Shown here one piece after another: positions 1 to 50,029 of a DNA stretch of 50,029 nucleotides; position 1 is the stretch's first letter, and every line of letters begins with the position of its first letter. The stretch lies in the IMG/VR virus record IMGVR_UViG_3300033067_001279, positions 1 to 50,029 of that record; one strand, 5' to 3'. The notes beneath the pieces were generated by a model. That model did not search any database and was not told where the DNA came from. It worked only from the letters and a program-made list of their open reading frames with translations. A program made the translations under genes and the position numbers. The stretch comes from a virus (taxonomy: Duplodnaviria; Caudoviricetes).

Positions 1-62
1 ACCAGCGAGCCAGTGACCCACGCCTCCATGCCGTCAAGGAACTCCATGTCACTCTCGCTCAT
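1..62 (-). CDS. 5' part of a small DUF551-like protein that continues across the window junction (joins 49945..50029)
   Basis: ATG at 62 overlaps the TGA of ORF 59..256 (ATGA coupling). It reads MSESDMEFLDGMEAWVTGSL and leaves GT, which joins base 50029 in frame to give V-WLTFWQNGARCNATMWMPLPPPPQESA*. Confidence 0.65.
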   Translation of the reverse strand, partial: MSESDMEFLDGMEAWVTGSL

Positions 63-256
63 GTGCGCGGCTCCTGTAGGGGGAGGATGAAAGCGGGAAG
101 GTCTGTGAAGCCCGGCACTGGGTGCGGTCCCATTGCATATGGCCATGAGGCCAGACCGGCGCGGAGGGCGGCCTCCCACATCCTCAACGGTACGAAGATC
201 GGGCATACGGACTGCATTGCGGTCACCACCTCGGGCGGGATGTGTATGTCAGCCAT
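59..256 (-). CDS. Small hypothetical protein, paralog of 249..467
   Basis: Coupled ORF; shares the IxIPP...VPL...AA...LAxWP...LP(L/I)xE pattern with its neighbour. Confidence 0.7.
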   Translation of the reverse strand: MADIHIPPEVVTAMQSVCPIFVPLRMWEAALRAGLASWPYAMGPHPVPGFTDLPAFILPLQEPRT

Positions 257-467
257 TGGGCTCCTCCCCGATCGGCAGCACCACCACGCTCTGGCCGTTG
301 GGCCTCAGAGTGACGGCATGCGAGCTGCCATTTGTCAGGTAGCCCATGCGCGGCCAGGCAGCGAGGGCGCCGGCGATGGCCGCGGCAATCGTCTCGAGCG
401 GTACATGGTCACCGATCACGGCTTGCGCGGCGCGCCTGGCGGCCGGCGGGATTGGGATCTGGCTCAT
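249..467 (-). CDS. Small hypothetical protein, paralog of 59..256
   Basis: GGGAGG RBS upstream, ATGA overlap with 464..628, same motif pattern. Confidence 0.7.
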   Translation of the reverse strand: MSQIPIPPAARRAAQAVIGDHVPLETIAAAIAGALAAWPRMGYLTNGSSHAVTLRPNGQSVVVLPIGEEPNG

Positions 468-628
468 CGCTCGGCCCTCCCTGGCCGCGGGGGTGGGTCA
501 TCATCGGCCGCGGCGTGGTCATAGCCGGCCAGGAAATCGGTGGGCCACACCGGGTTGCGCGGCTTGCCGCTCATGTAGGCGGCACGGCCCTGGCGCAGGG
601 CTTCGCGGCGGCGGATCTCGTCATCCAT
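464..628 (-). CDS. 54-aa protein with an RMF-like motif (below the ORF-track cutoff)
   Basis: Hand translation MDDEIRRREALRQGRAAYMSGKPRNPVWPTDFLAGYDHAAADDDPPPRPGRAER; fills the gap exactly, GC-rich third positions, stop overlaps the next ATG. Confidence 0.6.
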   Translation of the reverse strand: MDDEIRRREALRQGRAAYMSGKPRNPVWPTDFLAGYDHAAADDDPPPRPGRAER

Positions 629-636
629 GGCGGGCC

Positions 637-864
637 TCAATCCGGCAACACAATGGCGCCGGAGCGATCGAACTTCACCTCCATGATCGCCACCTGGCGC
701 GCGATCATGTCGAGGCTCGCCGGCAACGCCTTGCGCTTGCCAGTCTCATAGCCGAGCAGCGTTGTTTCCCCGATCCCACACAACTGGGCAAATTCGGGTT
801 GCGTCATGTCGAACCACGCTCGAATAGCGCGAAGCTGGCGCGGGCTCGGGATGGGATACTCCAT
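637..864 (-). CDS. XRE-family helix-turn-helix regulator (repressor-like)
   Basis: QLRAIRAWFDMTQPEFAQLCGIGETTLLGYETGKR is an HTH_3-type signature; CGGAGG RBS before ATG 864; divergent from the early operon. Confidence 0.85.
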   Translation of the reverse strand: MEYPIPSPRQLRAIRAWFDMTQPEFAQLCGIGETTLLGYETGKRKALPASLDMIARQVAIMEVKFDRSGAIVLPD

Positions 865-1003
865 TGTTTTCCTCCGTTTCGGATGTTGGAAAACTTGCAC
901 CCGAATTTTCGCGCCGTCAACGGCCGAAACGCGCTTGGACGGCCGGTAACGATTGCAGCACCCCCTATTCTACTGGGTTTTATGCGTTTATCTGCGACAC
1001 CCC

Positions 1004-1075
1004 GCCACACCGCGCGACGGTGGTTTTCCCTTGCATCCTCGATCGGGTGGGCTCATCTTGGGTTTGCAAGAGGAG
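1004..1075 (+). promoter_or_regulatory. Early promoter cassette, copy 1 (upstream box, sigma70-like -35/-10, RBS)
   Basis: GCCACACCGCG-N6-TGGTTTT-N-CC-TTGCAT-N17-CATCTT-N6-GCAAGAGGAG; gap-free collinear match to 2590..2661. Confidence 0.75.
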
Positions 1076-1083
1076 ATTAGACC

Positions 1084-1323
1084 ATGCCCACACAATCGAA
1101 GCGTTCCGAGTTCCTGGACAAGATCATCACGATTGACGGAGACACCTGGCGGGTTGTCGGGGTCGGGGCCACGGACGCCGATGGGTTCATATACATGCAC
1201 CTGGCCAGCACGACACGGTTTCGGGATCAGAAGAATGGCCGCAGCCCGGTTCAGGCCGCGCACTGGCTGGCGCCTGAGATCTTCGGGCTGGCCGAAAACA
1301 TGACCAAGATGGGGGAGGCATGA
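1084..1323 (+). CDS. Early hypothetical protein
   Basis: Strong GAGGAG RBS; first gene after the promoter; coupled to the next gene. Confidence 0.75.
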   Translation: MPTQSKRSEFLDKIITIDGDTWRVVGVGATDADGFIYMHLASTTRFRDQKNGRSPVQAAHWLAPEIFGLAENMTKMGEA

Positions 1324-1892
1324 CCATGCACAGACTGATGACCAAGGAAGACCGGGCCCAGGCCAAGAGTTTCTGGATCAAGGGCAAGGCCAAGGTTCAG
1401 CCCAAGGGGCTCCCCCTGGAGTTCTACATTGACGAGACTGCCGGCAAGTTCCGGCTGATCGCGTTCCGGGGAACCGCTGGCCGGCCGTGTGCCCACTTCT
1501 GGTTTAAGACGGCCGAGAAGCGGGCTGCCTATATGGCCCAGATGATCGAGAGCGCCAAGATAACCGCCGACTACAAGGCGAAGCAAAAGCCGGGCGCCGT
1601 CGAGCGCAAGCTCGAGGTTGGCCATATCCTGTATACCTCCTGGGGCTACGATCAGACCAATACCGATTTCTACCAGGTCACCGCGTTGAAGGGTCAGACC
1701 ATGGTCATGGTCCGGAAAATGGCTTCGAGCTGCCAGGAGACGGGGTTCATGTCCGGCAAGTCGCTGCCTGGCGAGGGCCTGATCGGTGAGCCGATCGCCT
1801 GCCGGGTCCGGAACGGAAACTCGATCAGGGTCAACGGGCACGCGGCCTGGATCTGGAACGGCACGCCCAAGGCGGTGAGCTGGTACGCCTGA
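1320..1892 (+). CDS. Early hypothetical protein with an SWGYDQTN-DFYQV motif
   Basis: VGHILYTSWGYDQTNTDFYQV is a motif I associate with phage and plasmid early proteins; function unknown; good codon bias. Confidence 0.75.
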   Translation: MTMHRLMTKEDRAQAKSFWIKGKAKVQPKGLPLEFYIDETAGKFRLIAFRGTAGRPCAHFWFKTAEKRAAYMAQMIESAKITADYKAKQKPGAVERKLEVGHILYTSWGYDQTNTDFYQVTALKGQTMVMVRKMASSCQETGFMSGKSLPGEGLIGEPIACRVRNGNSIRVNGHAAWIWNGTPKAVSWYA

Positions 1893-1944
1893 GCTGAGAA
1901 GCCCGCCCTTGCGGGGGCGGGTCACTCAACTGAGGAGAACGGAC

Positions 1945-2313
1945 ATGCAGGAAGCACCTTCGATTTTCAATCCCGAGACTGAGGAATGGGATCCCCTGCC
2001 CTTCACCTGGGCGATCTGCTCGCGCTGCGACGGGCACGGCAAGAGCTCGGCTTACCTGGGCGCCTTCACCGGCGAGCAGATGCGCGAGGATCCCGAATTC
2101 GCGCGGGACTATATGGCCGGCGTCTATGACCGGGCGTGCGATTGCTGCGGCGGGGCCGGGAAGGTCAAGGAGCCGGACCTGGGCAAGATGACGCCGGAGC
2201 AGCACGCGGCCTGGGAGATCGAGCTCCACGATCGGGTCCAGGACGCCGCGGCGGAGCGCTCGGAGCGCATGATGGACCCCGAATATCTGGCCGAGCTGAG
2301 GGGGGGCTATTGA
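1945..2313 (+). CDS. Early protein with DnaJ-type CxxCxGxG zinc-binding repeats
   Basis: CSRCDGHG ... CDCCGGAG; GAGGAG RBS before ATG 1945. Confidence 0.75.
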   Translation: MQEAPSIFNPETEEWDPLPFTWAICSRCDGHGKSSAYLGAFTGEQMREDPEFARDYMAGVYDRACDCCGGAGKVKEPDLGKMTPEQHAAWEIELHDRVQDAAAERSERMMDPEYLAELRGGY

Positions 2314-2606
2314 TCCGGACCTGGCGCGACACGCCGAAGCCTGGCGAGACGGATGGCGGGTGGTTCTACAGCAAGAGCGTTGAGGGCCACGTCCAGGAGA
2401 TCAAGGGCGGGTTCAAGAGCCAGGCCGAGGCGCGCCTGGCCGCCGGCGGGCGCACGCCCTGCACCAACCCCGAGTGCGTCGACGGCATGGGCTGGGTCAC
2501 CTGGAACGAAGGCGGGTTCGAGCGCGGCCGCTACTGGGAGACGTGCCACGTCTGCGACGGCCGCGGCTACCTCGAGGGTGCGGCCGCCTGCCACACCGCG
2601 TTGTGA
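2310..2606 (+). CDS. Early protein with a C-terminal zinc-finger motif
   Basis: TTG start overlapping the previous TGA; CTNPEC...CHVCDGRG. Confidence 0.6.
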   Translation: MIRTWRDTPKPGETDGGWFYSKSVEGHVQEIKGGFKSQAEARLAAGGRTPCTNPECVDGMGWVTWNEGGFERGRYWETCHVCDGRGYLEGAAACHTAL

Positions 2607-2661
2607 TGGTTTTACCTTGCACGGAGGCGAGAAACCTTGCACATTGAGGGCGCAAGAGGAG
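2590..2661 (+). promoter_or_regulatory. Early promoter cassette, copy 2
   Basis: GCCACACCGCG-N6-TGGTTTT-N-CC-TTGCAC-N17-CACATT-N6-GCAAGAGGAG; same spacing as 1004..1075. Confidence 0.75.
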
Positions 2662-2670
2662 TTCCAAAAC

Positions 2671-2865
2671 ATGCCACGCAAGATGAGTTTTGAACAGGCC
2701 AAGGCGAAGTTCCCATATCGCTTCACCATGGAGCACGTTCCGGAGTGGGCGAGCCTCGAGAAGCGCAAGATTGATCGCAAGGTGTACGCCGGCAAGGCCT
2801 CGAGGAAGGATGTCCTCCGCGGGCTGGATATGCTCCGGAAGTCACGCGCACAGGCCGGCCAATGA
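2671..2865 (+). CDS. Small basic early protein
   Basis: ATG 2671 after a GAGGAG RBS; MPRKMSFEQAKAKFPYRFTMEHVPEW. Confidence 0.7.
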   Translation: MPRKMSFEQAKAKFPYRFTMEHVPEWASLEKRKIDRKVYAGKASRKDVLRGLDMLRKSRAQAGQ

Positions 2866-3068
2866 CCCGGAAGGAAGCGCACCGCCTGGTCAAGACGTTT
2901 AACGGGCCGGTCGCCTGGACGGCGACTTGCCCCTACTGCAAGGACTGCATGCGGGTGCTCCGCAAGTCCCTCCTCGAGGCGCCCATCACATGGGGCCAGA
3001 GGACCAAGGTGATCGCAGAGATTGCCGAGCACATCATCACCAATCACCCAGGGAGAAAGACCACATGA
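2862..3068 (+). CDS. Small early protein, possible C2H2-like metal site
   Basis: ATGA coupling; CPYC...HIITNH. Confidence 0.6.
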   Translation: MTRKEAHRLVKTFNGPVAWTATCPYCKDCMRVLRKSLLEAPITWGQRTKVIAEIAEHIITNHPGRKTT

Positions 3069-3328
3069 GCCAGATTGTCGGGTTTGACGCCCGGTCCTAC
3101 CCCAGCCCAAAGGGCGCCGAGATCGGCAACATGATCCTGTTGACGATCCTTACCGAGCGCGCCGATGGCTCGGTGAAAGCCTATTCGGGCATTGTCCCGG
3201 ACACCTCCCGCCAGGATCCGCAATACCGCGAGCCGGCAAAGTGGGTCCAGAGGCACGGCTCGCCGCTCCGCCTTATGGAGGCGCGCCGCATCTGGCCCGG
3301 CCTTCGAGATATGGAGTACGCAGCATGA
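3065..3328 (+). CDS. Small early hypothetical protein
   Basis: ATGA coupling at 3065, GGGAG RBS; MSQIVGFDAR... Confidence 0.65.
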   Translation: MSQIVGFDARSYPSPKGAEIGNMILLTILTERADGSVKAYSGIVPDTSRQDPQYREPAKWVQRHGSPLRLMEARRIWPGLRDMEYAA

Positions 3329-3609
3329 GCCAGCCCGCCAAGATCTACCCAAGCCGGGCCCTCGAGGAGGAGCTCACCAAGCGCGATTGTAGGGTGCGCT
3401 GCCTCTGGCAGCTCGCCGGGCCGAAGAACACCGGGGTTGCCTGGATAGAATGCCTCGCCATCTGGACGCCCGGCGGCGCCAGTTCCACCGCCATTGTGCA
3501 GACTTTCAAAGAGGGTGGATGGGATGTTTACATTTCGAGCGGCCACATCGAGGTGAGCGCCACCGTCGATGAGGTGATCGCCAGGATCAAAAAAGGGGGC
3601 CGGGCATGA
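3325..3609 (+). CDS. Small early hypothetical protein
   Basis: ATGA coupling at 3325, GGAG RBS; MSQPAKIYPS... Confidence 0.65.
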   Translation: MSQPAKIYPSRALEEELTKRDCRVRCLWQLAGPKNTGVAWIECLAIWTPGGASSTAIVQTFKEGGWDVYISSGHIEVSATVDEVIARIKKGGRA

Positions 3610-3794
3610 GGTGGCATGAGGAGGAGGGCGGGCCGGTCCTGCGCCAGCGCAACGGCATGCTGCTGGCCCGGGTGTCTTTCACCGGCCTGCGCTGGAGGGC
3701 CACGACATGGACGCGCAAGGGCTCATCCAGCCTTGTGAGCAACAACCTGCGCGAGGCGATCGAGTGGTGCGAGGAGGAGCTTGGATTCGCATGA
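3606..3794 (+). CDS. Small early hypothetical protein
   Basis: ATGA coupling on both sides. Confidence 0.6.
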   Translation: MRWHEEEGGPVLRQRNGMLLARVSFTGLRWRATTWTRKGSSSLVSNNLREAIEWCEEELGFA

Positions 3795-3994
3795 AGTACC
3801 GGATTGAGGAGAAGCGCACGAACAACAAGGGCGGGCCCAACTTCCGGCCGTGGCGCATCGTCACCGCCGGCGGGCGGCTGGTGCGCTGCTACACGTCCCA
3901 TGCCATTGCCCTGGTCGCCCTCGATCTCCTCGAGGCCGGCCATCCCTGCCCGCGGCGGGAGATTTACCGGAGGCTCGCACATGGGCAGGGCTGA
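3791..3994 (+). CDS. Small early hypothetical protein
   Basis: ATGA coupling at 3791; MKYRIEEKRT... Confidence 0.55.
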   Translation: MKYRIEEKRTNNKGGPNFRPWRIVTAGGRLVRCYTSHAIALVALDLLEAGHPCPRREIYRRLAHGQG

Positions 3995-4244
3995 GACGAT
4001 CGCCAAGTGCAAGGAGCTCGAGGCCGAGCACCGGACCATGATCCTGGCCAATCGCTATCTCAAGGCTGGCAAGCTCGATCGGCTGCCCGGCCTGGGGATC
4101 CCGCCCCGCGAGATCGCCCGGCTGGTCGCGGTGGGCGGCTACAGCTCGGCCGAGATCCTCCGGATGCGCGATACTATCCGCTATTACCGGGTGAAATCGC
4201 GGCGCAAGCTGTGGCTGCCAGAGCCGAAAGGGGGCGCGCAATGA
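3981..4244 (+). CDS. Small early hypothetical protein
   Basis: GGAGG RBS before ATG 3981; MGRAETIAKC... Confidence 0.6.
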   Translation: MGRAETIAKCKELEAEHRTMILANRYLKAGKLDRLPGLGIPPREIARLVAVGGYSSAEILRMRDTIRYYRVKSRRKLWLPEPKGGAQ

Positions 4245-4519
4245 GCCCGTTCGCCGCGGTGTGCGTGTCGATCGTTCTGCCCTACACCCTCCAGGTGGGC
4301 CCGGCGATCGAGCAGGGCACGGTTGCATTCCGCACGCCGGCGCATTGTTCCGAGGGATACCTTCCCAATGCCGCCGTCCTGCCACAGAGCGAGGCGTTGG
4401 CGGCCGTTCCGCCGCCGCCTCCTAAGACGGTAGCCAAGGCCAAGAAGCCCGGCCGGCGGCCTCCCTGCAAGCCCGGGCGCACCCGGAATTCACGCGGGTT
4501 CTGCGGCCGCTGGGGCTGA
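4241..4519 (+). CDS. Hypothetical protein with a hydrophobic N-terminus and basic C-terminus
   Basis: ATGA coupling at 4241; last gene of the early + operon. Confidence 0.5.
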   Translation: MSPFAAVCVSIVLPYTLQVGPAIEQGTVAFRTPAHCSEGYLPNAAVLPQSEALAAVPPPPPKTVAKAKKPGRRPPCKPGRTRNSRGFCGRWG

Positions 4520-4792
4520 CTCGTCCACAAATCGGATATAGCGGAGCTCCGGCGTCTCGATTGTGCAGATGCCGGGCGCCGCGATCACCACCGGGCGGCT
4601 CCGGTAGATCTCCATGAACTTGCCCTCATCGTCCCGCATGAAACGGGTCCAGAGCTGGTTACCCCGCACCATTTTGCCGCGGTTGAGGAGGTCGGTCAGC
4701 TCCTCGATGCTGCCGATCTCCGTCTCGAGGTCGATATAGACGGACGTGCCTTTTTCATTCTTCCTGGTCGTCCAGATCCGGAAAACATTCAT
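4490..4792 (-). CDS. Hypothetical protein
   Basis: Coding-like composition; last gene of the - strand replication operon. Confidence 0.65.
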   Translation of the reverse strand: MNVFRIWTTRKNEKGTSVYIDLETEIGSIEELTDLLNRGKMVRGNQLWTRFMRDDEGKFMEIYRSRPVVIAAPGICTIETPELRYIRFVDESAPAAAEPA

Positions 4793-4811
4793 GGGTTAAT
4801 CCCCCCCAAAT

Positions 4812-5972
4812 TCACACGTTGAACAGGTCCACGGCCCGCGCCAGGCGGTCCCGAGCTATTTGCAAATATGACGCTTCGCGTTCTACTCCAATAAATTGCA
4901 GTCCTTCTCTCATCGCTGCCTTGCCGGTCGAGCCCGAACCCATGAATGGGTCAAGCACCGTGCCACCCGGCGGCGTCACCAGGCGGCAGAGATAGGCCAT
5001 CAGGTCCGTGGGCTTCACCGTCGGGTGCGAATTGTCCTCGCCACGGTCTGCCTTGCTCGCCTTGGCGCAGTAAAAGAAACGCGCCGCCGATCCGGAATCA
5101 CCGCGCGGTCGAAAATCGCGGCGCGGACCCCATTCGCCATATGCGTTGACGCTCGCCTTCTCGCCATGTTGGGGGCCTACCGCACCGGATTGGCCTGGCG
5201 CTTGCGGGAACGCGGCAACGACCTCGTCGCTTCCATCGTGGATGAGGTTGGCGGGCCAGCGGCCTAGGTTTTCGGAACGATCCGTTGACGCCCGGCTCCG
5301 CTCTGCAGCCAATGCAGCCGAATTTCCGTCTTGCATCCACGGCCTTTGCCAACCTTCATGCTTGCCACTCCGGTCAACATCGACGTTGTTATTTCCGCCG
5401 CCTAGTTTCTCACCCGTGTGCGGCACCCGGCACCCGTCGATGTTCAGCGCCCCGGTACCATGCGCCTGCACATTGGCGGCTACCGTGCCGATAAGCGGCT
5501 TGCGGGCAATCGTAATGGGCTCAAGGGCGGGCTTTAGAGCAGTTCCCCAGCCCTGCCATTTGCCATCGAGATTGTGCGATTTCGGGAAGCCTGAGCCGTA
5601 CACCCACGCGATCATGTCGCGGATTTCAAAGCCCGCATCCTCGATATTCACCGCCATCCGGTGTTGCGTGCGGGTGCCGGCAAAGGCGAGCAAATGACCG
5701 CCTGGGCGCAGGACGCGCAAAACCTCGCGCCAGATTTCAACCGGCGGAACGTCACTGTCCCATTTCATGCCCATGAAGCCGCCGGGCCCGTTGCCGGTGC
5801 CGATCCGCGACCGGCCATAGGGGCTTTCCAGGTCAACGCTCGCAACGCCGCTGCCGCCTTTCTTGGCCGACGTGAGGCCATAGGGCGGATCGGTCACACA
5901 GGCATCGACGCTGCACGCTGGAAGCGCGCGCAATACTTCAAGGCAATCCCCATGGTGCAAGGTGTAAGTCAA
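4812..5972 (-). CDS. DNA methyltransferase, N4-cytosine/N6-adenine beta class
   Basis: LHHGDCLEVL...VTDPPYG catalytic motif, HPTVKP, C-terminal VLDPFMGSGSTG SAM-binding motif. Confidence 0.93.
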   Translation of the reverse strand: MTYTLHHGDCLEVLRALPACSVDACVTDPPYGLTSAKKGGSGVASVDLESPYGRSRIGTGNGPGGFMGMKWDSDVPPVEIWREVLRVLRPGGHLLAFAGTRTQHRMAVNIEDAGFEIRDMIAWVYGSGFPKSHNLDGKWQGWGTALKPALEPITIARKPLIGTVAANVQAHGTGALNIDGCRVPHTGEKLGGGNNNVDVDRSGKHEGWQRPWMQDGNSAALAAERSRASTDRSENLGRWPANLIHDGSDEVVAAFPQAPGQSGAVGPQHGEKASVNAYGEWGPRRDFRPRGDSGSAARFFYCAKASKADRGEDNSHPTVKPTDLMAYLCRLVTPPGGTVLDPFMGSGSTGKAAMREGLQFIGVEREASYLQIARDRLARAVDLFNV

Positions 5973-6214
5973 GATTGGCCATCCGGGTTTTGGGGAATCG
6001 GGGTTTCAGGGGTTGCGGCCAGCACCCATTTTCGATTGTCGCGCAACCATATGAGCGTGGTGTAAGCCGCCTCGAGGCGGGCGAGGTGCTCGTCTGCCTC
6101 GCCCTGGCGCATCTTCCCGCGGGCCACCATGCCCGGATAGACGTTGCGCCGGAGGCCGATCTCGCGGCCCACCTCGGAGATCTGCTGCTCGATCGGGATC
6201 TTGCGCTCGCTCAT
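5969..6214 (-). CDS. Small phage hypothetical protein
   Basis: EVGREIGLRRNVYPGMVARGKM pattern recognisable from phage replication regions; coupled ORF. Confidence 0.7.
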   Translation of the reverse strand: MSERKIPIEQQISEVGREIGLRRNVYPGMVARGKMRQGEADEHLARLEAAYTTLIWLRDNRKWVLAATPETPIPQNPDGQS

Positions 6215-6819
6215 GGCTTTTCAGCTCCGGCCGCGGCGCCGCCGATCAGCGCCGCCACCTGGGCCCGCCGGCGCTCGAGCTCCTCCTCCGGGATCTTCTC
6301 CCACTTCGCCCGCTCCTCGGCCTCCGCCTTGCGCCGATCGTGCTCGCGGAGCATCCAGTGCGCGGTGAGCTTGATGTGCTCGCGCTTGGCGCGCTCCGCC
6401 TCGAGGGCCTCCGTCACCTCCGCCACGGTGGGCAGATATTTCAGCTTCGAGGGGAGCCCGATCACCGGATCCACCACCCGCCGGACGAAATCATGCTCCA
6501 CCGCCATGAACACCGCCACCATGGCCATGCTGTAGGTTTCGGCATCGTGCACCTGGCGGGCCGGGTACATGCCGAGGAGCAGCTTTACTGCCTGGGCAGC
6601 CTCGAGCTCGGTGGTCATCCGCCGGCCGCGCGCCTGGATCTCGGCAATGATCGACTCGCAATCAATACGAGGCAACAGGATCGTCCTCTGGTCGAGCCCA
6701 ATAGTCGCCTCCTTGATCAGGTGCGAGATCGCTTCGGCGGTCCTTTGCTTGTCGGATCCGAGCGTTGCAGGCGTCCATAAGGTCGGATTGTCCAGTCTTG
6801 CCGGTAACGAGGTATTCAT
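6211..6819 (-). CDS. Replication accessory protein (helicase loader/inhibitor-like)
   Basis: Directly downstream of the initiator; LLGMYP...KYLPTVAEV pattern; start placed at ATG 6819 because the upstream part is dominated by the initiator frame. Confidence 0.6.
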   Translation of the reverse strand: MNTSLPARLDNPTLWTPATLGSDKQRTAEAISHLIKEATIGLDQRTILLPRIDCESIIAEIQARGRRMTTELEAAQAVKLLLGMYPARQVHDAETYSMAMVAVFMAVEHDFVRRVVDPVIGLPSKLKYLPTVAEVTEALEAERAKREHIKLTAHWMLREHDRRKAEAEERAKWEKIPEEELERRRAQVAALIGGAAAGAEKP

Positions 6820-7504
6820 CTTTCCATCCCTGTTGATTGAGCCACGTAAGGGCCTGTTTGACATATCGCGTTCCCACCTGGCCGGTGGCCTCGAGGTGCC
6901 TGGCGTAGTCGTGGGCGCCGGCGATGATAGCCTCCTCGGCAATGCCGCTCGCCACCAGGGCAACGAATTTCTTTTCCGCCGCCGGCCAGGACTGCGAGCC
7001 TTCGCGCTTTGGGTAGGCCGCCTGGAATTCGTCCCACCGCCCAGCCGCGGCTTTGCGGGTGACGGCCTCGGCCCTGAGAGCTGCCACGCCCCGGACTTCG
7101 ATCGGCTCGAGGTCGAGGGTCTCGTTCGCGCGGACTGTGAGAGGGGCGGATGGTGGGGGGATTATAGGGGGGGTTTGGGGTGCAGGGGAAAGGGGGGGAA
7201 CAAGGGGGGCGGAAGGAGGGGAGAGAGGCTGTCCACCCGATTCCGCATCGTGTCCACCCGACTTTCCACCCGACTTTCCACTTTGTCCACCCGACTCGCG
7301 GTCAGCACGGCGTTTGGCGCGATACTCCCGGTCCCATGCTTTGCGGCGCTCGTAGGCGTCAAGATCGGCCTGTGATGTGTCGGCGCGTCCACCCGACTTT
7401 CCACTTTGTCCACCCGACTCGAAGGCCTCGATAGCCAAGGCGATCACCTCGGGGGTGGCCCCGGCGGCAACGAGCTGGCGATAGATTTCGGACAGAGGTC
7501 TCAC
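6662..7504 (-). CDS. Phage replication initiator (lambda O-like architecture)
   Basis: C-terminal WDEFQAAYPKR...YVKQALTWLNQQGWKDE domain, Pro-rich linker, internal iteron repeats. Confidence 0.75.
   Translation of the reverse strand: MRPLSEIYRQLVAAGATPEVIALAIEAFESGGQSGKSGGRADTSQADLDAYERRKAWDREYRAKRRADRESGGQSGKSGGKSGGHDAESGGQPLSPPSAPLVPPLSPAPQTPPIIPPPSAPLTVRANETLDLEPIEVRGVAALRAEAVTRKAAAGRWDEFQAAYPKREGSQSWPAAEKKFVALVASGIAEEAIIAGAHDYARHLEATGQVGTRYVKQALTWLNQQGWKDEYLVTGKTGQSDLMDACNARIRQAKDRRSDLAPDQGGDYWARPEDDPVASY
7232..7421. repeat. Iteron-like direct repeats; probable replication origin
   Basis: TCCACCCGA at 7232, 7253, 7265, 7286, 7388 and 7409; 34-bp duplication at 7265..7298 and 7388..7421. 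Confidence 0.75.
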
Positions 7505-7638
7505 GCGCGCCTCGCGGATTCTCTTGAAATCAACCGGCGGTATGCTATGCCATTGCGCATCGGCAAATTCTCCTCTTGCAGCGGTTAAGGTGTCGATCGG
7601 GCCCGGGCTGACTCATCCTCAGCGCCGGGCCTTGCGTT

Positions 7639-7938
7639 TCATAGTGAGCGGTTGCGCTCGAGTGTGTCAAGGCGAGCTTTCAGTGCATACACTAGTCGCA
7701 CGGTTGCATTTCGGTAGCCGGTCCGGTGATAGATCTCGAGCGCGATATCCGGCACGGCCCGCTCGCCCCACAATTCTCGTACGATTTTTAGGGCTTCGGG
7801 CAGATACAACCATTCCGCCCGCTGCTCATCACTCGTCAGTTGCCCCTTGGGCGGCCGCCTCAGTCTGTCCACAGCCGGGGTCTGAGTTATCCCCGTCTCC
7901 GGGGTGTAGGGCGGGATTATCGGAACGCGCATTGTCAA
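7639..7938 (-). CDS. Hypothetical protein
   Basis: Coupled to the end of the C5 MTase; coding-like composition. Confidence 0.55.
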   Translation of the reverse strand: MTMRVPIIPPYTPETGITQTPAVDRLRRPPKGQLTSDEQRAEWLYLPEALKIVRELWGERAVPDIALEIYHRTGYRNATVRLVYALKARLDTLERNRSL

Positions 7939-9062
7939 ATCTCCATGTAGGCGCCGATCACCTGGGCTGCTGCTTGCGCGACGATCGCGTTGCCGTAGGC
8001 GCGCAGTCGTCCCACGCGGGCGGGAGCCCCATGAGCCAGCGGGAATGTGCCGGGTTCAACTGGCCGCCATTTTCCATCCCTGCAGAAGAGCCAGTCAGCA
8101 TCTCGCCAGATGCCGTTAGTCGGGCGGGGCCTGCCACCGTGCAGAGCTCCACCGTCTTCCGGCTGCTGTCGTTGTTGCCCGCTGCGTTGTAACCGTTCTG
8201 AGCCGGCGTCCCCGCCATCGGTGTCGGCCAACCCGCGAGGTTCGCCTGCCTCGGCAACTGGTCGAATCGCTCCGAGCCGTCCGCTCTCGGCCTGATGTCC
8301 GCTCCGCTGTCCTTCCAGTCCCGGGTGGTGGTGGTCACCCAGCCCGCCAGTTGCGCCACCGGGTTCAAACTCACCGTTGCCTTGCTGCCGTCCGGTCTGC
8401 GCCCGGTCGCGCTGGCGTCCTTCGCCATCTGCGAGCCGTCCGCGTTTGCCTTCGTCGGGGTCGGCCAGCCCGCTATCGCAGCATCCGCTGACAACGCCCC
8501 GCCGGCCTGGTTCGGCCCGCCGTTCTTCCCGTCCGTCGCGCGTGGCGTGTTCCAGCCTTTCTCCGACGAACCAGAGCCGCTGTCTGATGTGCGGCGCGCC
8601 GACGCCCGCAGCGCACAAATCTGCCGCCCCAATGGCGTAGCCCGATGCTTCCATGTCAGCGCATACAGCGTCGAGCCACCCGAGGCCGTCCTTGCTCGCA
8701 ACCTACTCTCCAAAGACGACTGGAGGGCGGCACTCTGCGATGAGCCGATGGAAGACGGGCCAGAGGTGGCGCTCGTCTTCGAAGCCCTTGCCCTTGCCAG
8801 CGGCACTGAATGGCTGGCAGGGACATGAGCCGGTCCAAACAGGTCGATCGTCTGTCCATCCTGCAAGACGGAGGGCGTGGCTCCACACTCCAATCCCGGC
8901 AAAGAAATGGCATTGGGTAAATCCTCTGAGGTCATCAGCCCCAACATCGACAATTGATCGTGAGTCGACTTCGCCATCTGCTATGTGCCCCTGCCGGATA
9001 AGGTTGCGCAGCCAGTCGGCCGCGTATGGATCATATTCGTTGTAATAGGCTTTCGGCTTCAC
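7935..9062 (-). pseudogene. C5-cytosine methyltransferase main frame interrupted by an in-frame TAG at 8703..8705
   Basis: ORFs 8703..9062 and 7935..8654 share one frame: HFFAGIG (motif I), GSCPCQPFS (IV), VFGE*VASK (VI), PHIRQRLW (VIII), RLRAYGNAI (X). Confidence 0.85.
7958..8977 (-). CDS. Overlapping alternative-frame subunit of the C5 MTase (motif IX-bearing, WPTP repeats)
   Basis: 339-aa open frame nested in the MTase; repeated GW(P/N/V)T(P/T) units and [13 protein letters not shown], resembling motif IX; same arrangement as the M.EcoHK31I alpha/beta genes. Confidence 0.75.
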
Positions 9063-9087
9063 GTCTCATCCCTCCCCCTGCGGATTT

Positions 9088-9693
9088 TCATTGGTCGCGC
9101 CTCAGCCAGCGGACTTCGGGCGAGCCGTCATAGCCATGCAGCCACACGTACCATGCGAAATCCGCGGTGCCGTTGCCGGGCTTCACGCCGGCGTCGACCA
9201 TGCTGCCCGGCGGCATCGAGGGCCGCGGCGTCAGAAACCACACCCGGCGCAGGCCCGTCTTCTCCAGCCAGCGGGATCTTTGGTCGGACTGGATCCACTT
9301 CGACGGCAGAAGCAGGGCCACCTTGTGGGTGCTCCGCTCAAGACACCGCTCGACAAATGGATAGGTGCCGGCGCGCTTGTCGTCGCACAGCGCGAACGGC
9401 GGGTTGCTGACGATCGACTCCCACCGTCCGGAGCAGGCCTCGAGCCAGTCGCGTTCGATCGCCAGTGCGGGGTTGCGCACGACCAGATCCGAGCCCTCCG
9501 CCACATAGCCGGCGGCGTGGGCGTTGCGCACGATGGCGCCGGAGCCGGCCGCCGGGTCAAGGATCCTGCCGCGGAACTGCTCCACCTCGAAAAGGCGCGC
9601 CGAACACCATGACGGCTCGCGATAGTAGTCATGGGGATCTCGCTTCCAGATCGAGGCGTCCCGTTTGCGCAGGGGTCCGGCGTCCATGCTCAA
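9088..9693 (-). CDS. SAM-dependent DNA methyltransferase-like protein (probable N6-adenine)
   Basis: ILDPAAGSGAI (motif I) followed by IVSNPPF (motif IV); FAWYVW tail. Confidence 0.8.
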   Translation of the reverse strand: MSMDAGPLRKRDASIWKRDPHDYYREPSWCSARLFEVEQFRGRILDPAAGSGAIVRNAHAAGYVAEGSDLVVRNPALAIERDWLEACSGRWESIVSNPPFALCDDKRAGTYPFVERCLERSTHKVALLLPSKWIQSDQRSRWLEKTGLRRVWFLTPRPSMPPGSMVDAGVKPGNGTADFAWYVWLHGYDGSPEVRWLRRDQ

Positions 9694-9884
9694 TCCGTCC
9701 TTTCGTTGTCGATGTGGTTGCGGCCGGCGAGCAGATCGCCATACTCCCCGATGAGGGCGGCCCAGTCCTCTCGGGTCATAGGGATGGCGGCAATCTGGGA
9801 ATATCTGTCCCTGATGACGAGGCGCACCGGCCAGTTGTTGCCATGCTGCTCGAGGTGGATCTCGAACTCATCGCATCGAATCAT
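9690..9884 (-). CDS. Small hypothetical protein
   Basis: Coupled both sides; AGGAA RBS. Confidence 0.55.
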   Translation of the reverse strand: MIRCDEFEIHLEQHGNNWPVRLVIRDRYSQIAAIPMTREDWAALIGEYGDLLAGRNHIDNERTD

Positions 9885-10483
9885 CGCATGTTCCTTTCCT
9901 CGTTCTCAAAGCGGGCTTCCGCCTGGCGGAAAAGCGGGCCTTGTTTCACGTGAAACGCTGGGTCGATGGCGCCGCAGGCATAGGCCAGGAGCCCCAGGGC
10001 GTCGGCGGAATCATTACCCTCTACCAGCCAGCCGCGCTTGTGACATTCCGCCACGGCGCGCTCCTTGAGCCATACGCGGCGCTGATGCTTGACCAGGCCG
10101 CGCGGCGCCTCGGCCGAACCCAGGAACGATGCCCGCCATTGCGAGGGAGTTACCACCGTGAACTCGACCGGCTGGGCTTTCTGCGTGGTGCAGAGGTGGG
10201 CCACCGTCGAGGCCATGCCAAGCTGCCCATATTTGGCGATGAGCAGCGAGAGATCTTCGCGGTGGTCAGGCTGGAACGTGTTCTCGAGGACAAGGTGGGT
10301 GACCTTGAGCTCCGTCACCTTCTCGCCCAGCCATGAAAACCATTTCCAAAGCAGCTCGCCCTCCCGGTCGTTCCAGGAGGGCAGCACGTAGCGGCCCCAG
10401 GTGGGAGTGGCCTGGCCGTGCCGGAGGTGGGCCCATCCGGTCGATGTCATGGACTGGTCTACCGCTAAAACTGACCAGTTCAT
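9881..10483 (-). CDS. RuvC-like Holliday junction resolvase
   Basis: VLAVDQSMTSTGWA, LVLE, VTPSQWR, NDSADAL: RNase H-fold acidic catalytic pattern. Confidence 0.8.
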   Translation of the reverse strand: MNWSVLAVDQSMTSTGWAHLRHGQATPTWGRYVLPSWNDREGELLWKWFSWLGEKVTELKVTHLVLENTFQPDHREDLSLLIAKYGQLGMASTVAHLCTTQKAQPVEFTVVTPSQWRASFLGSAEAPRGLVKHQRRVWLKERAVAECHKRGWLVEGNDSADALGLLAYACGAIDPAFHVKQGPLFRQAEARFENEERNMR

Positions 10484-11004
10484 TCCACCCTCGCAAATTC
10501 ACCGAAATACTTGGCGGCCGCAGCTCGATACGCTTGGGCGGCGGCCTCTTTGCTCTCATGTCGGCCTAGATAAATCGGCCGTTTATCAACTTGGATTTGC
10601 GCAAGCCACCGCCGCGGGTTGTGAGGGCAACGGCTGACACCCTTAAAGCCAGAAGTGTTGTCTTTGCGCTTACGGGCATTGCGGGCGTTCTGAGTGCGGG
10701 TAGCCTCACGCAGGTTGTCGATACCGTCTCCAGCCTCAACCCCCCTGATATGATCGAGAAACGGCGGCCATACCCCATGAACCCAAAACCAAATAATGCG
10801 ATGGCGCGCCACCGTGACGCCATCAATGGTCACAAGCACATACCCATTACGGTTAGGCTTTGCCCCCGCCACCTTTCCCGCATCGCGGTTGTTGTCACAC
10901 GGCCGACGGTGCGGCCGATGCTTCCACACAAGAGTTCCAGCGTTAGCGTCGACCACTACAGCTTGATCAATTTGCTCTCGAGAAAGATGGCGGGGAGCTG
11001 TCAT
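10480..11004 (-). CDS. HNH endonuclease with C-terminal AP2 domain (homing endonuclease type)
   Basis: HRIIW...LDHI...NLREATRTQNARN plus NTSGFKGV...WLAQI...YLG...EAAAQAY...FGEFA; codon usage visibly more AT-rich. Confidence 0.92.
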   Translation of the reverse strand: MTAPRHLSREQIDQAVVVDANAGTLVWKHRPHRRPCDNNRDAGKVAGAKPNRNGYVLVTIDGVTVARHRIIWFWVHGVWPPFLDHIRGVEAGDGIDNLREATRTQNARNARKRKDNTSGFKGVSRCPHNPRRWLAQIQVDKRPIYLGRHESKEAAAQAYRAAAAKYFGEFARVE

Positions 11005-11570
11005 TGCATGGCGTCCGCGGGCTCGGGGGCGTTCTTGGCGAGGAAGCGGTTCTTGAGGATGTCCTGGCCCCTGTTCCAGCCGCGGAGCCGGGCCTGGCCG
11101 ATCGGCGTACTGGCATCATACCGCTCCGGCTCGATGCCCGGGCCCTTGTTGCCCTCGATGCCGTCGCGATAGGCCTCGTTTTCGGCGGCCGTCTCGACAT
11201 CCAGCTTGGCGGCGATGTCCTTGAACAAGTCGCCCTGGGTGCCGGCCGGCGCCAGGCCCATCCATTCCGCATATTGCACTTCGCGGCGGATCTCGGCCTG
11301 CACGGTTTCCGGCTCGAGCTCGCGCATCTTGATCATGCGATCGAGCGAAGCCAGGTTGAGGCCGGCGTCATTGGCCGCGCGGCGTATGTCCTTCATCACC
11401 TTGCGCTCGGCCAGGATCTTGGCCTGCTGCCGGACGATCGCCCCGATATGGTAGTGGAAGGTTTCCGCGTCGGGCTGATTCGAGGCCGCCGGCGCCGCCG
11501 CAACCCTTGGTGGCTTGGCGGTTTTGTCCTTTAGAATGCGCGGTTTCTTAGGCTCCAGGGTCTGGACCAT
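11001..11570 (-). CDS. GapR/DUF2312-like DNA-binding protein with an RMF-like C-terminal motif
   Basis: KDIRRAANDAGLNLASLDRMIKMRELEPE...QYAEWMGL matches the GapR pattern; EAYRDGIEG...LRGWNRG tail. Confidence 0.65.
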   Translation of the reverse strand: MVQTLEPKKPRILKDKTAKPPRVAAAPAASNQPDAETFHYHIGAIVRQQAKILAERKVMKDIRRAANDAGLNLASLDRMIKMRELEPETVQAEIRREVQYAEWMGLAPAGTQGDLFKDIAAKLDVETAAENEAYRDGIEGNKGPGIEPERYDASTPIGQARLRGWNRGQDILKNRFLAKNAPEPADAMQ

Positions 11571-11611
11571 GGGCTTTCTCCATTGCTGTTGAAGGCCTTC
11601 ACGTTCTCACG

Positions 11612-11697
11612 CTGCGACAATCTGCGCAATCGTTTTCCGTTGCTCTGATCACAGTTTTCTAGGCATGCTGTCAGCGCCACAACACGCAAAAGGAGGC
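11612..11697 (+). promoter_or_regulatory. Divergent control region; putative promoter for the recombination operon
   Basis: CGTTTTCCG-TTGCTC-N18-CATGCT resembles the early cassettes (GGTTTTNCC-TTGCA); AAAAGGAGG RBS. Confidence 0.5.
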
Positions 11698-11703
11698 ACA
11701 CGG

Positions 11704-12705
11704 ATGCAATCCACACATGACCTGGACCCGGCCAAAATCGTGCCCGGGATCTACTTCGGCTTGCCCGAAGACATTTACCACGCCGCGCCCTGGATCGGCT
11801 CGAGCTCGGCCAAAAAGCTCTATGCCTGCCCGCCGGATTATTGGTTCGAGAGCAACATGAACCCGCTCCGTGAGGCTGATGAACCGACCTTCGCCCAGAG
11901 TTTCGGGCGCGCCTTGCACCACCGGATCCTGTATGGCGAGGCGGCGTTCGTGCGGGACCATCAGTTCATCGAGAAGACCACCGGCGAGAGCGTCAGTGCC
12001 GAGGATCTGAAAACCTTCATCAAGGAGCAAGGCGGGGTGCCGGCCAAGCTCAAGGCGGAGAACGAGAGATACGTCCGCGATGAGCTCAAGGTCAACCTGC
12101 TGACCGAGCATACCTATCAGCGCATTATGGTGGCGGCCGCCCACATCACCAAGAACCCCCACCTCGCCCTCGCCTTCACCAACGGCTATCCGGAGGTGTC
12201 GGTCTTCTGGCATGAGGAGGGCGGTGTTCCCTGCAAAGCCAGGTGGGATTACTGGAAGGCACGGGCGATCGTTGACTTGAAGTCTTTCCGGTCCAAGGAG
12301 CGGATCCGGAGCCTCGATGAGATCGTGCTCCAGGATCTTTTCAACTATCGCTATGACATCCAGACGGCCTGGTATCTCCGCGGCCATGAGCGCGCCGGCG
12401 AGCTGCTCGAGGCCGGCAAGGTGTTCGTGGCGCCCGGAGCCACGGCGCCGGCGGCGGACTGGATGGCGAAATCCCTGCGGGAAAAGTCGCATTGGGTGTT
12501 CATCTTCTTCCGGGCCGATGGCATGCCGGTGGCCAAGAGCTACCAGATCCCCAACGGCTCACCCGCCCATGAGGCCGGCAAGGCGGCCATGAGGCTGGCG
12601 CTCGACAACTACCGCGACAACCTGGCGAAGTTCGGAACGGATGCCTGGGTCAATGTCGACGAACCGTTTATCATCGCGGAAGAAGATATGCCCAAGTGGC
12701 TTTAG
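11704..12705 (+). CDS. RecE/exonuclease VIII-like PD-(D/E)XK nuclease (DUF3799-like)
   Basis: GIYFGLPEDIYHA...SSS; FGRALH; EVSVFW...CKARWD...IVDLKS...YDIQTAWY; next to RecT. Confidence 0.88.
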   Translation: MQSTHDLDPAKIVPGIYFGLPEDIYHAAPWIGSSSAKKLYACPPDYWFESNMNPLREADEPTFAQSFGRALHHRILYGEAAFVRDHQFIEKTTGESVSAEDLKTFIKEQGGVPAKLKAENERYVRDELKVNLLTEHTYQRIMVAAAHITKNPHLALAFTNGYPEVSVFWHEEGGVPCKARWDYWKARAIVDLKSFRSKERIRSLDEIVLQDLFNYRYDIQTAWYLRGHERAGELLEAGKVFVAPGATAPAADWMAKSLREKSHWVFIFFRADGMPVAKSYQIPNGSPAHEAGKAAMRLALDNYRDNLAKFGTDAWVNVDEPFIIAEEDMPKWL

Positions 12706-12802
12706 CCGTCCGGAGCACTACCGCCCGTCGATCAGTTGGACGTTAAACTAAAGGGGCGTGACAACCGGGAACAGACCGGCACTCAACCACAGGAGAAAAG
12801 CA

Positions 12803-13705
12803 ATGCCGAACGATGACAGAATGATGCCGGCCCCGGTAGGCAGCCGGGAAGGCTACGACCTCCAGATCTCGACGGGCGGCGTGGTCATGCCATCGCTGCT
12901 GGGCGATATGGTGGATTTCGCCAAGATCATGTGCAAGTCGGATGTCGCCATTCCGAAGCACCTCCGCGGCAACCCGGGCGCCTGCCTGGCGGTGGCGATG
13001 CGCGCGCGGGCCTGGATGATGGATCCTTTCGCGGTGGCCACCAAAACCTATGCGGTGAATGACATCCTGGCTTATGAGAGCCAGCTCATCACCGCGGTGA
13101 TCAACAGGCACGCCCCGATCAAGGGCCGCCTGGTGCCGCGCTACACTGGGACGGGCCCCGATCGCCAGTGCCTCATCGAGGCAACCACGCATGACGGCCA
13201 GGTGCTCCCCTACGAGAGCCCGAAGGTCAAGGATATCGGCGTGAAAAACTCCCCGCTCTGGAAGAATGATCCGGACCAACAGCTCTTTTATAGCTCGGCC
13301 CGGGCCTGGGCGCGGCGCTATTTCCCGGAGCTGCTCCTCGGCGTCTATGACGTGGACGAGGCCCGGAGCATGCGAGACGTGACGCCCACGGAGCCGGCGA
13401 AGGTCGACAACTTCCTCCACGATGAGCCGGCGCCCCTGGCCGCGAAAGTCAACTTCGAGGCCGGAGCGGTGAACGAGGTTGACCCGGAGACGGGCGAGAT
13501 CCTCGAGGTGGTGGACGAGGAAAAGCCGGATCCCGAGCTGATCGCCCGCAACCTGACCAAGGCGGCCGCGAGCTTTTCCTCCCTGGCCATGTTCGAGGCC
13601 TGGCTCGAGGAGGAGCGCGAGGCGATCGCCGCGGTGCCGGCCGAGCTCCGCGGCCCGCTTGAGAACGCCATCAACGCCACGCGCAACGATCTCAGGGGGC
13701 TGTAA
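12803..13705 (+). CDS. recT: RecT-family single-strand annealing protein
   Basis: IPKHLRGNPGACLAV...MDPFAVA...YESQLI...NSPLWKNDPDQQLFY...RAWARRYFPELLLGVY; AGGAG RBS. Confidence 0.9.
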   Translation: MPNDDRMMPAPVGSREGYDLQISTGGVVMPSLLGDMVDFAKIMCKSDVAIPKHLRGNPGACLAVAMRARAWMMDPFAVATKTYAVNDILAYESQLITAVINRHAPIKGRLVPRYTGTGPDRQCLIEATTHDGQVLPYESPKVKDIGVKNSPLWKNDPDQQLFYSSARAWARRYFPELLLGVYDVDEARSMRDVTPTEPAKVDNFLHDEPAPLAAKVNFEAGAVNEVDPETGEILEVVDEEKPDPELIARNLTKAAASFSSLAMFEAWLEEEREAIAAVPAELRGPLENAINATRNDLRGL

Positions 13706-13905
13706 TGCGGAAGGTGGATCCGATCGGCTTGGCGAAGGCCATCCTATGGGAGGAGGCCAAGGGCAAGTTGCGCGCCATGGTGGCCGCTGATGGCGCGGAG
13801 CAAGGCGGGCCCCGCGATGAAAACGGAGACTTCCATTTCCAGAAGGTCAAGCGGGAGGTGGATGGCTTCATCAAGACCATAGAAGACGAGGGGTTACACG
13901 AATAA
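13705..13905 (+). CDS. Small hypothetical protein
   Basis: TAATG coupling; WEEAKGKLRAMV. Confidence 0.65.
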   Translation: MRKVDPIGLAKAILWEEAKGKLRAMVAADGAEQGGPRDENGDFHFQKVKREVDGFIKTIEDEGLHE

Positions 13906-14021
13906 TGGCCAAGCGTTTCGGACGAAATCAGCGGCGGAAGCTCATGGCCGAGGTGGCGAGGTTCATCGGCAGGGAGATTGCCCACTATCTGACGGTAAAT
14001 AGCAATGCCCCCGCACGCTAA
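13905..14021 (+). CDS. 38-aa basic peptide (below the ORF-track cutoff)
   Basis: TAATG coupling; MAKRFGRNQRRKLMAEVARFIGREIAHYLTVNSNAPAR. Confidence 0.45.
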   Translation: MAKRFGRNQRRKLMAEVARFIGREIAHYLTVNSNAPAR

Positions 14022-14433
14022 GCCGGCAAAGCGGCGGAAGATCCGGATTGGATCCTCACCCACCTATCTCGACCTGATCCGCCAGCTTCCCTGCATCCTG
14101 TCCGGGCGGCCGGCCGAGGCGGCTCACATCCGATATGCTGATTCCCGTTTCGGAAAGACCGAGACGGGGGCCGGCCGCAAGCCTGATGATATGTGGTGCC
14201 TGCCCCTGGCGCCGGAGCTGCACCGGCTGAACATCGGTTGCCAGCATGACGCCGGCGATGAGCGGGCGTGGTGGGCACAATGGGGCCTCGAGCCGCTCGA
14301 GATCTGCCAGCGCATGCAGGGCAAGACGCGGCTCCAGATGGAACGGATCATCATCATGGCCTCTCCCTGGGATCCCGCCGTCAAGGCCAAGGTACTGGCC
14401 ATCCTGCGCAATGAGAGGCGAAAAAATGGCTGA
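14005..14433 (+). CDS. DUF968-like HNH-type nuclease-fold protein
   Basis: YLDLIRQLPC...EAAHIR...GRKPDDMWCLPL...H...QH...ERAWW. Confidence 0.75.
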   Translation: MPPHAKPAKRRKIRIGSSPTYLDLIRQLPCILSGRPAEAAHIRYADSRFGKTETGAGRKPDDMWCLPLAPELHRLNIGCQHDAGDERAWWAQWGLEPLEICQRMQGKTRLQMERIIIMASPWDPAVKAKVLAILRNERRKNG

Positions 14434-15082
14434 CCGGCCAATCATCTTCTCCGCGCCCATGATCCGCGCCATCCTCGATGGCCGCAAAAGCATGACCCGG
14501 CGGATCCTCACGCCGCAGCCCGCGCAATGGGAGGCCCGCGTCATCGACATCACGCCGCCCTTTTTCTGCGAGGAGCTGGGCGGCTGGGGCCAGTCCGAAA
14601 CGATCTGGAGCGGGCCGCTGATTCCCGGCATGTGCGAGCCCGAGCGGGAGGTATGGCGGCCGCTCAAGCTGCCCGCTGTTGAGGGTGATCGCCTATGGGT
14701 GCGGGAGAGTTTCAACGTCATCGAAGGTGGCCCAATCCGGGACGCTGCCGGTGGGCAGATGGATTATGCCGACGCTGAAATCTACTACCGCGCCAGCACG
14801 CCGGATGCGTGCCGCTGCTGGCGGCCCTCGATCTACATGCCGCGGTGGGCCTCGCGGATCACGCTGGAGGTTACTGGCGTCAAGGTCGAGCGGTTGCAGG
14901 AGATCAGCGAGGCGGACGCGGAGGCCGAGGGCTGCGAGGAAGGCTACTGCACCGTTGACGGCATAGCGGAAGGATGGTCGGCGAAATCGGATTTCGCGCG
15001 CCTCTGGAACTCGATCAACGGCCCCGGCGCATGGGAGGCGAACCCTTGGGTGGTGGCGATTTCCTTCGCGAGGCTGCCGTGA
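14426..15082 (+). CDS. ASCH/PUA-like phage protein
   Basis: PIIFSAPMIRAILDGRKSMTRR...GDRLWVRE...WRPSIYMPRWASRITLE...EADAEAEG...NPWV. Confidence 0.85.
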   Translation: MADRPIIFSAPMIRAILDGRKSMTRRILTPQPAQWEARVIDITPPFFCEELGGWGQSETIWSGPLIPGMCEPEREVWRPLKLPAVEGDRLWVRESFNVIEGGPIRDAAGGQMDYADAEIYYRASTPDACRCWRPSIYMPRWASRITLEVTGVKVERLQEISEADAEAEGCEEGYCTVDGIAEGWSAKSDFARLWNSINGPGAWEANPWVVAISFARLP

Positions 15083-15291
15083 CCGATCTCCGGGATGTCT
15101 ATGGCACATGCGCCAAGGTGCCGTGCCTCTGCCTGCGTGGCCAATGGCTCGGCCGCCTCTGTGTGTACTGGACCCCAATGGGCCCGGCAAACCCCGATGA
15201 ACTGGCGCGGCATTGGGCCACATCGACACACACCACGCACCCCGCCACAACCGAACAACTGCAAGAGGAGAAAGACCATGAGAATTGTTGA
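15079..15291 (+). CDS. Small Cys-containing hypothetical protein
   Basis: GTGA coupling at 15079; MTDLRDVYGTCAKVPCLC...; fills the gap to the ATPase gene. Confidence 0.45.
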   Translation: MTDLRDVYGTCAKVPCLCLRGQWLGRLCVYWTPMGPANPDELARHWATSTHTTHPATTEQLQEEKDHENC

Positions 15292-16549
15292 ACTGCGCGC
15301 CGAGAACATCAAGCGGATCTCGGCCGTCACTATCCGCCCAGAGGGCGCCCTGGTCGAGATAACCGGCCGCAATGAACAGGGCAAGAGCTCGGTGCTCGAT
15401 TCCATCTGGATGGCCCTGGGCGGTGCCGAGGTGATGGATCCCCAGCCCATCCGCAAGGGCGCCGATGAGGCGGTGATCTCCCTGGACCTGGGCGAGCTCA
15501 AGGTAACCCGCAAGCTGCGCCGCAAGGATGACGGCGTGTCTACTTCCCTAGTGGTCGAGACGCCGGACGGCATGCGGCCCAAGAGCCCCCAGACCATGCT
15601 TAACGAGCTGGTCGGCAAGTTCACCCTAGATCCACTGGCCTTCTCGCGGATGAAGCCGGCGGAGCAGTTCGACGCCATGAAAGCCCTGGTGCCAGGCTTT
15701 GACTTCGACCGCTCGATGCTCGAGGACAAGGCGGATTATGAGAAGCGCACCGCCGCCAACCGTCGGGCGAAGGAGACGCGGGCCGCGGCGGAGGCGATCG
15801 TGGCCGAAGCCGTCGAGCCCGTCGACGAGGCGCCCATCCTTGCGGATCTCGCCCGGGCCGGCGATCACAACGCCGGGATCACCGAGCGCAAGGCGCGGCG
15901 GGAGGCGGTGAAGGCTGAGGCGGCCGCACACCGGAAACGGCTGGACGACACCGAGTCCGAGATCAAGATCCTCCAGGACCGGATCCTCGAGCTCCGCGCC
16001 CGGGTGGTGGAGCTGGACAAGATGGCCGGCGCCCTCGAGGACAAGATCGCCGCGGCGCCAGTCCTGCCGGAGCCGCTGGACACGGCCGAGCTCGCCCAGC
16101 AACTCGAGGCGGCCAAGAAGCGCAACGCCGCGGCGGCCGCCTGGACCCAGCGCCAGAGCCTCCTCAAGCAGGCCGAGGACTTCGAGGGCACGTCAAAGAC
16201 ACTGACGGCCGCCATGGAAGCCCGCGCACAGAAGCGCGCGGAGGCCATTGCAGCGGCAAAGCTGCCGGTCGAGGGTCTTACCCTGGGCGATGGCGAGATC
16301 CTTGTGGACGGCCTCCCCTTCACGCAGGCGGCGGCCTCCAAGAAGATCCGGATTTCCGTCGCCCTGGCCATGGCCCTCAATCCCAAGATCCGGGTGCTCC
16401 GCATCATGGATGGGAGCCTCCTTGATAGCGATGCCATGAAGGTGATCGCGGACATGGCGGAGGCCGCTGACTTCCAGGTGTGGATCGAGCGGGTCGATGA
16501 CCGCTCGCCCAGCGCCATCGTCATTGAAGACGGCCACCTCAAGGCCTGA
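15278..16549 (+). CDS. SMC/Rad50-like coiled-coil ATPase
   Basis: LRAENIKRI, Walker A ITGRNEQGKSSVLDSI, long coiled coil, VLRIMDGSLLD; GAGGAG RBS before ATG 15278. Confidence 0.88.
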   Translation: MRIVELRAENIKRISAVTIRPEGALVEITGRNEQGKSSVLDSIWMALGGAEVMDPQPIRKGADEAVISLDLGELKVTRKLRRKDDGVSTSLVVETPDGMRPKSPQTMLNELVGKFTLDPLAFSRMKPAEQFDAMKALVPGFDFDRSMLEDKADYEKRTAANRRAKETRAAAEAIVAEAVEPVDEAPILADLARAGDHNAGITERKARREAVKAEAAAHRKRLDDTESEIKILQDRILELRARVVELDKMAGALEDKIAAAPVLPEPLDTAELAQQLEAAKKRNAAAAAWTQRQSLLKQAEDFEGTSKTLTAAMEARAQKRAEAIAAAKLPVEGLTLGDGEILVDGLPFTQAAASKKIRISVALAMALNPKIRVLRIMDGSLLDSDAMKVIADMAEAADFQVWIERVDDRSPSAIVIEDGHLKA

Positions 16550-16585
16550 CGTGCAGACAACCACAACCACATAAGGGGAAAGACC

Positions 16586-16945
16586 GTGCAAACAAGTTAC
16601 ATTGAGATCATGCAAACCGCCGAGCGCCTGGTGCAGCGGGCCACCGAGTTCTCGACGGCGGCCGAGGCGGTGACGGCGATGCTGCGCACCCATCGCCAGG
16701 ATTTGGCCGACACCCAGGACACGATCGCCGCGCGCTTCGAGCAACTCCGCGTCACGCTCACCGAGGACGAGGCGGCTTACAAGGCGAAATTCGAGACGCT
16801 GTTCAAGGAGCTGGATCAGGCGATCGCCGCGATCGAGGGGATCGAGCCGGTGGCCGACAAGCCGGCAAGCGGGGGCCCGGCCGAAGGTGGCGGCGCTGGC
16901 GGCACACCAATGGCCGCGGTGACCGCGGAGGTGCCCAATGGCTAA
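16586..16945 (+). CDS. Helical hypothetical protein
   Basis: AAGGGG RBS, GTG start, coding-like composition. Confidence 0.65.
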   Translation: MQTSYIEIMQTAERLVQRATEFSTAAEAVTAMLRTHRQDLADTQDTIAARFEQLRVTLTEDEAAYKAKFETLFKELDQAIAAIEGIEPVADKPASGGPAEGGGAGGTPMAAVTAEVPNG

Positions 16946-17324
16946 GGAAATGCTGCCCTCGAAGCGCAATATTCTGCTCCTGCATGCGCGGGTCGAGGTG
17001 CTCACCAAGGAGCGGGACGAGGCCCTCGACAAGCTGGCCGAAGCCAACAACGAGATCCTGGTGCTCCGGGATCGGGTCACCGAGTTTAAGGCCGGCGCGC
17101 TGATGTTGCAGGAAACAAATGAGACGTTGCGCGAGACGCTGAAAACCTTGCGCACCCAGCTCGATGACGTGCGCCGCGACCGTGACAGGGCCCGCGAGCA
17201 AGCCAGCGAGCATGAGGGCCGGCGGCGTGGCACTGAGATTGACTTGTCTCGCGCCCTCGGGTGGATTGACGCCAAGCGCGACATACCGCCATCATTAGAT
17301 CAAAGGTTGGAGATCCCATTCTGA
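16938..17324 (+). CDS. Coiled-coil hypothetical protein ending in EIPF
   Basis: GGAGG RBS; heptad pattern; C-terminal IPF. Confidence 0.65.
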   Translation: MAKEMLPSKRNILLLHARVEVLTKERDEALDKLAEANNEILVLRDRVTEFKAGALMLQETNETLRETLKTLRTQLDDVRRDRDRAREQASEHEGRRRGTEIDLSRALGWIDAKRDIPPSLDQRLEIPF

Positions 17325-17737
17325 TGGACAACAAATTTACATTCTCCCTGCATGAGAACGGCGCCCAGGTGCTTATCGAGGTTACCCCCCAGGGTGGCAA
17401 GCCAGCCGGCGTCATCCTCGACGCGCACGACCTGGACAATGTGCTCAGCAACTTGACCCGGGTGCGCGCTGCCATGACGCCCGGCCACCCGCGGACGCTG
17501 GATCCCAAGCCGATCTTCCGCAACACGGTGATCAACACGGTTTTCAGCGTCTTTGATCACGTCGAGGCGCCGCGTACCCGGGATATAGTGCTCGCCGCGC
17601 TGCACCCGGGCCTCGGCTGGGTGGCGTTTCGGATGAAGCCCGAACATTCCATGAAGCTCGGTACGGCGCTGCTCGCGGCAGTCGGCAAGGCCCAGGCGTC
17701 GGCCTCCCTGGTCAAGCCGGATGGCAGCCCGATCTAA
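17324..17737 (+). CDS. Hypothetical protein
   Basis: TGATG coupling; HPGLGWVAF motif; last + strand gene. Confidence 0.7.
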   Translation: MDNKFTFSLHENGAQVLIEVTPQGGKPAGVILDAHDLDNVLSNLTRVRAAMTPGHPRTLDPKPIFRNTVINTVFSVFDHVEAPRTRDIVLAALHPGLGWVAFRMKPEHSMKLGTALLAAVGKAQASASLVKPDGSPI

Positions 17738-17873
17738 GGGATTGCCTGGGAGCTGCCGCTCCCTGGCATAGGTGAAGGCGCGTCATTGATCGGAGATCTG
17801 CTGTCCCCCAGGGATCCGGAGATCAAGAGCAGCGTCCGAACCGGACGGCCGGCCCACGCCCCTGGGTCGGCCG

Positions 17874-18089
17874 TTACTTTGTCGAGACGCAGAGTCGGCG
17901 CCAAGTGGTGTTGTGCACTAGGACTTGGCGCTTGGTGTCGGCGGTGTCCTGGCGCGACGGGTGGATGATCACGAAGGCCTGGCACGCCGAGTCGCGGATC
18001 AGCGGCGTGGTATGCGCACAGCCGCTAAGGGCGAAAATCAGGATCGAGACGCTTGTCGACCTCAGCATCCGAGAGCTTGGCAATCTCAT
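17874..18089 (-). CDS. Outer-membrane spanin (Rz1-like lipoprotein)
   Basis: GGAGG RBS before ATG 18089; hydrophobic signal with lipobox LSGC; overlaps the i-spanin 3' end. Confidence 0.75.
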   Translation of the reverse strand: MRLPSSRMLRSTSVSILIFALSGCAHTTPLIRDSACQAFVIIHPSRQDTADTKRQVLVHNTTWRRLCVSTK

Positions 18090-18249
18090 CCTTGACCTCC
18101 TGGGAAATGTTGACGGCTTTCGCCAGGGCGGCGAGCTCCCGCGCGAACTGCTGGCGCTCGCCCTGCTGGATGAGCCTATTCCGCTCCAGATAATCCATGA
18201 TTGCACGGATGATCTGGAGCAGGGCAAAGGCGGCCTTGATCCATGTCAC
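18025..18249 (-). CDS. Inner-membrane spanin (Rz-like)
   Basis: N-terminal hydrophobic helix followed by coiled coil; overlapped by the lipoprotein gene. Confidence 0.65.
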   Translation of the reverse strand: MTWIKAAFALLQIIRAIMDYLERNRLIQQGERQQFARELAALAKAVNISQEVKDEIAKLSDAEVDKRLDPDFRP

Positions 18250-18572
18250 GGCTGGGCGACCTGGGCCGGCGTCACGGTGCCGGAAACAGAGTGCGAGCTG
18301 GTATCAGGGACAACCACCGCGGTGCCACCGAACACCGAGCGGAGGAAGCCGCCGGGACGGGTGAGCTTGCCGATCGCGGTCAGCACGATGAACAGGCCCG
18401 AAATGTAGGGCATCCAGGTCACCGGCAGCCAGGAGATCGAGCACGTGGCGGTGAGCTCGCCGGTCGAGAGGCAGCCATTCTGGCCGAGCCAGATGGTGGC
18501 CCCGGAGAGCACGGTGGCCAGGGTGCCGAACAGGTTGGTATAGGCCAGGAAGAAAGCGCGGATCTTATCCAT
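18246..18572 (-). CDS. Holin-like membrane protein
   Basis: Two hydrophobic segments; lies between endolysin and spanins. Confidence 0.55.
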   Translation of the reverse strand: MDKIRAFFLAYTNLFGTLATVLSGATIWLGQNGCLSTGELTATCSISWLPVTWMPYISGLFIVLTAIGKLTRPGGFLRSVFGGTAVVVPDTSSHSVSGTVTPAQVAQP

Positions 18573-18584
18573 GGAGGATCTCCG

Positions 18585-18779
18585 TTAGGGTTGCGTGAAA
18601 TTCGCTTTGACGGCCCACATTGCCGCTTGCTCGTAATTGGTCACGGCAATGGACCGTTCGCGGTTGTTAGGCACGTTCTGGCGGAGGTACTCGAGGAGCT
18701 CCTCGGTGCGCCGCTTGATCTCTGCGACGACCGGGGATCCCGAGGGGTTGAAGGCTGGCAGCGTCGAGGGGTCCGACAT
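18585..18779 (-). CDS. Acb2/Tad1-like helical-hairpin protein (candidate cyclic-nucleotide sponge)
   Basis: FNPSG...VAEIKR...NRERSIAVTNYEQAAMWAVKA resembles the RE-x-(S/A)-xAxT-x-(L/V)E-xA-xMW hairpin of Tad1/Acb2; AGGAG RBS. Confidence 0.65.
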   Translation of the reverse strand: MSDPSTLPAFNPSGSPVVAEIKRRTEELLEYLRQNVPNNRERSIAVTNYEQAAMWAVKANFTQP

Positions 18780-18787
18780 GGTTTCTC

Positions 18788-19315
18788 CTATGCCTCATTG
18801 TGCGAGAGAGCCCCGCCGGCGGCGAGGCGGACCACGCGGACGTTGCTGGGTTGGTTGACGCGCCACGGGCAACGGCGGACGCCGAGGAGGCGCGACTTGG
18901 CGATCCGCTTGATCATGACCTGGTCGGACTGGTTACCGCCGAGGACGTGGTAGGCTTCGTCGTCTTCGCCGACATACATGCCGACGTGACCGCTGCTCCC
19001 GCGCTCGAAGACGAGAATGTCGCCGAGCGCGGCATGCTTTTCGGCCGTGCCCCAATTGAGCCAGTTTCGGGCCCACAGCGGGTTGACCGGATCGTCCCAG
19101 CCAGCTTGCCGCACGACGTAGGCCGCCCAGAGACCGCACCAGGGGATGCTGTCATCGAGGTAGATGCCGGCCATGCCGATGGCGCGCGCCCACGCCATTA
19201 TGGATGGGTTGGAGCCCTGCCCCGGTTGTTCGGCCGTGCCGTAGGTCTTGAGGGCTTCGACAAGGATCCGCGGGCCGGGTTCCTTGGCAAGCCAGGCATA
19301 ATCGGTCGGGAGCAT
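18788..19315 (-). CDS. Endolysin, TIGR02594/NlpC-P60-like peptidase
   Basis: IPWCGLW (catalytic Cys), ARNWLNWG, GDILVF-R-SSGHVG (His), VLGGNQSD. Confidence 0.88.
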   Translation of the reverse strand: MLPTDYAWLAKEPGPRILVEALKTYGTAEQPGQGSNPSIMAWARAIGMAGIYLDDSIPWCGLWAAYVVRQAGWDDPVNPLWARNWLNWGTAEKHAALGDILVFERGSSGHVGMYVGEDDEAYHVLGGNQSDQVMIKRIAKSRLLGVRRCPWRVNQPSNVRVVRLAAGGALSHNEA

Positions 19316-19323
19316 GGTGGGCC

Positions 19324-19449
19324 TCACTGGGTTATGACGAGGGTGGCCTCATCGGTGTGTATTTTCTTGACCATGATGGAGGCGGCCACCACCAGGCAGA
19401 AGGTGGCCAGGAAGACCAGCAAGCCAAGGGCGAGTTCTAGGCGAGTCAT
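19324..19449 (-). CDS. 41-aa single-TM protein (below the ORF-track cutoff)
   Basis: MTRLELALGLLVFLATFCLVVAASIMVKKIHTDEATLVITQ; GAGG RBS; ATGA coupling. Confidence 0.55.
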   Translation of the reverse strand: MTRLELALGLLVFLATFCLVVAASIMVKKIHTDEATLVITQ

Positions 19450-19922
19450 CGCGGCACCTCGAGGTTAAATTCAGCGTCGGGGATATCACTGTCGGTTTCA
19501 ATGCCGCCGGGACAGTATCGCGTAGCGAGTGCGCGGTAAACATATCTCCCGCTGTCGAGGGGCGAGAGCCCCGGATCCGAGGCCTTCGGAATGGCGATCG
19601 AGACGCGGATCTTGACCGGATCATCCGAGGGATCCGAATAGCCGCCGGCCACCATGGGGAAGCGCACCGGCACAGTGCCATCGGGCGCCACCAGGAAGCC
19701 GCGGATTTCGGCCGGGCACTGACGATTGATGATGCCGCTATAGATCACCTTGAGATCTTCGCCCGGGCGCACGGTCTTGGTCACCACCTCGACACCCTGC
19801 CAGGAGATCGCCGAGCCATGGCTGTCCCGCCACCTATGGATCACGTCCGCCGAGTTGAGGGTGACCATGGCCAGGATGAGCGCGGCGACGGGCGGGATGT
19901 ACTTCTCGAGGCGGTGCATCAT
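19446..19922 (-). CDS. Membrane-anchored beta-rich hypothetical protein
   Basis: Start at ATG 19922 coupled to the upstream stop; N-terminal hydrophobic anchor; two Cys. Confidence 0.6.
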   Translation of the reverse strand: MMHRLEKYIPPVAALILAMVTLNSADVIHRWRDSHGSAISWQGVEVVTKTVRPGEDLKVIYSGIINRQCPAEIRGFLVAPDGTVPVRFPMVAGGYSDPSDDPVKIRVSIAIPKASDPGLSPLDSGRYVYRALATRYCPGGIETDSDIPDAEFNLEVPR

Positions 19923-20206
19923 GGCTGGCCTCCGCGGATCTTCCCAAACCCTTCGATAATGACCCAATAGGCGCCCACCAGGCCGGAGAACCACACCAGG
20001 ATTTTGCCCATGATGATGATCAGCCGGCGCGCGCCGCGGCCGATCCGTCCCAGCAACTCGAAGGTCCGCCATAATGCCACCATGTCCTCGAGTTTCTTGG
20101 TGTTGCCGAGCTCCCATTGCTCCCGTAGCCAGGACAGGGAAGGATGATGGTCCTCGCCGTCCATTGGGTCGCGCGGAGGCGGGCGGTCTGAAATCACATC
20201 TTCCAT
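19919..20206 (-). CDS. Membrane protein with a C-terminal TM helix (holin/antiholin-like)
   Basis: IIIMGKILVWFSGLVGAYWVII; first gene of the lysis cluster. Confidence 0.55.
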   Translation of the reverse strand: MEDVISDRPPPRDPMDGEDHHPSLSWLREQWELGNTKKLEDMVALWRTFELLGRIGRGARRLIIIMGKILVWFSGLVGAYWVIIEGFGKIRGGQP

Positions 20207-20231
20207 TTAAATCCTGCCCTAGCATGGCGGT

Positions 20232-20465
20232 TCAGAGCTGCGAAGTCAGGTCGATAAGTTTTCCGACCGTGATATTGGCCTGGTTCAATTGTGCAACCAG
20301 GGCATTGCGCTGGTTGGTCAGGTTTTCGATCTGGCCCGAAAGCGCCTCGATCTGACTTTGCAGGCTGCTGACGGTCCCAAGCATTCCGGCCTGCAGAAGT
20401 GCGAGCTCCTGCTCGTCGATGCCGAGTGCGATGAGGGTGGCGAGTAGTTCGGGTTTCAGGTTCAT
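20232..20465 (-). CDS. Small coiled-coil protein (tail-associated by position)
   Basis: Heptad repeat LQSQIEALSGQIENLTNQRNAL. Confidence 0.6.
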   Translation of the reverse strand: MNLKPELLATLIALGIDEQELALLQAGMLGTVSSLQSQIEALSGQIENLTNQRNALVAQLNQANITVGKLIDLTSQL

Positions 20466-20466
20466 G

Positions 20467-21267
20467 TCATGGTCCCCATGCGGCGCAGGTCATACGAGCT
20501 GCGCTGGATGATGATAAGGTGGTAGTCAAAGTTGCAGAAGCACTGGACGAAATTCCGGTGACGAGAGCGCCATTGGCTTGCGCGGTGCCGACCGTCTGAT
20601 TGCCGACGAGGGTCGGCGTGCCGACGTTCGAGGTGAACCCGATGGTGGGCGCGGTCGCCGGCGTATATTCCGCGCCCACGATGACGCCGCCAGATGATGC
20701 CGAGAAGGCGCTGGATGCCAGCGAGGTGGTTGAACCACTAGATGCAAAACCTCCGCCGGTCGGCGTAGAGCTAGACGGGTAAACCGAGTAGACGTAGCAG
20801 ACGAAAGCTGTCCCGGCGCCGCTAAGAGTAACAGACACCGTGCCAGACACAGTTGAAGCGTCCGCCAGATAATATGTAGATTGGCCGCCCGCGCTCCCGG
20901 TCTGCGTCGAACCAGATACGGCGGTGGCAGACGTGCCCCCGATAGTGACGGAAGAAACCGTCCTGGTTGTGGAGTTCAGCCAGCAGAAGCAGGCAACAAG
21001 GACGCGCTTGGCGTCAGTGGTGCCGAAGGTGATCGTGCCGGTGGTGTAGGTCGTGGCACCCGTCGAGGAACCGTAGTTGCCGTTGTAGCTGGCCGCGGGC
21101 GTGCCGGCGGCAGCCTTGCCCGGCAGCATGCCCATGGTGAGCGGCATGGCCAGCAGCACCTTCTTGCTCTCGGCCCGGATGATCGCAGGCTTCGGCACGA
21201 CGAGGGCCGGGGTCTGCGGCACCATGAGCGCAGGGATCACGGCGGCGGCGAGGAGCGACTTCATCAT
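20467..21267 (-). CDS. Tail-fibre-associated Ser/Thr/Gly-rich beta protein
   Basis: Coupled downstream of the tail fibre; beta-strand-rich composition. Confidence 0.65.
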   Translation of the reverse strand: MMKSLLAAAVIPALMVPQTPALVVPKPAIIRAESKKVLLAMPLTMGMLPGKAAAGTPAASYNGNYGSSTGATTYTTGTITFGTTDAKRVLVACFCWLNSTTRTVSSVTIGGTSATAVSGSTQTGSAGGQSTYYLADASTVSGTVSVTLSGAGTAFVCYVYSVYPSSSTPTGGGFASSGSTTSLASSAFSASSGGVIVGAEYTPATAPTIGFTSNVGTPTLVGNQTVGTAQANGALVTGISSSASATLTTTLSSSSAARMTCAAWGP

Positions 21268-23180
21268 GCGATGTCACCAATCAATAGCCAAGTGTCGGTC
21301 GCGCGCTTGTAGAGGGTCGCACCCGAATACTGGCCGGTGAGCTTGAACTTGGAGCTCGAGGACTGCAGCGTGATTCCGGTCGTCACCAGCGTCACTTGGG
21401 CCGAGCCGAGCTGGACGATGTCGATCCTCGTTCCGACCGGGAAGGCGACCGAGGCATTGGTCGGGATCGTCAGGTTGACGCTTGCGCCGGTGACATTGAT
21501 CGAGACCAGCTTTCCGGCGTCGGTCAGGGCCAGCGTATAGGCAGCTGTCTGGGCGTTCTCGGCTTCCGTGGCCACCGTCGCCACGACATTGGCCGTCGTT
21601 GCGATCTGGGTCGTGTTCGTGTTGGCGGCCGCGGTGGGCGCAGCGGGCGTGCCGGTGAAGGTGGGGCTGGCCAGCGGCGCATAGGAGCCAAGGTCGGTCT
21701 GGGTGGCAAGCTGGACGGTGGTGCCGTTGAGGCGGGCGAAGACCGCGGCCGTCGTTGTCCAGAAATCGCCGTTGGCCGGGGCCGTAGGAGCAGCGCCATG
21801 GGGAAGGTTGAAACCCGCACCGCCCGCAGCGGACGCCGCAGTGGTGGCCTTGCCGGTGAAGGTGGGCGAGGCAACAGGAGCGCGGGAGGTGTCGGTCGGG
21901 TGAACGTGGTCCTGCCGGGCAAAGCGCGTCGAGGTGCCAACGGTCGCCGTTCCGTCCATGACGGGAGAAGCACTGCCAGCCTGCGCCAGCACAAAGGCGG
22001 TGGTGGCAAGCTGGGTCGTGTTGGTGTCGACCGCAGCGGTGGGCGCCGCCGGGGTGCCGGTGAAGGTGGGCGAGGCAAGGGGTGCGAGCTGCACCGTCGT
22101 GCCGTTGACGCGCCCGAAGAAGCCACCCGTTGTCGACCAGAAATCGCCATTGACCGGCGATGTCGGAGCAGCACCGTGCGGAACATTCAGACCCGCGCCG
22201 CCCGTGGCCGAGGCAACTGTCGTCACGTTTCCGGTGAATGTCGCGCCGGTGAGGTTGGCGTAGGAGTTGGTGTCGACCGCCCACACGCCGCCGCTGCGCC
22301 GCAGGAGGCCGTTCGTCGTGAGAGCGGCAATGGTGTCGAGGTCGGCATCCCACGCCTGCACGGTCGAGCCGATGGCCGCCGAGGTCAGCAGCGCCGAGAG
22401 CAGCGTGCCGCCGTCCGCGATGAGCTTTCCGGTGGCCCCGCTAAAGATCGCCACGCGGCCGTTGACGGCGCCGGCCGGGCCGACGACATCGCCAGTTCCG
22501 GAACCGGCCGCGCCCTGGAGATTGCCCTGGAGGGTCCAGGTCGTGGTGCCGGTCTTTTTGTAATAATCGCTGTTGCTGGTGTTGATATAGAAATCGTTGA
22601 CTGCCCCCAGGCCGCCGGCCGGAGCGCCGGTTCCGGAGTACCAAAGCGAGCCGCTGGTGCCGTTGTTGCCGGCGATGCCCTGGAGATTGCCTTGCAGCGT
22701 CCAGGTCGAAACGCCGGTTTTCTTGTAGTAGTCGCTGTTGGTCGTGTTGATGTAAAAGTCATTGACCGAGCCGAGGCCGCCAGCCGGGGCGCCCGCTCCA
22801 GAAAGCCAGGTCGCGCCGTTGGCGCCGGCGGTGCCCTGGCCGAGGCCGCCGACGATATGCACCTCCGTGCCGTCATAGCGCATCAGGATGTCGAGGCCGA
22901 TCGTGATGTCACCCGAGGCCATCGCCACGCCGCCGGCTTTCTTGAGCGCCTTGGTGCCCGTCACGCCGGAGATCGTGATGGTCATCGGCCCGGTGTTGCC
23001 GGCCGTGGCGCGCCAGCCATAAAACTGGTCGGTATTCCAGTCGGTCTGGGCCGGGTAGGCGGTGCACGTTATGTCGTTGGTGCCGCCCGTTTGGGTGAGG
23101 GCCACGATGGTGGCCACGTCCCCGGAGACGGGGATCCCGGACACCGCGCCGGTGAGCCTATCGGTGATTGTGCTCGACAT
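21264..23180 (-). CDS. Tail fibre protein
   Basis: T/G/A-rich; PLASPTFTGTPAAPT repeats; duplicated GAPAGGLGxVNDFYINT modules; C-terminal YTLALTDAGKL...IPTNASVAFPVGT...WLLIGDI domain. Confidence 0.85.
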   Translation of the reverse strand: MSSTITDRLTGAVSGIPVSGDVATIVALTQTGGTNDITCTAYPAQTDWNTDQFYGWRATAGNTGPMTITISGVTGTKALKKAGGVAMASGDITIGLDILMRYDGTEVHIVGGLGQGTAGANGATWLSGAGAPAGGLGSVNDFYINTTNSDYYKKTGVSTWTLQGNLQGIAGNNGTSGSLWYSGTGAPAGGLGAVNDFYINTSNSDYYKKTGTTTWTLQGNLQGAAGSGTGDVVGPAGAVNGRVAIFSGATGKLIADGGTLLSALLTSAAIGSTVQAWDADLDTIAALTTNGLLRRSGGVWAVDTNSYANLTGATFTGNVTTVASATGGAGLNVPHGAAPTSPVNGDFWSTTGGFFGRVNGTTVQLAPLASPTFTGTPAAPTAAVDTNTTQLATTAFVLAQAGSASPVMDGTATVGTSTRFARQDHVHPTDTSRAPVASPTFTGKATTAASAAGGAGFNLPHGAAPTAPANGDFWTTTAAVFARLNGTTVQLATQTDLGSYAPLASPTFTGTPAAPTAAANTNTTQIATTANVVATVATEAENAQTAAYTLALTDAGKLVSINVTGASVNLTIPTNASVAFPVGTRIDIVQLGSAQVTLVTTGITLQSSSSKFKLTGQYSGATLYKRATDTWLLIGDIA

Positions 23181-23182
23181 GC

Positions 23183-26100
23183 TCAGTCCTCCATCCCGGG
23201 AAGCAGATCGGAGAAATCTGCGTCTGCCCCGTCTTGCAATACCCTACTTTTCACCTCGGGCCAAACCTCCTGCACGGCATGCGCGTTATACACTTTGCGC
23301 TTGTGGTAGCGTGCCAGAAGTTCCTCGCCCAGGGCGGGTGACAGTGTGCCGATATCCTGGATCAATCCGTCAGCATCCATTGGCTTTTTCTGCTCCCAGC
23401 CCTTGATCCCGGTGGTGATCAGGGCGTTGCGCGCCTCGACCATCGAGAGCCGGGCGAGGAGCTCCTGGGCGCCAAGCCGCTGGTCGGGCGTCAGGGTGAT
23501 CTTTTCCGGGTCGTCCTTGGGGCTTTCGATTCGGCTGACATCATTGCCGGCGATCTCCTTGCGGAGGGCGGAAATGGCGGCGATCGCATCCTTGGCCCGG
23601 CGCATCGGGTGGAGGCGTTCCACCTTCGCATCAAAATTGCCGGTGAGTAGGGCATAGGCCTTGAGGTTTTCGTTCTTGCTCTCGAGGAAAGTGTTGGCCG
23701 CCGCGGCGCCCTGGCTGTCGAGAATGTCCTTATAGGTGTTGGCAGTCTGGGCCATGGGCCCGGTCTGCTCGGACATCTGATCCCAGAACTGGCGGCTCGA
23801 GACGGCGCCCGAAGTCGCCTGCTTGATGAACCGCCGGCTCAGGGCATTGGTGGCCGTCTCGAGAACGCCGCGCTCCTGGGCGCGATCGACCGAGGCCGAG
23901 GTGATGATCTGCCCCCAGGACGCACCAAATCCCTGAATGGCGTGGTCGATCATGGCCGGGCTCATGTTGGTGGCATAGCCCATCGCCTTGGCGATCTCTG
24001 AGGTCCGGGCGGTGTACTGGCGCCAGGGCTCAAAGCCGGCGATGTCCTGGCCGACGATCGGCTGCCCGAACGAGTCGACGTTGTGGGCGAGCTCATAGCC
24101 CACCTTGAAGATCGGCACTTCGGTGGGCGGCGCGGTCACGTCATAGAGGCCGGAGACAAAGCTCTCGAGGGCGAGCGGGTTGCGCTTGTATACGGCATCG
24201 AATCCGCGCTCGAACAGGTTGGCCACAAAGCCCAGCTCGAACGGCTTGGGAATGGCCACCCAGTTGCCGGGGCTGAGCTTTACCATCCAGTGCGTGGCGC
24301 GCACATAATCCGAGATCTCCTCATATTCCGGATCATCACGATAGAGGGCGGTGAGGCCGAGGCTAAAGACGCCCATGGCGGTGAGCGCCGTCCAGGCCTT
24401 GGCCGACTTGCCAAGGTTGGCGCGGTCCCTGGCCGAGAGCGGCCGGCCGGCGCGGTGGCTCACGTAAGGGGTGATCGCCTTACGAATGGCGCCCTCCGCG
24501 GTGAGCGTGCGCACCGCCTTGTCGAGGCCCTGGACCGAAGCATTGAGGAAGGTCACCAGGCGCCGCGCGGCGTGGGTCTTCGAGCCATGCCGGCCGAAGT
24601 CGATATAGTCGCGGGCCTGGTAGGCTGCCTCGACGGCCGCCTCGAACGGTGTCAGTCCGTCTTTCTTGGCGCGCTCGAAGCTGTTGCGGAACACCGCCAG
24701 GCGGGTGCCGGTTTCGCTGAGCTCGGTGAGCTCGGCAAAGCCGCGGATCGAGGCGAAGCGGCGCACCGCATAGCCGTTCTTGCGCAGCGCATCGAGGTCG
24801 CGCATCACCCGGCCCTTGTCGAGGGCCGCGACATTGGCGCCGCCCATGATGCCGCCGAACGTGTTGTAGATCTGCGAGATCTCGTGCTGCATGATTTCAT
24901 CGCGGAGGCCGCGGGCGCCCGAGACAAAGGGAATGAAATCCATGCCGGTGAGCACCCAGGCCGACACCTGATCGCGGATGTAGTTGGCCAGGATGAACGG
25001 CGGCGCGGTGGTGATCGAGTAGCGCAGCATGCTCGAGGGCAGCGCCAGCACCGAGGTAAAGAGATCCCGGGACTCCTTGTTCATGCCGGTCATTGAGTCG
25101 TAGAGCTGGCGGCCGAAGTCGCCATCCGCCAGGCGCAGGGCTTGCTTTTTGCCATTGCGCCACACGTAGATGATCGGCTCGCCCTTCTCGTTGATCTCGC
25201 CGGCCTTGAAGACGGTGGCCTTGGCGTTGTCCCCGAGGAGATCGTCCACCAGGGTGGTGAGCGCGTCGATATCGCCGGGGTTGATGCCGGCCTCCTTGCC
25301 GGCGGCGCGGAGCACATCGCCCACGTCGACCGAGCTGCCCTTGAGCTGGGTCGAGGGGATCCGCTCCGCGATGGCGCCGCTCCCAGGGCCCGCCATCTTG
25401 GCGAGATCATCGAGGGCCTTGAACACATCGTTGCGCCGCATCAGCGCATTGAAGTGGTAGGCGTCGGTCATCATGCTTTCGATCGGGTTGATGATCGAAC
25501 GTTTGGACCCCTTGAAGGCCTTCACGATCGAGTTGCGCAACGTGGCATTGGGCTCGCGGCCCACCTCGCGATCAAGGTCCGAAAGGTCGCGCATGAAAGG
25601 CACGTAGTCGGGGCGCTGGATCAGGTCGTCGTAAAGCTCCTGGGTGAGGAATCCGCTCTCGTACTTCTTGCGCAGCATGTTGCGTTGCCACTCGTAGACC
25701 ATATCGGCGGCCTCGGTGAACTCCGGGTGTGCCAGCTCGAGCTCGGCAATCGCCGTCTGATAATCGCCCTTGGTGAACTTGCCAGGGGTGTTGGGGATCT
25801 CGCCGGCCAGGAAGCGATCATACTCGCGCACCGCGCGGCGTGAGATCAGGTAGGAGGCGAAGTCAGCCACGCGGCGATCGTCCCAGGAGGTCCAGCTATC
25901 GCCCAGGGCTTTCTCGAGGGCGTCGGACAGGCCAGGGCCTTCCGGCGTCACGCCATGATAGGGGACCACGCCATGCACCAGGTCGATGTGGCCGGCCGAG
26001 TAAGAGTCCTGGAGCAGGCGCGCCAGGCGGTAAGGATCCTGGGCGGAGGTGATGTCGAGGGCCCGACCGGTGCGCTTCTCGTAGATCTTGGCGAGCTCAT

Positions 26101-29100
26101 CCACCGCCTTATTGATCGGGTTCAGCTTGTCGAGCAGCGAGGTGTAGGCCGTCGAGGCATAGGTGGCGATCGTGGCGCGGACGCCGTTTGCCTGGGCTTC
26201 CTTGATGAGCTCGACGGCCGCCGAGTTGCGACGGCTCGAGACGACATCGCCGGCAATCGCCGCCTGCGACGGCGCCGTGACGTGCTGGCGGTAGGCCTCG
26301 GCAATCGCCTGGATGCTGGCGAGCTGCTCGGGGGCCTTGGTCCGGAGCATGTCCTCGAATGCCTTGGTGAACTGCGGCGCGGAGTTGCGGGCATAGGCCG
26401 GCGTGGTCACATAGAAACGGAACCACTCGGCAAAGCCTTCCGAGAGCTGTTGCTTGGGATCCGCACCCGCATAGGCGAGCGGCTCGAGCTCCTTGGCATG
26501 CGCCAGCTTGATGGTGTTCAGCGAGCGGCCCCACTGGGTTTCCATCGAGTGGGCGGTTTCGTGGGTCTGCGTCTCGAAGTCCGACACCTCGCGGAGGCGG
26601 ATCACACCTTGGCCGCGGTCATACTGGCCGGCGATGCGGCCGCCACCCTTGGGGGCCCTGGCAAGTCGGCCCTGGCGGACGGGCGCGCCGGTGAGCTTCT
26701 GGAGCTCGGCGCTGATGTCCTCGAGGCGGGGTGCCAGCTCCGGCGTAGCCTGGCCGGCAACCTGGACCGTGCCGGCCTGGGGCCGGTTGGTCGGCATGGT
26801 GGACTGTTGCGGCCGCCGGGCGAGGGCTATTCCTTCGGTGGGGTTACCCCCGTCTTGGCGAACAGCTCCTTGAACATCTTGTCCGTCGAGCGGTTTTCGA
26901 TCTCCTCCAAATCCAGAAAGCCCTTCGAGGGCGCCGGTGTCGTCGGTGACTTGAGGGGGATCTCCGGGGCGGCCGTTTGCGTCGATTTCGGCATAGCGAT
27001 CTGCAACTCCTTCTTGTCTGAGAACTCGGTAAGTCTCGGCCGGTGAAACGCCAACAGCCTTGACATATTCCGGGTTGATGATCCGCCCGGTCTTGATAAA
27101 TCGCCCGATCATGCGGCGGAACGCATTGTCGTAAGTCACCGCAATATTGATCAGGTCGACCTTGTAGCCGAAGGCCTGGAGGTTCTTGACCAGCTTGCGG
27201 ATCCCATCGGGGTTATGGCCCACCTTCGGGACCACGATGTTCGAGCCATCCGTGAGCATCCGCGCCAAGACGGCGTTCGCCATGTCGGCGCTTTCCTCAT
27301 GGACCGCATTGGCCCCGATGCCGCCATGGAACTCCGGAATTACCTTCTTGGCTTCATCGGGATCGACAATGGCCGCATAGCGATCGGCTGCGAAGCGATC
27401 TGCAAAGGTCGATTTGCCGGCAGCGGGCGGGCCCAGGACAATGGTAGCGCGGCGCTCATGCTTGACCGGGCCCTTGGTGGAGAAGGCGTTTGCCCCTTCA
27501 ACCAACCGATCAATGGCAGGATCGAAGCCATGGACCGGACCATCCGGGAAGTCATATACGCGGGACTGCTTCCACGCATCAGACATGAAGCCTGGTTGTT
27601 CATTCGTCAAGGGGATTGCGTCAAGGCGCCGCACCGCGTCTTGCACAAAGGGGTGCGCGGCGATTTCGTCAATCGGCGCACCATTGGCGAGCATGTCGGG
27701 CAGCCCGGTGCCGATCGCGTCGGTCTTGAACGCAAAGCCCTTTTGATCGGCCTCGGATCCGAACAAGCCGACATCCATGCCCTTTTGCGGCCGCTTGGCG
27801 CGGAGCGGCGCCTCGGCCCGGCGCTCGGCCAGGCTCTTGTTGGAGATCTGCTCCGCCCCGGGAATGACCATCTGCGGCTTGTTGTCGGCGCCCGGCTCGA
27901 GGATCGGGGCCTTTGGCTGGCTCATCAGGGTTTCGCGGCCCTTGTCGGTCAGGAAATAGCGAGTCACGCGATTGCCGGTCGCGGTGTAGCTTTCGCGGCC
28001 CTCGATCCAGCCCATGCGGGTGGCTTGGTTGATCTGGTCTCCAAGGATGTTATTCGGCGCGCCCAACTTGCCGCTCGCCAGTGAAAGGAGACGTTCCATT
28101 TGGGGCGTCATGGCAGGCGCCGCGGGGGCGCCCGGCTCATAAGTCGGACCGTTCACCTCGGCCTGGAACGCCGGATCTTTCTGGAGGGTGCTCGAGATCT
28201 GCTGACTGCGGGTCGCCCCTTCGGCCGGCTTGCCATAGAGCGCCGAACGCAGAATGTTGCCATCGGCCGCCACATAGGGCGGATCTATGCCCTCCTCGGC
28301 CAGGATCTTGAGGCGGCCCTCGATCTTGCTGTCCGCGACGGCGCCAAGGAAATGGATCCGGGTCGGCTTGGCCTCTTTCACGAACGCCCGGAACTCCTCC
28401 GCGCTGATGGCCTTTTCGTTGGAGGGGATCCCCGCGATGAAATCCGTCCCGAGAATGTTGCGCGCCTCGGCATAGGCCTGGGCGAGCGTCTTCTCGCCCT
28501 TCTGGAGCGGTACGATGAGGTTTTCAGCGAACGGGCGGAGATCGTCCGCATGCTGACGGAGGAGCGCGAGGGAAGCGGCCTGGTCGCCAATGATGTCGGG
28601 GGCCACGAAGACCGGCGGCGGATAGCTGTCCTCGGCCTGGTTGGCGTCCATGATGGCCAGGCGCAGCTCGTTGTATTTGTCGAGCACCGCCTGGAAATCC
28701 ATGTCCTTGAGCTGCGGCGGCGCGGCACCCTCGGCCCGGAACATATCGCCCAGGTCCGTGAGATAGCGGCCTTGCTCGCGCATGTTGCGGCGGAACAGGC
28801 CGAAAGCCCCGGAGTCGACGAACACCCGGGCATGCCAGTCGAGGATCCGCTGGGCCAGGCGCGGAATGTTGGCGTCCGAAAGCTCCTGCACGTCGATGCC
28901 AATGCCGCGCGTGTCAATGCCGCCGAAGGTGTGGGCGCCGGCCTCGAAGTCATTCAGCCGCGACATGCCGGAGGCGAAGCGCACGGCGCGCTCCTTGAGC
29001 TGGCGCACCTGGCCGTCGACGCCCTGGGGAACGGTCGGCTTGACGCCGTTGGATCGCACCAGGGTGGCGAGCTCGCTCCGGGATCCGTCCATGTGGCCGG

Positions 29101-32100
29101 TGGCGTTGCCCTGGGCGTCGAGGTGGGTGACCTGGTAGAGGCTCGGATCTCGCAGCGATTGCGTGACGATGATCGTCCGGCCGTCCTCGGTCTTACCCTC
29201 GAATGCGCCGGTGCGCTCGATCGCGCTCTCGATGTCGGCCTGGAAGGCGGCCATTTCCTGCCGGCGCTGGCGGATCTGCTCCTGAAAGGCCTTCATGCGC
29301 TCGGTGGTCGCCGGCGGCGGCATCACGTCGAACAGGCTGGGGCCCTTGTCAACCGGCGGCCGGCGGGCAAAGGCGATGTTGGGCTCGGTCGGATCCCAGG
29401 TGCCGCGGTTGTTGACGCTCTTGATCTGGGTAGGATCGAACGCGACAACCTCGCTGGGAAGGCGATGTGTGTAATTCTTGTTGAACACATCGCCAGCAAA
29501 GATGCCGTCATATCCGAGCTTCCGCACCTCCGGGATTATGTTCTTGCGAAACTCATCCAGAAGCGTGCTGCCATGGAGCCCGCCGTGCGAATCCCAGGCT
29601 GCGGCGTCCTCGCCGCGCACGGCGGTTTCCTCTGCGAACAGATCATTTTGGAGCTCCAAGGCGGTCTTGCCGCCTGTGATCCGCTTCATCACCTCATCGA
29701 CTTGCGGCGCGATGTGGTTTTGATAGAGCTCCTTGGGGGCCATGCCGGGATGTTCTTTTTCGGCAATTGCCTTGAAGTGAGCCTTCAATGCCGTCGCGAA
29801 ATTTTCGACAATCTCATCCGGCTGAGAGGTTTTCCCATGGATCCAAAGAGGATTTTGGATGCTGACGTAGAGCTCCATGGTGTTCGCGGCGGTGCCACCA
29901 CGTTGCAGGGAATAGGCATCAGCAAGGTATCGCTGCGGCGTCAAGTAGAATCCATCGGCTCCGAAAAATCCCTTGTCGAACCGCTTTCCTGCACCCTGCT
30001 TAAACTCGGTGAAGGCAGTCGGGCCGGTGCCGTGATAGATCACCAGCGGGTCGCCGTTCTCGTCCACCAGCTTGGAATGACCGAACCACCGCTTGAAGGC
30101 CGGTGAGTCGGTGGGGCCAGCGTCCGTCAGTCTTGCGGCGATCCCCGTTTCGTCCGGGCGTCCAACTGGGCCAGGGCGACCCCCGTCCGGACCAATTGTC
30201 TTGCTCGCTGTGCGGAGCTCGTCGAGAAAATCTCGGACAACGGCCGGACGGGAGTCTCCGTCTTTAAGCCGCTTGGCGGCAGCGGCGAGGGCGTCGGCAA
30301 TGGGGCCTTTGCGGCGGGCTTGGGCTTGGAGGGTGGCGAGGATCGCGGCATCTTGGGTTGCCCTTTCTGCATTGGTTGCGGTGGCCAGAGTGTTGCCGGC
30401 GCCGGTAAGGCGGGCCTCCTCCTTGACCAGGGTGGCGAAGGCGGCGCGGTCCTTGCGGATGGCGGTCGCCGCGGCGCTCAAGACCTGGGCGCGCTCCTTG
30501 AAAAGGATCTGCGTCACCTCGGCCGAGCCGAACATGTCCTCCATGGTCGATTGCACGGCCGGCGCGTCGAGCGCATCGCGGATCATGCTCTCGGCCTCGA
30601 TGGCATTGTCCGGCTGTTCCTTGGCCAGGAGATCGAGGAGCTGGGCGTGGGTCTTTGGATCCGGCGCCAGGCGGCCCACCTGGGCAGCGTAGCCGGCCGG
30701 AACTTTCTTGTTGATAACCATCCCGAAGGCGTCATCAGACAGGTTGGCGAGGCCCTGGGCATCGCGCACCAGGGCGGAGGTCGGCGGCAGATCAACCGCC
30801 ATATCCGGCCGCGAGCGGAGGATCTTGGCCGCGTCGATGGCGTTGCCGGTGCCTTCCGCGATGTTCTTGGCCGCGGCGATGGCGCGCGCATCCTCTGAGG
30901 TGACGCCATCGGCTTCCCGGAGGACCACGGCGCGGATCTTCGGCTCCTGGCCTTCCTTCTCGAGGCGCGAGGCCAGGCCATGGCGCTGGTGGCCATCGGC
31001 AATATAGAAATCGCCCTTCAGATCCTCCCACACCAGCGTGACGCCGGACTTGATCGGATCCCATTTCTTCACGCCCTTGAGGCGATCGGTAACCCCGGCC
31101 TCGTCGCCACCTTCCTTGAACTGGAAGCGCTTGGCGTCAACCTTGAGATCCGAGGGGTTGAACTGGCGCTCGGTGCGATCGACCGGCAGCGGCGCGGGCG
31201 GGGGCTCGACGGCGGCGGGTGGGGTCTGCTCGGCGCCGGGCAGCGGGGCAACACGTTGCGCGGACTTCTTGGCGATCGCGTCGGCCCGCGCGCGGAGATC
31301 CGCCGCATAGGCCAGTTCCTCGGCTTTGCGGCGCTCGAGATCAGCCTTGATCGTCTCATATTTCGGGCTGTCCTTCGAGACGCCGGGCTCGGTTCCCGTA
31401 GCCTCGGCATTGCGCTGGGCGCGGGTGGCAATATAGTCCGCCAGATCGGCGCGCCCATACATCTCGGCGGCGGCCATACCCTCGACGGTCGATCGGTTTC
31501 CGGCAGCATGGATTGGCGCGACAACCGCATCGCGGATTGCCTGCTCGATCCCGCCCACATTAGAGCGGTTGCCATTGGCGGCCACGGCTGCATCCGCTTC
31601 GGCGCGGAGCTTCTCCTCGAGGGCGGCGAACTGTGTCGGCGCCGTGCCCTGCTGCACCACGAAATCGCCCACAGGGTTGCCGGGCAGCGGAGCGGCGGGG
31701 CCGCGCTCCCTCGAGATCTGCGCGGTGAGATCCTCGGCTTTCCCGCCGGTGATGCCCGGCACGAAACCGCGCTTCGGCTTCACAATGCCGATCGAGGCCA
31801 TGGGGTCGGCCGAGTCCTCGAAGGCCTTCACCTCCGGGCTGTTGATGCCGAATTGATCGACGGCCTGGGCGAGCGCGTCGGCGTGGGTATCGCCCACAAA
31901 GAACTTGCCGCCGATCTGCACGGCCGGCTTGCTCTCGCTGCCCCTGAATTTCGAGGGGTCGATCGAGAGATCCGGCTTGACCGGCTCGACGGGCGGCGTC
32001 TCATTGGTGAGGCCGCCCTGGGTTTCGGTCGGCGCCTGGGGGATCTCGCCGGGCTTGTTGGCGTTGAGGTAGTCGTCGACCTTGGCGATCTGCTCGGGCG

Positions 32101-33031
32101 TCATTTCCCGAATGCCGACCACCTCACCGAACAGCGCCTCTTGGGCGGTGTTGAGGTCGCCCGGGCTATGGGTGGCCAGGAGATATTCAGGAGTTGGCGG
32201 TGCCAGGCCTTCGGGAGCAGGCGGCGGCGGTTCAGCGGCGGGCGGGGCAGCCGCTTCCGGCGGCGGCGTGGGGCCAGGCTGCGGCGGCGGGCCGGCCGGC
32301 GTGCGCTCGGCGTGGCGGGCCTCCTCACGTGCAGCGCGGCCCTCGAGGTAGCCGAACGGCATGCCGAAGCCAAAGCCGGCAGCGGCATCGGTGGCCAGGG
32401 ATCCCCAGTCGACCGAATCACGCAGGCCGGAGCCCCACTCCTCGGCCTGGACGATCGCGTTGATACTGGCATTCATCGCCGCATTCGACACGCTCGAGTC
32501 AAGGAGCCGCGAGAACATCGGGTAGGCCATGCGCCATCCGGCCGTGCCGATCTCGGCCGCCGGGTTGAGCAGCGAGGCCGGATCTGCCAGGGCGCCGGCC
32601 ACCGAGCCCAGGATGGCGGCGGAATAATCGGCCGCCGAGCTCGAGGGTTTCATGGCGTCATATTGCGCTTGACGTTCCTGGCGCCGCGAAATCATCAGAT
32701 CCGCCGTGGCTTTGCCGGCCTCGGAGCCAATGCCCTGGCCGTTCACATAGCCTTGCTTGGCGCTCTGAATATCCTTGAGCTCGTCGACGCCCGGCGTTCC
32801 GAAATCCTGGGCGGCGTTGAAGTGCTGAACAAATCGCTCCTTCCAGGAGGTGTCGGCCTGCTCCATGCGCTGGGCCGGCTTGCGATCGGGCGCCTGGATA
32901 TACTGATCGAACGGGTTGGCCGGGGCCTGCGGCGTCACCTGGACGCCCATTTCCGGCTGATAGGGCGGCGGCTTGATGTCCTCCGCATCCGCGGGAGCCG
33001 GGGCGATCGCTGAGCCGGGCATGGTAACCAT
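23183..33031 (-). CDS. Giant polyvalent internal virion/ejection protein (~3,280 aa)
   Basis: Third internal-virion gene after tail tubular B; ATG 33031 overlaps the upstream TAA, AGGAG RBS. Domains by motif: ParB-like (YIADGHQR, ~30400-31170); ART (YHGT/GFYLT/EVVAFDPTQIKS, ~29375-30110); TGT/DpdA-like (VFVDSGAF/PDIIGD/IHFLG, ~28235-28985); wHTH (~27930-28110); zeta-like kinase (GPPAAGKST, ~26980-27460); HETAH metallopeptidase (~26280-26720); LPD38-like (IPKPFELG, ~23850-24400). Confidence 0.9.
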   Translation of the reverse strand: MVTMPGSAIAPAPADAEDIKPPPYQPEMGVQVTPQAPANPFDQYIQAPDRKPAQRMEQADTSWKERFVQHFNAAQDFGTPGVDELKDIQSAKQGYVNGQGIGSEAGKATADLMISRRQERQAQYDAMKPSSSAADYSAAILGSVAGALADPASLLNPAAEIGTAGWRMAYPMFSRLLDSSVSNAAMNASINAIVQAEEWGSGLRDSVDWGSLATDAAAGFGFGMPFGYLEGRAAREEARHAERTPAGPPPQPGPTPPPEAAAPPAAEPPPPAPEGLAPPTPEYLLATHSPGDLNTAQEALFGEVVGIREMTPEQIAKVDDYLNANKPGEIPQAPTETQGGLTNETPPVEPVKPDLSIDPSKFRGSESKPAVQIGGKFFVGDTHADALAQAVDQFGINSPEVKAFEDSADPMASIGIVKPKRGFVPGITGGKAEDLTAQISRERGPAAPLPGNPVGDFVVQQGTAPTQFAALEEKLRAEADAAVAANGNRSNVGGIEQAIRDAVVAPIHAAGNRSTVEGMAAAEMYGRADLADYIATRAQRNAEATGTEPGVSKDSPKYETIKADLERRKAEELAYAADLRARADAIAKKSAQRVAPLPGAEQTPPAAVEPPPAPLPVDRTERQFNPSDLKVDAKRFQFKEGGDEAGVTDRLKGVKKWDPIKSGVTLVWEDLKGDFYIADGHQRHGLASRLEKEGQEPKIRAVVLREADGVTSEDARAIAAAKNIAEGTGNAIDAAKILRSRPDMAVDLPPTSALVRDAQGLANLSDDAFGMVINKKVPAGYAAQVGRLAPDPKTHAQLLDLLAKEQPDNAIEAESMIRDALDAPAVQSTMEDMFGSAEVTQILFKERAQVLSAAATAIRKDRAAFATLVKEEARLTGAGNTLATATNAERATQDAAILATLQAQARRKGPIADALAAAAKRLKDGDSRPAVVRDFLDELRTASKTIGPDGGRPGPVGRPDETGIAARLTDAGPTDSPAFKRWFGHSKLVDENGDPLVIYHGTGPTAFTEFKQGAGKRFDKGFFGADGFYLTPQRYLADAYSLQRGGTAANTMELYVSIQNPLWIHGKTSQPDEIVENFATALKAHFKAIAEKEHPGMAPKELYQNHIAPQVDEVMKRITGGKTALELQNDLFAEETAVRGEDAAAWDSHGGLHGSTLLDEFRKNIIPEVRKLGYDGIFAGDVFNKNYTHRLPSEVVAFDPTQIKSVNNRGTWDPTEPNIAFARRPPVDKGPSLFDVMPPPATTERMKAFQEQIRQRRQEMAAFQADIESAIERTGAFEGKTEDGRTIIVTQSLRDPSLYQVTHLDAQGNATGHMDGSRSELATLVRSNGVKPTVPQGVDGQVRQLKERAVRFASGMSRLNDFEAGAHTFGGIDTRGIGIDVQELSDANIPRLAQRILDWHARVFVDSGAFGLFRRNMREQGRYLTDLGDMFRAEGAAPPQLKDMDFQAVLDKYNELRLAIMDANQAEDSYPPPVFVAPDIIGDQAASLALLRQHADDLRPFAENLIVPLQKGEKTLAQAYAEARNILGTDFIAGIPSNEKAISAEEFRAFVKEAKPTRIHFLGAVADSKIEGRLKILAEEGIDPPYVAADGNILRSALYGKPAEGATRSQQISSTLQKDPAFQAEVNGPTYEPGAPAAPAMTPQMERLLSLASGKLGAPNNILGDQINQATRMGWIEGRESYTATGNRVTRYFLTDKGRETLMSQPKAPILEPGADNKPQMVIPGAEQISNKSLAERRAEAPLRAKRPQKGMDVGLFGSEADQKGFAFKTDAIGTGLPDMLANGAPIDEIAAHPFVQDAVRRLDAIPLTNEQPGFMSDAWKQSRVYDFPDGPVHGFDPAIDRLVEGANAFSTKGPVKHERRATIVLGPPAAGKSTFADRFAADRYAAIVDPDEAKKVIPEFHGGIGANAVHEESADMANAVLARMLTDGSNIVVPKVGHNPDGIRKLVKNLQAFGYKVDLINIAVTYDNAFRRMIGRFIKTGRIINPEYVKAVGVSPAETYRVLRQEGVADRYAEIDANGRPGDPPQVTDDTGALEGLSGFGGDRKPLDGQDVQGAVRQDGGNPTEGIALARRPQQSTMPTNRPQAGTVQVAGQATPELAPRLEDISAELQKLTGAPVRQGRLARAPKGGGRIAGQYDRGQGVIRLREVSDFETQTHETAHSMETQWGRSLNTIKLAHAKELEPLAYAGADPKQQLSEGFAEWFRFYVTTPAYARNSAPQFTKAFEDMLRTKAPEQLASIQAIAEAYRQHVTAPSQAAIAGDVVSSRRNSAAVELIKEAQANGVRATIATYASTAYTSLLDKLNPINKAVDELAKIYEKRTGRALDITSAQDPYRLARLLQDSYSAGHIDLVHGVVPYHGVTPEGPGLSDALEKALGDSWTSWDDRRVADFASYLISRRAVREYDRFLAGEIPNTPGKFTKGDYQTAIAELELAHPEFTEAADMVYEWQRNMLRKKYESGFLTQELYDDLIQRPDYVPFMRDLSDLDREVGREPNATLRNSIVKAFKGSKRSIINPIESMMTDAYHFNALMRRNDVFKALDDLAKMAGPGSGAIAERIPSTQLKGSSVDVGDVLRAAGKEAGINPGDIDALTTLVDDLLGDNAKATVFKAGEINEKGEPIIYVWRNGKKQALRLADGDFGRQLYDSMTGMNKESRDLFTSVLALPSSMLRYSITTAPPFILANYIRDQVSAWVLTGMDFIPFVSGARGLRDEIMQHEISQIYNTFGGIMGGANVAALDKGRVMRDLDALRKNGYAVRRFASIRGFAELTELSETGTRLAVFRNSFERAKKDGLTPFEAAVEAAYQARDYIDFGRHGSKTHAARRLVTFLNASVQGLDKAVRTLTAEGAIRKAITPYVSHRAGRPLSARDRANLGKSAKAWTALTAMGVFSLGLTALYRDDPEYEEISDYVRATHWMVKLSPGNWVAIPKPFELGFVANLFERGFDAVYKRNPLALESFVSGLYDVTAPPTEVPIFKVGYELAHNVDSFGQPIVGQDIAGFEPWRQYTARTSEIAKAMGYATNMSPAMIDHAIQGFGASWGQIITSASVDRAQERGVLETATNALSRRFIKQATSGAVSSRQFWDQMSEQTGPMAQTANTYKDILDSQGAAAANTFLESKNENLKAYALLTGNFDAKVERLHPMRRAKDAIAAISALRKEIAGNDVSRIESPKDDPEKITLTPDQRLGAQELLARLSMVEARNALITTGIKGWEQKKPMDADGLIQDIGTLSPALGEELLARYHKRKVYNAHAVQEVWPEVKSRVLQDGADADFSDLLPGMED
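26827..26994 (-). CDS. Nested out-of-frame 55-aa gene at the end of the zeta-like kinase domain
   Basis: AAGGAG 12 nt before ATG 26994; MPKSTQTAAPEIPLKSPTTPAPSKGFLDLEEIENRSTDKMFKELFAKTGVTPPKE with G/C-ending codons while the host frame switches to A/T-ending codons. Confidence 0.65.
   Translation of the reverse strand: MPKSTQTAAPEIPLKSPTTPAPSKGFLDLEEIENRSTDKMFKELFAKTGVTPPKE
30127..30351 (-). CDS. Nested out-of-frame 74-aa gene at the end of the ParB-like domain
   Basis: AAAGGG 9 nt before ATG 30351; MPRSSPPSKPKPAAKAP...RPLSEIFSTSSAQRARQLVRTGVALAQLDARTKRGSPQD; host frame uses atypical codons here (AGG, CAA, CTT, AAA, CGA, TTT, AGA). Confidence 0.55.
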   Translation of the reverse strand: MPRSSPPSKPKPAAKAPLPTPSPLPPSGLKTETPVRPLSEIFSTSSAQRARQLVRTGVALAQLDARTKRGSPQD

Positions 33032-35445
33032 TACTGCACTCCTGCGGGGGTCTTGGGGAGCCATTTCTCAGCCTCGCCGGTGCCAAATCGCTGGTCGAAG
33101 GCATCGGCCAGGGAGGGATTGGCGATGAGAGCGCGGACGGAAGCCTCGTCAACGAACGGCCAGCCACCCGGCGGCGGGCGGAGTTTCATCGGCACGGACA
33201 TGGTTCCGCTCCGGATCGGCGGAACGCGGGCAGGCTGGGCCGGGCGCTGGGGCTGGGCAGGCGCGGCGGGGGCGGCCGCGGGGGTAGTAGCGGCCGGGGG
33301 CAACTCGCCGTTCATGGCCTTCTCTGCGGTGCTGGCCTCGACGGCGTGCTCGAGGCCCTGGGTTTCGGCCACGGTCGGCGTGATGCCCTGGGCGGTCTTG
33401 CGGATAATGCCGGCGGTGATGTCTCCAACCTGCTTATCCCGGACCGATTCCGAAATGGCGAAGGCGAGCACCTGTTGCGCATAGGGCCCATAGATCTCGT
33501 CGACGTGGTTGATGGTGTCGCGCACCGCCGTCTCGGTGGCCTGGCGAATGGCCTTGCGGGCGGCCTGGCGCTCCTCGGGGGTCTTGGCCTTCGACATCGC
33601 CATGACCAGGCGGGCATCCGATTCGTCGATGATCTTCTCCACCGGCTTGATGATCTCGCGGGCATCGGTGCGGGTGATCGGCTGCTGGATGCCGTCCGGG
33701 ATCCCCACTTCGGCCTGGGCGGCGAGGCGCGCCTTGATCAAGGCCTGGATGCTGTCCGGCTTGGTCGGGTCATAGGTTTCCTTGGCCTTCTTGACGATGG
33801 GCGAGTCCTCGACCGACTTGGCCGGATCCTTGAGGCGGAGATCCTGGAGCTGGTTGGCGCGCTTTTCGGCCGCGTCATAGATCTCTTGTTGGCTCGAGAA
33901 GTCCGTCGCGCCGGCCGCCGGCTTGAGGGTCTTGAGGTGCTCCTCGATCTGGTCGTTGTTCATCGTCTCCATGGCGGTCACCGCGCCATAGGTGGCCACC
34001 GCGGTCTTGCGCTTCTCGAGCCACTTGGCCGCGTCATCCTCGCCCAGAGTGTTGATGATCGTCTGGGGATCCAGCTTGGTGCCCTGGCCGGTCGCCTTGA
34101 TCTGGGCAATGTCGTCGTCCATGGCGGATTTGACGTTGTAGCGATCGAGCGCTGTGGTTTCGCGCTGCTGTTTCTGGCGCTGGGCGATCTCGCTATCCGC
34201 GTTTGTCTGGAGGGCGAGTCGATCGGTGCCGTCGAGCACCTTGTAATAATCCGGCTGGTTGAGGCTGGCGATCTGGTCGCCGCCGCCAGCGATGATGTCG
34301 GCCTCCTCGTTGCGCCGGCGGGCGTTGATCCCGCCGTTGTCCTTCGAGAGGCCGCGCACCGCTTCCGAGATCTGCGCGATGTCGCCGCTCTTGATGGCAT
34401 TCACCACGCGGCCAGGCAGAGAGCCGTAGTTGTAAGCTACCGAAGTCAGGGCCGCCTTGGCAGCCGGCGGCAGCGAGGCCCAGGGGCCAGGGCCAACGTC
34501 CTGGACAATGCCGGACTGAAATTCACCAATGCGGCGCTGGAGGTCGCGCTCGGCATCGGCGCGCGTCACGGTCATGCCGGGCTTGACCGGGATCACCTGT
34601 CCATCCGCGGTGGTGATGGTGTCGGATCCGAAGCCAACCCGATATTTGTCCTTGTCGAAATAGGCGGTGGTGCGAAAGCCCTCTTGCTTGCGGATCAGGC
34701 CCTCGACGCCGCCCTGTCCACCCTCGAGCCAGGCGGCCGCGGCATTGGGGTCGTTCTGGATGTCCTGATCAATTCTCAGCTTGGCGTATTTCTGGGCCAG
34801 GCCGCGGCGCAGCTCGACGCCCTTGGCCGGGTCAATGACGCCGGTGGCAACCATGTTGTCGATGTTCGCCCGCGCCTGGCCCAGGATCTTGTCGGCGGTC
34901 TTCGGGTCCGTGCCAGGGGCGGCGGCCGCGCTGATCGAGTCGTCGAGGCCATTGATTGCGGTGGTGACGCGGAGATCCTTGTCGATGCCCTGGGCGCGGT
35001 TCTGGATGGTGAGGGCGCCCTGGGTTACATCGTCCTGGGTTTCAGCCTCGAAGCGGGCCCGGAGCGACGGCGAGCGGATCAGCGATGCGGAGGCCTGGCG
35101 GTGCTTCTCGATGTTGCCCTGGAAGGTCTTCCCCCAGTTGGCATAATCGGGGTTGTTCTCGAGCTGGTACTGGTTTTCCTCGGTGAGCCGGCGCTTGTTC
35201 CAATCGGTGCGGGCGCGGGTGAGGTCGAGGGCATCCCCCTGTTCCTTCTGGCGGATGTCGATCTGCCGCTGGTTGTCGATGTTCGCCTGGTTTTCCTGGG
35301 TGATCGTCTCGCCCATCCTGGCCACCGCACCGCCCAGGGCACGGCTGGCCTCGCCCACCATGTCCTGCTGCTGGCGCGGGATGGCCTGGGATTGCGGGAG
35401 GTTCATGCCGAGGCTGTCGGCGGTGGGCATCCTCGGCATGATCAA
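33031..35445 (-). CDS. Internal virion/ejection protein with a GH24 lysozyme domain
   Basis: LIRKQEGFRTTAYFD...VGFGS...VTRADAERDL...ALTSVAYNYG...NARRRNEEA within a helical protein. Confidence 0.85.
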   Translation of the reverse strand: MIMPRMPTADSLGMNLPQSQAIPRQQQDMVGEASRALGGAVARMGETITQENQANIDNQRQIDIRQKEQGDALDLTRARTDWNKRRLTEENQYQLENNPDYANWGKTFQGNIEKHRQASASLIRSPSLRARFEAETQDDVTQGALTIQNRAQGIDKDLRVTTAINGLDDSISAAAAPGTDPKTADKILGQARANIDNMVATGVIDPAKGVELRRGLAQKYAKLRIDQDIQNDPNAAAAWLEGGQGGVEGLIRKQEGFRTTAYFDKDKYRVGFGSDTITTADGQVIPVKPGMTVTRADAERDLQRRIGEFQSGIVQDVGPGPWASLPPAAKAALTSVAYNYGSLPGRVVNAIKSGDIAQISEAVRGLSKDNGGINARRRNEEADIIAGGGDQIASLNQPDYYKVLDGTDRLALQTNADSEIAQRQKQQRETTALDRYNVKSAMDDDIAQIKATGQGTKLDPQTIINTLGEDDAAKWLEKRKTAVATYGAVTAMETMNNDQIEEHLKTLKPAAGATDFSSQQEIYDAAEKRANQLQDLRLKDPAKSVEDSPIVKKAKETYDPTKPDSIQALIKARLAAQAEVGIPDGIQQPITRTDAREIIKPVEKIIDESDARLVMAMSKAKTPEERQAARKAIRQATETAVRDTINHVDEIYGPYAQQVLAFAISESVRDKQVGDITAGIIRKTAQGITPTVAETQGLEHAVEASTAEKAMNGELPPAATTPAAAPAAPAQPQRPAQPARVPPIRSGTMSVPMKLRPPPGGWPFVDEASVRALIANPSLADAFDQRFGTGEAEKWLPKTPAGVQ

Positions 35446-35990
35446 GCTCCCATGGTGTAGTCGTAGGCGTTCTTGGCGCGCGCCGCTTTCGAGAAGTCGG
35501 AATAGATCGAGCCGCCGGTGCTGAGCAGCGTCGTGCCGGCGCCGATATAGCCGGCAAGCCTGGCGTTCTGGCCGGCGATCTTGGTCTGGCCGGCCTCGGC
35601 GTAGAGATCATGACGGGCCTGGGTGCCGTTGTAGAGATCTGTCAGGGCGTTGTATTCGCCTCGGCGCTCGATCCCGGACATGATGTCGGTCACCGTGTCG
35701 CCGGTGCCGCCGCCGGAAGCCGCCGCCACCGCCATGGTGCGGCCCAGGGCAGCGCGCTTCTGCTGGCGGTCCTCGATGGCCTTGCGCTGGGCGATGGCAA
35801 GTTCCTGGTCGCCCTTGGTCTTCATCGCCTTGGCCTGGGCGTCGGCATAATTAGCCTGTTGGATGCCGCCGATCACCTGGCCGCCGGCCGAGGCCAATCC
35901 TCCCGCCACCGTCAGGGCCGTGCCGATCGTCCCGGCGTTCGCTGCCATGAAGGCGCCGATTCCGCCGATCGCTGCTAGGATGGGTGCCAT
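35442..35990 (-). CDS. Small internal virion/ejection protein (T7 gp14-like position)
   Basis: G/A-rich hydrophobic ends flanking a Q/A-rich helix. Confidence 0.75.
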   Translation of the reverse strand: MAPILAAIGGIGAFMAANAGTIGTALTVAGGLASAGGQVIGGIQQANYADAQAKAMKTKGDQELAIAQRKAIEDRQQKRAALGRTMAVAAASGGGTGDTVTDIMSGIERRGEYNALTDLYNGTQARHDLYAEAGQTKIAGQNARLAGYIGAGTTLLSTGGSIYSDFSKAARAKNAYDYTMGA

Positions 35991-36348
35991 AGCTATAGAC
36001 CCTTTCGCCGCCGATGAGTTCATTCGTGGGGGAAAAGCCCAGCCGCTCCAGCCACCGCCCCGCCCCGTTTTCGTGTGTCGACTCTATCGCATACAACTCA
36101 CCCAATTGCGAGACGCCCACCTCCACCAACCTCTGGGCGGTCCGGTGCATGAACACCGGAAATCGCCTCAGCGTCTCGGTGATCTCGAGGCTCAGGAACG
36201 GCCGGCCGTTCACCCCGATGACGATCGCCGCGGCGCCGATCTCCTGGCCCTCGAGCTCGGCCACCACGCCGGCGAAGCGCGGCACGATGTAGCGCGAGAA
36301 TTTCACCATGTCGCGGGCCCGCATGAGGCGGAGCTTAGGCGCGCTCAT
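35851..36348 (-). CDS. GNAT-like virion assembly protein (T7 gp13-like position)
   Basis: AGRWLERLGF motif; follows tail tubular B; C-terminus reads ~46 codons into the next gene. Confidence 0.65.
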   Translation of the reverse strand: MSAPKLRLMRARDMVKFSRYIVPRFAGVVAELEGQEIGAAAIVIGVNGRPFLSLEITETLRRFPVFMHRTAQRLVEVGVSQLGELYAIESTHENGAGRWLERLGFSPTNELIGGERVYSYGTHPSSDRRNRRLHGSERRDDRHGPDGGGRIGLGRRPGDRRHPTG

Positions 36349-39037
36349 GGCTCTCCATTTCGAGCACCACGCCCAGCACCGTGGCCGGCAGCGGGGCGCG
36401 GAATTTCATGCAGAGGCGAGAGTCCGTCGACCAGGTGCCGGGCAGCGTGAAGCCGTCCGAGTCGTAGTCATCGAGGAGGGTGTTGAGGCCCTGGTCAACG
36501 CCCCGGTAGATTCGCGGCAGCGGATCCATACGGGTGAAGTTGTCACCGAACAGCACCGCGCGGTTGTGCGCCTTGTAGAGGAGCGGTGCCACCCGGTTGA
36601 TGATCTTGCGTTGGGTGACGGCCGTCCCGGTCTGGGCAGCATAGGCCAGCTTGGTGGACTTGAACCGGCCCTCGTAAGGCAGGCCGACAATGACCGTGCC
36701 GGTGTAGGAGGCCGGGAGGGTGATCTGGCCGCTGGCGACGGTAAAGAGCTGCGGCTCGCCGTTGGCATCGAGGAGCGGGCTGGAGCCCTGCCACACCACC
36801 ACGCCCTTGGCCTCGAGGTGCGAGAGGCCGGTGACCGTGGCCGAGGCGGCGAGCGTCACGATCTTGTAGGCGTCCGCCATGTAGTTGGCGGCGCCGCCCA
36901 TGGCGTTCTGCTCATAGGCCAGGAGCTCGCGGTATCGCTTTGAGACGCCGTTGATGGTGCGCGCCACGACGAAATAGATATCGTCGCCGGAGGTGTTGGG
37001 CAGCACGCACACATCCTCGATCGTGCCATCCGTGTCAAAGGTCGACCAGGACAGGACATCCTCGCTCGGCTCATAGGTCAGCGCCGCGGCGGTGCCATCG
37101 TTGAGCACGAACCAGATGCGGGTATCGGGCTGGCGCTGGACTGCCATCACCTTGACGCCGGCGGCCAGGATCGAGGGGTTGTAGCGGGTGGCCTCGGTCG
37201 ATGTGTAGTCCTGCGCCTCCACCGTGAAATTCAGGAGATAGGCGGCCGTGCCGGCGCGATTGATGAAAATTCCTCCTCGGTCGACTTTAACGGCCTGGAC
37301 ATCTGAGGAGCCAATATTCGAGGCGTCTTTGATCGAGAAGTTGGTCGGCGTCATGGGCTCGTCAAAGCTCGAGCTCCTGGCCGAGCTCTCGGCCCCCGAG
37401 GTGCCAGCGATGAGCCGCGCCAGGCCGACCAACCATTGCACCTTGTTGACCGGGCCGGCGGCGACGGAGCGCACGATCGGGCTCGAGTCGACCGGATCCT
37501 CCTCGTAGAAGGTCACGAAATCATCCGAGGCGGAGCCGGCCAGCTTGTCGGCCGAGCCGAACCACAGCCGGCCCTCGAAGATCTCGACGGCGGAGGGCCA
37601 GCCCTGATGATCCGACCAAAGGCCTTCGCGCCAGTTGTTGGAGGAGGCCGAGGAGTGGAGGCGCTGGATAACCTCGATCGAGACGGAGGTGGAACTGGTG
37701 TAGCCGGTGACCCGGACAATGCCGGTGCCGCCGCCGCCGGTATAGCTGATCGTGACGCTGGCCGTTCCGCTGGTGTAGTCGCCAGGCAGGAAGCCCACCC
37801 GGAAATAAGTGATCTGGCCGGTCGCGCCAGGCTGGCGGTTCCAACTGTTGTTTGAGCTTGTGGTTTCACTCTGCTGCCATGGGCCATCCGGACTGGCGGC
37901 GGTGAGGAATGACAGGGTGCCGGACCATGTGCCGGAGGTGGTGATCGTGATCTTGCGATCGTTCAAAGGATTAAGGGCGCCGTCCTGGATCAGCCCCGTC
38001 ACCCGGACCCAATCGGTGTACTGATCGGCGGCGGCCAGTTTCGCGTTGACCGTGGTCTGGTTGTGCGAGAGCTCGAACAGGGCGCCCACCATGTCCGAGG
38101 TAAAGAACGCGGCGGAGGAGGTCATCGTGCCGTTGCCGGTGCGCACGGTCGGGTCGAAGGTGACGTTGGCCGTCTTGCCGATCCAGGGGCCATTCTCGGA
38201 AATGTGCTTGGTGACCGACCAGGAGCGGATGGCGCGGCGCTCGATGCGGCGCGGCTGGTATCCCTGGTGGGAGACGAAGATCACGTCACCGGACTGGGTG
38301 AAGCGGACGTTGAACAGATCCGCGGTGAGCCAGGGAGTCGGCAGGGTGAGCGAGCCGGCCGCCTCGATCGACACGTCATCGACGACGACCTGGGTTTCGT
38401 CTCGGGTATTGAACTCGAGGTAGACCGTGCCGACGCCCGGCGTAAAGGCCAGGGAGTGCACGCCCGGGAGCAGCTCCGTCTCGGCAAGGATGTCCTGGCC
38501 GCCCGAAGCACTCCCCAGCTTGAAGCGCGGGGCGCCACGAATCACCGTGATGCGGACGCCATGCTCCTTGGCCTGGTCGCCGCCGGCCACCGTGAACGTG
38601 CGGGTTGCCGAGGCGGTGAGGCCGCGGTTTACAACCTGCATCACCAGGGCGTTGGCGACCGTGGTGTTGATGTCGGCCGAGGCCAGGGTCCAGCCGGTCG
38701 AGGCCGAGAAGTTGCCGTTGGTGATCGAGGTCGCTACCGAGACGCGGGTGATCGGTGAGCCGCCGACGATCGGCCGGAGCTGGGCATTGGACAGCTCGAG
38801 GAGGGCGGTGTCAGAGGCCGAGAAGACGAACGGCAAGTGACGCGCGACGGCATCGCTCTGCGTCGAGCCCTGGTAGCCGAGGCCGGGGCGAAACTGGAGC
38901 GGCCCGATCACCCGGGGAAAGCAGTTGTGGAACTGCTCGGAGGTGATTCGCATGCGGGCGAGATCGGTGCGGCCGAGGGCGAGGGGCGAGACGGCGCCCC
39001 CGTTGAGCGAGAATAGATGCGGACGCTCGCGGGTCAT
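36335..39037 (-). CDS. Tail tubular protein B (nozzle)
   Basis: SLNGGAVSP...GPLQFRPG; FTQSGDVIFV; WPSAVEIFEGRLWF; VIVGLPY; 900 aa; position. Confidence 0.88.
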   Translation of the reverse strand: MTRERPHLFSLNGGAVSPLALGRTDLARMRITSEQFHNCFPRVIGPLQFRPGLGYQGSTQSDAVARHLPFVFSASDTALLELSNAQLRPIVGGSPITRVSVATSITNGNFSASTGWTLASADINTTVANALVMQVVNRGLTASATRTFTVAGGDQAKEHGVRITVIRGAPRFKLGSASGGQDILAETELLPGVHSLAFTPGVGTVYLEFNTRDETQVVVDDVSIEAAGSLTLPTPWLTADLFNVRFTQSGDVIFVSHQGYQPRRIERRAIRSWSVTKHISENGPWIGKTANVTFDPTVRTGNGTMTSSAAFFTSDMVGALFELSHNQTTVNAKLAAADQYTDWVRVTGLIQDGALNPLNDRKITITTSGTWSGTLSFLTAASPDGPWQQSETTSSNNSWNRQPGATGQITYFRVGFLPGDYTSGTASVTISYTGGGGTGIVRVTGYTSSTSVSIEVIQRLHSSASSNNWREGLWSDHQGWPSAVEIFEGRLWFGSADKLAGSASDDFVTFYEEDPVDSSPIVRSVAAGPVNKVQWLVGLARLIAGTSGAESSARSSSFDEPMTPTNFSIKDASNIGSSDVQAVKVDRGGIFINRAGTAAYLLNFTVEAQDYTSTEATRYNPSILAAGVKVMAVQRQPDTRIWFVLNDGTAAALTYEPSEDVLSWSTFDTDGTIEDVCVLPNTSGDDIYFVVARTINGVSKRYRELLAYEQNAMGGAANYMADAYKIVTLAASATVTGLSHLEAKGVVVWQGSSPLLDANGEPQLFTVASGQITLPASYTGTVIVGLPYEGRFKSTKLAYAAQTGTAVTQRKIINRVAPLLYKAHNRAVLFGDNFTRMDPLPRIYRGVDQGLNTLLDDYDSDGFTLPGTWSTDSRLCMKFRAPLPATVLGVVLEMESHERA

Positions 39038-39663
39038 CAGGCGTACCGATAATAGTGCGAGCTGCGACGGAAGCGGTTACCGTTCCAGCGGCCAGCGGGC
39101 GGCCTTCGGGTGGGCTCACGCATGGCCTCAAAGACCAGGGCCTCCTTGAGGCTGCGATCGGCCTGGTTGATGAGTCCGCCCAGGGCGGACTCCGAGGCGC
39201 CGGTCACCTTAGGGGCGATCGAGGCGGACAGGCGGCGCGAGAAGGCTTCGACAAAGCGCGCCGTCCAGCGCGTCATATCGAGGCCGAATCCGGTCGCTGA
39301 GTTGGAGACATAGCGGACAAAGATCGGGGTTGTGTCGGACAGGAAGACGTTGCCCTCCTCGAGCCAGTTGTCGAGCGGCGGATCCAGGTATTCCGAGGCC
39401 GAGACGAGATAGGTGCGGACCCAATCGGCCGGCTTGTTGAAGACGTAGGACGCCCCGAAGGCGCCGGCGTGCGCCGGGTCGTAGTCGATTTGGACCGTGC
39501 GCATGGCGAACTTCCAAAATCCCGCCTCGAGCATGAATGCGAGATCCTGGTCGTAGAAGGTATCGAGCTGATAGCGCGCCTCGCGCGCCTCGGTGATGAC
39601 GGCGAGCTGAGGCTCGCGGATGTGTGCGAGGGCCAGGTTGTAGAGCTGGAGTTTCGTCACCAT
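39037..39663 (-). CDS. Tail tubular protein A (adaptor)
   Basis: LQLYNLALAHI...WKFAMR...KPADWVR...FVRYVS...FVEAFSRRL. Confidence 0.85.
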   Translation of the reverse strand: MVTKLQLYNLALAHIREPQLAVITEAREARYQLDTFYDQDLAFMLEAGFWKFAMRTVQIDYDPAHAGAFGASYVFNKPADWVRTYLVSASEYLDPPLDNWLEEGNVFLSDTTPIFVRYVSNSATGFGLDMTRWTARFVEAFSRRLSASIAPKVTGASESALGGLINQADRSLKEALVFEAMREPTRRPPAGRWNGNRFRRSSHYYRYA

Positions 39664-39681
39664 GGCCTGGCCCTCCGGGGG

Positions 39682-40158
39682 TTAGTTAGACATTTCTTCG
39701 AGGTAGAGATCGAGGCGCTTCTCAGCGTCGGACTTCTGCGGCAGATCCTTGGCAATGACCTTGCCGGAGGCCTTCTCGATGAGCCGCCAGCCGCGGGCGT
39801 TGGGCTCGATCTTGTAGCCGTCGCGCTTCGGGGACTGGTCGACCTCGGCGCGCTCGGCCTCGGCCCGCTGGTTGAACACGAACCACACGCACTTGGCCCA
39901 GGTGTCGGAAGCCTGGATCACCAGGAGCTCGCCATCGAATGAGCCATCCTCGGCCCGCACCCGCACGAAGGAGTTGGGGCGGAGCTTGCGCGCCCAGTGC
40001 ATCCAGTATTCAGGCTGGAGCAGATCGTCTGGCGCATGACCCACCGGGATCATGGCGAAATAGCTGTTGGAAACGTATTGCGCCAGGCTGAGAGCGGTCG
40101 GCGGCAAAGCGTTTTTCCGGGGGTTGGTCGGTCGGATTTCGACGGCGGCGGCCTGCAT
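39682..40158 (-). CDS. Hypothetical protein in the head-tail region
   Basis: AAGGAG RBS; coding-like composition. Confidence 0.7.
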   Translation of the reverse strand: MQAAAVEIRPTNPRKNALPPTALSLAQYVSNSYFAMIPVGHAPDDLLQPEYWMHWARKLRPNSFVRVRAEDGSFDGELLVIQASDTWAKCVWFVFNQRAEAERAEVDQSPKRDGYKIEPNARGWRLIEKASGKVIAKDLPQKSDAEKRLDLYLEEMSN

Positions 40159-40228
40159 GATTTTCTCCTTGTGAGTAGGGCGGGAGATTGCTCCCCCGCC
40201 CCTGCTCTAGCACAACCGGAGAAAAAAG

Positions 40229-40489
40229 TTATGCCAGGATGGCAGCCGAGACGGTTGCACCCGCCGTGGAGAGCGCGGTGCAGACATGCAGGGTCGCGCC
40301 AACCGTGGCGGTGGTCTTGACGTAGATCACCACGTCATTGACGCGCATGCCCTTGGCGACACCATCGGACACAAAATCCGTGACGCCGCCAACCGAGGTG
40401 TGAATATCGGTGCCATAGCCGAGCCAGATCGACGGCGCGCCGGCGGGGCCGGGGCTGATGACATTCCACTGTCCAGAAACGTAGGCCAT
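40229..40489 (-). CDS. Probable capsid decoration protein
   Basis: Small beta-rich protein right after the capsid gene; AGGAG RBS. Confidence 0.6.
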   Translation of the reverse strand: MAYVSGQWNVISPGPAGAPSIWLGYGTDIHTSVGGVTDFVSDGVAKGMRVNDVVIYVKTTATVGATLHVCTALSTAGATVSAAILA

Positions 40490-40555
40490 TTGGGTTGCTC
40501 CTATCGAGCGTTGAAGGGGTGGAGGAGAGAGGCGAGGTTACCCCCGCCCGCTCAG

Positions 40556-41419
40556 TTAGGAGGCGACGAAGGCCGAGCCGTTGTGCATCATGCGCACAAT
40601 GCCGTTGTTCTGGAGCATCTTGGCGCCATGGAACAGCGAGCACCGGGCCCAGCTCATCTGCTGCTTTTCATCGTAGCCGATGGCCGAGTCCACGCCCTTG
40701 GTGTCGACGGCGTAGCCGATGGCCGCGCGGTGGAACATGAGGCAGGTTTCCGAGGCGGTGCCGACGCCGGCCACCTGGTTGGAAACGATCCACTTTACGC
40801 CCATCCAGTCGTACCAACCCTGACCGGATTTCTTGTTGTCATAGGCGGTCCAGCCCGGGAACTGCACACCCGGCTTGACGTTCACCCAGTCGGCCGAGCT
40901 GAACTCCTTGACCGCCATCAGGTACATGAGGAAGGCGGGGGAGATCACGGCAAACACGTTGCCATCCCAGGGGCAACCGTTGACCTGGAGCGAGGCAATG
41001 GCGATCGACACCAGGGAGAGCGAAGCCGTCACGGCGCCGCCGGTGTCGAGCGTGGTCTGGCCGAGCTCGGTCAGGATCACGTTGTCGATATCGCGATTGA
41101 TCACCGACATGGTGTTCATCTGCATGATCGCGCGCTGGTCGCCCTGGCTCTGGAAGATGTTGAAGCCAGTCATTTCGCGGAGGTCGTGCTTTTCCACCAG
41201 GGTGGCGGTGGTCTGCGTGTTCGAGTTGTCGTTGGTCGGGATCAGACCGTTGACGCCGCGGGTCACCGCGGTGCCGGCGCTCGAGGCGACCAGGAATGTG
41301 GCCTGGTTGCCCTTGAGGACGGCCTCACGGGTGGCGACATCGGCAAGGAGTGACTGACGCTGACCGAAAGCGGCAACGAACTCGTCACGATATTGAATCT
41401 GCGGGGCTGCGCCGGGCAT
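40556..41419 (-). CDS. Major capsid protein
   Basis: QYRDEFVAAFGQRQSLL...INRDIDNVIL...WMGVKWIV...FHRAAIG...GAKMLQNNGIV; CAGGAG RBS; downstream of portal and scaffold. Confidence 0.88.
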   Translation of the reverse strand: MPGAAPQIQYRDEFVAAFGQRQSLLADVATREAVLKGNQATFLVASSAGTAVTRGVNGLIPTNDNSNTQTTATLVEKHDLREMTGFNIFQSQGDQRAIMQMNTMSVINRDIDNVILTELGQTTLDTGGAVTASLSLVSIAIASLQVNGCPWDGNVFAVISPAFLMYLMAVKEFSSADWVNVKPGVQFPGWTAYDNKKSGQGWYDWMGVKWIVSNQVAGVGTASETCLMFHRAAIGYAVDTKGVDSAIGYDEKQQMSWARCSLFHGAKMLQNNGIVRMMHNGSAFVAS

Positions 41420-41464
41420 GGGAATGCTCCTGAAATGGGGTTCCGTTGAGATCGCCGTGATCTG

Positions 41465-41575
41465 CGGGTGGCCATTCCGGGGGCCTCGGGGTGGCCTTGC
41501 GGGGCCGAGGCTTGCCCTTCTTGGGGCGCGACGTGGGCTAGACGTTGACCGGGGCCGCTAGGCGGGGTGGCCGGT
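41465..41575 (-). promoter_or_regulatory. Structured capsid mRNA leader with repeated GGCCCC/GGCCACCC internal-loop hairpins
   Basis: mRNA sense: ACCGG-CCACC-CCGC-CTA-GCGG-CC-CCGGT; CCTCGG-CC-CC-GCAA-GG-CCACC-CCGAGG; GGCCCCCGGAATGGCCACCC. Confidence 0.55.
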
Positions 41576-41587
41576 TGCACGCGCAAA

Positions 41588-41616
41588 CATATACCCCAGC
41601 GCGCAATCGCTCGCAA
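41588..41616 (-). promoter_or_regulatory. Putative sigma70-like promoter for the capsid gene
   Basis: TTGCGA-N17-TATATG on the - strand, ~170 nt upstream of the capsid ATG. Confidence 0.5.
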
Positions 41617-41655
41617 TACGCGCGGGTTTTCAGTGAATGAGGCGGGGTTTTCCGG

Positions 41656-42150
41656 TTACATATCCCGGCTGATGCCGAGGCGGAGGAAGAAATCCGAGGT
41701 CGAGCCTGGCGTGAAGGCGCCGCGGATGACGCAGGCCCCATAGAGGCTGTTGACCTGGTACGTCAGGCCCTCGAGGACAAGGTTCAGGTTGTTGAGGGTG
41801 GCGACCACCGGCGTGCCAAGGGCCTTGCGGTTGGCGGCGGCGAAGGTCAGCACGCCGAGCACCTTGGGGAGATCCGCGGTGGCGATGCTGAAAGCGGCGT
41901 TTTCGGTGAAGGTGGTGCCGGACGGATCCGATGAGAACAGCACCAGGTCGACATCCTGGTTAAGGGCGGTCTTGCAGGACAGGACGGCGGAGGCCAGGAT
42001 GGCGCCCACCTGGTAACGCTCGAAGGCGGCGTTGATCAGCGAGATCTTGCCGCCGATCAGGTTGCCGGAGGCGTAGAGCGCGGCCTGGCATGTAAGCTGG
42101 ATGTCGGTCATCTTGTTGAGGCCGCCGACATTGCCAATCGCGTTCTGCAT
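41656..42150 (-). CDS. Beta-rich hypothetical protein (possibly structural)
   Basis: AGGAGG RBS; strong codon bias. Confidence 0.7.
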   Translation of the reverse strand: MQNAIGNVGGLNKMTDIQLTCQAALYASGNLIGGKISLINAAFERYQVGAILASAVLSCKTALNQDVDLVLFSSDPSGTTFTENAAFSIATADLPKVLGVLTFAAANRKALGTPVVATLNNLNLVLEGLTYQVNSLYGACVIRGAFTPGSTSDFFLRLGISRDM

Positions 42151-42198
42151 GATCTGCCCTCCTGGCTGCGCTCAAGCCATTACCACGCCCGCCGGTTG

Positions 42199-42825
42199 TC
42201 AGCAATCGCGGTCCTTGGTGTGTGCCGTCTCCTGCGGGTTGCGCCGGCCGTTCTCGGCGTGCCAGGTGACGGGCGCCATGACGCGATAATCGAGCGGGTG
42301 GCCAGGGCGGACGAACGAATCATCCCTCCACAGGATCCGGTTGTTGGGCATCGCGGCGATCTGCCCGGAGCCGTCCTCGAGCAAGAGGAGGTGGTAGCAT
42401 TTATGCTCGGGCGGATACTGCGAAAAGCCATTGTCGCTATGGTCGAGGGTGAACCAATAGCTTGCCGGGAGGGTGCGGCCGTCCGTGGTGCGATAGGTGC
42501 ATGCCATTTCCCGGAGATATTCATACTGCACCACCGAGAAATCCCAGCCGTGGCAATCCCAGCACTGGAGATCCGGGAGATCATGGCGGGGCGCGCCAGG
42601 CGCCGGCATCTGGTGCATGAGCATGTGGATCGGGATCCGCGCCCACTGGGCCCCTGATTCGCAGAGGATCGAGAAATGCAGACACCTCGAGGGGATCGAG
42701 GTCACGCCGATGATCACGCACGGCTCGCTCGGGCCGATCGCCTCGGGCTCGAGGCCGCGGAGGATCTCGCCGCGCACGCGGCCGTAAAGGTGCTGGGGAA
42801 CGCTGCCGTTGAGCGTGTCGTGCAT
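42199..42825 (-). CDS. Phage protein of unknown function (Cys/His/Trp-rich)
   Basis: AGGAG RBS before ATG 42825; GAQWARIPIH...LQCWDC...YWFTLD...EHKC-H...PNNRILW. Confidence 0.75.
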   Translation of the reverse strand: MHDTLNGSVPQHLYGRVRGEILRGLEPEAIGPSEPCVIIGVTSIPSRCLHFSILCESGAQWARIPIHMLMHQMPAPGAPRHDLPDLQCWDCHGWDFSVVQYEYLREMACTYRTTDGRTLPASYWFTLDHSDNGFSQYPPEHKCYHLLLLEDGSGQIAAMPNNRILWRDDSFVRPGHPLDYRVMAPVTWHAENGRRNPQETAHTKDRDC

Positions 42826-42844
42826 TGGGTTTCTCCTGGAATGC

Positions 42845-42869
42845 AAAAGGCCGGGGTTTCCCCCGGCCC
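42845..42869 (-). terminator. Intrinsic terminator-like hairpin after the scaffold gene
   Basis: GGCCGGGG-GAAA-CCCCGGCC-TTTT on the - strand. Confidence 0.65.
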
Positions 42870-42873
42870 TGGA

Positions 42874-43881
42874 TCAGCGGCCCGCGCGGGCCTGCTGTTT
42901 CTCGATGAGCTGGCCATATTCCTTGTCCAGGCCCTCGGCATAATACTTGTTGATATCCGAGCGCATGACCTGGCGGATCTGCTCGAGGCGGGTGTCGACC
43001 GAGGCGCCGCCCTTCACATCGCCATCGAACATCACGTCATTGCCGTTGGCCCTGGCCATGGTGTTGAGGAACTTGTTAAACAGCGGGTTGTCGGCCAGGC
43101 GCATGCCATTCGGCATCCGGGCATTGAGCACGCTCTCCATGTCGTTGCCGAAGTGCTGCGAGAGCAAGGCGCCGTTCATGTTGATGTTGCGCCGGTAGTC
43201 GGTGCCCCACTCTGACCGGAGGGTGTCCTCGATCGCGTCCATGTTGCGGGCGTCGGCCTCGGCGGTGGCTTCCGCCTGGATGGTCGCCAGCTTGATGAGC
43301 GATTGCGACACCTTGCCGGCCTGATCCTGGCTGAGCCCGGCCTCATGCAGGCCGCCCTTGAGCACATCAAGGCCGGCCTTGGTGGCGGGGTCGAGGGTTG
43401 CCAGATCGACGCCCTGCACCTGGGGGAGCTGGTAGCCGTCTGGGTTCTCCGGAATGCCCTGCTCCTCACGCCAGGCCTTGAGCTCCTCGGGGCTATCGCC
43501 CTTCGGTGCGGCGCGCTTGTACTCGCCAGATCGGATTTTCTGCTGGGCGGCCAGCAAGGCTTTCGCCATGTCGGCCGGCGTCTGATACCGCTCGAGCAGC
43601 TTGCCGGCCTCGGGGGTGCCGGTGGCCGTGGCGATCTGCTCGCGCCAGTTCTCGGGCCAGGCCGCAGATCCCTGGGCGCCAGGCTCGGGCTCGCCAATCG
43701 CCTCATAGATCGAGGTGCCTTTCGCGGCCGGCTTGGGAGCGGGCGCTTGGCCGGCCGGGGCATGGCCAGCGGGTGCGGCGGGCTGGCCGCTATTCGGCGC
43801 TGGGGCGGGCTGGCTTGTTCCGGCGGGTGCTGGGCTTGGGGTTCCGCCGATCGGGTCGGGGAGCTTCGGGGCTAGTGCCAT
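42874..43881 (-). CDS. Capsid scaffolding protein
   Basis: P/A-rich N-terminus; WPENWR; GIPENPDGY; GLSQDQA; LRSEWGTDY; AGGAG RBS before ATG 43881. Confidence 0.82.
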   Translation of the reverse strand: MALAPKLPDPIGGTPSPAPAGTSQPAPAPNSGQPAAPAGHAPAGQAPAPKPAAKGTSIYEAIGEPEPGAQGSAAWPENWREQIATATGTPEAGKLLERYQTPADMAKALLAAQQKIRSGEYKRAAPKGDSPEELKAWREEQGIPENPDGYQLPQVQGVDLATLDPATKAGLDVLKGGLHEAGLSQDQAGKVSQSLIKLATIQAEATAEADARNMDAIEDTLRSEWGTDYRRNINMNGALLSQHFGNDMESVLNARMPNGMRLADNPLFNKFLNTMARANGNDVMFDGDVKGGASVDTRLEQIRQVMRSDINKYYAEGLDKEYGQLIEKQQARAGR

Positions 43882-44158
43882 CGGTTTTCTCCTGGGGTGG
43901 CAATGGACGGTCGATCGCGTTGAGGATGCGCGTTCCGACGAACCGCTTGCCCTCTGCAAAATCCGACGCGCGGGATCCGTCCGGCCCGGGTCGGAAGCTC
44001 ATGTCATAGGTGCACGCGAACTTGGTGAGGATGGTCACCAGGGCGATTTTCTGCTGGGCGGCCGAGGCCACGCCGGCAGCCAGGGCTTTGAAGGCGACAA
44101 CCTCGGCGGTGCCGAGCTCGGGGGCTTCCCAGGGATTGACCGGCGGCTTGTACGTCAC
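43790..44158 (-). CDS. Bbp19-like head protein between portal and scaffold
   Basis: SFRPG...DFAEGKRFVG motif; GTGA coupling to the portal gene. Confidence 0.75.
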   Translation of the reverse strand: MTYKPPVNPWEAPELGTAEVVAFKALAAGVASAAQQKIALVTILTKFACTYDMSFRPGPDGSRASDFAEGKRFVGTRILNAIDRPLPPQEKTDGTSPEAPRPDRRNPKPSTRRNKPARPSAE

Positions 44159-45837
44159 GCGGCCGCCGGCATCTGTTGCGTTGCACCCGGCGGCATCTGC
44201 TGCGCCGCGCCCTGCACCGTCGCCGGGCCCATCCTGGCCTGGATCTCAGCCAGGTGTTTCATTTCCATGAGGGCCTGGGTGGTGGTCTGATCCTGCTGCG
44301 CGGCCTGCTGATCCTTCTGCGCGGTGTCCGGATCCTTGAGCCAGTTGGGCGGCGCAATACCGGAGATCGCATCGCGGAAGGCCTGGTTGCCGTCAAAGTT
44401 GGTGATCACTGACGGATCCAGGTTTTGCTTCGCCTGGGTGAGGATGCTCATCGAGGTGTTGAAGGCAAAGGCCTTGTTCTGGCGCTTGGCGTCCTGGAGC
44501 GGGTTGTCATAGGTGTATTCGATATCGCGGCCCTGGAGTTCCTTGGGCATTTCGGTGATCGGGCCCCACATGCCCATGCGGATGGCCATCTCCACGGCGA
44601 TATCGAGGATCGAGGAATTGCGCTCCGTCTCGGCCGGCGCGATCACCGGCTGGGCCACGCGCAAGAACTCCTCATGTCGACGCTGCACCTCCTCGGCCGT
44701 CATCTGCGGGTTGTTCTGTGGCAGGAACAGCTTGGACAGATAGAACGCATCCTTGAGGTTGCCGGTAATGCCCTGGCGGAGCACCTCACCAAACTGCGGG
44801 TTGCTGCCGAGCTCGAGGGCGCGGATGGCCTCGCCGGTGCGCTCGTCATACCGCTGATCCACCCAGGTGATCATGCCGGAGCGGATGTCGACACCCGAGA
44901 CGATCGCCTCGGACTGGGCCACCAGGGGCGGCTCGACGGCTTTCTCGCCGGCCTCGATAATGCTCCAGGTCATGGTTTGGAGGCTGCGCCCATCGGGCAG
45001 TGCAATGACCGTGCAGGGAGACAGGGCGTAGGGCGATGAGTCTATCCTGAACCACCGCGACACAGAATAGTTGAAGATGAACTCGGGCTTGGCCGAGATT
45101 TCCCACTGTTGCGACGGCATCAAATAGCACGAATACCAGCCTGCCGCGGTCTTCTCCTTGGGCTTATACTCAACCGCCGGAACGAGCACATGGTAGATAT
45201 CCACCACGTCATTTGGAGACTTCTCGAGTTTCTCCCTCACCTTGGGCGGCACGTCCCAGCCCTTGCGCTCCTGGGAGCAGAGGTTGCGAACCGTCACCTT
45301 CACCTTGCGATAGAAGGTGTCGACCTCGCCATCATAGTTCTCACGCCAGGCGCAATCGCGAAGGTGCCAGGTGCGAAAGCGCAAGCCGAGGCCGTCCGAT
45401 CGCCCCTCGACGGAGGTTGCCGCGTTGCCGAACGTGACCCAATCATGGTCACCGGCGCGCGCCGCGTTGCTGAAATTCGACCGGCGGTCCTTGAGGAGCT
45501 GGGCGGTCATTTCGGTGCGGGTGTCGAGGTACTGTTGCACGCTCAGGATCTTGCCGATGCGCGGATCCCTGGGCACAATTTTGAACCAATCCCGTTCCCA
45601 GGGGCGGAGGGCGGCGTCCAGGTAGTTGCCGAAGTCGCGACGGAACAAGCTGGGCTCTGAGGCGTAGAGCTTCGAGGCGAAATCATCGCCCAGGGTGTTC
45701 TCGGTCGTGAACTCGGCGCGCTCCGGATAGAAATGCTCCGCGATGTCCTGGAAAAAGTTCATCAGGTTGCCGCGGTTGGAAAAGGCTGAAAGCACCTGTT
45801 GGCAAACCAACTGGCCGTGCGCGTCGAGTGCAGGCAT
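44155..45837 (-). CDS. Portal (head-tail connector) protein, T7 gp8/BPP-1-like
   Basis: IAEHFYPERA...WFKI...SNF...FGNA...RWF...YALSP...ALPD...PPL...MTAEEV...YDNPL. Confidence 0.9.
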   Translation of the reverse strand: MPALDAHGQLVCQQVLSAFSNRGNLMNFFQDIAEHFYPERAEFTTENTLGDDFASKLYASEPSLFRRDFGNYLDAALRPWERDWFKIVPRDPRIGKILSVQQYLDTRTEMTAQLLKDRRSNFSNAARAGDHDWVTFGNAATSVEGRSDGLGLRFRTWHLRDCAWRENYDGEVDTFYRKVKVTVRNLCSQERKGWDVPPKVREKLEKSPNDVVDIYHVLVPAVEYKPKEKTAAGWYSCYLMPSQQWEISAKPEFIFNYSVSRWFRIDSSPYALSPCTVIALPDGRSLQTMTWSIIEAGEKAVEPPLVAQSEAIVSGVDIRSGMITWVDQRYDERTGEAIRALELGSNPQFGEVLRQGITGNLKDAFYLSKLFLPQNNPQMTAEEVQRRHEEFLRVAQPVIAPAETERNSSILDIAVEMAIRMGMWGPITEMPKELQGRDIEYTYDNPLQDAKRQNKAFAFNTSMSILTQAKQNLDPSVITNFDGNQAFRDAISGIAPPNWLKDPDTAQKDQQAAQQDQTTTQALMEMKHLAEIQARMGPATVQGAAQQMPPGATQQMPAAA

Positions 45838-45855
45838 GGGAGCCCCCCCTTGGTG

Positions 45856-46080
45856 TTACTGCGTGCCGCCGAGATTCTGCTGATTATAGGCGCCGGATCC
45901 GTTGGTGTAGATGGTGCCGGCGCGGCCCTTGGCCTGGCGCTCCTCCAACTTTTTCCGGGCGGCGAGCAAGGCCGCGGGATCCTGGGGGTCGGGCATCTGG
46001 GTCACCCCGCCCGCCGCCGGTGTAATCGCCGGCATCTTGGGGGCAAACAATCCGCCGATCGTCTTCATAATGCCAGCCAT
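45856..46080 (-). CDS. Small virion-associated protein upstream of the portal
   Basis: GGAGG RBS; MPDP...GRAGTI...LG pattern typical of this position in podoviruses. Confidence 0.7.
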   Translation of the reverse strand: MAGIMKTIGGLFAPKMPAITPAAGGVTQMPDPQDPAALLAARKKLEERQAKGRAGTIYTNGSGAYNQQNLGGTQ

Positions 46081-46082
46081 AT

Positions 46083-47669
46083 CTACCTCCGGGGCTTGCG
46101 GCTCGAGGTGATCGCTCGCGCCATGCTGGCGGGTATAGCATTGCCGTGCGCAGTTGTCTTGCCCCGAGCGTAAGCCGCCATGATCACCGCGTCGGCCTTG
46201 TCGGGGGAGCGCCCGAGGAGCTGGCGAATGTCCTCTTTCGCCTTCACGAACACCTTGGAGCCGGGGCGCATTTCCCAGCGGACCGCCGCGAGCTCGGCCT
46301 TGAGCTCGGGGTCCGGATGAAGCGCCAGGTTCTTGCCGTGCTCGGGATCCAGGGCCTCACGGAAGCCCCAGCTCGCGGCGGCCCGGAGGTTCCAGAATTT
46401 CAGGGTGCCGGTGCGGTCCTTGATGCTCTCGGCCGAAGCGGCGCCGGAGTAGAGCGTCGGCTGGATCGGGAGCTGTGTCTCGGTGTCGTTCGATGTCAGG
46501 TGATCCCGGGTCGATCCGCCATAGCCGCCGCCCATGTCGATGATGATCTCCGCGCCATTGCGCCGGTGCATGACCAGGAGGCCGGCAACGATCGAGCCGG
46601 TCGGCGTGTCGCGGCCTGGCCAGGACAGGAGTTGATCGAACCACGTGCCATGCCGGCGGGCAAAGGTGGTGCGGTCGCCGCCGCCCTGGGCGATGTCCGC
46701 GGCGATCACGTCCATGGGGCGCTCGCGGCCGCGCTCGCTCCAGCGCGCCATGGCCTGCTCGATCCAGTCGGTCGGGAATAGCTGGAACTCGGCATCGACA
46801 TGCGACACCGTGAAGTCACCCTTCATCGAGCGGCGGAGCTCCTCGGGCAGGCCGGACAGCGTGGCGGCATATCCCGTTTCGGCCAGGTCCGGGTTGTCCT
46901 CGAGGCTGGCCGGAATGAAGGTGCGCGACTTGGGATAGACCGGCCGGCCCTGCTCATCGAGGAGCCGCTCGCCCTCGATCGTCACCGGGCCCGGGCCCTC
47001 AACCTCATAGTCCTTGCCCTGGAACGTGGTGAAATATCGCAGTTCACCAGGCAAGGCGGGGTTGGGGTGATTCGGGTCCAGCCAGGGCGCCCACCGCTCG
47101 ATCACCCACATGCCCTCAGCGGTGGTTGGCGGGTTGCCGGCGGCGATCACCCGGACGCGCTGGCCGGGCATCGTCGATCGCGCCCAGGCAATAATAAATT
47201 CATACTGTTCCCGTAGGAAATTGGTCACCTCATCGAAGCCGATAAAGTCTTTCGGCACGCCGCGGTATTTCTCGCGGTCCTTGAGAAACTGGACACCGCC
47301 AAACATCACGATCTGTTCAGCGAATTTCCACCTGGCCGGCGCGTTGCGCTTGAGGCCGCGGTCATGGCCGACAATCTCGATGGCCCGGTCAATGAGGCCG
47401 TCCACCTCACCGTTGAGCCGGCGGAGGATCAGGCTCCGGCGATGGTGGGCCAGGGCGGTGCCGAGGAGGAGATCGGTTTTGCCGCCCCCTGCCTCGCCAC
47501 CGTAGAACAGTTCGTCGGCCTCACTCTCGAATGCGAGGGTCTGAGGGCCCGCGTTCGGGAGCCAGGCCTGGCCCTGGAAGATCGGCCGCACGGTCCGCGA
47601 GATCTCGGCCAGTTGCTCCGGCGGGAGCTGCGCCATCAGCTTCTCGAGCTCGCTTTGCAAGTTGGTCAT
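46083..47669 (-). CDS. terL: Terminase large subunit
   Basis: Walker A YGGEAGGGKT, Walker B FIGFDE, GNPP, nuclease DIAQGGGD...SPDKADA. Confidence 0.95.
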   Translation of the reverse strand: MTNLQSELEKLMAQLPPEQLAEISRTVRPIFQGQAWLPNAGPQTLAFESEADELFYGGEAGGGKTDLLLGTALAHHRRSLILRRLNGEVDGLIDRAIEIVGHDRGLKRNAPARWKFAEQIVMFGGVQFLKDREKYRGVPKDFIGFDEVTNFLREQYEFIIAWARSTMPGQRVRVIAAGNPPTTAEGMWVIERWAPWLDPNHPNPALPGELRYFTTFQGKDYEVEGPGPVTIEGERLLDEQGRPVYPKSRTFIPASLEDNPDLAETGYAATLSGLPEELRRSMKGDFTVSHVDAEFQLFPTDWIEQAMARWSERGRERPMDVIAADIAQGGGDRTTFARRHGTWFDQLLSWPGRDTPTGSIVAGLLVMHRRNGAEIIIDMGGGYGGSTRDHLTSNDTETQLPIQPTLYSGAASAESIKDRTGTLKFWNLRAAASWGFREALDPEHGKNLALHPDPELKAELAAVRWEMRPGSKVFVKAKEDIRQLLGRSPDKADAVIMAAYARGKTTAHGNAIPASMARAITSSRKPRR

Positions 47670-47711
47670 GGGGCTCCCTGGGGCGCGGCCGGCGGTAGAT
47701 CGAGATCAGTT

Positions 47712-47972
47712 TCACACGGTTTCCCAGTCGTCAGCCAGGAGATCGCTCTGCGAGGCGAGCCAGGGGACGATCGAGCCGTCAGCCGTGTGCATGTCGATGT
47801 GGCCCTGGTAGCGCACCGCCTTGCCGTCGCCCAGGATCGAGAGCAACGGCTCGCGGTTGACGATGAAGGTTGAGCCCTTCACCAGGAAGACGAACATGCC
47901 TTTGCCGTTCCAGCCGGCGCGGGCGAGAAGTTCACCGCCCTTGATGGCGGTCAGTGCATCCGAGAAATTCAT
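47712..47972 (-). CDS. DUF2829/Tad2-like protein (candidate anti-Thoeris sponge)
   Basis: MNFSDAL...ARAGWNGKGMFVFLV...IDM-TADG-IVPWLASQSDLLADDW is the DUF2829 signature. Confidence 0.88.
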   Translation of the reverse strand: MNFSDALTAIKGGELLARAGWNGKGMFVFLVKGSTFIVNREPLLSILGDGKAVRYQGHIDMHTADGSIVPWLASQSDLLADDWETV

Positions 47973-48490
47973 TGTTGGGGTTCCTTGCTTGCCATGTGGA
48001 GAAGACGGGCCACCTGGCGCGCCACCGTGCGCACCTCGAGCGGCTTGCTATCTTCGGGGTTGCCTTCAATCGCCGGGGCGATGTCCTCGCCCCAGGCCAT
48101 CTTGTTGCGGGCCCAGATCTCGGCGGCGCGCGGGTTGGGCGGGTAGTAGCGGCGCACCGGGATGCGCTGCACCTCGCCATTCACCACCTTGATCTCCTCC
48201 TCGTCGCGGTCGTAGCCGATCGCCATCTGGTAGATCGCGAGCTCGACGCGGGAGTTGGCCGCTTCGTGGCCGATCGCCAGGGCGGCGGTAACGGCGGGAT
48301 CCTCGGCCCGCCAGCGCCAGAAGGTCATCCTCGAGACGCCCAGGATGTCCGCGATCTCGTTGGCCAGGAAGCCGTGGCGGGCGAGCTTCTTGATCGTCTC
48401 GATCGCCGCGGGGGTGCAGCCGGACTGGCGGCCCCCGCGGCGCTTGGGCTTGGCCTTCGCCTTGGCCTTCGGCTTGGCCTTGCGCGGCAT
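47969..48490 (-). CDS. terS: Terminase small subunit
   Basis: HTH EIADILGVSRMTFWRWR; AIYQMAIGY...YYPPNPRAAEIWARN; upstream of TerL. Confidence 0.85.
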   Translation of the reverse strand: MPRKAKPKAKAKAKPKRRGGRQSGCTPAAIETIKKLARHGFLANEIADILGVSRMTFWRWRAEDPAVTAALAIGHEAANSRVELAIYQMAIGYDRDEEEIKVVNGEVQRIPVRRYYPPNPRAAEIWARNKMAWGEDIAPAIEGNPEDSKPLEVRTVARQVARLLHMASKEPQQ

Positions 48491-48492
48491 GC

Positions 48493-48849
48493 TCAGCCCT
48501 GGGGCGCGGCCTGCGGTGCGATCGGGTCGGCGGGATCCGGCGCCTGGCCGGCCGGGGAGGTCGGGGCGTCGGGAGCGAGATCAGGCTCGGCCTGGACAGT
48601 AGGCGCGGAAGTCGTGGCGGGTTCGGTCTGGGTGCCGAGCTCGGCCGGCATCGGGGTGGCGTGCTGGACCGGGTGGGTCTTGAGTGATTCGCAGATAGCG
48701 AAGGCCTGGGAAATGCGCGAAGCCGTCTCGCCTGGCGAGAGCCGCTCGCAATTCTCGATGGCCTGGATCAGGTGTTCGGTGTCACGCTCGGACGCTTCGA
48801 CGGGATAGGCCAGCGAGTTATGGCCATCCATAAACAGGATCATAATCAT
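48493..48849 (-). CDS. Hypothetical protein with a P/A-rich tail
   Basis: GGAG RBS; first gene after the terminator. Confidence 0.55.
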   Translation of the reverse strand: MIMILFMDGHNSLAYPVEASERDTEHLIQAIENCERLSPGETASRISQAFAICESLKTHPVQHATPMPAELGTQTEPATTSAPTVQAEPDLAPDAPTSPAGQAPDPADPIAPQAAPQG

Positions 48850-48899
48850 GGGGGGGTTCTCCGGTTGAGTGCAGCCGGACCATATCCTAACCCCAGGTT

Positions 48900-48930
48900 A
48901 AAAAAAAGCGCCCGGTTGTAGCCGGGCGTT
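48900..48930 (-). terminator. Intrinsic terminator upstream of the late region
   Basis: CGCCCGG-loop-CCGGGCG followed by C and T8 on the - strand. Confidence 0.8.
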
Positions 48931-49004
48931 TCTAGGTGGCCTGATGGAGACTCCAGGGAGGAAGTCCAGGGCGATATTGCCTCAAGGGCAGAAATCCGCA
49001 AGTG

Positions 49005-49196
49005 CTATTTTGCACACACCTCGATGAGGGCAATCACCAGGGTGGCGAAGAACCACCCCATGGCGCCGAAGGCCAGGGCGATTTGGGCCAGCGTCATGTA
49101 TCCGGCCTCGAGCTGCGCCGGGCCCACAGCATCAGGAGGGCCACGCCGGCGATCGGGGCGAACAGGGCGAGGAAGGTCAAGGCATGTCTCCGTCAT
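49005..49196 (-). CDS. Small membrane protein
   Basis: C-terminal hydrophobic helix IALAFGAMGWFFATLVIALI. Confidence 0.5.
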   Translation of the reverse strand: MTETCLDLPRPVRPDRRRGPPDAVGPAQLEAGYMTLAQIALAFGAMGWFFATLVIALIEVCAK

Positions 49197-49452
49197 TGAC
49201 GCCCCACTCATCGCAGATTGTGACTGGCTGTTCCACGATCGAGAGGTTGCTCCCGAGCGGGACCGCGATGCCAGGCACCGGCATGATCACGGTCTGGGTT
49301 TCCTGGTGGGCGCGCTGACAGTCGGTCGGCATGTCCGGCAGCGGGCCCATGTCATCCGCGAAATAGCGCACGCCGGCGATCGCCACGATCAGGGCGGCCA
49401 CGATGAATGCCGAGGCCAGCACGGCGCCGCTCATGTGCAGGGCGGATTTCAT
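49177..49452 (-). CDS. Small membrane-anchored protein
   Basis: MKSALHMSGAVLASAFIVAALIVAIAG; start at ATG 49452. Confidence 0.55.
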   Translation of the reverse strand: MKSALHMSGAVLASAFIVAALIVAIAGVRYFADDMGPLPDMPTDCQRAHQETQTVIMPVPGIAVPLGSNLSIVEQPVTICDEWGVNDGDMP

Positions 49453-49454
49453 GG

Positions 49455-49589
49455 CTACCAACCCAGGGCCAGGCGGACGGCAAAGACGACGATCGACCCC
49501 AGGACGCCGGCGACCAGGCCGGCAGCGAAGCCAGCATCCCAATAGCCGCGGAAACACTTCTGCATCATGCTCCACTCATCGCCGGTCAT
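49455..49589 (-). CDS. 44-aa membrane peptide (below the ORF-track cutoff)
   Basis: MTGDEWSMMQKCFRGYWDAGFAAGLVAGVLGSIVVFAVRLALGW; GGGAG RBS; ATGA coupling. Confidence 0.55.
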   Translation of the reverse strand: MTGDEWSMMQKCFRGYWDAGFAAGLVAGVLGSIVVFAVRLALGW

Positions 49590-49945
49590 GGCTTCTCTCC
49601 CAGCACGGCGCGGTGTTTTGCTAACAGGTCATTGTATTTCTTGGCCCAACGGTTACGTGATTTTAAAAGACGCTCAACTTCCCTTTCCAGAACCTTGCAT
49701 GTCTCGCTGTCGGACATAACGGCAAGGCGCAAATCCGCTCTCAGCCGCTCGATTTCGGCGTCTTTCCCCGCCGCCTCAGCGCAATATTGCGTGGTGGTCT
49801 GATCCCGCGCGCAACCGCCATTGCGGAGGCGGTTGATCTCGGCAAGCATTTCCTCTGCCGTTTCGCGGTTTATCGTCACCTGTGTTGCGTCAGGCTTCCG
49901 GTCAATGGCCGCCCGAAGCCTTACCCATGCGAATTTATCACTCAT
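49586..49945 (-). CDS. Coiled-coil hypothetical protein
   Basis: AGGAG RBS and TGATG coupling at 49945; MSDKFAWVRL...GCARDQTTTQYCAEA. Confidence 0.65.
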   Translation of the reverse strand: MSDKFAWVRLRAAIDRKPDATQVTINRETAEEMLAEINRLRNGGCARDQTTTQYCAEAAGKDAEIERLRADLRLAVMSDSETCKVLEREVERLLKSRNRWAKKYNDLLAKHRAVLGEKP

Positions 49946-50029
49946 CACGCGCTCTCCTGCGGCGGGGGTGGGAGGGGCATCCACATGGTAGCGTTGCATC
50001 GTGCGCCGTTCTGCCAGAACGTCAGCCAC
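49945..50029 (-). CDS. 3' part of the junction-spanning DUF551-like protein
   Basis: Frame reads WLTFWQNGARCNATMWMPLPPPPQESA*; WMPLPxPP is the DUF551-type C-terminal motif. Confidence 0.65.
   Translation of the reverse strand, partial: WLTFWQNGARCNATMWMPLPPPPQESA

Follow-up and report, generated by a model that had tools for sequence, protein, structure and literature searches.

A giant LPD38-class polyvalent protein in a gp16-type slot combines a conserved core with exchangeable enzyme cassettes

The window studied here, a whole viral contig of 50,029 bp, carries on its minus strand an open frame at 23183..33064 that encodes 3293 amino acids (P0001). The true start of the gene is the ATG at 33031, which has an AGGAG sequence 7 nt upstream and overlaps the TAA of the preceding gene (TAATG); the alignments of its relatives begin at residue 12 of P0001, matching this start. 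The actual product contains 3282 residues (P0002, i.e. P0001 from residue 12), and the domain positions given below follow the P0001 numbering, from which 11 has to be subtracted for the real protein. With 9849 of the 50,029 bases (19.7%), the gene does occupy the fifth of the genome attributed to it by the initial annotation, in the same coordinates and frame. Of 64 windows placed along it, 59 have their highest G+C at the third codon position. The small genes that had been proposed to nest within it are not borne out: 38 of the 39 ORFs of at least 60 aa that lie inside the gene in other frames have the composition of shadow frames, and the single exception, a 79-aa ORF at 26827-27066 on the minus strand, matches no Pfam family.

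Table 1. Features of the giant gene and its neighbours (residues of the giant protein in P0001 numbering)
Feature	Residues	Position in window	Strand	Evidence or remarks
Phrog_418 "internal virion protein", 193 aa		35442..36023	minus	PHROG match
Upstream neighbour, internal-virion-type protein, 804 aa		33031..35445	minus	Phage_lysozyme domain match at its aa 253-380
Giant gene, LPD38-class large polyvalent protein, gp16-type slot		23183..33031	minus	3282 aa; stop 23183-23185
N-terminal conserved region	12-455	31700..33031	minus	No known family
Putative ParB_N-like module	625-985	30110..31192	minus	ADGHQRH at 689, KNIAEG at 733; phrog_10691 and phrog_21 matches
ART-PolyVal ADP-ribosyltransferase domain with insert	1001-1219	29408..30064	minus	PF18760, E 6.9e-19
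TGT/DpdA-like TIM-barrel domain	1349-1643	28136..29020	minus	SGMSR 1365, DSGAF 1417, PDIIGDQ 1489, ADGN 1600
Small conserved module	1720-1779	27728..27907	minus	First read as wHTH
Zeta-toxin-like P-loop kinase domain	1872-2025	26990..27451	minus	PF06414, E 3.7e-14; Walker A GPPAAGKS at 1878
Conserved core	2077-3293	23186..26836	minus	Zincin, region of unknown fold, LPD38, C-terminal region
Zincin-like metallopeptidase domain	2110-2260	26285..26737	minus	HETAH 2168-2172, EGFAE 2209-2213
LPD38 domain	2911-3059	23888..24334	minus	PF18857, E 2.4e-30
Downstream neighbour, tail fibre, 638 aa		21264..23180	minus	ATG 2 nt past the stop of the giant gene

On the minus strand the genes for tail tubular proteins A and B are followed by the phrog_418 protein, the 804-aa Phage_lysozyme protein, the giant gene and the tail fibre. 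The same order is found in a relative (L005), and homologues of the 804-aa protein occupy the same position in this genome and in another (L006). Between the gene for tubular tail protein B and the giant gene there are thus two genes for smaller internal virion proteins, one of them lysozyme-bearing, and the tail fibre comes next; this is the position of gp16 in T7, and the large ejection-protein slot to which it had been assigned is therefore confirmed by synteny. No T7 gp16-type family was recovered among the Pfam or PHROG matches of the giant protein. A crude Kyte-Doolittle scan detected no 19-residue window with a mean hydropathy of at least 1.4 in it, suggesting that it lacks an obvious transmembrane helix such as a gp16-like inner-membrane part would be expected to have.

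Megablast of the gene against GenBank phages gave zero matches, and a phmmer search of the PDB with the entire protein retrieved a zeta toxin alone (E 0.69). Three of the domains that had been named in it are recovered by Pfam above the respective cut-offs, namely LPD38 (106.4 bits, cut-off 27), ART-PolyVal (69.4 bits, cut-off 31.2) and Zeta_toxin (53.1 bits, cut-off 22.3), the last in addition displaying a Walker A motif. Searches at E≤10 with seven fragments of the protein returned LPD38 as the only Pfam family. The ART domain contains the motifs YHGT (1010), GFYLT (1038) and AFDPT (1208), which we tentatively assign by eye to the His/Tyr/Asp triad; ART-PolyVal has been placed in the H-Y-D clade (Iyer 2017, PMC5512222). 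The sole NCBIfam match is a weak one to zeta proteins of the XopAJ/AvrRxo1 type (E 0.002), far under the cut-off. The short segment between the barrel and the kinase, a putative wHTH, recurs with 43-78% identity in all but two of the 20 closest relatives; it found no Pfam match and drew a blank in a phmmer search of the PDB. The N-terminal region, in which a Pro/Ala-rich linker occupies about aa 241-300, can be aligned in 19 of these 20 relatives, with identities of 28-55%, and has no match in Pfam or PHROG. The ART (0.733) and zeta (aa 1791-2062, 0.665) segments have lower GC3 values than the remaining modules, which range from 0.77 to 0.89, and than seven structural genes (0.83 to 0.87).

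The ParB-like label given to the region ahead of the ART domain finds weak support in a profile comparison. An hhalign comparison of this module with a profile of three phage ParB_N sequences aligned 113 columns in register (E 0.00096, probability 22%), a score reached by none of 22 control comparisons. On the other side, PF02195 (ParB_N) found nothing at E≤10 in the six frames of the window, Pfam matched none of 34 homologues of the module (10 + 24), and a profile search of the PDB gave no match. A relationship to ddrB-ParB was dropped, as hhalign against seven such domains (PF18763) returned a probability of 0.1%. On the strength of the profile comparison we tentatively treat aa 625-985 as a putative ParB_N-like module.

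The last ~1,200 residues of the protein form a core that exists as a standalone gene of ~1,275 aa in close relatives; these core-only proteins (1267-1284 aa) match the core along its full length (100%) at identities of up to 79%, and the core is found in 34 of the 36 relatives compared (P0003-P0038). A tblastn search with it matched 52 GenBank phage records, including those of PTXU04, of Planktothrix phage Pag-Yong1, where the protein is labelled a "large polyvalent protein", and of Pelagibacter phage HTVC034P, whose gp44 (1229 aa) is labelled a "hypothetical protein". The core probably represents the structural scaffold of the protein, and packaging into the head and ejection are likelier to depend on it than on any other part. 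A second conserved unit is made up of the first ~2,060 residues, comprising the N-terminal region and the ParB_N-like module and bearing exchangeable cassettes: ART-PolyVal, the DpdA/TGT-like barrel, the small conserved module and the zeta-type P-loop kinase.

The module content of the relatives, taken from precomputed Pfam and BLAST results, bears on this division. Among the 20 closest ones (P0003-P0022) ART is present in 15, the zeta kinase in seven and the TGT-like barrel in one. In 18 relatives the junction immediately ahead of the core could be compared: it is filled by the zeta type in seven, by another, unannotated cassette of ~255-290 aa in ten, and by nothing in one. The comparison among related phages that had been suggested as a check thus reveals a fixed scaffold, with enzyme cassettes exchanged at fixed junctions. 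In L006 the same protein is split, with an N-terminal part of 1447 aa (ART + GNAT) and a core of 1277 aa separated by six small ORFs. As these parts are encoded by two separate genes in close relatives, both fusion and fission occur, and the earlier description of a cassette-accreting platform, though correct as to the exchange of cassettes, captures only half of this history.

The matches to LPD38, ART-PolyVal and Zeta_toxin, the union of unrelated activities (ART, zeta kinase, zincin fold, TIM barrel) in one polypeptide and the location among late/virion genes bear out the assignment to the polyvalent proteins, and the giant protein is a further member of the known LPD38 class described by Iyer, Burroughs, Anand, de Souza and Aravind (2017, PMC5512222). 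It shares with that class, as described there, the combination of many unrelated enzyme domains in late or structural genes and, more specifically, ART-PolyVal and LPD38 together with a probable zincin-like HExxH domain and a putative ParB-type module. It differs in that its HExxH domain has no Pfam match and its ParB-like module is not ddrB-ParB. Delivery with the DNA and processing by a peptidase were already proposed by these authors (PMC5512222). Taking these lines together, we favour, at a rough probability of 0.75, an LPD38-class polyvalent protein in an ejection-type slot, built of a conserved core and exchangeable cassettes, which would be packaged and ejected and whose zincin domain would process it or a partner.

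Delivery with the DNA is suggested by the synteny and by analogy with gp47 of phi24B. This 2811-aa protein, with LPD5, LPD1, LPD38 and a MuF-C metallopeptidase, was found in virions by proteomics and proposed to be an ejection protein (2026 preprint, bioRxiv 10.64898/2026.04.10.717836); like the protein described here it is a very large LPD38 protein from a phage with a short tail, but its cargo domains are different. Phi24B is not among the organism names or the best 40 of the 52 core tblastn matches. An LPD38 protein of PTXU04 (PTXU04_00025) is reported to be required for efficient infection (bioRxiv 10.1101/2023.09.18.558157). Comparable in position is gp44 of HTVC034P, which is homologous to aa ~2310-3070 (24% identity, E 1e-35) and lies in the same slot between internal virion proteins and tail fibre, but consists of the core only, without enzyme cargo and without the HExxH motif. 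T7 gp16, which together with gp14 and gp15 forms the DNA ejectosome, resembles the giant protein in gene position and large size, and in both systems a muralytic domain is present on an internal protein; here it resides on the protein in the gp15 slot, a swap known from other phages (2022 review PMC8954989). In contrast, the two have no detectable sequence similarity, the giant protein carries cytoplasm-directed enzymes, and with 3282 aa it is about 2.5 times as long as the largest of the gp16-like proteins, for which the review gives a span of 609-1337 aa (PMC8954989). A further group of giant, head-associated proteins of anti-restriction type includes gp01 of Vibrio phage VvAW1 ("DarB-like antirestriction", 10.9-kb gene), which has a homologous core (25% identity, E 5e-24), and DarB/DdrB of P1; their cargo is a methylase and a helicase, as against the ART, barrel and kinase found here. 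If the protein is packaged, it would leave the capsid with the DNA and its enzymes would be active from the very onset of infection, with host proteins, nucleotides and nucleic acids as their targets.

The zincin-like domain had been recognized by its HExxH motif, and both conservation and the structural model support this assignment. All 33 aligned sequences, with identities as low as 21%, share H2168, E2169, H2172 and E2209, and the predicted core, which comprises one helix and three strands besides the HExxH and Glu helices, has a pLDDT above 90. Zincins dominate the top rows of both VIA-align and Foldseek with this model, at middling similarity: 1yqy_A (Z 7.8, rmsd 6.8, 147 aligned), 6fpc_A (Z 6.7, rmsd 4.1, 127 aligned) and 8sln_A (Z 6.1, rmsd 3.4, 89 aligned). 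Foldseek against the PDB gave no row at E≤0.001, and no Pfam peptidase model (e.g. MPTase-PolyVal) matched at E≤10. Of 40 shorter relatives, 30 have the motif at the corresponding alignment position; four of the remaining ten are fragments that end short of it, and six of apparent full length, like gp44 of HTVC034P, are devoid of it, so the HExxH domain is not universal in the core.

As to its function, the initial annotation suggested that the peptidase frees individual domains after injection, a possibility already raised by Iyer et al. (2017, PMC5512222), and we infer that the domain processes the giant protein or a partner. The most serious alternative is that it does not liberate cargo at all: its targets would lie in the envelope (peptidoglycan peptides, for example) or among host proteins, or it would mature the core. 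All nine complete core-only proteins (1190-1284 aa: P0260-P0266, P0270, P0271) retain HExxH near the N terminus without any fused cargo, and in L006, where the cargo part is a separate gene, the core gene has HETAH at residue 153; cutting of cargo can therefore not be the sole role of the domain. Precedents for such roles are the degradation of peptidoglycan that the phi24B authors propose for their metallopeptidase (bioRxiv 10.64898/2026.04.10.717836) and the action on host proteins that figures among the options in Iyer et al. (PMC5512222). Against this, a cargo protein might be cut in trans in the split genomes, the structural neighbours are protein/peptide endopeptidases and DNA-damage-response proteases with no cell-wall enzyme among them, and the upstream 804-aa protein already supplies a lysozyme domain for the wall. 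We accord this alternative a substantial chance, if one somewhat short of even.

For the domain following the ART the earlier TGT-like reading stands in so far as the fold is concerned. An alignment-based model yields a (β/α)8 barrel (pLDDT 87.5, pTM 0.87), whose neighbours in the TGT family are 1iq8_A (Z 13.6, rmsd 4.5, 237 aligned), 3unt_A (13.0, 4.2, 238), 7ui4_A (12.6, 4.0, 226) and 9ntn_B (12.1, 4.5, 224). Queuine tRNA-ribosyltransferases account for six named rows among the top 50 of a BFVD search with the model. However, class II aldolases score level with the TGT family (3pm6_B, Z 13.4, rmsd 3.8, 223 aligned; 6ofu_A, 12.6, 4.0, 221), and no Pfam TGT or DpdA profile matched the barrel fragment at E≤10, nor did PF23859 (DpdA) match in five records with standalone barrel genes. 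Neither D1417-S-G-A-F nor D1490 varies across 32 barrel sequences, D1601 is retained in 90% or more of them, and in the model the three aspartates are located at or just past strand ends. DpdA has an Asp95/Phe99 motif and a triad of residues (PMC10164549), and the three Asp of the barrel might be equivalent to this triad; the DSGAF motif aligns with VDSGSFQ of 1iq8 at E 1.9 only. The likeness to DpdA/TGT (7ui4, 1iq8, 3unt; PMC10164549) consists of the TIM barrel and of a DSGxF motif with the same D-to-F spacing as Asp95/Phe99. The difference lies in the context, as the barrel is embedded here in a virion-type giant protein of a phage without QueC.

The barrel recurs in at least 40 large phage ORFs: of 76 viral loci, 40 have it within an ORF of 800 aa or more. 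Standalone relatives occur in neighbourhoods of replication and DNA modification, with QueC, radical SAM, Mom, C5 methylase and ThyX, and QueC adjoins the standalone gene in two of 18 records; neither the window nor any of 31 records with the barrel inside a large ORF has QueC. A literature search retrieved no paper combining polyvalent proteins with DpdA/TGT-like enzymes, and "TGT" has 0 occurrences in the main text of Iyer 2017 (PMC5512222), the supplementary lists of which may use another name. One could speculate that the barrel is a DpdA-like base-exchange enzyme of a large, unnamed family of recurrent cargo, delivered ready-made with the genome, though we consider this unlikely. As soon as the genome enters the cell, and ahead of any phage gene expression, such an enzyme would exchange bases of the infecting phage DNA or of the host's DNA or tRNA, drawing on host-made 7-deazaguanine precursors or on another base. 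If so, the barrel would mark a large DpdA-like family that has no Pfam model and recurs as cargo of giant virion proteins, and an injected DNA-modifying enzyme would give phages a new way of evading restriction; if not, the gene would be an ordinary, if large, member of its class.

The neighbourhoods of the standalone barrels could also be taken to mean that the giant protein is not injected and instead serves late in the producing cell as an anti-defence or DNA-modifying protein, e.g. by modifying progeny DNA before packaging. This appears quite improbable, as the gene is translationally coupled within an operon of tail and internal virion proteins, a homologue of the core occupies the same slot in a minimal pelagiphage, and an LPD38 protein has been detected in phi24B virions (bioRxiv 10.64898/2026.04.10.717836). 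That the giant frame is merely an assembly or sequencing artefact fusing an N-terminal part to a core, as the split forms of close relatives (L006; P0260-P0266) and the odd composition of the junction (aa 2001-2100; GC3 0.55-0.72, position 1 at 0.78-0.80) might hint, is very hard to reconcile with the 19 relatives that join the ParB-like module and core in one polypeptide (P0003-P0021, 2276-3214 aa), with the alignment of P0003 that runs unbroken across the junction (query 1644-3291, 76.8% identity) and with the single 2547-aa frame of L005.

The analysis assigns an LPD38 polyvalent protein to the gp16-type slot by synteny and tells its conserved scaffold apart from its exchangeable cargo. The relatives offer a natural series for experiments, with fused, split and core-only forms and with the zeta kinase or the alternative cassette at one and the same junction, which could be used to test the needs of packaging and ejection and the contribution of each enzyme against host defences. 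The analysis also draws attention to two large families without Pfam models, the ParB_N-like module, for which 2908 representative clusters were found at E≤1e-3, and the DpdA/TGT-like barrel common in giant phage proteins. A host/prophage search of genome contigs found no relative; named relatives come from Maricaulis, Brevundimonas and Microvirga, and these provide the sole hint as to the host.

The giant gene lies in a single open frame on the minus strand (33064 down to 23183; 3293 aa, P0001) of a viral contig of 50,029 bases, whose completeness is estimated at 95%. The first ATG of this frame still falls inside the preceding gene, at its 3' end. A second one, at position 33031, is preceded at a distance of seven bases by AGGAG and overlaps that gene's stop codon (TAATG); because the relatives' alignments to P0001 also begin at residue 12, and the database copy (P0002) is identical to P0001 from that residue on, we place the start here, in agreement with the initial annotation (23183-33031). 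The protein thus has 3282 aa and its gene takes up 19.7% of the contig; residue numbers are those of P0001, the real protein being minus 11. Cut into 64 windows of 100 codons, the frame has its highest G+C at codon position 3 in 59 of them, indicating that it is coding throughout. The nested small genes once proposed inside it are not borne out: 38 of the 39 other-frame ORFs of at least 60 aa bear the shadow-frame signature of high second-position G+C, and the remaining one (79 aa), whose G+C at the second and third codon positions resembles that of a gene, matched no Pfam family; it overlies a Gly/Asp/Pro-rich linker where main-frame GC3 falls to 0.55, and is probably a chance occurrence.

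Coordinates of features in the contig (window), the giant protein (aa) and related viral loci
Feature	Position	Strand	Pfam E
ParB-like module	aa ~625-985; window 30110-31192	minus	
ART-PolyVal	aa 1001-1219		6.9e-19
TGT/DpdA-like barrel	aa 1349-1643		
Putative wHTH module	aa 1720-1779		
Zeta_toxin	aa 1872-2025		3.7e-14
Core	aa 2077-3293		
LPD38	aa 2911-3059		2.4e-30
Place of the zeta kinase, replaced in some relatives	~window 26885-27740		
79-aa other-frame ORF	window 26827-27066	minus	
DNA methyltransferase genes	window 4812-5972, 7958-8977, 9088-9693	minus	
Exonuclease VIII-like and RecT genes	window 11665-13705	plus	
179-aa CHAP protein	window 18788-19327	minus	
Split giant gene	L006 2719-13639		
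Standalone barrel locus	L053 5998-10508		
1909-aa phage ORF	L066 3343-9072		

The gene belongs to a head-and-tail operon on the minus strand, from ~48.5 kb down to 18 kb, in which small and large terminase, portal, major head protein, tail tubular proteins A and B and a phrog_418 'internal virion protein' are followed by a lysozyme-bearing protein of 804 aa (Phage_lysozyme domain), the giant gene and the tail fibre, whose ATG lies two bases past the giant gene's stop. T7 has the same order, with the giant gene in the position of gp16, which upholds its assignment to the large ejection-protein slot. According to a 2022 review (PMC8954989), gp16-like proteins span 609-1337 aa and the muralytic domain has been swapped between ejection proteins. 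The remaining genome encodes RecT, an exonuclease, a RuvC-like resolvase, an HNH endonuclease, three DNA methyltransferases and repressor-like proteins; no polymerase was seen among the ORFs scanned in the window, and the phage is therefore not T7-like outside its tail module. The exonuclease VIII-like (PDDEXK) and RecT genes form a recombination pair, with the resolvase and HNH endonuclease close by. The three methyltransferase genes of the early region (PHROG matches at E 2e-78, 1.2e-47 and 1.3e-39) are a second anti-restriction layer alongside the giant protein. The 179-aa protein has a CHAP domain and matches the PHROG family 'baseplate hub subunit and tail lysozyme'; it adds a second muralytic activity to that of the lysozyme domain on the 804-aa internal virion protein.

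The giant protein belongs to the already known class of polyvalent proteins, defined, along with ART-PolyVal, ddrB-ParB and the MPTase processing idea, by Iyer et al. 2017 (PMC5512222), who describe LPD38 as phage-only. The LPD38 protein gp47 of phi24B has been reported in virions and called an ejection protein (bioRxiv 10.64898/2026.04.10.717836, 2026 preprint), and an LPD38 protein of phage PTXU04 is required for efficient infection (bioRxiv 10.1101/2023.09.18.558157, 2023 preprint). The present protein is most readily understood as a fusion of two virion-module genes, the first of which has received cassettes, because its core occurs as a standalone gene and both split and fused forms exist. 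A tblastn search with aa 2250-3293 retrieved 52 GenBank phage records. Across its full length the core is up to 79% identical to core-only proteins of 1267-1284 aa, slightly more than to the best fused relative (77%). In Pelagibacter phage HTVC034P the core homologue gp44 (1229 aa) is flanked by internal virion proteins and the tail fibre. In L006 the gene is split. An N-part gene of 1447 aa carries ART and GNAT and is followed by six small ORFs, of which one resembles gp80, a fibre protein of podophage GP4, and one encodes a CarboxypepD_reg-like domain; next comes a 1277-aa core gene whose product is 64% identical to the query's core. Upstream, the internal virion proteins keep their place, and so does the N terminus of the fibre. 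A further locus, L005, has a single 2547-aa frame and an unchanged operon order. This natural fused/split series is worth pursuing.

A whole-length search with the giant protein recovered 66 proteins at E<=0.001. BLAST comparison with these, combined with their precomputed Pfam content, shows a scaffold that stays constant and positions that vary. Of the 20 closest (P0003-P0022), 19 have the N-terminal region and all 20 the ParB-like module, and the core is present in 34 of the 36 relatives compared (P0003-P0038). Of the cassettes, ART is found in 15 of the 20 closest and zeta in seven, and the barrel in P0022 alone, besides two distant proteins. Where the wHTH-like module joins the core, seven of 18 relatives have a cassette of the zeta type and one has a 15-aa gap; in the other ten (P0005-P0007 and P0014-P0020) an unannotated cassette of ~255-290 aa stands exactly in the zeta kinase's place. 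Further domains in relatives include GNAT, PBECR1, InPase, ddrB-ParB, SNF2 helicase, methylase and SLT, and P0053 carries ddrB-ParB, ART, zeta and LPD38 in the order of the giant protein's modules. GC3 is 0.733 in ART and 0.665 in zeta, as against 0.77-0.89 in the other modules and 0.83-0.87 in seven structural genes, which is consistent with these two modules having come in later from a source of lower G+C, or being under different constraints. The cassette picture drawn initially is thus supported by the constant scaffold and the variation of ART, zeta and barrel, and is now open to precise statement.

Five of the seven domains named in the initial annotation hold up. ART-PolyVal, Zeta_toxin and LPD38 exceed curated Pfam cut-offs; the TGT-like, HExxH, ParB-like and wHTH regions had no match in Pfam, NCBIfam or PDB sequence searches, and of these the TGT-like and HExxH regions are supported by structural models and alignments. 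The putative wHTH module is kept in 18 of the 20 closest relatives. For the ParB-like module, a ParB family appeared in none of 34 homologues scanned, nothing was returned by its profile against PDB or by PF02195 against the window, and hhalign against seven ddrB-ParB domains gave a probability of 0.1%. Against a profile of three phage ParB_N domains, hhalign gave E 0.00096 (probability 22%, 113 columns), pairing ADGHQR with the GxRR box and KNIAEG with ENxxRE; the score of 28.2 exceeds the 9.5-19.1 of the controls (20 column-shuffled profiles, one reversed and one unrelated), which hints at a relationship to ParB_N. Its DGHQR also resembles the DGQQR/DGHHR motifs of ParB/Srx NTPases. Few pieces are as widespread as this module (2908 representative clusters at E<=1e-3, 1168 at E<=1e-30). 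Its family lacks any covering Pfam model; the 144 newly listed representatives (P0116-P0259) have a median of 956 aa, 59 being <=900 aa, most begin the module ~300-400 residues in, and some also carry zeta or ART.

The HExxH region is best read as a predicted zincin-like peptidase, on its invariant motif and model topology taken together. H2168, E2169, H2172 and E2209 are invariant in an alignment of aa 2077-2420 with 32 full-length relatives (21-78% identity), and the AlphaFold2 model (mean pLDDT 79; residues 31-190 mostly >90) presents a helix, three strands, the HExxH helix and the Glu helix. Foldseek against PDB gave no row at E<=0.001, with zincins the majority of the top rows; VIA-align scores are middling (1yqy_A, Z 7.8, rmsd 6.8, 147 aligned; 4fxq_A, Z 6.9, 4.0, 137; 6fpc_A, Z 6.7, 4.1, 127; 8sln_A, Z 6.1, 3.4, 89). 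Thirty of 40 shorter relatives have the motif at the corresponding position; of the ten others four are fragments short of it, and in six apparently full-length proteins, as in HTVC034P gp44, which also lacks it, homology starts only at aa ~2260-2310. Release of domains by the peptidase, suggested initially, is an idea of Iyer et al. 2017 themselves (PMC5512222). All nine complete core-only proteins retain HExxH, and therefore cleavage of fused cargo cannot be its sole role; it may also cleave in trans, mature its own protein, or act on substrates in the host or envelope. We infer that the giant protein is probably injected and may be proteolytically processed.

The barrel region (aa 1340-1650) is matched by 48 shorter proteins, none with a Pfam family across it. 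When the query is aligned with 31 of these (standalone-sized, 260-417 aa), the DSGAF motif and the P and D of PDxxGDQ are invariant, and most of SGMSR and the DAN triplet are conserved at >=90%. The model is a (beta/alpha)8 barrel (pLDDT 87.5, pTM 0.87). VIA-align over ~48,000 chains ranked archaeosine TGT first (1iq8_A, Z 13.6, rmsd 4.5, 237 aligned), bacterial TGT third (Z 13.0), the DNA preQ0 insertase DpdA fourth (7ui4_A, Z 12.6) and Cap10 sixth (Z 12.1); class II aldolases are interleaved with these (Z 13.4 and 12.6), which we count as a tie. The barrel profile aligns VFVDSGAF with VDSGSFQ of 1iq8, at E 1.9 only. The top hit in the viral structure library is annotated 'ART-PolyVal-like domain-containing protein' (E 4.3e-12), and queuine tRNA-ribosyltransferases are six of the named rows among the best 50. 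DpdA and TGT reportedly share three invariant residues, Asp95, Asp130 and Asp256 in DpdA, where Phe99 stacks on the base (PMC10164549). D1417 and F1421 have the spacing of Asp95 and Phe99, D1490 and D1601 lie at or just past barrel strands in the model, and D1417, D1490 and D1601 may be equivalent to the DpdA triad.

Barrel relatives are encoded in 76 viral loci, in ORFs of at least 800 aa in 40 (several extending past the locus end), 450-799 aa in 12 and <450 aa in 24. Eight of the large ORFs were scanned: LPD38 is the last domain in three, ART occurs with a PAPS-reductase domain in one and an SNF2 helicase in another, and three matched nothing in Pfam. Replication and DNA-modification genes surround 11 standalone barrel genes, the neighbours being a radical-SAM protein, QueC and Mom in L053, Mom and a C5 methylase in L065, and guanylate kinase, ThyX and DarA_C in L047. 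QueC was found in two of 50 records searched, both with a standalone barrel gene within ~1.2 kb (in L037 at ~1.1 kb); it is absent from the window and from 31 records with the barrel embedded in a large ORF. The Pfam DpdA model matched none of five standalone-barrel records, including the QueC-bearing L053. The barrel family is thus likely to include DpdA analogues, the standalone barrels of L053 and L037 being a candidate unrecognised DpdA-type family. Among the papers searched, none was found to link polyvalent proteins with DpdA or TGT-like domains; a DpdA-like barrel as cargo of a giant virion protein deserves pursuit. The L066 ORF combines ART-PolyVal, a DpdA/TGT-like barrel and a PAPS-reductase-type domain.

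Follow-up and report, generated by a model that had tools for sequence, protein, structure and literature searches.

A putative DpdA/TGT-superfamily domain within the giant polyvalent protein of an uncultured T7-like phage

In an uncultured T7-like phage, the virion gene block includes a giant ORF whose protein product contains a domain (aa ~1358-1625; nucleotides 28190..28993, minus strand) that is very probably homologous to the DpdA superfamily, as judged from family-wide conservation and profile comparisons. DpdA is treated as the signature enzyme of 7-deazaguanine DNA modification (PMC10516641), and the phage, virus, and bacterial DpdA subfamilies described to date are, as far as the available text of those descriptions goes, free-standing genes. 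The chances are evenly balanced that the domain is an active DpdA/TGT-superfamily enzyme within a polyvalent virion protein, exchanging or excising guanine with the use of host-made 7-deazaguanines. Taken separately, nucleic-acid base exchange or excision by the domain is moderately probable by analogy with characterized relatives, and insertion of 7-deazaguanine into phage DNA specifically, argued from the same analogy, is a tentative proposal that falls somewhat short of an even chance.

The window analyzed here is an entire virus record of 50,029 bp, rated 95% complete by CheckV, with the gene order terminase, portal, capsid, tail tube A and B, internal virion protein, lysozyme protein, giant protein, and fibre. 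The giant ORF, P0001 (23183..33064, minus strand), encodes 3,293 aa with a GC3 of 0.81 and is found at the T7 gp16 position, flanked by a lysozyme-bearing internal virion protein and a tail fibre. The former is an 804-aa protein with a phage lysozyme domain at a gp15-like position (33031..35445, minus strand), followed by a gp14-like internal virion protein (35442..36023, minus strand; phrog_418, E 1.7e-21), both without cysteine, and the tail fibre gene directly downstream of the giant ORF (21264..23180, minus strand) was assigned through PHROG tail-fibre families. In T7, gp16 is an ejected core protein.

Several unrelated effector domains share this single 3,293-aa chain, the arrangement by which polyvalent proteins are recognized. 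These include an ART-PolyVal ADP-ribosyltransferase domain (aa 1001-1219; 29408..30064, minus strand; Pfam PF18760, E 6.9e-19), a Zeta-toxin-type P-loop kinase domain (aa 1872-2025; 26990..27451, minus strand; Pfam PF06414, E 3.7e-14), and the phage polyvalent protein-specific domain LPD38 (aa 2911-3059; 23888..24334, minus strand; Pfam PF18857, E 2.4e-30). The initial annotation had called the protein injected. Its gp16 position among the virion genes and its polyvalent domains agree with that description, and packaging and ejection with the DNA are themselves probable, argued from synteny only. Cysteine is missing from all 3,293 aa, compared with a frequency of 0.47% in 13 other proteins of the phage (P ~2e-7), a bias that fits an ejected protein. 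Polyvalent proteins have been described as injected effectors with host targets, and the DarB methylase is a precedent for DNA-modifying virion cargo (PMC5512222).

The five motifs on which the domain was first recognized all share a single reading frame of ORF 23183..33064 (minus strand), and the bounds given at that stage, 28235..28985, were close to the revised 28190..28993. The start is now placed near aa 1358 because an upstream FxSGxSR motif, located at aa 1363-1369 of the giant protein, belongs to the family consensus. The first of the five, VFVDSGAF (aa 1414-1421; 28802..28825, minus strand), contains D1417, the candidate general acid/base, and, four residues on, F1421, the candidate base-stacking aromatic. 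PDIIGD(Q) (aa 1489-1494; 28583..28600, minus strand) supplies D1490 as the candidate base-recognition Asp, and IVPLQKG (aa 1517-1523; 28496..28516, minus strand) stands in the place of the H-G pair of DpdA and the Q-G-G of bacterial Tgt. A GIPS loop with an invariant P1547 (aa 1545-1548; 28421..28432, minus strand) is aligned to GYSVP of DUF6610, IHFLG (aa 1570-1574; 28343..28357, minus strand) is aligned to HLLGG of the same family, and ADGN (aa 1600-1603; 28256..28267, minus strand) carries D1601, the candidate nucleophile.

When aa 1380-1625 were compared by phmmer with 1.84 billion cluster representatives, 609 matches were obtained at E<=1e-3, 230 at E<=1e-10, and 40 at E<=1e-30. Conservation was evaluated in an alignment of 97 rows, consisting of the window's domain and 96 full-length domains from the best 150 of the 609 matches. 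Nine motif residues, three of them Asp, are invariant in 97 of 97 domains: D1417, G1419, P1489, D1490, P1547, H1571, L1573, G1574, and D1601. The position of F1421 is F in 87 and Y in eight of the 97, Q1495 and R1606 are each retained in 95, and G1523 in 96, with Q1521 being Q in 86, P in eight, and H in three. Given these invariant residues and the 609 homologues, the motifs are not a product of chance, and the pattern of sequence conservation is typical of an enzyme. A Chou-Fasman profile of the 97 sequences suggests about seven alternating strand-helix units with each motif at a strand end, a crude prediction that is compatible with the TGT-type (beta/alpha)8 barrel expected of the superfamily and does not discriminate among folds.

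The family is found in very different protein settings. Proteins longer than 1,000 aa carry the domain in 67 of the best 150 of the 609 matches, some exceeding 7,000 aa, and all 21 of the 21 free-standing bacterial members are of single-domain size (220-436 aa). A canonical Tgt is also encoded in each of the 10 bacterial genomes examined that have a free-standing member. The Pseudomonas context of one such member (L053) offers only a C5-methylase-like neighbour and weak HTH/LPD22 matches and is uninformative.

An HHpred-type profile comparison with DpdA had been suggested in the initial annotation; run with hhalign, it matched both DpdA1 and DpdA4, with reversed controls far weaker. Two profiles were used, one of 29 family sequences (A1) and one of 97. 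Against 12 DpdA1 sequences of the phage 9g type, A1 aligned over 91 columns of the N-terminal half (probability 87.2%, E 3.9e-6), pairing DSGAF with DSGAF and PDxxGD with LDGIGD, with IVPLQKG falling on CFHAGE. Against 17 sequences of DUF6610, which is DpdA4 (PMC10516641), A1 aligned over 126 columns of the C-terminal two thirds (probability 92.3%, E 5.6e-7), pairing HxLG with HLLGG and SADxN with SIDGN, and aligning D1490 and D1601 to the invariant D190 and D287 of DUF6610. The 97-sequence profile gave 90.0% and E 1.7e-6 for DpdA1 and 69.1% and E 4.4e-5 for DpdA4. Each of these matches spans only part of the domain, at probabilities of 69-92% and none above 95%, and the real matches are 4-5 orders better than the reversed-template controls (E 0.19-0.58).

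The comparison with bacterial Tgt was full-length but weak (E 0.017, probability 2.7%), and this low-confidence alignment pairs DSGAF with DSGGF and PLQkG with IvQGG and is out of register around the nucleophile Asp. Calibration with the same shallow alignments returned E 0.003 for DpdA1 against Tgt, 0.084 for DpdA4 against Tgt, and 0.38 for DpdA4 against DpdA1, so the value of 0.017 for the window family is not out of line. At the level of sequence profiles, the window family bridges DpdA1 and DpdA4 better than DpdA1 matches DpdA4. Comparison of A1 with the single sequence HVTV1_69 was uninformative (probability 2%), the signal appearing only with the 17-sequence profile. The Pfam model PF20314 (DUF6610) matched three of the 29 family members below threshold (best 23 bits, E 7.1e-5, cut-off 27 bits), and it had no match in the window's own domain even at E<=10.

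In the DpdA of Salmonella Montevideo (S. Montevideo), the catalytic set is Asp/Phe/Asp/His-Gly/Asp (D95, F99, D130, H181-G182, and D256), and the D95A and D256A mutants lose activity (PMC10164549). The general acid/base Asp with an aromatic at +4 (D95/F99) has its counterpart in D1417/F1421, the Watson-Crick-edge Asp (D130) and the polar-Gly pair have theirs in D1490 and Q1521/G1523 by profile alignment rather than structure, and the nucleophile Asp near the C-terminal strands (D256) corresponds to D1601. TGT and DpdA have a structural Zn2+ site formed by a Cys/His cluster that follows the barrel. The domain lacks this site, since cysteine occurs nowhere in the 3,293-aa protein, this domain included. 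Across the family, the best Cys column holds Cys in six of 97 domains, and 61 of 97 have no Cys at all. The proposed relationship to TGT/DpdA is upheld by the DpdA1 and DpdA4 profile matches, the three Asp, and the +4 aromatic, but not by a zinc site or by curated models.

Searches with curated resources returned little. The domain segment had no naming match in Pfam, NCBIfam, or PDB (phmmer), PF01702 (TGT), PF23859 (DpdA), and PF20314 (DUF6610) had none at E<=10 on the segment or the genome, and a PDB hmmsearch with the 29-sequence profile produced chance-level rows only (a K+ channel, E 0.57, and an ERH-like protein, E 1.9). Neither the domain nor an operon-linked family member, P0146, had a tblastn match among 50,697 GenBank phage records, and blastn of positions 27000-31000 against phages found only two short matches, both outside the DpdA-like domain. 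A language-model search recognized the domain weakly (recognition 1932, below 2300), with a DpdA-bearing cluster only at rank 4 (17% of members); the top neighbours were unnamed clusters and one auto-named 'T4 beta protein family'. That identity was rejected, as PF14350 (Beta_protein) has no match in the genome at E<=10.

Among known systems, DpdA1 of the 9g type (PMC6884629) is closest at the N-terminal end, with IFLDSGAF for VFVDSGAF, LDGIGD for PDIIGD, and then a polar-Gly motif, and, like the window family, it has no Pfam TGT match. DpdA1 differs in being a free-standing early or middle gene of ~310 aa next to folE/queD/queC/queE, with conserved Cys and His residues and ~100 aa beyond the last Asp, and the C-terminal halves do not align. 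The window's domain, in contrast, has ~270 aa, no cysteine, and a place inside a 3,293-aa late structural protein in a genome without the pathway. DpdA4/DUF6610 (PF20314; Halovirus HVTV-1 gp69) shares the order PD-type Asp, strand-loop, HxLG, and SxDxN, but its N-terminal part has no DSGAF, and it is archaeal-virus specific, free-standing or GNAT-fused, and located beside a preQ1 pathway; the activity of DpdA4 has itself not been demonstrated (PMC10516641). Bacterial DpdA (S. Montevideo, PDB 7UI4) and TGT (PF01702) have in common with the window's domain the DSGxF Asp with its +4 aromatic, the base-reading Asp, and the nucleophile Asp (PMC10164549), whereas the window's domain is ~100-150 residues shorter, with no Zn site and no DpdB-type partner. 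Polyvalent proteins such as P1 DarB/DdrB and N4 vRNAP-type giants (PMC5512222) resemble the giant protein in being large multi-domain products of virion genes, with ART-PolyVal, Zeta toxin, and LPD38 domains and a ParB-like region; the logic described for them is an injected cargo that includes DNA-modifying enzymes guarding DNA in cis. The main text of that paper does not mention TGT, queuine, deazaguanine, or TIM barrel, and no polyvalent-protein LPD or other Pfam model spans the DpdA-like segment.

Six-frame family searches found no QueC, QueD/PTPS, FolE, radical SAM, TGT, DpdA, or DUF6610 in the genome, in agreement with the earlier observation that a deazaguanine pathway is missing. Such an absence is not unusual: phages with DpdA only, 76 in number, form the largest group, so linkage to synthesis genes is not obligatory (PMC6884629). 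The same source reports that 9g dpdA by itself sufficed for dPreQ0 to enter plasmid DNA in E. coli, drawing on host preQ0, and suggests that singleton DpdAs have possibly diverged in function. In the family studied here, P0146, which is free-standing and retains every invariant residue, is encoded by the ORF that immediately follows QueD-QueC-FolE-QueE on a viral contig (L027), its operon adjoins genes for a DNA polymerase and an N6 methylase, and no further TGT or DpdA match was found in that record. The slot directly after queD-queC-folE-queE is the usual position of DpdA. Linkage to deazaguanine genes was seen at this locus alone among the 144 homologue loci (80 metagenomic, 43 viral, and 21 bacterial), and a quick tree places P0146 as an outlier on a long branch (length 1.72), well separated from the clade of the window's domain. 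Close relatives sought with P0146 came from no contig but its own, and a metagenome scan with a basal-clade alignment yielded 229 relatives. Of these, 80 were retained, none of them flanked by Que genes; 35 of the retained loci are at least 8 kb long.

By analogy with DpdA, D1601 would attack C1' of a guanine nucleotide, most likely in double-stranded DNA, and D1417 would protonate the leaving guanine. F1421 may stack on the flipped base, and D1490, together with Q1521/G1523, may read its Watson-Crick edge, after which the covalent intermediate would be resolved by a 7-deazaguanine base, for example preQ0 or preQ1. Because the phage has no synthesis genes, the incoming base would be drawn from the host queuosine pathway. 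The domain would be one cargo module of the polyvalent protein at the T7 gp16 position, and modification of the phage genome would shield it from restriction, whether at entry or, late in infection, in progeny DNA that awaits packaging. A more specific proposal, which we regard as possible but rather unlikely, is that the zinc-less DpdA-like clade as a whole is ejected cargo, a few pre-made copies of which would replace guanines in the incoming genome, or else in host tRNA or DNA, by means of host preQ0/preQ1 before phage gene expression.

An alternative of low probability is that the protein is a host-directed effector whose DpdA-like chemistry acts on host tRNA anticodons, at guanine or queuine, or on host DNA. 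Where no incoming base is available, abasic sites would remain once the covalent intermediate is hydrolysed, and the outcome would be impaired translation or genome integrity, or the disarming of tRNA- or DNA-based defences. The neighbouring ART-PolyVal and Zeta toxin domains are of host-modifying types, a host target fits them equally well, and polyvalent proteins have been described as injected and host-acting (PMC5512222). The ancestral TGT substrate is tRNA, and the family lies beside deazaguanine genes at just one of 144 loci. On the other hand, detectable kinship is closest with the DNA-acting families DpdA1 and DpdA4, at E ~1e-6 compared with 0.017 for tRNA Tgt, the one gene neighbourhood that is informative is that of a DNA-modification operon, next to a DNA polymerase and an N6 methylase, and no tRNA-binding accessory domain was identified.

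About equally improbable is a DpdA homologue that makes no use of 7-deazaguanines, serving as a glycosylase, as a transferase for another base, nucleotide, or small molecule, or as a non-catalytic DNA-binding barrel. Loss of the Zn subdomain, the presence of Q instead of the DpdA H-G His in 86 of 97 domains, the lack of pathway linkage at 143 of 144 loci, and top language-model neighbours that are unnamed or labelled 'T4 beta protein family' would all be explained by such divergence, which has been considered for singleton DpdAs (PMC6884629). Yet the three Asp and the stacking aromatic are under strict conservation, which argues that double-displacement chemistry with a purine nucleotide as substrate has been retained and that the role is not a non-catalytic one; Q likewise stands at the equivalent position of bacterial Tgt (in the low-confidence alignment), and PF14350 has no genome match at E<=10. 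That the resemblance is spurious, with short motifs converging in an unrelated alpha/beta fold such as a Rossmann-like hydrolase, is very unlikely: the hhalign alignments each span only part of the domain, none reaching a probability of 95%, and no curated TGT/DpdA model or PDB chain was matched, but two DpdA families, independent of each other, align to complementary halves of the domain in a consistent order, with E-values 4-5 orders better than those of the reversed controls, family members match Pfam DUF6610 weakly, one member lies inside a preQ0 operon, and the DSGAF strand motif is near-identical in DpdA1.

Under the preferred reading, in which the domain is a DpdA/TGT-superfamily enzyme carried by a polyvalent virion protein, several consequences would follow. 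The family represents a further abundant branch of the DpdA superfamily, with 609 cluster representatives that were undetected by the curated models tried, and its link between DpdA1 and DpdA4 helps to order the superfamily. No description of such a domain in virion or polyvalent proteins was found in the literature, supplementary domain tables and protein lists being outside the search. If the domain is active, DNA base exchange would stand beside methylation among the counter-restriction tools that phages package in advance, many candidates would have been overlooked in surveys of modified phage genomes, and a compact, cysteine-free and Zn-free transglycosylase of ~270 aa would be available for study. 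Should the clade prove to be ejected cargo, this would be the first injected base-exchange enzyme, and 7-deazaguanine DNA modification in phages would be far commoner than pathway-based surveys suggest.

The same chain contains a ParB_N-like region (aa ~620-820; 30605..31207, minus strand; DGHQR at aa 690-694), which is treated here as a lead only. In a language-model feature search, ParB_N clusters made up 22 of 30 named matches (score 0.94), and PHROG matches were to phrog_10691 and phrog_21; aa 560-990 had no match by sequence in Pfam or PDB. Because bacterial DpdA works with the ParB-fold DpdB, the initial annotation had considered a fused DpdAB-like unit conceivable, an idea that is not supported. 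The ParB-like region lies ~540 residues upstream of the DpdA-like domain with the ART domain between them, ParB-like relatives co-occur with the domain in two of 67 giant homologues (phmmer E<1e-3; among the best 150 of 609 matches), the bacterial members are single-domain, and ParB is a hub domain of polyvalent proteins in general (PMC5512222). Bacterial DpdA requires the DpdB ATPase (PMC10164549), and no DpdB-type partner for the DpdA-like domain is evident.

Further along the giant protein, a family search of aa 2036-2640 gave no match; this segment surrounds HETAHS, an HExxH motif (aa 2168-2173; 26546..26563, minus strand) that may, on the motif only, mark a zincin peptidase site. A zincin-like MPTase processing domain is among the features of phage polyvalent proteins (PMC5512222). 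The LPD38 domain is part of a C-terminal module common to isolated podophages, for which 52 phage records were matched by tblastn. As a further parallel, next to DarB, for DNA-modifying virion cargo, one protein with the same C-terminal module, of 2,715 aa and encoded by Vibrio phage 1.211.A, is annotated in its record as an N6-adenine methylase.

The segment at aa ~1358-1625 of the giant ORF P0001 (23183..33064, minus strand, 3,293 aa) is most economically read as belonging to a DpdA-superfamily branch that is catalytically competent without Zn and that ejected polyvalent proteins carry as one of their cargo modules. The five motifs from which the initial annotation had proposed a tRNA-guanine transglycosylase (TGT)/DpdA-like domain were all confirmed in position in this one minus-strand ORF: VFVDSGAF (aa 1414-1421), PDIIGD (aa 1489-1494), IVPLQKG (aa 1517-1523), IHFLG (aa 1570-1574), and ADGN (aa 1600-1603). 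An FxSGxSR motif further upstream also belongs to the family consensus and is present here at aa 1363-1369; the domain is therefore taken to span aa ~1358-1625 (28190..28993).

With aa 1380-1625 as query, phmmer recovered 609 proteins at E≤1e-3 from 1.84 billion cluster representatives; 230 of the 609 reached ≤1e-10 and 40 reached ≤1e-30. Among the best 150 of the 609 matches, 67 exceed 1,000 aa, the longest reaching 7,235 aa, and the remainder include free-standing proteins of ~260-400 aa. When the window domain was aligned with 96 full-length domains cut from these best 150 matches, D1417, G1419, P1489, D1490, P1547, H1571, L1573, G1574, and D1601 were invariant in all 97 rows; residue 1421, phenylalanine in the window, was aromatic in 95, and Q1495 and R1606 were each retained in 95. 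Across 43 IMG/VR loci the domain lies in open frames longer than 1,000 aa in 23 and in shorter frames in 20, and at 21 bacterial genome loci, from Microvirga, Azohydromonas, many Pseudomonas, Pseudoalteromonas, Neiella, and two MAGs, it is always free-standing (220-436 aa). The window domain groups with those of other giant proteins in a quick tree, first with P0002 (73% identity, or 74% by phmmer) and then with P0003 and P0004 (SH-aLRT 97). The domain is a mobile module; its neighbors vary among the 67 giant homologs, with ART-like segments co-occurring in 16 of them (phmmer, E<1e-3). Immediately C-terminal to the domain, past a Pro/Ala linker, a short stretch (aa ~1640-1730, window ~27875-28147, minus strand) looks on visual inspection like a winged helix-turn-helix but matched nothing in family searches; relatives of the surrounding aa 1626-1860 occur near the domain, mostly upstream of it, in five giant homologs.

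Pfam, NCBIfam, and PDB sequence searches with the domain segment returned nothing, as did a PDB search with the family profile, and six-frame genome searches with PF01702 (TGT), PF23859 (DpdA), and PF20314 (DUF6610) gave nothing at E≤10. Three of 29 family members showed weak DUF6610 matches, the strongest in the small viral protein P0146 (23 bits, E 7.1e-5, against a cut-off of 27). The available text of PMC10516641 renames DUF6610 as DpdA4 and reports HHpred matches of HVTV1_69 to PF20314 at 100% and to PF01702 at 92.5%; folE, queE, queD, queC, and queF adjoin HVTV1_69. Profile-profile comparison of the 29-sequence family alignment with HVTV1_69 and 17 relatives gave a probability of 92.3% (E 5.6e-7) over 126 columns, from the PDIIGD Asp to ADGN, and comparison with the experimentally tested DpdA1 of phage 9g and 12 relatives gave 87.2% (E 3.9e-6) over 91 columns, covering the DSGAF strand, PD..GD, and PLQ.G. 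DpdA1 has the consensus IFLDSGAF where the window has VFVDSGAF. The 97-sequence profile matched DpdA1 at 90.0% (E 1.7e-6), DpdA4 at 69.1% (E 4.4e-5), and nine bacterial Tgt sequences at 2.7% (E 0.017), against E 0.19-0.58 for reversed templates as negative control. In calibration with the same shallow alignments, E was 0.003 for DpdA1 versus Tgt, 0.084 for DpdA4 versus Tgt, and 0.38 for DpdA4 versus DpdA1; the window family thus joins DpdA1 and DpdA4 better than they join each other, and its value against Tgt is not out of line with those of accepted DpdA families. None of 120 listed 9g-type relatives (P0171-P0290) carries a precomputed Pfam domain, so curated models miss this experimentally tested branch too. 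Five DpdA4 relatives (P0164-P0168) carry a GNAT acetyltransferase domain in the same chain, in agreement with the GNAT-TGT fusions mentioned for BREX-related systems (PMC12839542).

In S. Montevideo DpdA, as described in the available text of PMC10164549, Asp95 is the general acid/base, the base is sandwiched by Phe99 and Leu236, its Watson-Crick edge is read by Asp130 and His181, and Asp256 is the nucleophile; guanine exchange is abolished in D95A and D256A, all three Asp are invariant across TGT and DpdA, and a structural Zn site is conserved. By alignment, D1417/F1421 (with the +4 spacing), D1490, Q1521-G1523, and D1601 of the window would fit this catalytic set, whereas the Zn site is absent because the window domain has no cysteine at all. 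The proposed TGT/DpdA affiliation is supported by the profile links and the putative catalytic residues, but not by the Zn site. A crude propensity profile of the alignment alternates between strand and helix about seven times and puts each conserved motif at a strand end; a (beta/alpha) barrel could give such a pattern, but the profile is no proof of one. A language-model search gave the domain only weak recognition (1932), with a DpdA-bearing cluster no higher than rank 4 and 17% of its members carrying DpdA.

The window covers one IMG/VR virus record in full (50,029 bp, 64% GC, CheckV 95%), and third-position GC in the giant ORF (0.81) is similar to that of other genes of the record. A T7-like podovirus structural module runs along the minus strand from ~47.7 kb down to 21.3 kb, with terminase (46083-47669), portal (44155-45837), major capsid protein (40556-41419), tail tubular proteins A (39037-39663) and B (36335-39037), a 193-aa internal virion protein (35442-36023), an 804-aa protein with a phage lysozyme domain (33031-35445) directly before the giant ORF, and a tail fibre (21264-23180) after it. 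From this place in the gene order, we take the giant ORF to occupy the position of the T7 ejected core protein gp16, and its product is inferred to be packaged in the virion. Pfam places ART-PolyVal at aa 1001-1219, Zeta_toxin at aa 1872-2025, and LPD38 at aa 2911-3059, and with these domains it counts as polyvalent by the definition in the available text of PMC5512222. The giant protein contains no cysteine, nor do the two upstream internal virion proteins; the three consecutive putative ejection proteins (23183-36023) together hold none in 4,290 residues. Thirteen other phage proteins pool to 0.47% Cys, a figure that includes both shorter ejection proteins (the remaining 11 pool to ~0.56%), and zero in 3,293 aa would arise by chance with P ~2e-7. 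This bias fits a protein that passes unfolded through the tail and periplasm. The HExxH motif HETAHS (aa 2168-2173, window 26546-26563, minus strand) could mark a processing peptidase of the zincin type, as is typical in polyvalent proteins; family models gave no match in this region.

The initial annotation had pointed out the lack of a deazaguanine pathway in the genome. This lack is not itself odd, since phages with DpdA only form the largest class (76 phages), which "could rely on preQ0 synthesized by the host", and 9g dpdA alone yielded dPreQ0 at ~0.3% of plasmid G in E. coli, according to the available text of PMC6884629. Canonical tgt was present in 10 of 10 examined bacterial genomes with a free-standing member. 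QueC exceeded its cut-off in one of 43 viral records with the domain (G025), with a sub-threshold match in one more, and in none of the 24 viral records at least 90% complete; QueD occurred in one of the 43. Local phmmer searches of six-frame ORFs with 13 Que proteins found a match at one of 64 viral and bacterial loci and at none of 80 metagenome loci. The one positive case is informative: in an IMG/VR contig of G025, a QueD-QueC-FolE-QueE-like-P0146 operon (L027:7775-10708, plus strand) follows a DNA polymerase A gene, its QueE-like member being a radical-SAM protein and P0146 261 aa long, and precedes two small ORFs and an N6 methylase. In 40 kb of this record there is no other TGT or DpdA match, and P0146 is a candidate DpdA of a type undetected by PF01702 and PF23859. 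In the quick tree, however, it sits on a long branch within a basal group of small proteins.

By analogy with DpdA, the domain would act on a flipped guanine through a covalent intermediate between Asp1601 and the sugar, which would then be resolved either with a host-made 7-deazaguanine or with water; the second outcome would leave an abasic site. Two points support a role in shielding the phage genome from restriction. One is the precedent of DarB (PMC5512222, available text). The other comes from the C-terminal LPD38 module (window 23186-25267, minus strand), which recurs at 25-28% identity in 52 isolated phage records, including Escherichia phages Pondi and PTXU04 and Vibrio, Shewanella, Thalassomonas, Bacillus megaterium, and Pelagibacter phages; in Vibrio phage 1.211.A (L159:2578-10725, plus strand) it forms the end of a 2,715-aa protein, encoded immediately upstream of genes resembling fibre genes, which is an N6-adenine DNA methylase by record annotation only. 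Progeny DNA late in infection would be an equally possible target of the domain, given that its gene belongs to the late operon and that DpdA works once DNA has been replicated. Host tRNA or host DNA could be targets as well, in agreement with the ART and Zeta-toxin neighbors of the domain.

The suggestion of a fused DpdAB-like unit is unsupported. Bacterial DpdB is a ParB-fold ATPase. S. Montevideo DpdA requires DpdB and ATP (PMC10164549, available text). The region around DGHQR (aa ~620-820) looks ParB_N-like in a language-model feature search, where ParB_N clusters made up 22 of the 30 named matches (score 0.94), and gave no match in Pfam and PDB sequence searches. This region lies ~540 residues upstream of the domain, beyond the ART domain, and its relatives co-occur with the domain in only 2 of 67 giant homologs (phmmer, E<1e-3); according to the available text of PMC5512222, ParB-type domains serve polyvalent proteins in general as hubs.

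In the literature searched, with supplementary tables outside the search, no TGT/DpdA-like domain was described in polyvalent or virion proteins. The chemistry and superfamily are known; the subfamily and architecture are new, and the mode of delivery is probably new. Elsewhere in the window are a free-standing N6/N4 DNA methylase (4812-5972, minus strand; PF01555, E 7.9e-30) and a recombination pair of RecE-like PDDEXK and RecT proteins (11665-13705, plus strand).

Follow-up and report, generated by a model that had tools for sequence, protein, structure and literature searches.

The giant ORF of this phage carries in its +1 frame an overprinted stretch of 55 codons that is, on codon usage and comparative data, very probably a separately initiated protein-coding gene under selection. 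It occupies positions 26827–26994 (minus strand; 55 codons and a TAG) of the window, the whole stretch of 50,029 nucleotides of viral DNA that was analysed, and is delimited by conservation, selection and start signals. The gene would be translated from its own Shine-Dalgarno sequence and ATG, both made of selected host codons, and the overlap would cover the last part of a zeta-like kinase module together with the linker that follows. Modelling of the complex suggests that the product may be an antitoxin-like inhibitor of this kinase, an assignment to which we give slightly less than an even chance.

The giant ORF and its kinase module

The ORF that carries the nested gene spans positions 23183–33064 (minus strand) and codes for a phage polyvalent protein of 3293 amino acids, in which several unrelated effector domains are encoded among virion genes. 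Pfam identifies ART-PolyVal (residues 1001–1219), Zeta_toxin (1872–2025) and LPD38 (2911–3059) domains. The ORF is flanked on one side by the gene of a lysozyme-domain internal protein and on the other by that of a tail fibre; the surrounding structural module is T7-like and also holds portal and tail tubular protein genes. This is the genomic slot of the ejected internal virion proteins of T7-like phages. Polyvalent proteins have been proposed to be injected together with the DNA, and the main text of the paper that makes this proposal lists LPD38 as phage-only and mentions a zeta-toxin-like kinase within such proteins (Iyer, Burroughs, Anand, de Souza, Aravind 2017; PMC5512222). A blastn search ("distant") of positions 26500–27500 against a phage GenBank collection gave no match.

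The kinase module covers host residues 1774–2045 (272 amino acids; positions 26930–27745, minus strand), the segment that was used in the structure and complex models. It matches Pfam Zeta_toxin (E 3.7e-14) and the zeta sequence 1gvn_B (E 3e-9), which aligns K111 with Lys46 and D130 with Asp67 of zeta. K111 belongs to the Walker A motif GPPAAGKS (module residues 105–112; positions 27410–27433, minus strand). D130 (host residue 1903; positions 27356–27358, minus strand) is the second D of an invariant VDPDEAKK motif in the kinase alignment, and its equivalent Asp67 is the residue that we take to be catalytic in zeta. The alignment of 42 kinase sequences has 17 invariant columns, among them G105, G110, K111, S112, D128 and D130. 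An amino-terminal extension of about 95 residues is also conserved among stand-alone homologs. The AlphaFold model of the module without the peptide has a pLDDT of 93.7; its top Foldseek matches are zeta (3q8x/1gvn) and PezT (2p5t), with TM scores of 0.55–0.60, and AvrRxo1-ORF1 (4z8q_A) is also a structural match (E 1e-6). As modelled, the module is a zeta-toxin family kinase, with a fold nearest to zeta and PezT and with the Walker A lysine and the Asp67 equivalent both present. Members of this family phosphorylate UDP-GlcNAc (NAD for AvrRxo1) and are toxic to bacteria; the toxicity of the present kinase is assumed from its family membership.

Start signals and codon usage of the nested ORF

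The original prediction placed a +1-frame ORF of 55 amino acids behind an AAGGAG motif inside the giant ORF, and this is confirmed: the ATG lies at 26994–26992 and the TAG at 26829–26827. The AAGGAG (positions 27007–27012, minus strand) is spelled in the host frame by (CA)A GAA GGA G(TT), a run of rare codons with A or T at the end, and the ATG is built from the host TAT of Tyr2024 followed by G. The spacer of 12 nt between them is long; it measures 6 nt in most homologs. The +1 frame is already open from an ATG at 27066, which would give a product of 79 amino acids. This longer version was rejected, as the 28 host codons before 26994 vary freely at third positions (15/28 differ between the window and its relative L085) and the +1 peptide upstream of 26994 is not conserved among homologs.

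The 22 host codons from CTT to CAA (LSGFGGDRKPLDGQDVQGAVRQ) have the lowest GC3 of the gene, with 18 of them ending in A or T, exactly as had been counted beforehand; the nested codons end in G or C at 46 of 56 positions, and the GC3 of the entire giant gene is 0.81. All windows of 22 codons with at most eight G/C-ending codons fall into two clusters, at about 27070–27049 and about 26938–26905, both inside the 79-codon +1 ORF. The same scan of the whole gene found no GC3 dip of similar size elsewhere that would point to other nested genes. The carboxyl half of the nested protein (residues 25–55, GFLDLEEIENRSTDKMFKELFAKTGVTPPKE; positions 26830–26922, minus strand), which is the predicted kinase-binding part, lies opposite a Gly/Asp/Gln-rich linker of the host frame with a GC3 of 0.30. 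When host codons of the window are redrawn synonymously, the +1 frame stays open for at least 55 codons in 46% of trials; openness alone is thus no evidence in this GC-rich genome, and the case for a nested gene is made by the codon usage anomaly and by the comparative data.

Conservation in homologous loci

A +1 ORF of at least 50 codons is found at the same spot in 70 of the 81 homologous loci that reach the anchor Tyr; two of the others are truncated by the end of the locus and nine lack the ORF. The 70 loci yield 43 distinct peptides (<80% identity) from genomes with a GC content of 0.34–0.68. Stop density was profiled in 46 lineage representatives, including three without the ORF. Between codons 0 and +50 the +1 frame has 0.00–0.07 stops per 10 codons, against 0.2–1.0 upstream and 0.89 at +60, while the +2 frame has 0.46–0.57 over the same 50 codons. 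Synonymous shuffling gives a combined p of 2.6e-11 over 40 loci, 12 of which are individually below 0.05. Stops in the +1 frame of close homologs, which the original prediction had named as evidence against it, are absent from L085, L087 and L088/L089, and the check that it proposed, whether the ORF and its ribosome binding site are conserved behind homologous kinases, comes out in favour of the gene in the 70 loci and in the start signals described below.

Of the 70 loci, 67 have an ATG either at -2 or at 0 relative to the anchor. Where the host residue at -2 is Asp and a G follows, the codon is GAT in 29/29 cases (17.1 expected), and variants with host Asn or His at -2 keep xAT-G. Among the 10 lineages without an ATG at -2, eight have TAT-G at the anchor; over all lineages there is no enrichment of TAT at the anchor Tyr (19/29, 17.0 expected). 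Pairing with the anti-Shine-Dalgarno sequence upstream of the nested start ranks in the top 5% of host-ORF positions in 22 of the 43 lineages.

The kinase and the small ORF occur as a pair in stand-alone proteins of 279–437 amino acids as well as in the 3293-residue fusion. Host ORFs bearing the pair end from 27 to more than 500 codons past the anchor, and irrespective of their length the overlap of the small ORF is always with the 3' end of the kinase module. In L055/56, L054 and L073 the host ORF stops 27–29 codons past the anchor and the small ORF continues for another 27–44 codons, abutting the next gene as an ordinary gene does; past the host stop, differences cluster at the third positions of the nested frame (e.g., 12, 10 and 22 at positions 1, 2 and 3). 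A mosaic junction among related contigs coincides with the final base of the nested stop. The idea that kinase and small ORF move together as one cassette gains support both from this junction and from the recurrence of the pair in short proteins and in the giant fusion. A few loci do not fit: L006/7 lack the ORF, L102 lacks it at the anchor, and the +1 ORFs of L050, L074, L091 and L099 fail to match the peptide profile.

Selection on the overlap

In 10 sequence pairs the difference rate at host third positions is 0.367 in the kinase and 0.357 over the 28 codons that precede the nested start; it drops to 0.196 and 0.171 within the ORF and climbs back to 0.306 past the stop. The contrast between the inside and the upstream region has p = 3e-13. 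Between the window and L085, host third positions differ at 2/30 sites opposite the carboxyl half of the nested protein and at 91/203 in the flanks (p = 3e-5), in agreement with the earlier proposal that selection acts on the nested frame in its second half. Among the loci with a GC content of at least 0.55, 14 of 15 show a dip of host GC3 in the second half of the ORF, the exception being L040, and the GC3 of the nested frame stays at 0.62–0.82 in such loci. Codon-position identity over 43 lineages is equivocal (0.43/0.45/0.38 and 0.45/0.42/0.41 in the two alignment frames), since each alignment favours its own frame; the comparison of close pairs was used instead.

The peptide family

The amino half of the peptide is rich in Ser, Thr, Pro and Lys and is largely dictated by the conserved end of the kinase. 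The carboxyl half is acidic, aromatic and predicted to be helical, and would be the functional part. The family is highly divergent: mean column identity is 25%, there are no invariant columns, and the last 15 residues differ even from those of L087, a 78% relative. A tblastn search of the 79-residue +1 translation against the first eight loci gave no match, as similarity is too low in pairwise comparison and becomes visible only with profiles or among the close relatives L085, L087 and L088/89. A profile of 42 peptides retrieved nothing below E 0.25 from all PDB chains, with antitoxins absent from the matches and no homology detected to epsilon, to the PezA C-domain or to Arc1, and comparison with Pfam and PHROG yielded no credible family. 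The peptide is not filed here as a member of the epsilon, PezA or Arc1 families; the claim, a prediction from modelling, is that it works like one of them. Among 1.84 billion representative proteins the profile matches 28 under E 1e-3, of 44–98 amino acids, which gene callers have recognised elsewhere and whose matches mostly begin at about residue 1. Only three relatives under E 1e-3 were found in a collection of 5.8 billion proteins. The L100 and L097 peptides are outside the profile and match it.

The predicted complex with the kinase

Complex models of the kinase module and the peptide, computed with alignments built in the present analysis, score 0.89, 0.89 and 0.88. The best of three controls, with the kinase swapped for an unrelated protein, reaches 0.02. 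The score mark applied is attained by 58 of 80 solved complexes and by 2 of 110 mismatched pairs. The runs share at least 92% of their contacts, and the partner has a pLDDT of at least 65. Zeta, PezT and AvrRxo1, the fold relatives of the kinase, each have a small protein inhibitor, and inhibitor complexes of this fold are already solved, so that the score may partly reflect memory.

The interface comprises residues 25–34, 36–41, 43–45, 48, 50–53 and 55 of the peptide and residues 129, 149–165, 174–192 and 224–230 of the kinase. Residue 129 adjoins D130 (zeta D67), H149 and E150 are also contacts, and the loop 174–178 corresponds to zeta 117–121; the Walker A loop is absent from the contact list of the model. 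The carboxyl half of the peptide is thus predicted to sit on the conserved kinase cleft, across which it would touch the loop of the catalytic Asp, the helix 149–166, the loop 174–178, the helix 179–191 and the lid helix 225–231.

Possible functions of the nested product

In the preferred reading, binding of the peptide would keep the kinase inactive during late-infection synthesis of the giant protein. Since this protein is encoded in the slot of the ejected T7-like internal proteins, a non-covalently bound peptide would be lost at packaging or ejection, releasing the kinase in the next host. Of this scheme, we infer that the peptide inhibits the kinase and stays out of the virion and that the kinase is toxic. 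The arrangement probably derives from a two-gene operon, a kinase gene followed by a small partner gene with an overlap of about 30 codons, in which read-through fusions may later have carried the kinase frame over the partner gene. Extended to the family, the scheme holds that polyvalent or internal virion proteins with zeta-like kinases hide a so far unannotated family of out-of-frame inhibitors of about 60 residues, which silence the kinase in the producing cell and are stripped off on exit from the capsid, a generalisation offered tentatively and with a little less confidence than the inhibitory role of the present peptide.

It is very improbable that there is no separate gene and that the open frame is a by-product of a stop-poor Gly/Asp/Arg-rich linker, an RNA element, a frameshift site or a relic frame. 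The openness of the +1 frame is indeed unremarkable in GC-rich loci (shuffle p = 0.46 in the window and 0.49 in L085), and the host frame has a conserved motif of its own, RLRRGG / GG.[VIL]R; however, the frame is also open in genomes with a GC content of 0.34–0.45, where p is 0.003–0.02, GAT is used in every one of the 29 cases noted above, and the drop in synonymous change begins at the ATG and finishes at the stop. The ORF moreover outlasts the host stop in three lineages with the periodicity of the nested frame. The host RLRR is CGA CTA CGA, which is the nested FDYD read in +0, and this FDYD is kept where the host frame has already stopped; a protease or ubiquitin-like cleavage site at host RLRRGG was rejected as the main driver on the same ground. 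An RNA structure was likewise rejected, the fold being weaker than that of shuffled sequences (z = +1.62; 188/200 shuffles fold at least as well).

Granted a real gene, its product could bind the kinase in a non-inhibitory way, as a required structural subunit, activator, folding chaperone or packaging adaptor, which we consider somewhat unlikely. Every gene-level result and the predicted complex would fit such a partner too, and the missing Walker A contacts speak for it. The phage module is also shorter than zeta at its carboxyl end (272 residues including the 95-residue extension, versus 287), so that a separate helix could complete it, and the partner would maintain the export competence of an ejected protein, much as type III secretion chaperones do. 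Arc1 of AvrRxo1 is itself discussed as chaperone and antitoxin alike (PMC4938570; bioRxiv 10.1101/2023.12.02.569727). The module nevertheless folds confidently without the peptide, and the predicted contacts fall on conserved active-site elements, where an occluding partner would sit. A role unrelated to the kinase, as a small regulatory, anti-defence or morphogenetic protein of the late operon, is more doubtful again. The peptide matches no known family, these phages commonly have small late genes whose role is unknown (45-residue neighbours are examples), and the complex score is a model confidence rather than a measurement; against this role stand the strict linkage to the kinase module, kept wherever the host ORF ends, and the collapse of the complex score when the kinase is replaced.

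Relation to known systems

The inhibitor reading has partial precedents. Classical antitoxin genes usually lie upstream of the toxin gene. Epsilon is a small helical inhibitor, a three-helix bundle of about 90 residues, that sits on the catalytic cleft of zeta, as is predicted for the phage peptide. In sequence and in fold the phage module is matched best by the kinases of the epsilon/zeta and PezA/PezT pairs, and it conserves the Walker A Lys as well as the equivalent of Asp67. In those pairs, however, the antitoxin genes are upstream and non-overlapping, and the kinase serves as a plasmid-stability toxin, whereas that of the phage is one module of a virion polyprotein. AvrRxo1-ORF1/Arc1 (AvrRxo1-ORF2) of Xanthomonas likewise combines a zeta-fold kinase delivered into another cell with a small downstream partner gene. 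Delivery is by type III secretion for AvrRxo1, while phage ejection is proposed for the phage kinase; arc1 belongs to a bacterial effector locus and is separate from the kinase gene, without overlap, whereas the phage partner is overprinted inside the kinase-bearing ORF. The phage peptide has no detectable sequence similarity to Arc1 and is presumably about half its size. In this zeta-like effector system the antitoxin gene arc1 follows the kinase gene (PMC4938570).

In EzeT of E. coli a cis-acting antitoxin domain is fused to a zeta toxin (PMC4826407). Inhibitor and kinase share a single ORF and move as one unit, as is proposed for the phage, but the EzeT inhibitor is an in-frame amino-terminal domain and that of the phage would be a separate polypeptide, encoded by the same DNA in a different frame. 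In Rz/Rz1 of phage lambda, as in other overprinted phage genes, a small gene with its own start lies entirely within a larger one, in the +1 frame, and the two products cooperate; Rz and Rz1 are two spanin subunits for lysis, unlike the kinase and putative inhibitor of the polyvalent virion protein. The host ORF itself, with its ART-PolyVal, zeta-like kinase and LPD38 domains, is a member of the polyvalent proteins that Iyer et al. (2017) describe from phages and conjugative elements. The word "overlapping" does not occur in the main text of that paper, whose single passage on the zeta kinase names no antitoxin or partner (PMC5512222). Among the papers listed in literature searches, titles and abstract openings yielded no description of an overprinted partner of a zeta-like kinase.

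Significance

Small out-of-frame genes escape annotation: the present one has few database relatives, and yet its ORF is found in at least 43 phage lineages from varied metagenomes. Similar overprinted partners may stand behind other toxin domains of injected proteins, and the kinase module with its 55-residue peptide makes a clean two-component system. If the peptide inhibits the kinase, this would explain how an ejected toxin-like enzyme can be synthesised late and in bulk without self-poisoning. Weapon and safety catch would then be inherited as one inseparable stretch of DNA, the first toxin–immunity pair with an immunity gene overprinted on the toxin-bearing ORF, and read-through fusions would be able to build giant polyvalent proteins over pre-existing small genes.

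Genome Context and the Nested Reading Frame

The window has a G+C content of 64% and carries a T7-like structural module on its minus strand (large terminase, 46083–47669; portal-type protein, 44155–45837; tail tubular proteins, 39037–39663 and 36335–39037). Also in this module are an 804-residue protein with a lysozyme-type domain (33031–35445), the 3293-residue giant ORF (23183–33064) and a tail fibre gene (21264–23180). The lysozyme-domain ORF runs into the beginning of the giant ORF, whose start codon is putative, and the two share 34 nt (33031–33064). Pfam matches to ART-PolyVal (residues 1001–1219), Zeta_toxin (1872–2025) and LPD38 (2911–3059) place the giant ORF among the phage polyvalent proteins of Iyer et al. 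2017 (PMC5512222), whose main text names a zeta-toxin-like kinase among the domains of these proteins, lists LPD38 as phage-only and proposes that polyvalent proteins are injected together with the DNA.

Relative to the frame of the giant ORF (the host frame), the +1 frame is open over 79 codons, from the ATG at 27066 to the TAG at 26829–26827. The original prediction placed here a 55-codon gene with its own AAGGAG and facing A/T-ending host codons. Its ATG is at 26994, and the AAGGAG lies at 27012–27007, 12 nt upstream. These observations are correct: 18 of the 22 host codons of LSGFGGDRKPLDGQDVQGAVRQ end in A/T, while 46 of the 56 nested codons end in G/C (GC3 of the giant gene overall, 0.81). 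The anomaly is found nowhere else in the gene, all 22-codon windows with at most 8 G/C-ending codons falling within the 79-codon +1 ORF. The open frame is by itself no evidence, because a +1 frame of at least 55 codons arises in 46% of synonymous redraws of the window's host codons. On the plus strand, an antisense ORF of 363 codons (25955–27046) pairs codon for codon with the giant ORF, and its stop is the complement of a host TCA codon; it resembles the open antisense frames that are usual in G+C-rich genes.

Conservation Behind Homologous Kinases

Homologous loci were collected by scans with the kinase segment and with its alignment. They comprise 84 from viral contigs (8 of which are the same contigs fetched twice), two from genomes, including L085 (82% identity), and 16 from metagenomes, including L087 (78%) and L088/L089 (61–65%). 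Every locus was anchored on the host Tyr of a conserved ...ADxY[AG]xID... motif (host residue 2024), whose TAT codon with the next G forms the nested ATG in the window. The anchor is reached by 81 loci of the viral-contig and genome sets plus the window, metagenome loci being counted separately. The +1 ORF is conserved: the complete frame is open for at least 50 codons downstream of the anchor in 70 of the 81 loci, and an open frame of 56–71 codons is found in 14 of the 16 metagenome loci (L102 lacks it and L098 does not reach the anchor). The 70 loci yield 43 peptides of less than 80% identity, from genomes whose G+C ranges from 0.34 to 0.68. Two of the other loci are cut by the locus end and nine lack such a frame, with nothing in L006/L007/L071/L072 and a +1 ORF that begins six codons later in L050/L051 and L074/L075/L082.

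Among 46 lineage representatives, three of them without the ORF, +1 stops per 10 codons amount to 0.2–1.0 upstream, 0.00–0.07 at codons 0 to +50 and 0.89 at +60 to +70, +2 stops over the same zone being 0.46–0.57 throughout. Synonymous shuffling gives p values of 0.003–0.02 in A/T-rich genomes and of 0.1–0.76 in G+C-rich ones; their Fisher combination over 40 lineages is 2.6e-11, with 12 lineages below 0.05. A profile of 42 peptides matched 28 proteins of 44–98 residues among 1.84 billion representatives, six at E ≤ 1e-10 and most aligning from about residue 1, which indicates that gene callers have annotated it where no host frame conceals it. The nested peptides have no family match in Pfam, PHROG or PDB.

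Some loci deviate locally. L006/L007 (= L071/L072), the sole viral-set lineage whose kinase is followed by no +1 ORF at all, reads HPQS where 42 ORF-bearing sequences read H.ES with an invariant Glu (E151 of the kinase module), and its kinase ORF stops 33 codons past the anchor. The +1 ORFs of 52–71 codons at or just past the same place in L050/L051, L074/L075/L082, L091 and L099 fall outside the peptide profile even at E ≤ 10; divergence of the partner, its replacement by an unrelated ORF or chance could each account for them. In L087 (L087:1501–2271) the last ~15 nested residues and the matching host stretch are wholly unlike the window and the flanks are alike, which suggests a local replacement or compensated frameshifts inside the overlap.

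Selection on the Nested Frame

Ten moderately divergent sequence pairs were compared at host third positions. Their difference rate there is 0.367 across the kinase and 0.357 over the 28 codons leading up to the nested start, then 0.196 and 0.171 in the first and second halves of the nested ORF, and 0.306 past its stop; the fraction of all differences that lies at host third positions drops from 0.72 to 0.33. The second half differs from the regions upstream (p = 3e-13) and downstream (p = 1e-5). The counts for the window and L085 in the same five zones are 49/120, 15/28, 8/27, 2/30 and 27/55 (2/30 versus flanks, p = 3e-5). Selection thus acts on the nested frame in its second half, as had been suggested. 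Suppression starts at 26994, not at 27066, so the 55-codon version is the gene; the 79-codon version, with no suppression of host third positions before 26994, was rejected. Within the window's own subfamily, in the comparison of the window with L088, identity in the nested second half is 12/32 in the host frame and 16/32 in the nested frame, versus 108/150 and 66/150 in the kinase domain. The codon-usage signal proved general: of the 15 lineages with at least 0.55 G+C, 14 show a drop of host GC3 in the nested second half, while nested GC3 stays at 0.62–0.82. The exception is L040, with a host GC3 of 0.58 there versus 0.49 in the kinase and 0.47 downstream.

Further evidence comes from L055/L056, L054 and L073, where the kinase ORF terminates at a TGA 27–29 codons past the anchor and the small ORF runs 27–44 codons beyond it, to abut or overlap the next gene start by 1–8 nt or end 10 nt short. 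In this host-free stretch, differences from relatives cluster at nested third positions (12, 10 and 22 at positions 1, 2 and 3 for L055 versus L005; 13, 9 and 21 versus L010). A widespread host motif, [DE][ILV]RLRRGG, is the +0 reading of nested FDYD.AE, nested TTC GAC TAC GAC (FDYD) being host CGA CTA CGA. FDYD or YDYD is retained in L055 and L073 past the host stop, so the nested frame drives conservation in this stretch. The host-frame motif occurs just past the kinase in, for example, L010, L025, L029, L031 and L037, with rare CGA CTA CGA codons; it resembles LRLRGG, the ubiquitin C-terminal sequence, and may have a second role as a processing site.

RNA structure is argued against by the fold of 26827–27030, which is worse than that of 188 of 200 shuffles and compatible with an accessible initiation region. 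Over the 25 host codons before the nested ATG (26995–27070) host GC3 is 0.36, and in 15 of 15 G+C-rich homologs the value is below that of the kinase domain, although third positions vary freely (15/28 differ between window and L085). The pattern resembles selection for a weakly folded initiation region rich in A/T and purines, not for coding. Of the 70 loci, 67 have an ATG two codons upstream of the anchor (host GAT+G), on the anchor itself (TAT+G) or in both places. In the lineages where the host has Asp and then a G-initial codon at the upstream position, Asp is encoded by GAT every time (29 of 29), 17.1 being expected from the usage of each ORF, and Asn and His variants retain AAT-G and CAT-G. 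Eight of the 10 lineages without the upstream ATG, including the window and L085, carry TAT-G at the anchor, where TAT is not enriched overall (19/29 versus 17.0 expected). In 22 of 43 lineages the upstream 17 nt rank among the best 5% of all positions in their host ORF for pairing with the anti-Shine-Dalgarno sequence, and the start-signal host codons GAA GGA GTN GCN GAT are A/T-ending even in the G+C-rich genome of the window. The nested 55-codon ORF is very probably a real gene.

The Kinase Module and Its Predicted Partner

The kinase module (host residues 1774–2045) gave a confident structure model (pLDDT 93.7) whose best structural matches are zeta (3q8x, 1gvn), PezT (2p5t) and AvrRxo1-ORF1 (4z8q). 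Profile alignment equates module K111, D130, N169–G176 and R215, invariant in 42 sequences, with zeta K46, D67, N112–G119 and R158, which we take to have catalytic roles. Kinase and peptide, each with its own alignment made in this analysis, were predicted to form a complex with scores of 0.89, 0.89 and 0.88 (best of three controls, 0.02). The mark used is reached by 58 of 80 solved complexes and 2 of 110 mismatched pairs, rates that are only rough for these custom alignments. The runs share at least 92% of contacts, with a partner pLDDT of at least 65. The predicted interface comprises peptide residues 25–55, exactly the half where the host frame is linker-like, and, on the kinase, residue 129 (between two invariant Asp), H149/E150, one face of helix 149–166, loop 174–178, helix 179–191 and helix 225–231; the Walker A loop is absent from the contacts. 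The score may partly reflect memory, because inhibitor complexes (epsilon/zeta, PezAT and AvrRxo1:Arc1) have been solved for this fold; a PDB profile search gave the peptide no sequence likeness to the epsilon, PezA or Arc1 partners. On this model the peptide probably binds the kinase; that it inhibits it is a more tentative proposition, somewhat short of even.

Probable Origin and Proposed Role of the Kinase Cassette

Nested +1 genes are already known in phages, e.g., Rz1 in Rz, as are zeta kinases with protein inhibitors; the closest functional precedent for the kinase–peptide pair is AvrRxo1:Arc1. Also known is EzeT, a zeta toxin that carries its antitoxin domain in cis, in the same frame (PMC4826407). 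Literature searches judged by titles and abstract openings, together with passages of PMC5512222, turned up no account of a polyvalent protein whose kinase-bearing ORF is overprinted with an inhibitor-like partner; 'overlapping' has 0 occurrences in the main text of PMC5512222, whose supplements might bear on this.

The ancestral state was probably a kinase gene overlapping a small partner gene by ~30 codons, an arrangement that L055, L054 and L073 retain, and read-through fusions would later have carried the kinase frame across the partner gene, which would explain the poor codon usage and linker-like sequence of the host frame. The original prediction saw toxin and inhibitor moving as one cassette. 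The kinase and nested ORF do behave as a cassette, being found in host ORFs whose ends lie from 27 to over 500 codons past the anchor. Contigs X7 and X8, from two viral-metagenome runs, match the window letter for letter over 26300–26827, up to the final base of the nested stop codon (26829–26827, minus strand), and then differ (31 and 121 differing letters seen) with the host frame kept open, so that 26827 looks like a mosaic junction coinciding with the end of the cassette. The peptide would be a cognate binder of a presumably toxic kinase, most likely its inhibitor in the producing cell, and would be excluded from virions, being lost as the giant protein is packaged and ejected.

Follow-up and report, generated by a model that had tools for sequence, protein, structure and literature searches.

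A putative overprinted gene conserved within the ParB-like module of phage polyvalent proteins, and its predicted helical partner peptide

In the embedded type of the lambda Rz/Rz1 pair, a small +1-frame gene with its own start lies wholly inside a larger gene, and its product interacts with that of the larger gene. The smaller product, Rz1, functions in lysis as a secreted lipoprotein carrying a signal peptide and a lipobox Cys; in GC-rich genomes it is Pro-rich. Two products are also obtained from one DNA stretch by programmed frameshifting, as for the tail chaperone G/GT and dnaX. In type II toxin-antitoxin systems of the epsilon/zeta type, the antitoxin gene is adjacent to the toxin gene and not overprinted. 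In the KorA-KorB pair, as with other small partners of the ParB family, binding of the small protein alters the state of the ParB-fold protein. According to the available text of Iyer et al. 2017 (PMC5512222), DdrB-like ParB domains occur in polyvalent proteins, and the available part of a report on P1 (PMC12810830) describes DdrB as packaged with small partner proteins in a fixed order. The word 'overlapping' does not occur in the available text of the 2017 survey. A literature search, with the supplementary architecture lists of that survey outside its scope, found no paper on overlapping genes in polyvalent proteins.

Here we analyzed an ORF nested in the gene of a polyvalent virion protein, within 50,029 nucleotides of viral DNA (IMG/VR record IMGVR_UViG_3300033067_001279; hereafter the window). 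Similar to Rz1, this is a nested +1-frame gene with what appears to be its own start and a Pro-rich product in a GC-rich genome; an interaction of the two products is predicted by co-folding. Unlike Rz1, the peptide has neither Cys nor a hydrophobic N-terminus, and its host gene encodes a polyvalent virion protein and not an i-spanin, which rules out an Rz1-type o-spanin. As in epsilon/zeta, a small helical protein would be encoded together with an NTP-using enzyme, for which we propose masking, and the Zeta-toxin domain of the same polyvalent protein likewise has a conserved nested ORF. The arrangement differs from epsilon/zeta in being overprinted, and neither nested peptide matches a Pfam antitoxin family; assignment to epsilon or another known antitoxin family was rejected for want of a curated-family sequence match. 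The host module resembles the DdrB-like ParB domains, by fold, in being a ParB/Srx-fold domain of a virion-delivered multidomain protein, but the small partners of the P1 Dar system are separate genes. KorA likewise is a separate HTH repressor with no sequence or fold relation to the single helix predicted here. In contrast to G/GT and dnaX, a conserved ATG with a Shine-Dalgarno (SD) sequence, and stops just upstream, argue for separate initiation.

The host gene is flanked by internal-virion/lysozyme-like genes on one side and a tail fibre gene on the other (PHROG structural genes). Pfam identified ART-PolyVal (residues 1001-1219), Zeta_toxin (1872-2025) and LPD38 (2911-3059) domains in its product; together with a ParB-like fold and the location in a virion gene block, this is the make-up of a polyvalent protein as defined by Iyer et al. 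2017. The relevant features are:

23183..33064, minus strand: host gene, encoding a polyvalent virion protein of 3293 residues (ORF and translation)
30095..31267, minus strand: ParB-like (DdrB-like) module, host residues 600-990 (AF2 model with pLDDT 77, Foldseek, phrog_10691)
30983..30997, minus strand: DGHQR motif, host residues 690-694 (D91 G92 H93 Q94 R95 of the module, invariant in 44 sequences)
30854..30898, minus strand: host helix, module residues 124-138 (A..KNIAEGTG), predicted to bind the peptide (co-fold contacts)
29408..30064, minus strand: ART-PolyVal domain, downstream of the nested gene in the window (Pfam)

The ParB-like module matched phrog_10691 at 9e-68. It was unrecognised by Pfam and by PDB sequence profile, and its fold was recognised by structure comparison only. 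Foldseek returned 11 matches with E <= 0.001; Noc (7nfu) was matched at E 4.5e-6, ParB and KorB (PDB 8qa9 listed) were found as well, and sulfiredoxin appeared further down the list. These ParB-type matches and the invariant DGHQR place the module among the ParB/Srx-fold domains. Residues A131, A132, N135, G139 and G141 were also invariant in the alignment of 44 sequences. Confidence of the AF2 model fell below pLDDT 50 at module residues 363-391.

The preliminary description had placed a nested gene at the end of this module, in the same +1 offset as another ORF further along the host gene. Frame arithmetic bears this out: 33064-30351 = 2713 and 33064-26994 = 6070, both with a remainder of 1 on division by three. 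The features of the nested gene and of this second ORF are:

30127..30351, minus strand: nested +1-frame gene, 74 codons plus stop, over host residues 905-979 (translation, homologues)
30349..30351, minus strand: start codon ATG, conserved in the family, formed by host Asp905 GAT and the G of the following codon
30370..30372, minus strand: alternative upstream in-frame ATG giving an 81-residue product, present in some relatives only
30361..30366, minus strand: SD-like AAAGGG, 9 nt 5' of the ATG, built on a host Arg codon AGG
30145..30240, minus strand: segment encoding the conserved C-half helix, peptide residues 38-69 (AF2 and family consensus)
26827..26994, minus strand: other nested +1 ORF, 55 residues, at the end of the Zeta-toxin domain, conserved in relatives

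The product has 74 residues (MPRSS...SPQD), with the stop codon TGA at 30129..30127. The AAAGGG noted earlier (30366..30361 on the coding strand) was located, as were the start of the MP(R/K)S type, the Pro-rich N-half (13 of 37 residues), the helical C-half (residues 38-69 by AF2) and the RTGV at residues 55-58. The ORF also overlaps the end of one domain and stops before the next, as described: the last host residue covered is 979, and ART-PolyVal starts at 1001. Under the helix segment, the host frame encodes the end of the last helix and a disordered linker.

Judged on the window alone, the nested ORF is not above chance. The window has a GC content of 65%, and the host gene contains 9 +1 ORFs starting with ATG of at least 74 residues, compared to 8.5 ± 1.9 expected from 1000 synonymous shuffles, and 56% of the shuffles had an ORF of at least 74 residues at the same place. 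The nested ORF ranks only 8th of 42 by length within the gene, and its SD-like motif (-4.4) falls at the 31st percentile of 102 control ATGs. Thus, of the two outcomes named beforehand as speaking against the gene, a nested-ORF frequency equal to shuffled controls is what the window shows; the other, lack of conservation in homologues, is clearly contradicted by the results below. Only the comparison with relatives reveals an excess over chance.

Relatives of the module were collected by a profile scan, of which the best 80 of 287 were kept, and supplemented with 9 of the 12 loci of an earlier set and with L014, giving 90 loci. Left out were L010 (incomplete), L012 (a weak match of 64 residues) and L013 (the window itself). 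The 90 loci represent 88 contigs, since L014 and L015 duplicate L001 and L002, and comprise 75 distinct versions; as they share ancestry, counts over loci are not counts of independent events. In all 90, the +1 frame was open for 71-200 codons across the position aligned to host residue 925, and the overlap was maintained from 34% to 74% GC. No other +1 stretch of the main ORF was longer in 54/54 loci at GC <= 0.50, in 10/24 at GC 0.50-0.60 and in 3/12 above 0.60. Synonymous shuffling, done within the gene of each locus for 72 of 73 unique loci (L041, which runs off its locus, was omitted), predicted 0.5-6.9 stops within the ORF, and 2-7 in low-GC relatives. The probability of finding no stop was < 0.05 in 47 of these 72 loci and < 0.01 in 24; in the remaining 25, mostly GC-rich, the shuffle test alone was non-significant. 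With 5000 shuffles, four low-GC loci gave P = 0-0.0018.

Downstream of the module and its ORF we found ART in the window, Zeta toxin in most relatives and the protein end in the SI2 record. ART-PolyVal was missing at this place in all relatives found: their alignment skips from host residue ~985 to ~1690-1770, and homology of the host protein stops at residues 978-987. As judged from these sequences, the nested gene travels with the ParB-like module irrespective of the downstream domain. A more distant ParB-like module, in Prochlorococcus phage P-SCSP1f, is without such an ORF. Ruegeria phage 45A6, a cultured phage, carries a diverged copy of the module at L094:4824-5024 (25 bits, biased). At the nucleotide level, the 2-kb region had only 2 short matches among isolate phages, and a single-sequence query with the ART module found no relatives.

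The start signals were conserved as well. Of 54 distinct contexts, 51 had an ATG at this codon or the one next to it, and the starts of 68 of the 73 unique peptides lay within 2 alignment columns of the window ATG. Where the host Asp codon is GAC, the preceding codon ends in AT (AAT or GAT) in 13 of 16 cases, indicating compensation. A purine-rich AAGG/GGAG motif was conserved upstream, though AGG accounts for 0-27% of Arg codons gene-wide. Mean anti-SD duplex energy was -6.0 kcal/mol, compared to -2.7 kcal/mol for control ATGs, with 17/52 contexts in the top 5% and 41/52 in the top 25%. Where the start had moved (L009, L017, L021, L064), it was accompanied by a strong SD (-8.0 to -11.6). A +1 stop 2-5 codons before the ATG, seen in 13 of 72 loci, means that the frame is entered at or after the ATG. 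Note that a frameshift downstream of the ATG is compatible with these stops. From these sequence signals, the nested gene is likely to have its own initiation.

Synonymous constraint coincided with the ORF. In each of four divergence classes, fourfold sites in the overlap had diverged 0.37-0.56 times as much as those elsewhere in the module. Host third-position entropy was 1.62 bits over residues 640-899 and 1.14 bits over residues 905-975 (Mann-Whitney p 3.5e-16), falling at 900-905 and recovering at 978-983, the edges of the ORF. Within the C-half, conservation was higher in the +1 frame (0.476) than in the host frame on the same bases (0.423), with +1 higher in 67% of 2701 pairs, and the most variable base was +1 codon position 3. 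The N-half showed the reverse (+1 frame 0.417, host frame 0.597); its peptide sequence is largely dictated by the conserved host frame. In line with the earlier suspicion that Pro-richness might be a by-product of the overlap, the first 37 residues contain 13 Pro in the window peptide and a mean of 3.4 in relatives. The constraint is complementary, with the peptide helix over the host linker and host helices over the variable half of the peptide. Open frame, synonymous constraint confined to the overlap, and a conserved start codon and ribosome-binding site are the marks of an overprinted gene, and the comparison makes it very likely that 30127..30351 is a real coding overlap.

In the family of peptides, the N-half varies and the C-half contains a conserved amphipathic helix of about 32 residues (consensus S.LSdeQl.qAistg..LAMLDALSMLqrK). 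The window peptide scored 48.6 bits with an HMM built from the other 71 peptides, and the best of 1000 shuffles 15.2. AF2 predicted a single helix for the isolated peptide (residues 38-69, pLDDT 81-89; mean 69 overall). The first 37 residues contain on average 7.9 Lys plus Arg and 9.0 Ser plus Thr. Among 38 members searched against Pfam, none matched below E 0.0027 and no family was common to more than 2; a profile search of PDB sequences gave nothing at E <= 10, and PHROGs and PADLOC gave no match. In the ESM Atlas the best feature score was 0.83 (lead level 0.9), with structure rows below the bar. As no family was matched in Pfam, PDB sequences, PHROGs or PADLOC, no function is backed by homology. 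A profile search detected the C-half motif in unrelated-looking proteins of 127-454 residues, including P0033, P0048, P0053, P0054, P0071 and P0077, and together with Sel1 repeats in P0050. A cluster look-up of the longer ones returned no names, and P0033 was not found in viral or genome contigs.

The proposal that the nested gene encodes a partner peptide was supported by co-folding with the ParB-like module. With module residues 25-300 the peptide scored 0.75, compared to 0.00 for the best of three controls; this score is the model's own confidence, not a measurement. The mark was reached by 58/80 solved complexes and 2/110 mismatched pairs in the calibration, counts that hold only roughly because our own alignments were used. 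Runs had at least 92% of contacts in common, and partner pLDDT was at least 63. The predicted contacts of lowest error joined module residues 126-138 to peptide residues 53-64, and D91 was also among the predicted contacts. Note that the modelled part of the module ended at residue 300; in the full protein, the same surface might be taken up by the C-terminal helices left out (301-357). On this modelling, the chance that the peptide binds the module appears slightly better than even.

For the second nested ORF, 42 loci had a Zeta match; a +1 stretch of at least 55 codons was found at the Zeta end in 40 of them, and the probability of no stops was 0.001-0.08 in four low-GC loci. With its conservation, two modules of the host protein each carry an overprinted small ORF. 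The preliminary description had called the two genes built alike and suspected a rule by which captured domains bring such a partner. Both are indeed conserved nested +1 ORFs, but homology of their peptides was rejected (hhalign probability 0.1%), and the (R/K)TGV thought to be shared is not conserved in the Zeta-end family. The rule was examined on these two modules, and in both a nested ORF is conserved. Pfam returned nothing for the Zeta-end peptide and two homologues. Tentatively, polyvalent modules may be mobile two-gene cassettes in which each warhead (ParB-like DNase/NTPase, Zeta-toxin kinase) would be held by an overprinted +1 helical antidote until ejection. With the antidote overprinted in the module's own 3' end and linker, domain shuffling would always move both.

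Several other explanations were weighed. The overlap might encode no second protein and mark an RNA or DNA element, or a compositional feature, at the module boundary. The ORF is as shuffles predict in the GC-rich window, and local GC is raised in low-GC relatives (0.47-0.49, compared to 0.39 gene-wide). However, RNA structure gives no reason for a frame to lack stops where shuffles predict 2-7, nor does it explain the ATG with its SD, the peptide-level profile or the variability at +1 codon position 3 in the C-half, and we regard this as very improbable. Besides the full-length protein, programmed +1 frameshifting would yield a shorter isoform, which runs from the N-terminus through the ParB-like module and closes with the conserved helix. 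The database proteins P0030 and P0061 are of this form, a host-frame module tail continued by the +1 C-half; the conserved rare AGG just upstream, often after AAA or AGA, could be a pause site; and a helix folding back in cis fits the same co-fold. Yet P0030 and P0061 occur on a single contig each, and P0030, lacking ~10 codons at the junction compared to relatives, looks like a deletion variant. The compensated conservation of the ATG, the SDs gained where it has moved, and synonymous constraint starting at the SD and ATG and not further inside also speak against a shift. In L032, L046, L050 and L069, ribosomes shifting at the AGG motif would terminate at once, as they would meet a +1 stop before reaching the ATG. 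A frameshift origin is accordingly rated improbable.

A product that is separately translated but acts elsewhere, the linker serving as free coding space, is unlikely but deserves more weight. Candidate roles are those of a basic DNA-binding internal virion peptide, of a host-takeover factor or of a capsid/portal adaptor. This would agree with the basic, Ser/Thr-rich N-half; the occurrence of the C-half motif in unrelated-looking proteins suggests a portable helix with its own target; and several small Dar partners are packed in order in P1, as the available part of that account has it (PMC12810830). Against such a role stand the association of the ORF with the module in 90/90 loci, whatever the downstream domain, and the co-fold with the module, for which all three controls scored 0.00.

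We favor, as the explanation with the better balance of probability, an overprinted gene whose helix masks or partners the ParB-like domain. The peptide would be translated from its own SD-like site and ATG within the late mRNA encoding the polyvalent virion protein. Its conserved amphipathic C-half helix, encoded over the variable host linker, would dock on the ParB-like (DdrB-like) domain at the conserved helix beside the DGHQR loop. As a module-specific masking partner, our preferred role, it may keep the ParB-like NTPase/DNase quiet or assembly-competent in the producing cell and capsid. Ejection of the polyvalent protein into the next host would then leave the peptide behind or set it free. 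The gene overlap would keep domain and partner linked through module shuffling. Inhibition or chaperoning is inferred in this scheme: an inhibitor is plausible though short of an even chance, and a packaging adaptor is less so.

In conclusion, a small hidden gene has been kept intact in all related phages analyzed. Its probable product is a helical peptide that, by structure prediction, clamps onto the same ParB-like domain whose gene contains it. Maintained from 34% to 74% GC, with each frame constrained where the other is free, the locus offers a clean case for studying overprinting. By implication, a whole class of small phage proteins escapes annotation pipelines and, if the cassette reading is true, so does a toxin-antitoxin architecture that no gene caller detects. 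Polyvalent proteins are regarded as cocktails of anti-host enzymes delivered by injection, which the phage has to tolerate while its virions assemble. A conserved, unannotated partner gene inside the module would be a concrete and testable answer to how it does so.

The 50,029 bases of the window make up the whole virus record, with an estimated completeness of 95% and a GC content of 61-67%. A podovirus-like virion block on the minus strand encodes a terminase, a head-tail adaptor, a major head protein, two tail-tube proteins, an internal virion protein, an 804-aa protein with an endolysin-like part, the 3293-aa ORF that hosts the nested ORF, and a tail-fibre gene. Based on its Pfam matches to ART-PolyVal, Zeta_toxin and LPD38, the 3293-aa product is a polyvalent protein in the sense of Iyer et al. 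2017 (PMC5512222).

23183..33064, minus strand: host gene (ART-PolyVal, residues 1001-1219; Zeta_toxin, 1872-2025; LPD38, 2911-3059)
30095..31267, minus strand: ParB-like module, host residues 600-990
30127..30351, minus strand: nested ORF, 74 codons, +1 frame of the host gene, ATG at 30351, stop at 30127-30129
~27995..30112, minus strand: host residues ~985-1690, ART-PolyVal and further segments
26827..26994, minus strand: other nested ORF, 55 aa, also +1 frame, at the end of the Zeta-toxin domain

The coordinates, strand, +1 offset common to both nested ORFs and RBS-like AAAGGG (9 nt 5' of the ATG) in the preliminary description were all found as described. The nested ORF overlaps host residues 905-979, and the Pfam ART match starts at residue 1001. 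Within the GC-rich host gene, these features are nothing unusual. The gene holds 42 +1-frame ATG ORFs; 9 have at least 74 codons, the nested ORF ranking 8th in length. Synonymous-codon shuffles of the host gene (n = 1000) gave 8.5 ± 1.9 ORFs of at least 74 codons, and one at the very place of the nested ORF in 56% of cases. Thus, in the window alone, nested-ORF frequency equals that of shuffled controls, an outcome named beforehand as speaking against the proposal of overprinted partner peptides. Five longer +1 ATG ORFs of 112-191 aa (28378..28953, 31069..31593, 30583..30996, 32101..32472 and 25090..25428, minus strand) occur in the number that shuffles predict.

Homologous loci were collected from viral contigs by a protein-pattern scan (12 loci) and a second scan with the module alignment, from which the best 80 of 287 relatives were taken. 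Leaving out L010 (truncated), L012 (a 64-residue weak match) and L013 (the window itself), the analysed set comprised 90 loci with 75 distinct versions of the stretch, on 88 contigs because L014 and L015 are the contigs of L001 and L002 again. Main ORFs of the relatives range from 34% to 74% GC, with 41-89% identity to the window's module. The aligned +1 frame was open for 71-200 codons in 90/90 loci. At a main-ORF GC of 0.50 or less, where +1 stops occur every 10-25 codons, it exceeded all other +1 stop-free stretches of the ORF in length in 54/54 loci; at GC 0.50-0.60 this held for 10/24 loci and above 0.60 for 3/12. The longest other +1 stretch had a median of 72 codons in the 54 low-GC loci. 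Synonymous shuffles within each locus's own gene (72 loci; L041, which runs off its locus, was left out) predicted 0.5-6.9 stops inside the nested ORF. The probability of no stop was below 0.05 in 47/72 loci and below 0.01 in 24/72, and 0 to 0.0018 in four low-GC loci (5000 shuffles); the 25 loci without a significant result are mostly GC-rich. In the relatives L003-L011, of 39% GC, the GC content climbs locally to 47-49% over the overlapped stretch, coinciding with dual coding.

Third-codon-position entropy of the host frame was 1.62 bits at residues 640-899 compared to 1.14 at residues 905-975 (Mann-Whitney p 3.5e-16). Resolved in steps of 6 codons, the entropy dropped at residues 900-905, the site of the SD-like motif and ATG, and returned to 1.70 at residues 978-983, at the nested stop. 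Pairwise divergence at fourfold sites in the overlap, relative to the rest of the module, was 0.37, 0.41, 0.56 and 0.52 in four classes of overall divergence. At residues 960-977, variation is greatest at host codon position 1, corresponding to position 3 in the +1 frame. Over the C-half of the peptide, conservation was higher in the +1 translation (0.476) than in the host translation of these bases (0.423), whereas over the N-half the host frame was better conserved (0.597 vs 0.417). Each frame is thus under constraint where the other is free.

The nested ATG is built from the invariant host Asp905 codon GAT and the following G, and an ATG is present at the same or an adjacent codon in 51/54 distinct contexts. 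Where Asp905 is encoded by GAC (n = 16), the previous codon is AAT or GAT in 13/16, recreating the ATG one codon upstream, compared to only 3/37 GAT contexts. Starts lie within 2 alignment columns of the window's ATG in 68/73 unique peptides; two of the remainder have an upstream ATG only and three a downstream ATG only. A host Arg codon 8-12 bases 5' of the ATG is AGG or part of AGG AGA, giving AAAGGG or AAGGAGAG, although among the Arg codons of these genes AGG makes up only 0-27%. SD duplex energies, calculated with a generic anti-SD motif, averaged -6.0 kcal/mol for nested ATGs versus -2.7 for all other out-of-frame ATGs of the same genes, ranking in the top 5% in 17/52 contexts and the top 25% in 41/52. 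In L009, L017, L021 and L064, where the start has moved, the new ATG follows a strong SD (-8.0 to -11.6).

A minor rival to separate initiation is frameshifting into the +1 frame. Consistent with it, the database proteins P0030 and P0061 continue the host-frame end of the ParB-like module with the C-half of the +1 peptide. However, each is represented by one contig only, and about ten codons are missing from P0030 where the frames join; such proteins could stem from natural deletions or indels or from sequencing errors in an A-rich run, or could hint at frameshifting. A +1 stop lies 2-5 codons 5' of the ATG in 13/72 loci, and between the SD-like motif and the ATG in L032, L046, L050 and L069. 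Together with the onset of constraint at the SD and ATG, these stops favour separate initiation over frameshifting.

The window's peptide is a divergent member of its family, scoring 48.6 bits against an HMM of the other 71 peptides, built without L001 and L002 (best of 1000 shuffles, 15.2 bits). The C-half consensus is S.LSdeQl.qAistg..LAMLDALSMLqrK. AF2 (38 of 74 unique peptides) predicted a disordered N-half and one helix at residues 38-69 (pLDDT 81-89 there, mean 69). The caveat that the Pro-rich half may only reflect the overlap was borne out: the first 37 residues of the window's peptide contain 13 Pro, whereas the mean is 3.4 in the other members and 2.1 in 14 loci chosen for lowest GC3, confining Pro-richness to GC-rich members. 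No family matching the peptide was found in Pfam, PDB-sequence, PHROG or PADLOC searches. A profile search of 1.84 billion representatives gave 75 matches with E <= 0.001, of which 24 had E <= 1e-10. Most matches are 80-103 aa long and are hence instances of this nested ORF that had been predicted as genes on metagenome contigs. A C-half motif, LS.e.L..AI.LG.qMA..dAL.ML..KA, also occurs alone in metagenome proteins of 127-454 aa, usually after a Ser/Pro-rich stretch (P0033, P0034, P0048, P0053, P0054, P0062, P0071, P0077 and P0050, the last with Sel1 repeats). It may be a portable helix, or its carriers may be further wrong-frame ORFs.

Host residues 600-990 were not recognized by Pfam or PDB sequence profiles. 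In PHROGs they match phrog_10691 and, at E 1.6e-31, the C-terminal 350 positions of PHROG 21, annotated 'portal protein'; thus, some phages seem to carry the module fused to their portal or head-morphogenesis protein. An AF2 model (44 of 91 sequences; pLDDT 77) had 11 fold matches at E <= 0.001, including Noc, ParB and KorB N-terminal/HTH structures (best 7nfu, E 4.5e-6), with sulfiredoxin lower in the list. The predicted fold and an invariant DGHQR support the ParB-like identity.

Co-folding of the peptide with module residues 25-300 scored 0.75, 0.73 and 0.76 (best control 0.00). The mark for this score was reached by 58/80 solved complexes and 2/110 mismatched pairs, counts that hold only roughly here as our own alignments were used. 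The runs had at least 92% of contacts in common, with partner pLDDT of at least 63. Peptide residues 35-70 are predicted to contact the conserved module helix 124-138, D91 of DGHQR and residues 145-161; the module's last helices (301-357), cut away here, might compete for the same surface. The score is support for a predicted complex, not for binding.

In a typical relative, a protein of ~1100 aa, the Zeta-toxin region directly follows the module. Host residues ~985-1690, with the ART domain, are missing from all relatives found, having either been inserted in the window or lost from the relatives. The junction falls within a few codons of the nested stop; thus module exchange seems to respect the nested gene. 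A Caudoviricetes genome recorded as 'Dunaliella viridis virus SI2' contains the ORF (26 bits; L096, HQ332136.1, 3839-4135) toward the end of the sequence for a 792-aa ParB-like protein. Ruegeria phage 45A6 gave a shorter, biased match (25 bits), and the ORF was not found in Prochlorococcus phage P-SCSP1f, whose module is more distant. None of these three records annotates a nested CDS. Given its class and its phage ParB-like module with the nested ORF, the stated algal host of SI2 looks doubtful.

The preliminary description had derived from the two nested ORFs a rule that captured domains bring overprinted partners. The other nested ORF is conserved too, with a +1 stretch of at least 55 codons in 40/42 loci with a Zeta match (e.g. 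L003:4907-5122). In the ~1100-aa proteins of the low-GC relatives checked (L003-L011), it ranks second in length among +1 stretches: the two nested stretches span 109-113 and 69-89 codons, versus 33-65 for the next. Its probability of no stop was 0.001-0.08 in four low-GC loci. Its peptide, which has no Pfam match, begins with a conserved M..KSTTT, has a half that is acidic and helical, and could serve the Zeta domain as an overprinted antidote. The likeness between the two peptides did not hold up: the families are not homologous (hhalign probability 0.1%), and the KTGV that had been read as common to both is not conserved in the Zeta-end family.

In conclusion, the original observation is correct and is not significant in the window itself; judged from the comparison of sequences, the nested ORF marks a real overlapping gene that is conserved and unannotated. 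Gene overlap as such is already known in phages. In searches of the published literature, including passages of PMC5512222, no overprinted partner linked to a module of a polyvalent protein was found. PMC5512222 proposes that the ParB-fold domains of these proteins act as NTP-regulated, sequence-nonspecific DNases that are delivered together with the DNA. We infer that the nested ORF is an overprinted partner gene of the ParB-like module, and that the peptide helix, made from the same late mRNA, would cover the module face next to the active-site loop. The helix might hold the domain assembly-competent, as the small Dar partners of phage P1 do according to passages of PMC12810830. In the option we prefer, it would silence the domain inside both the producer cell and the capsid, and would be lost on ejection.
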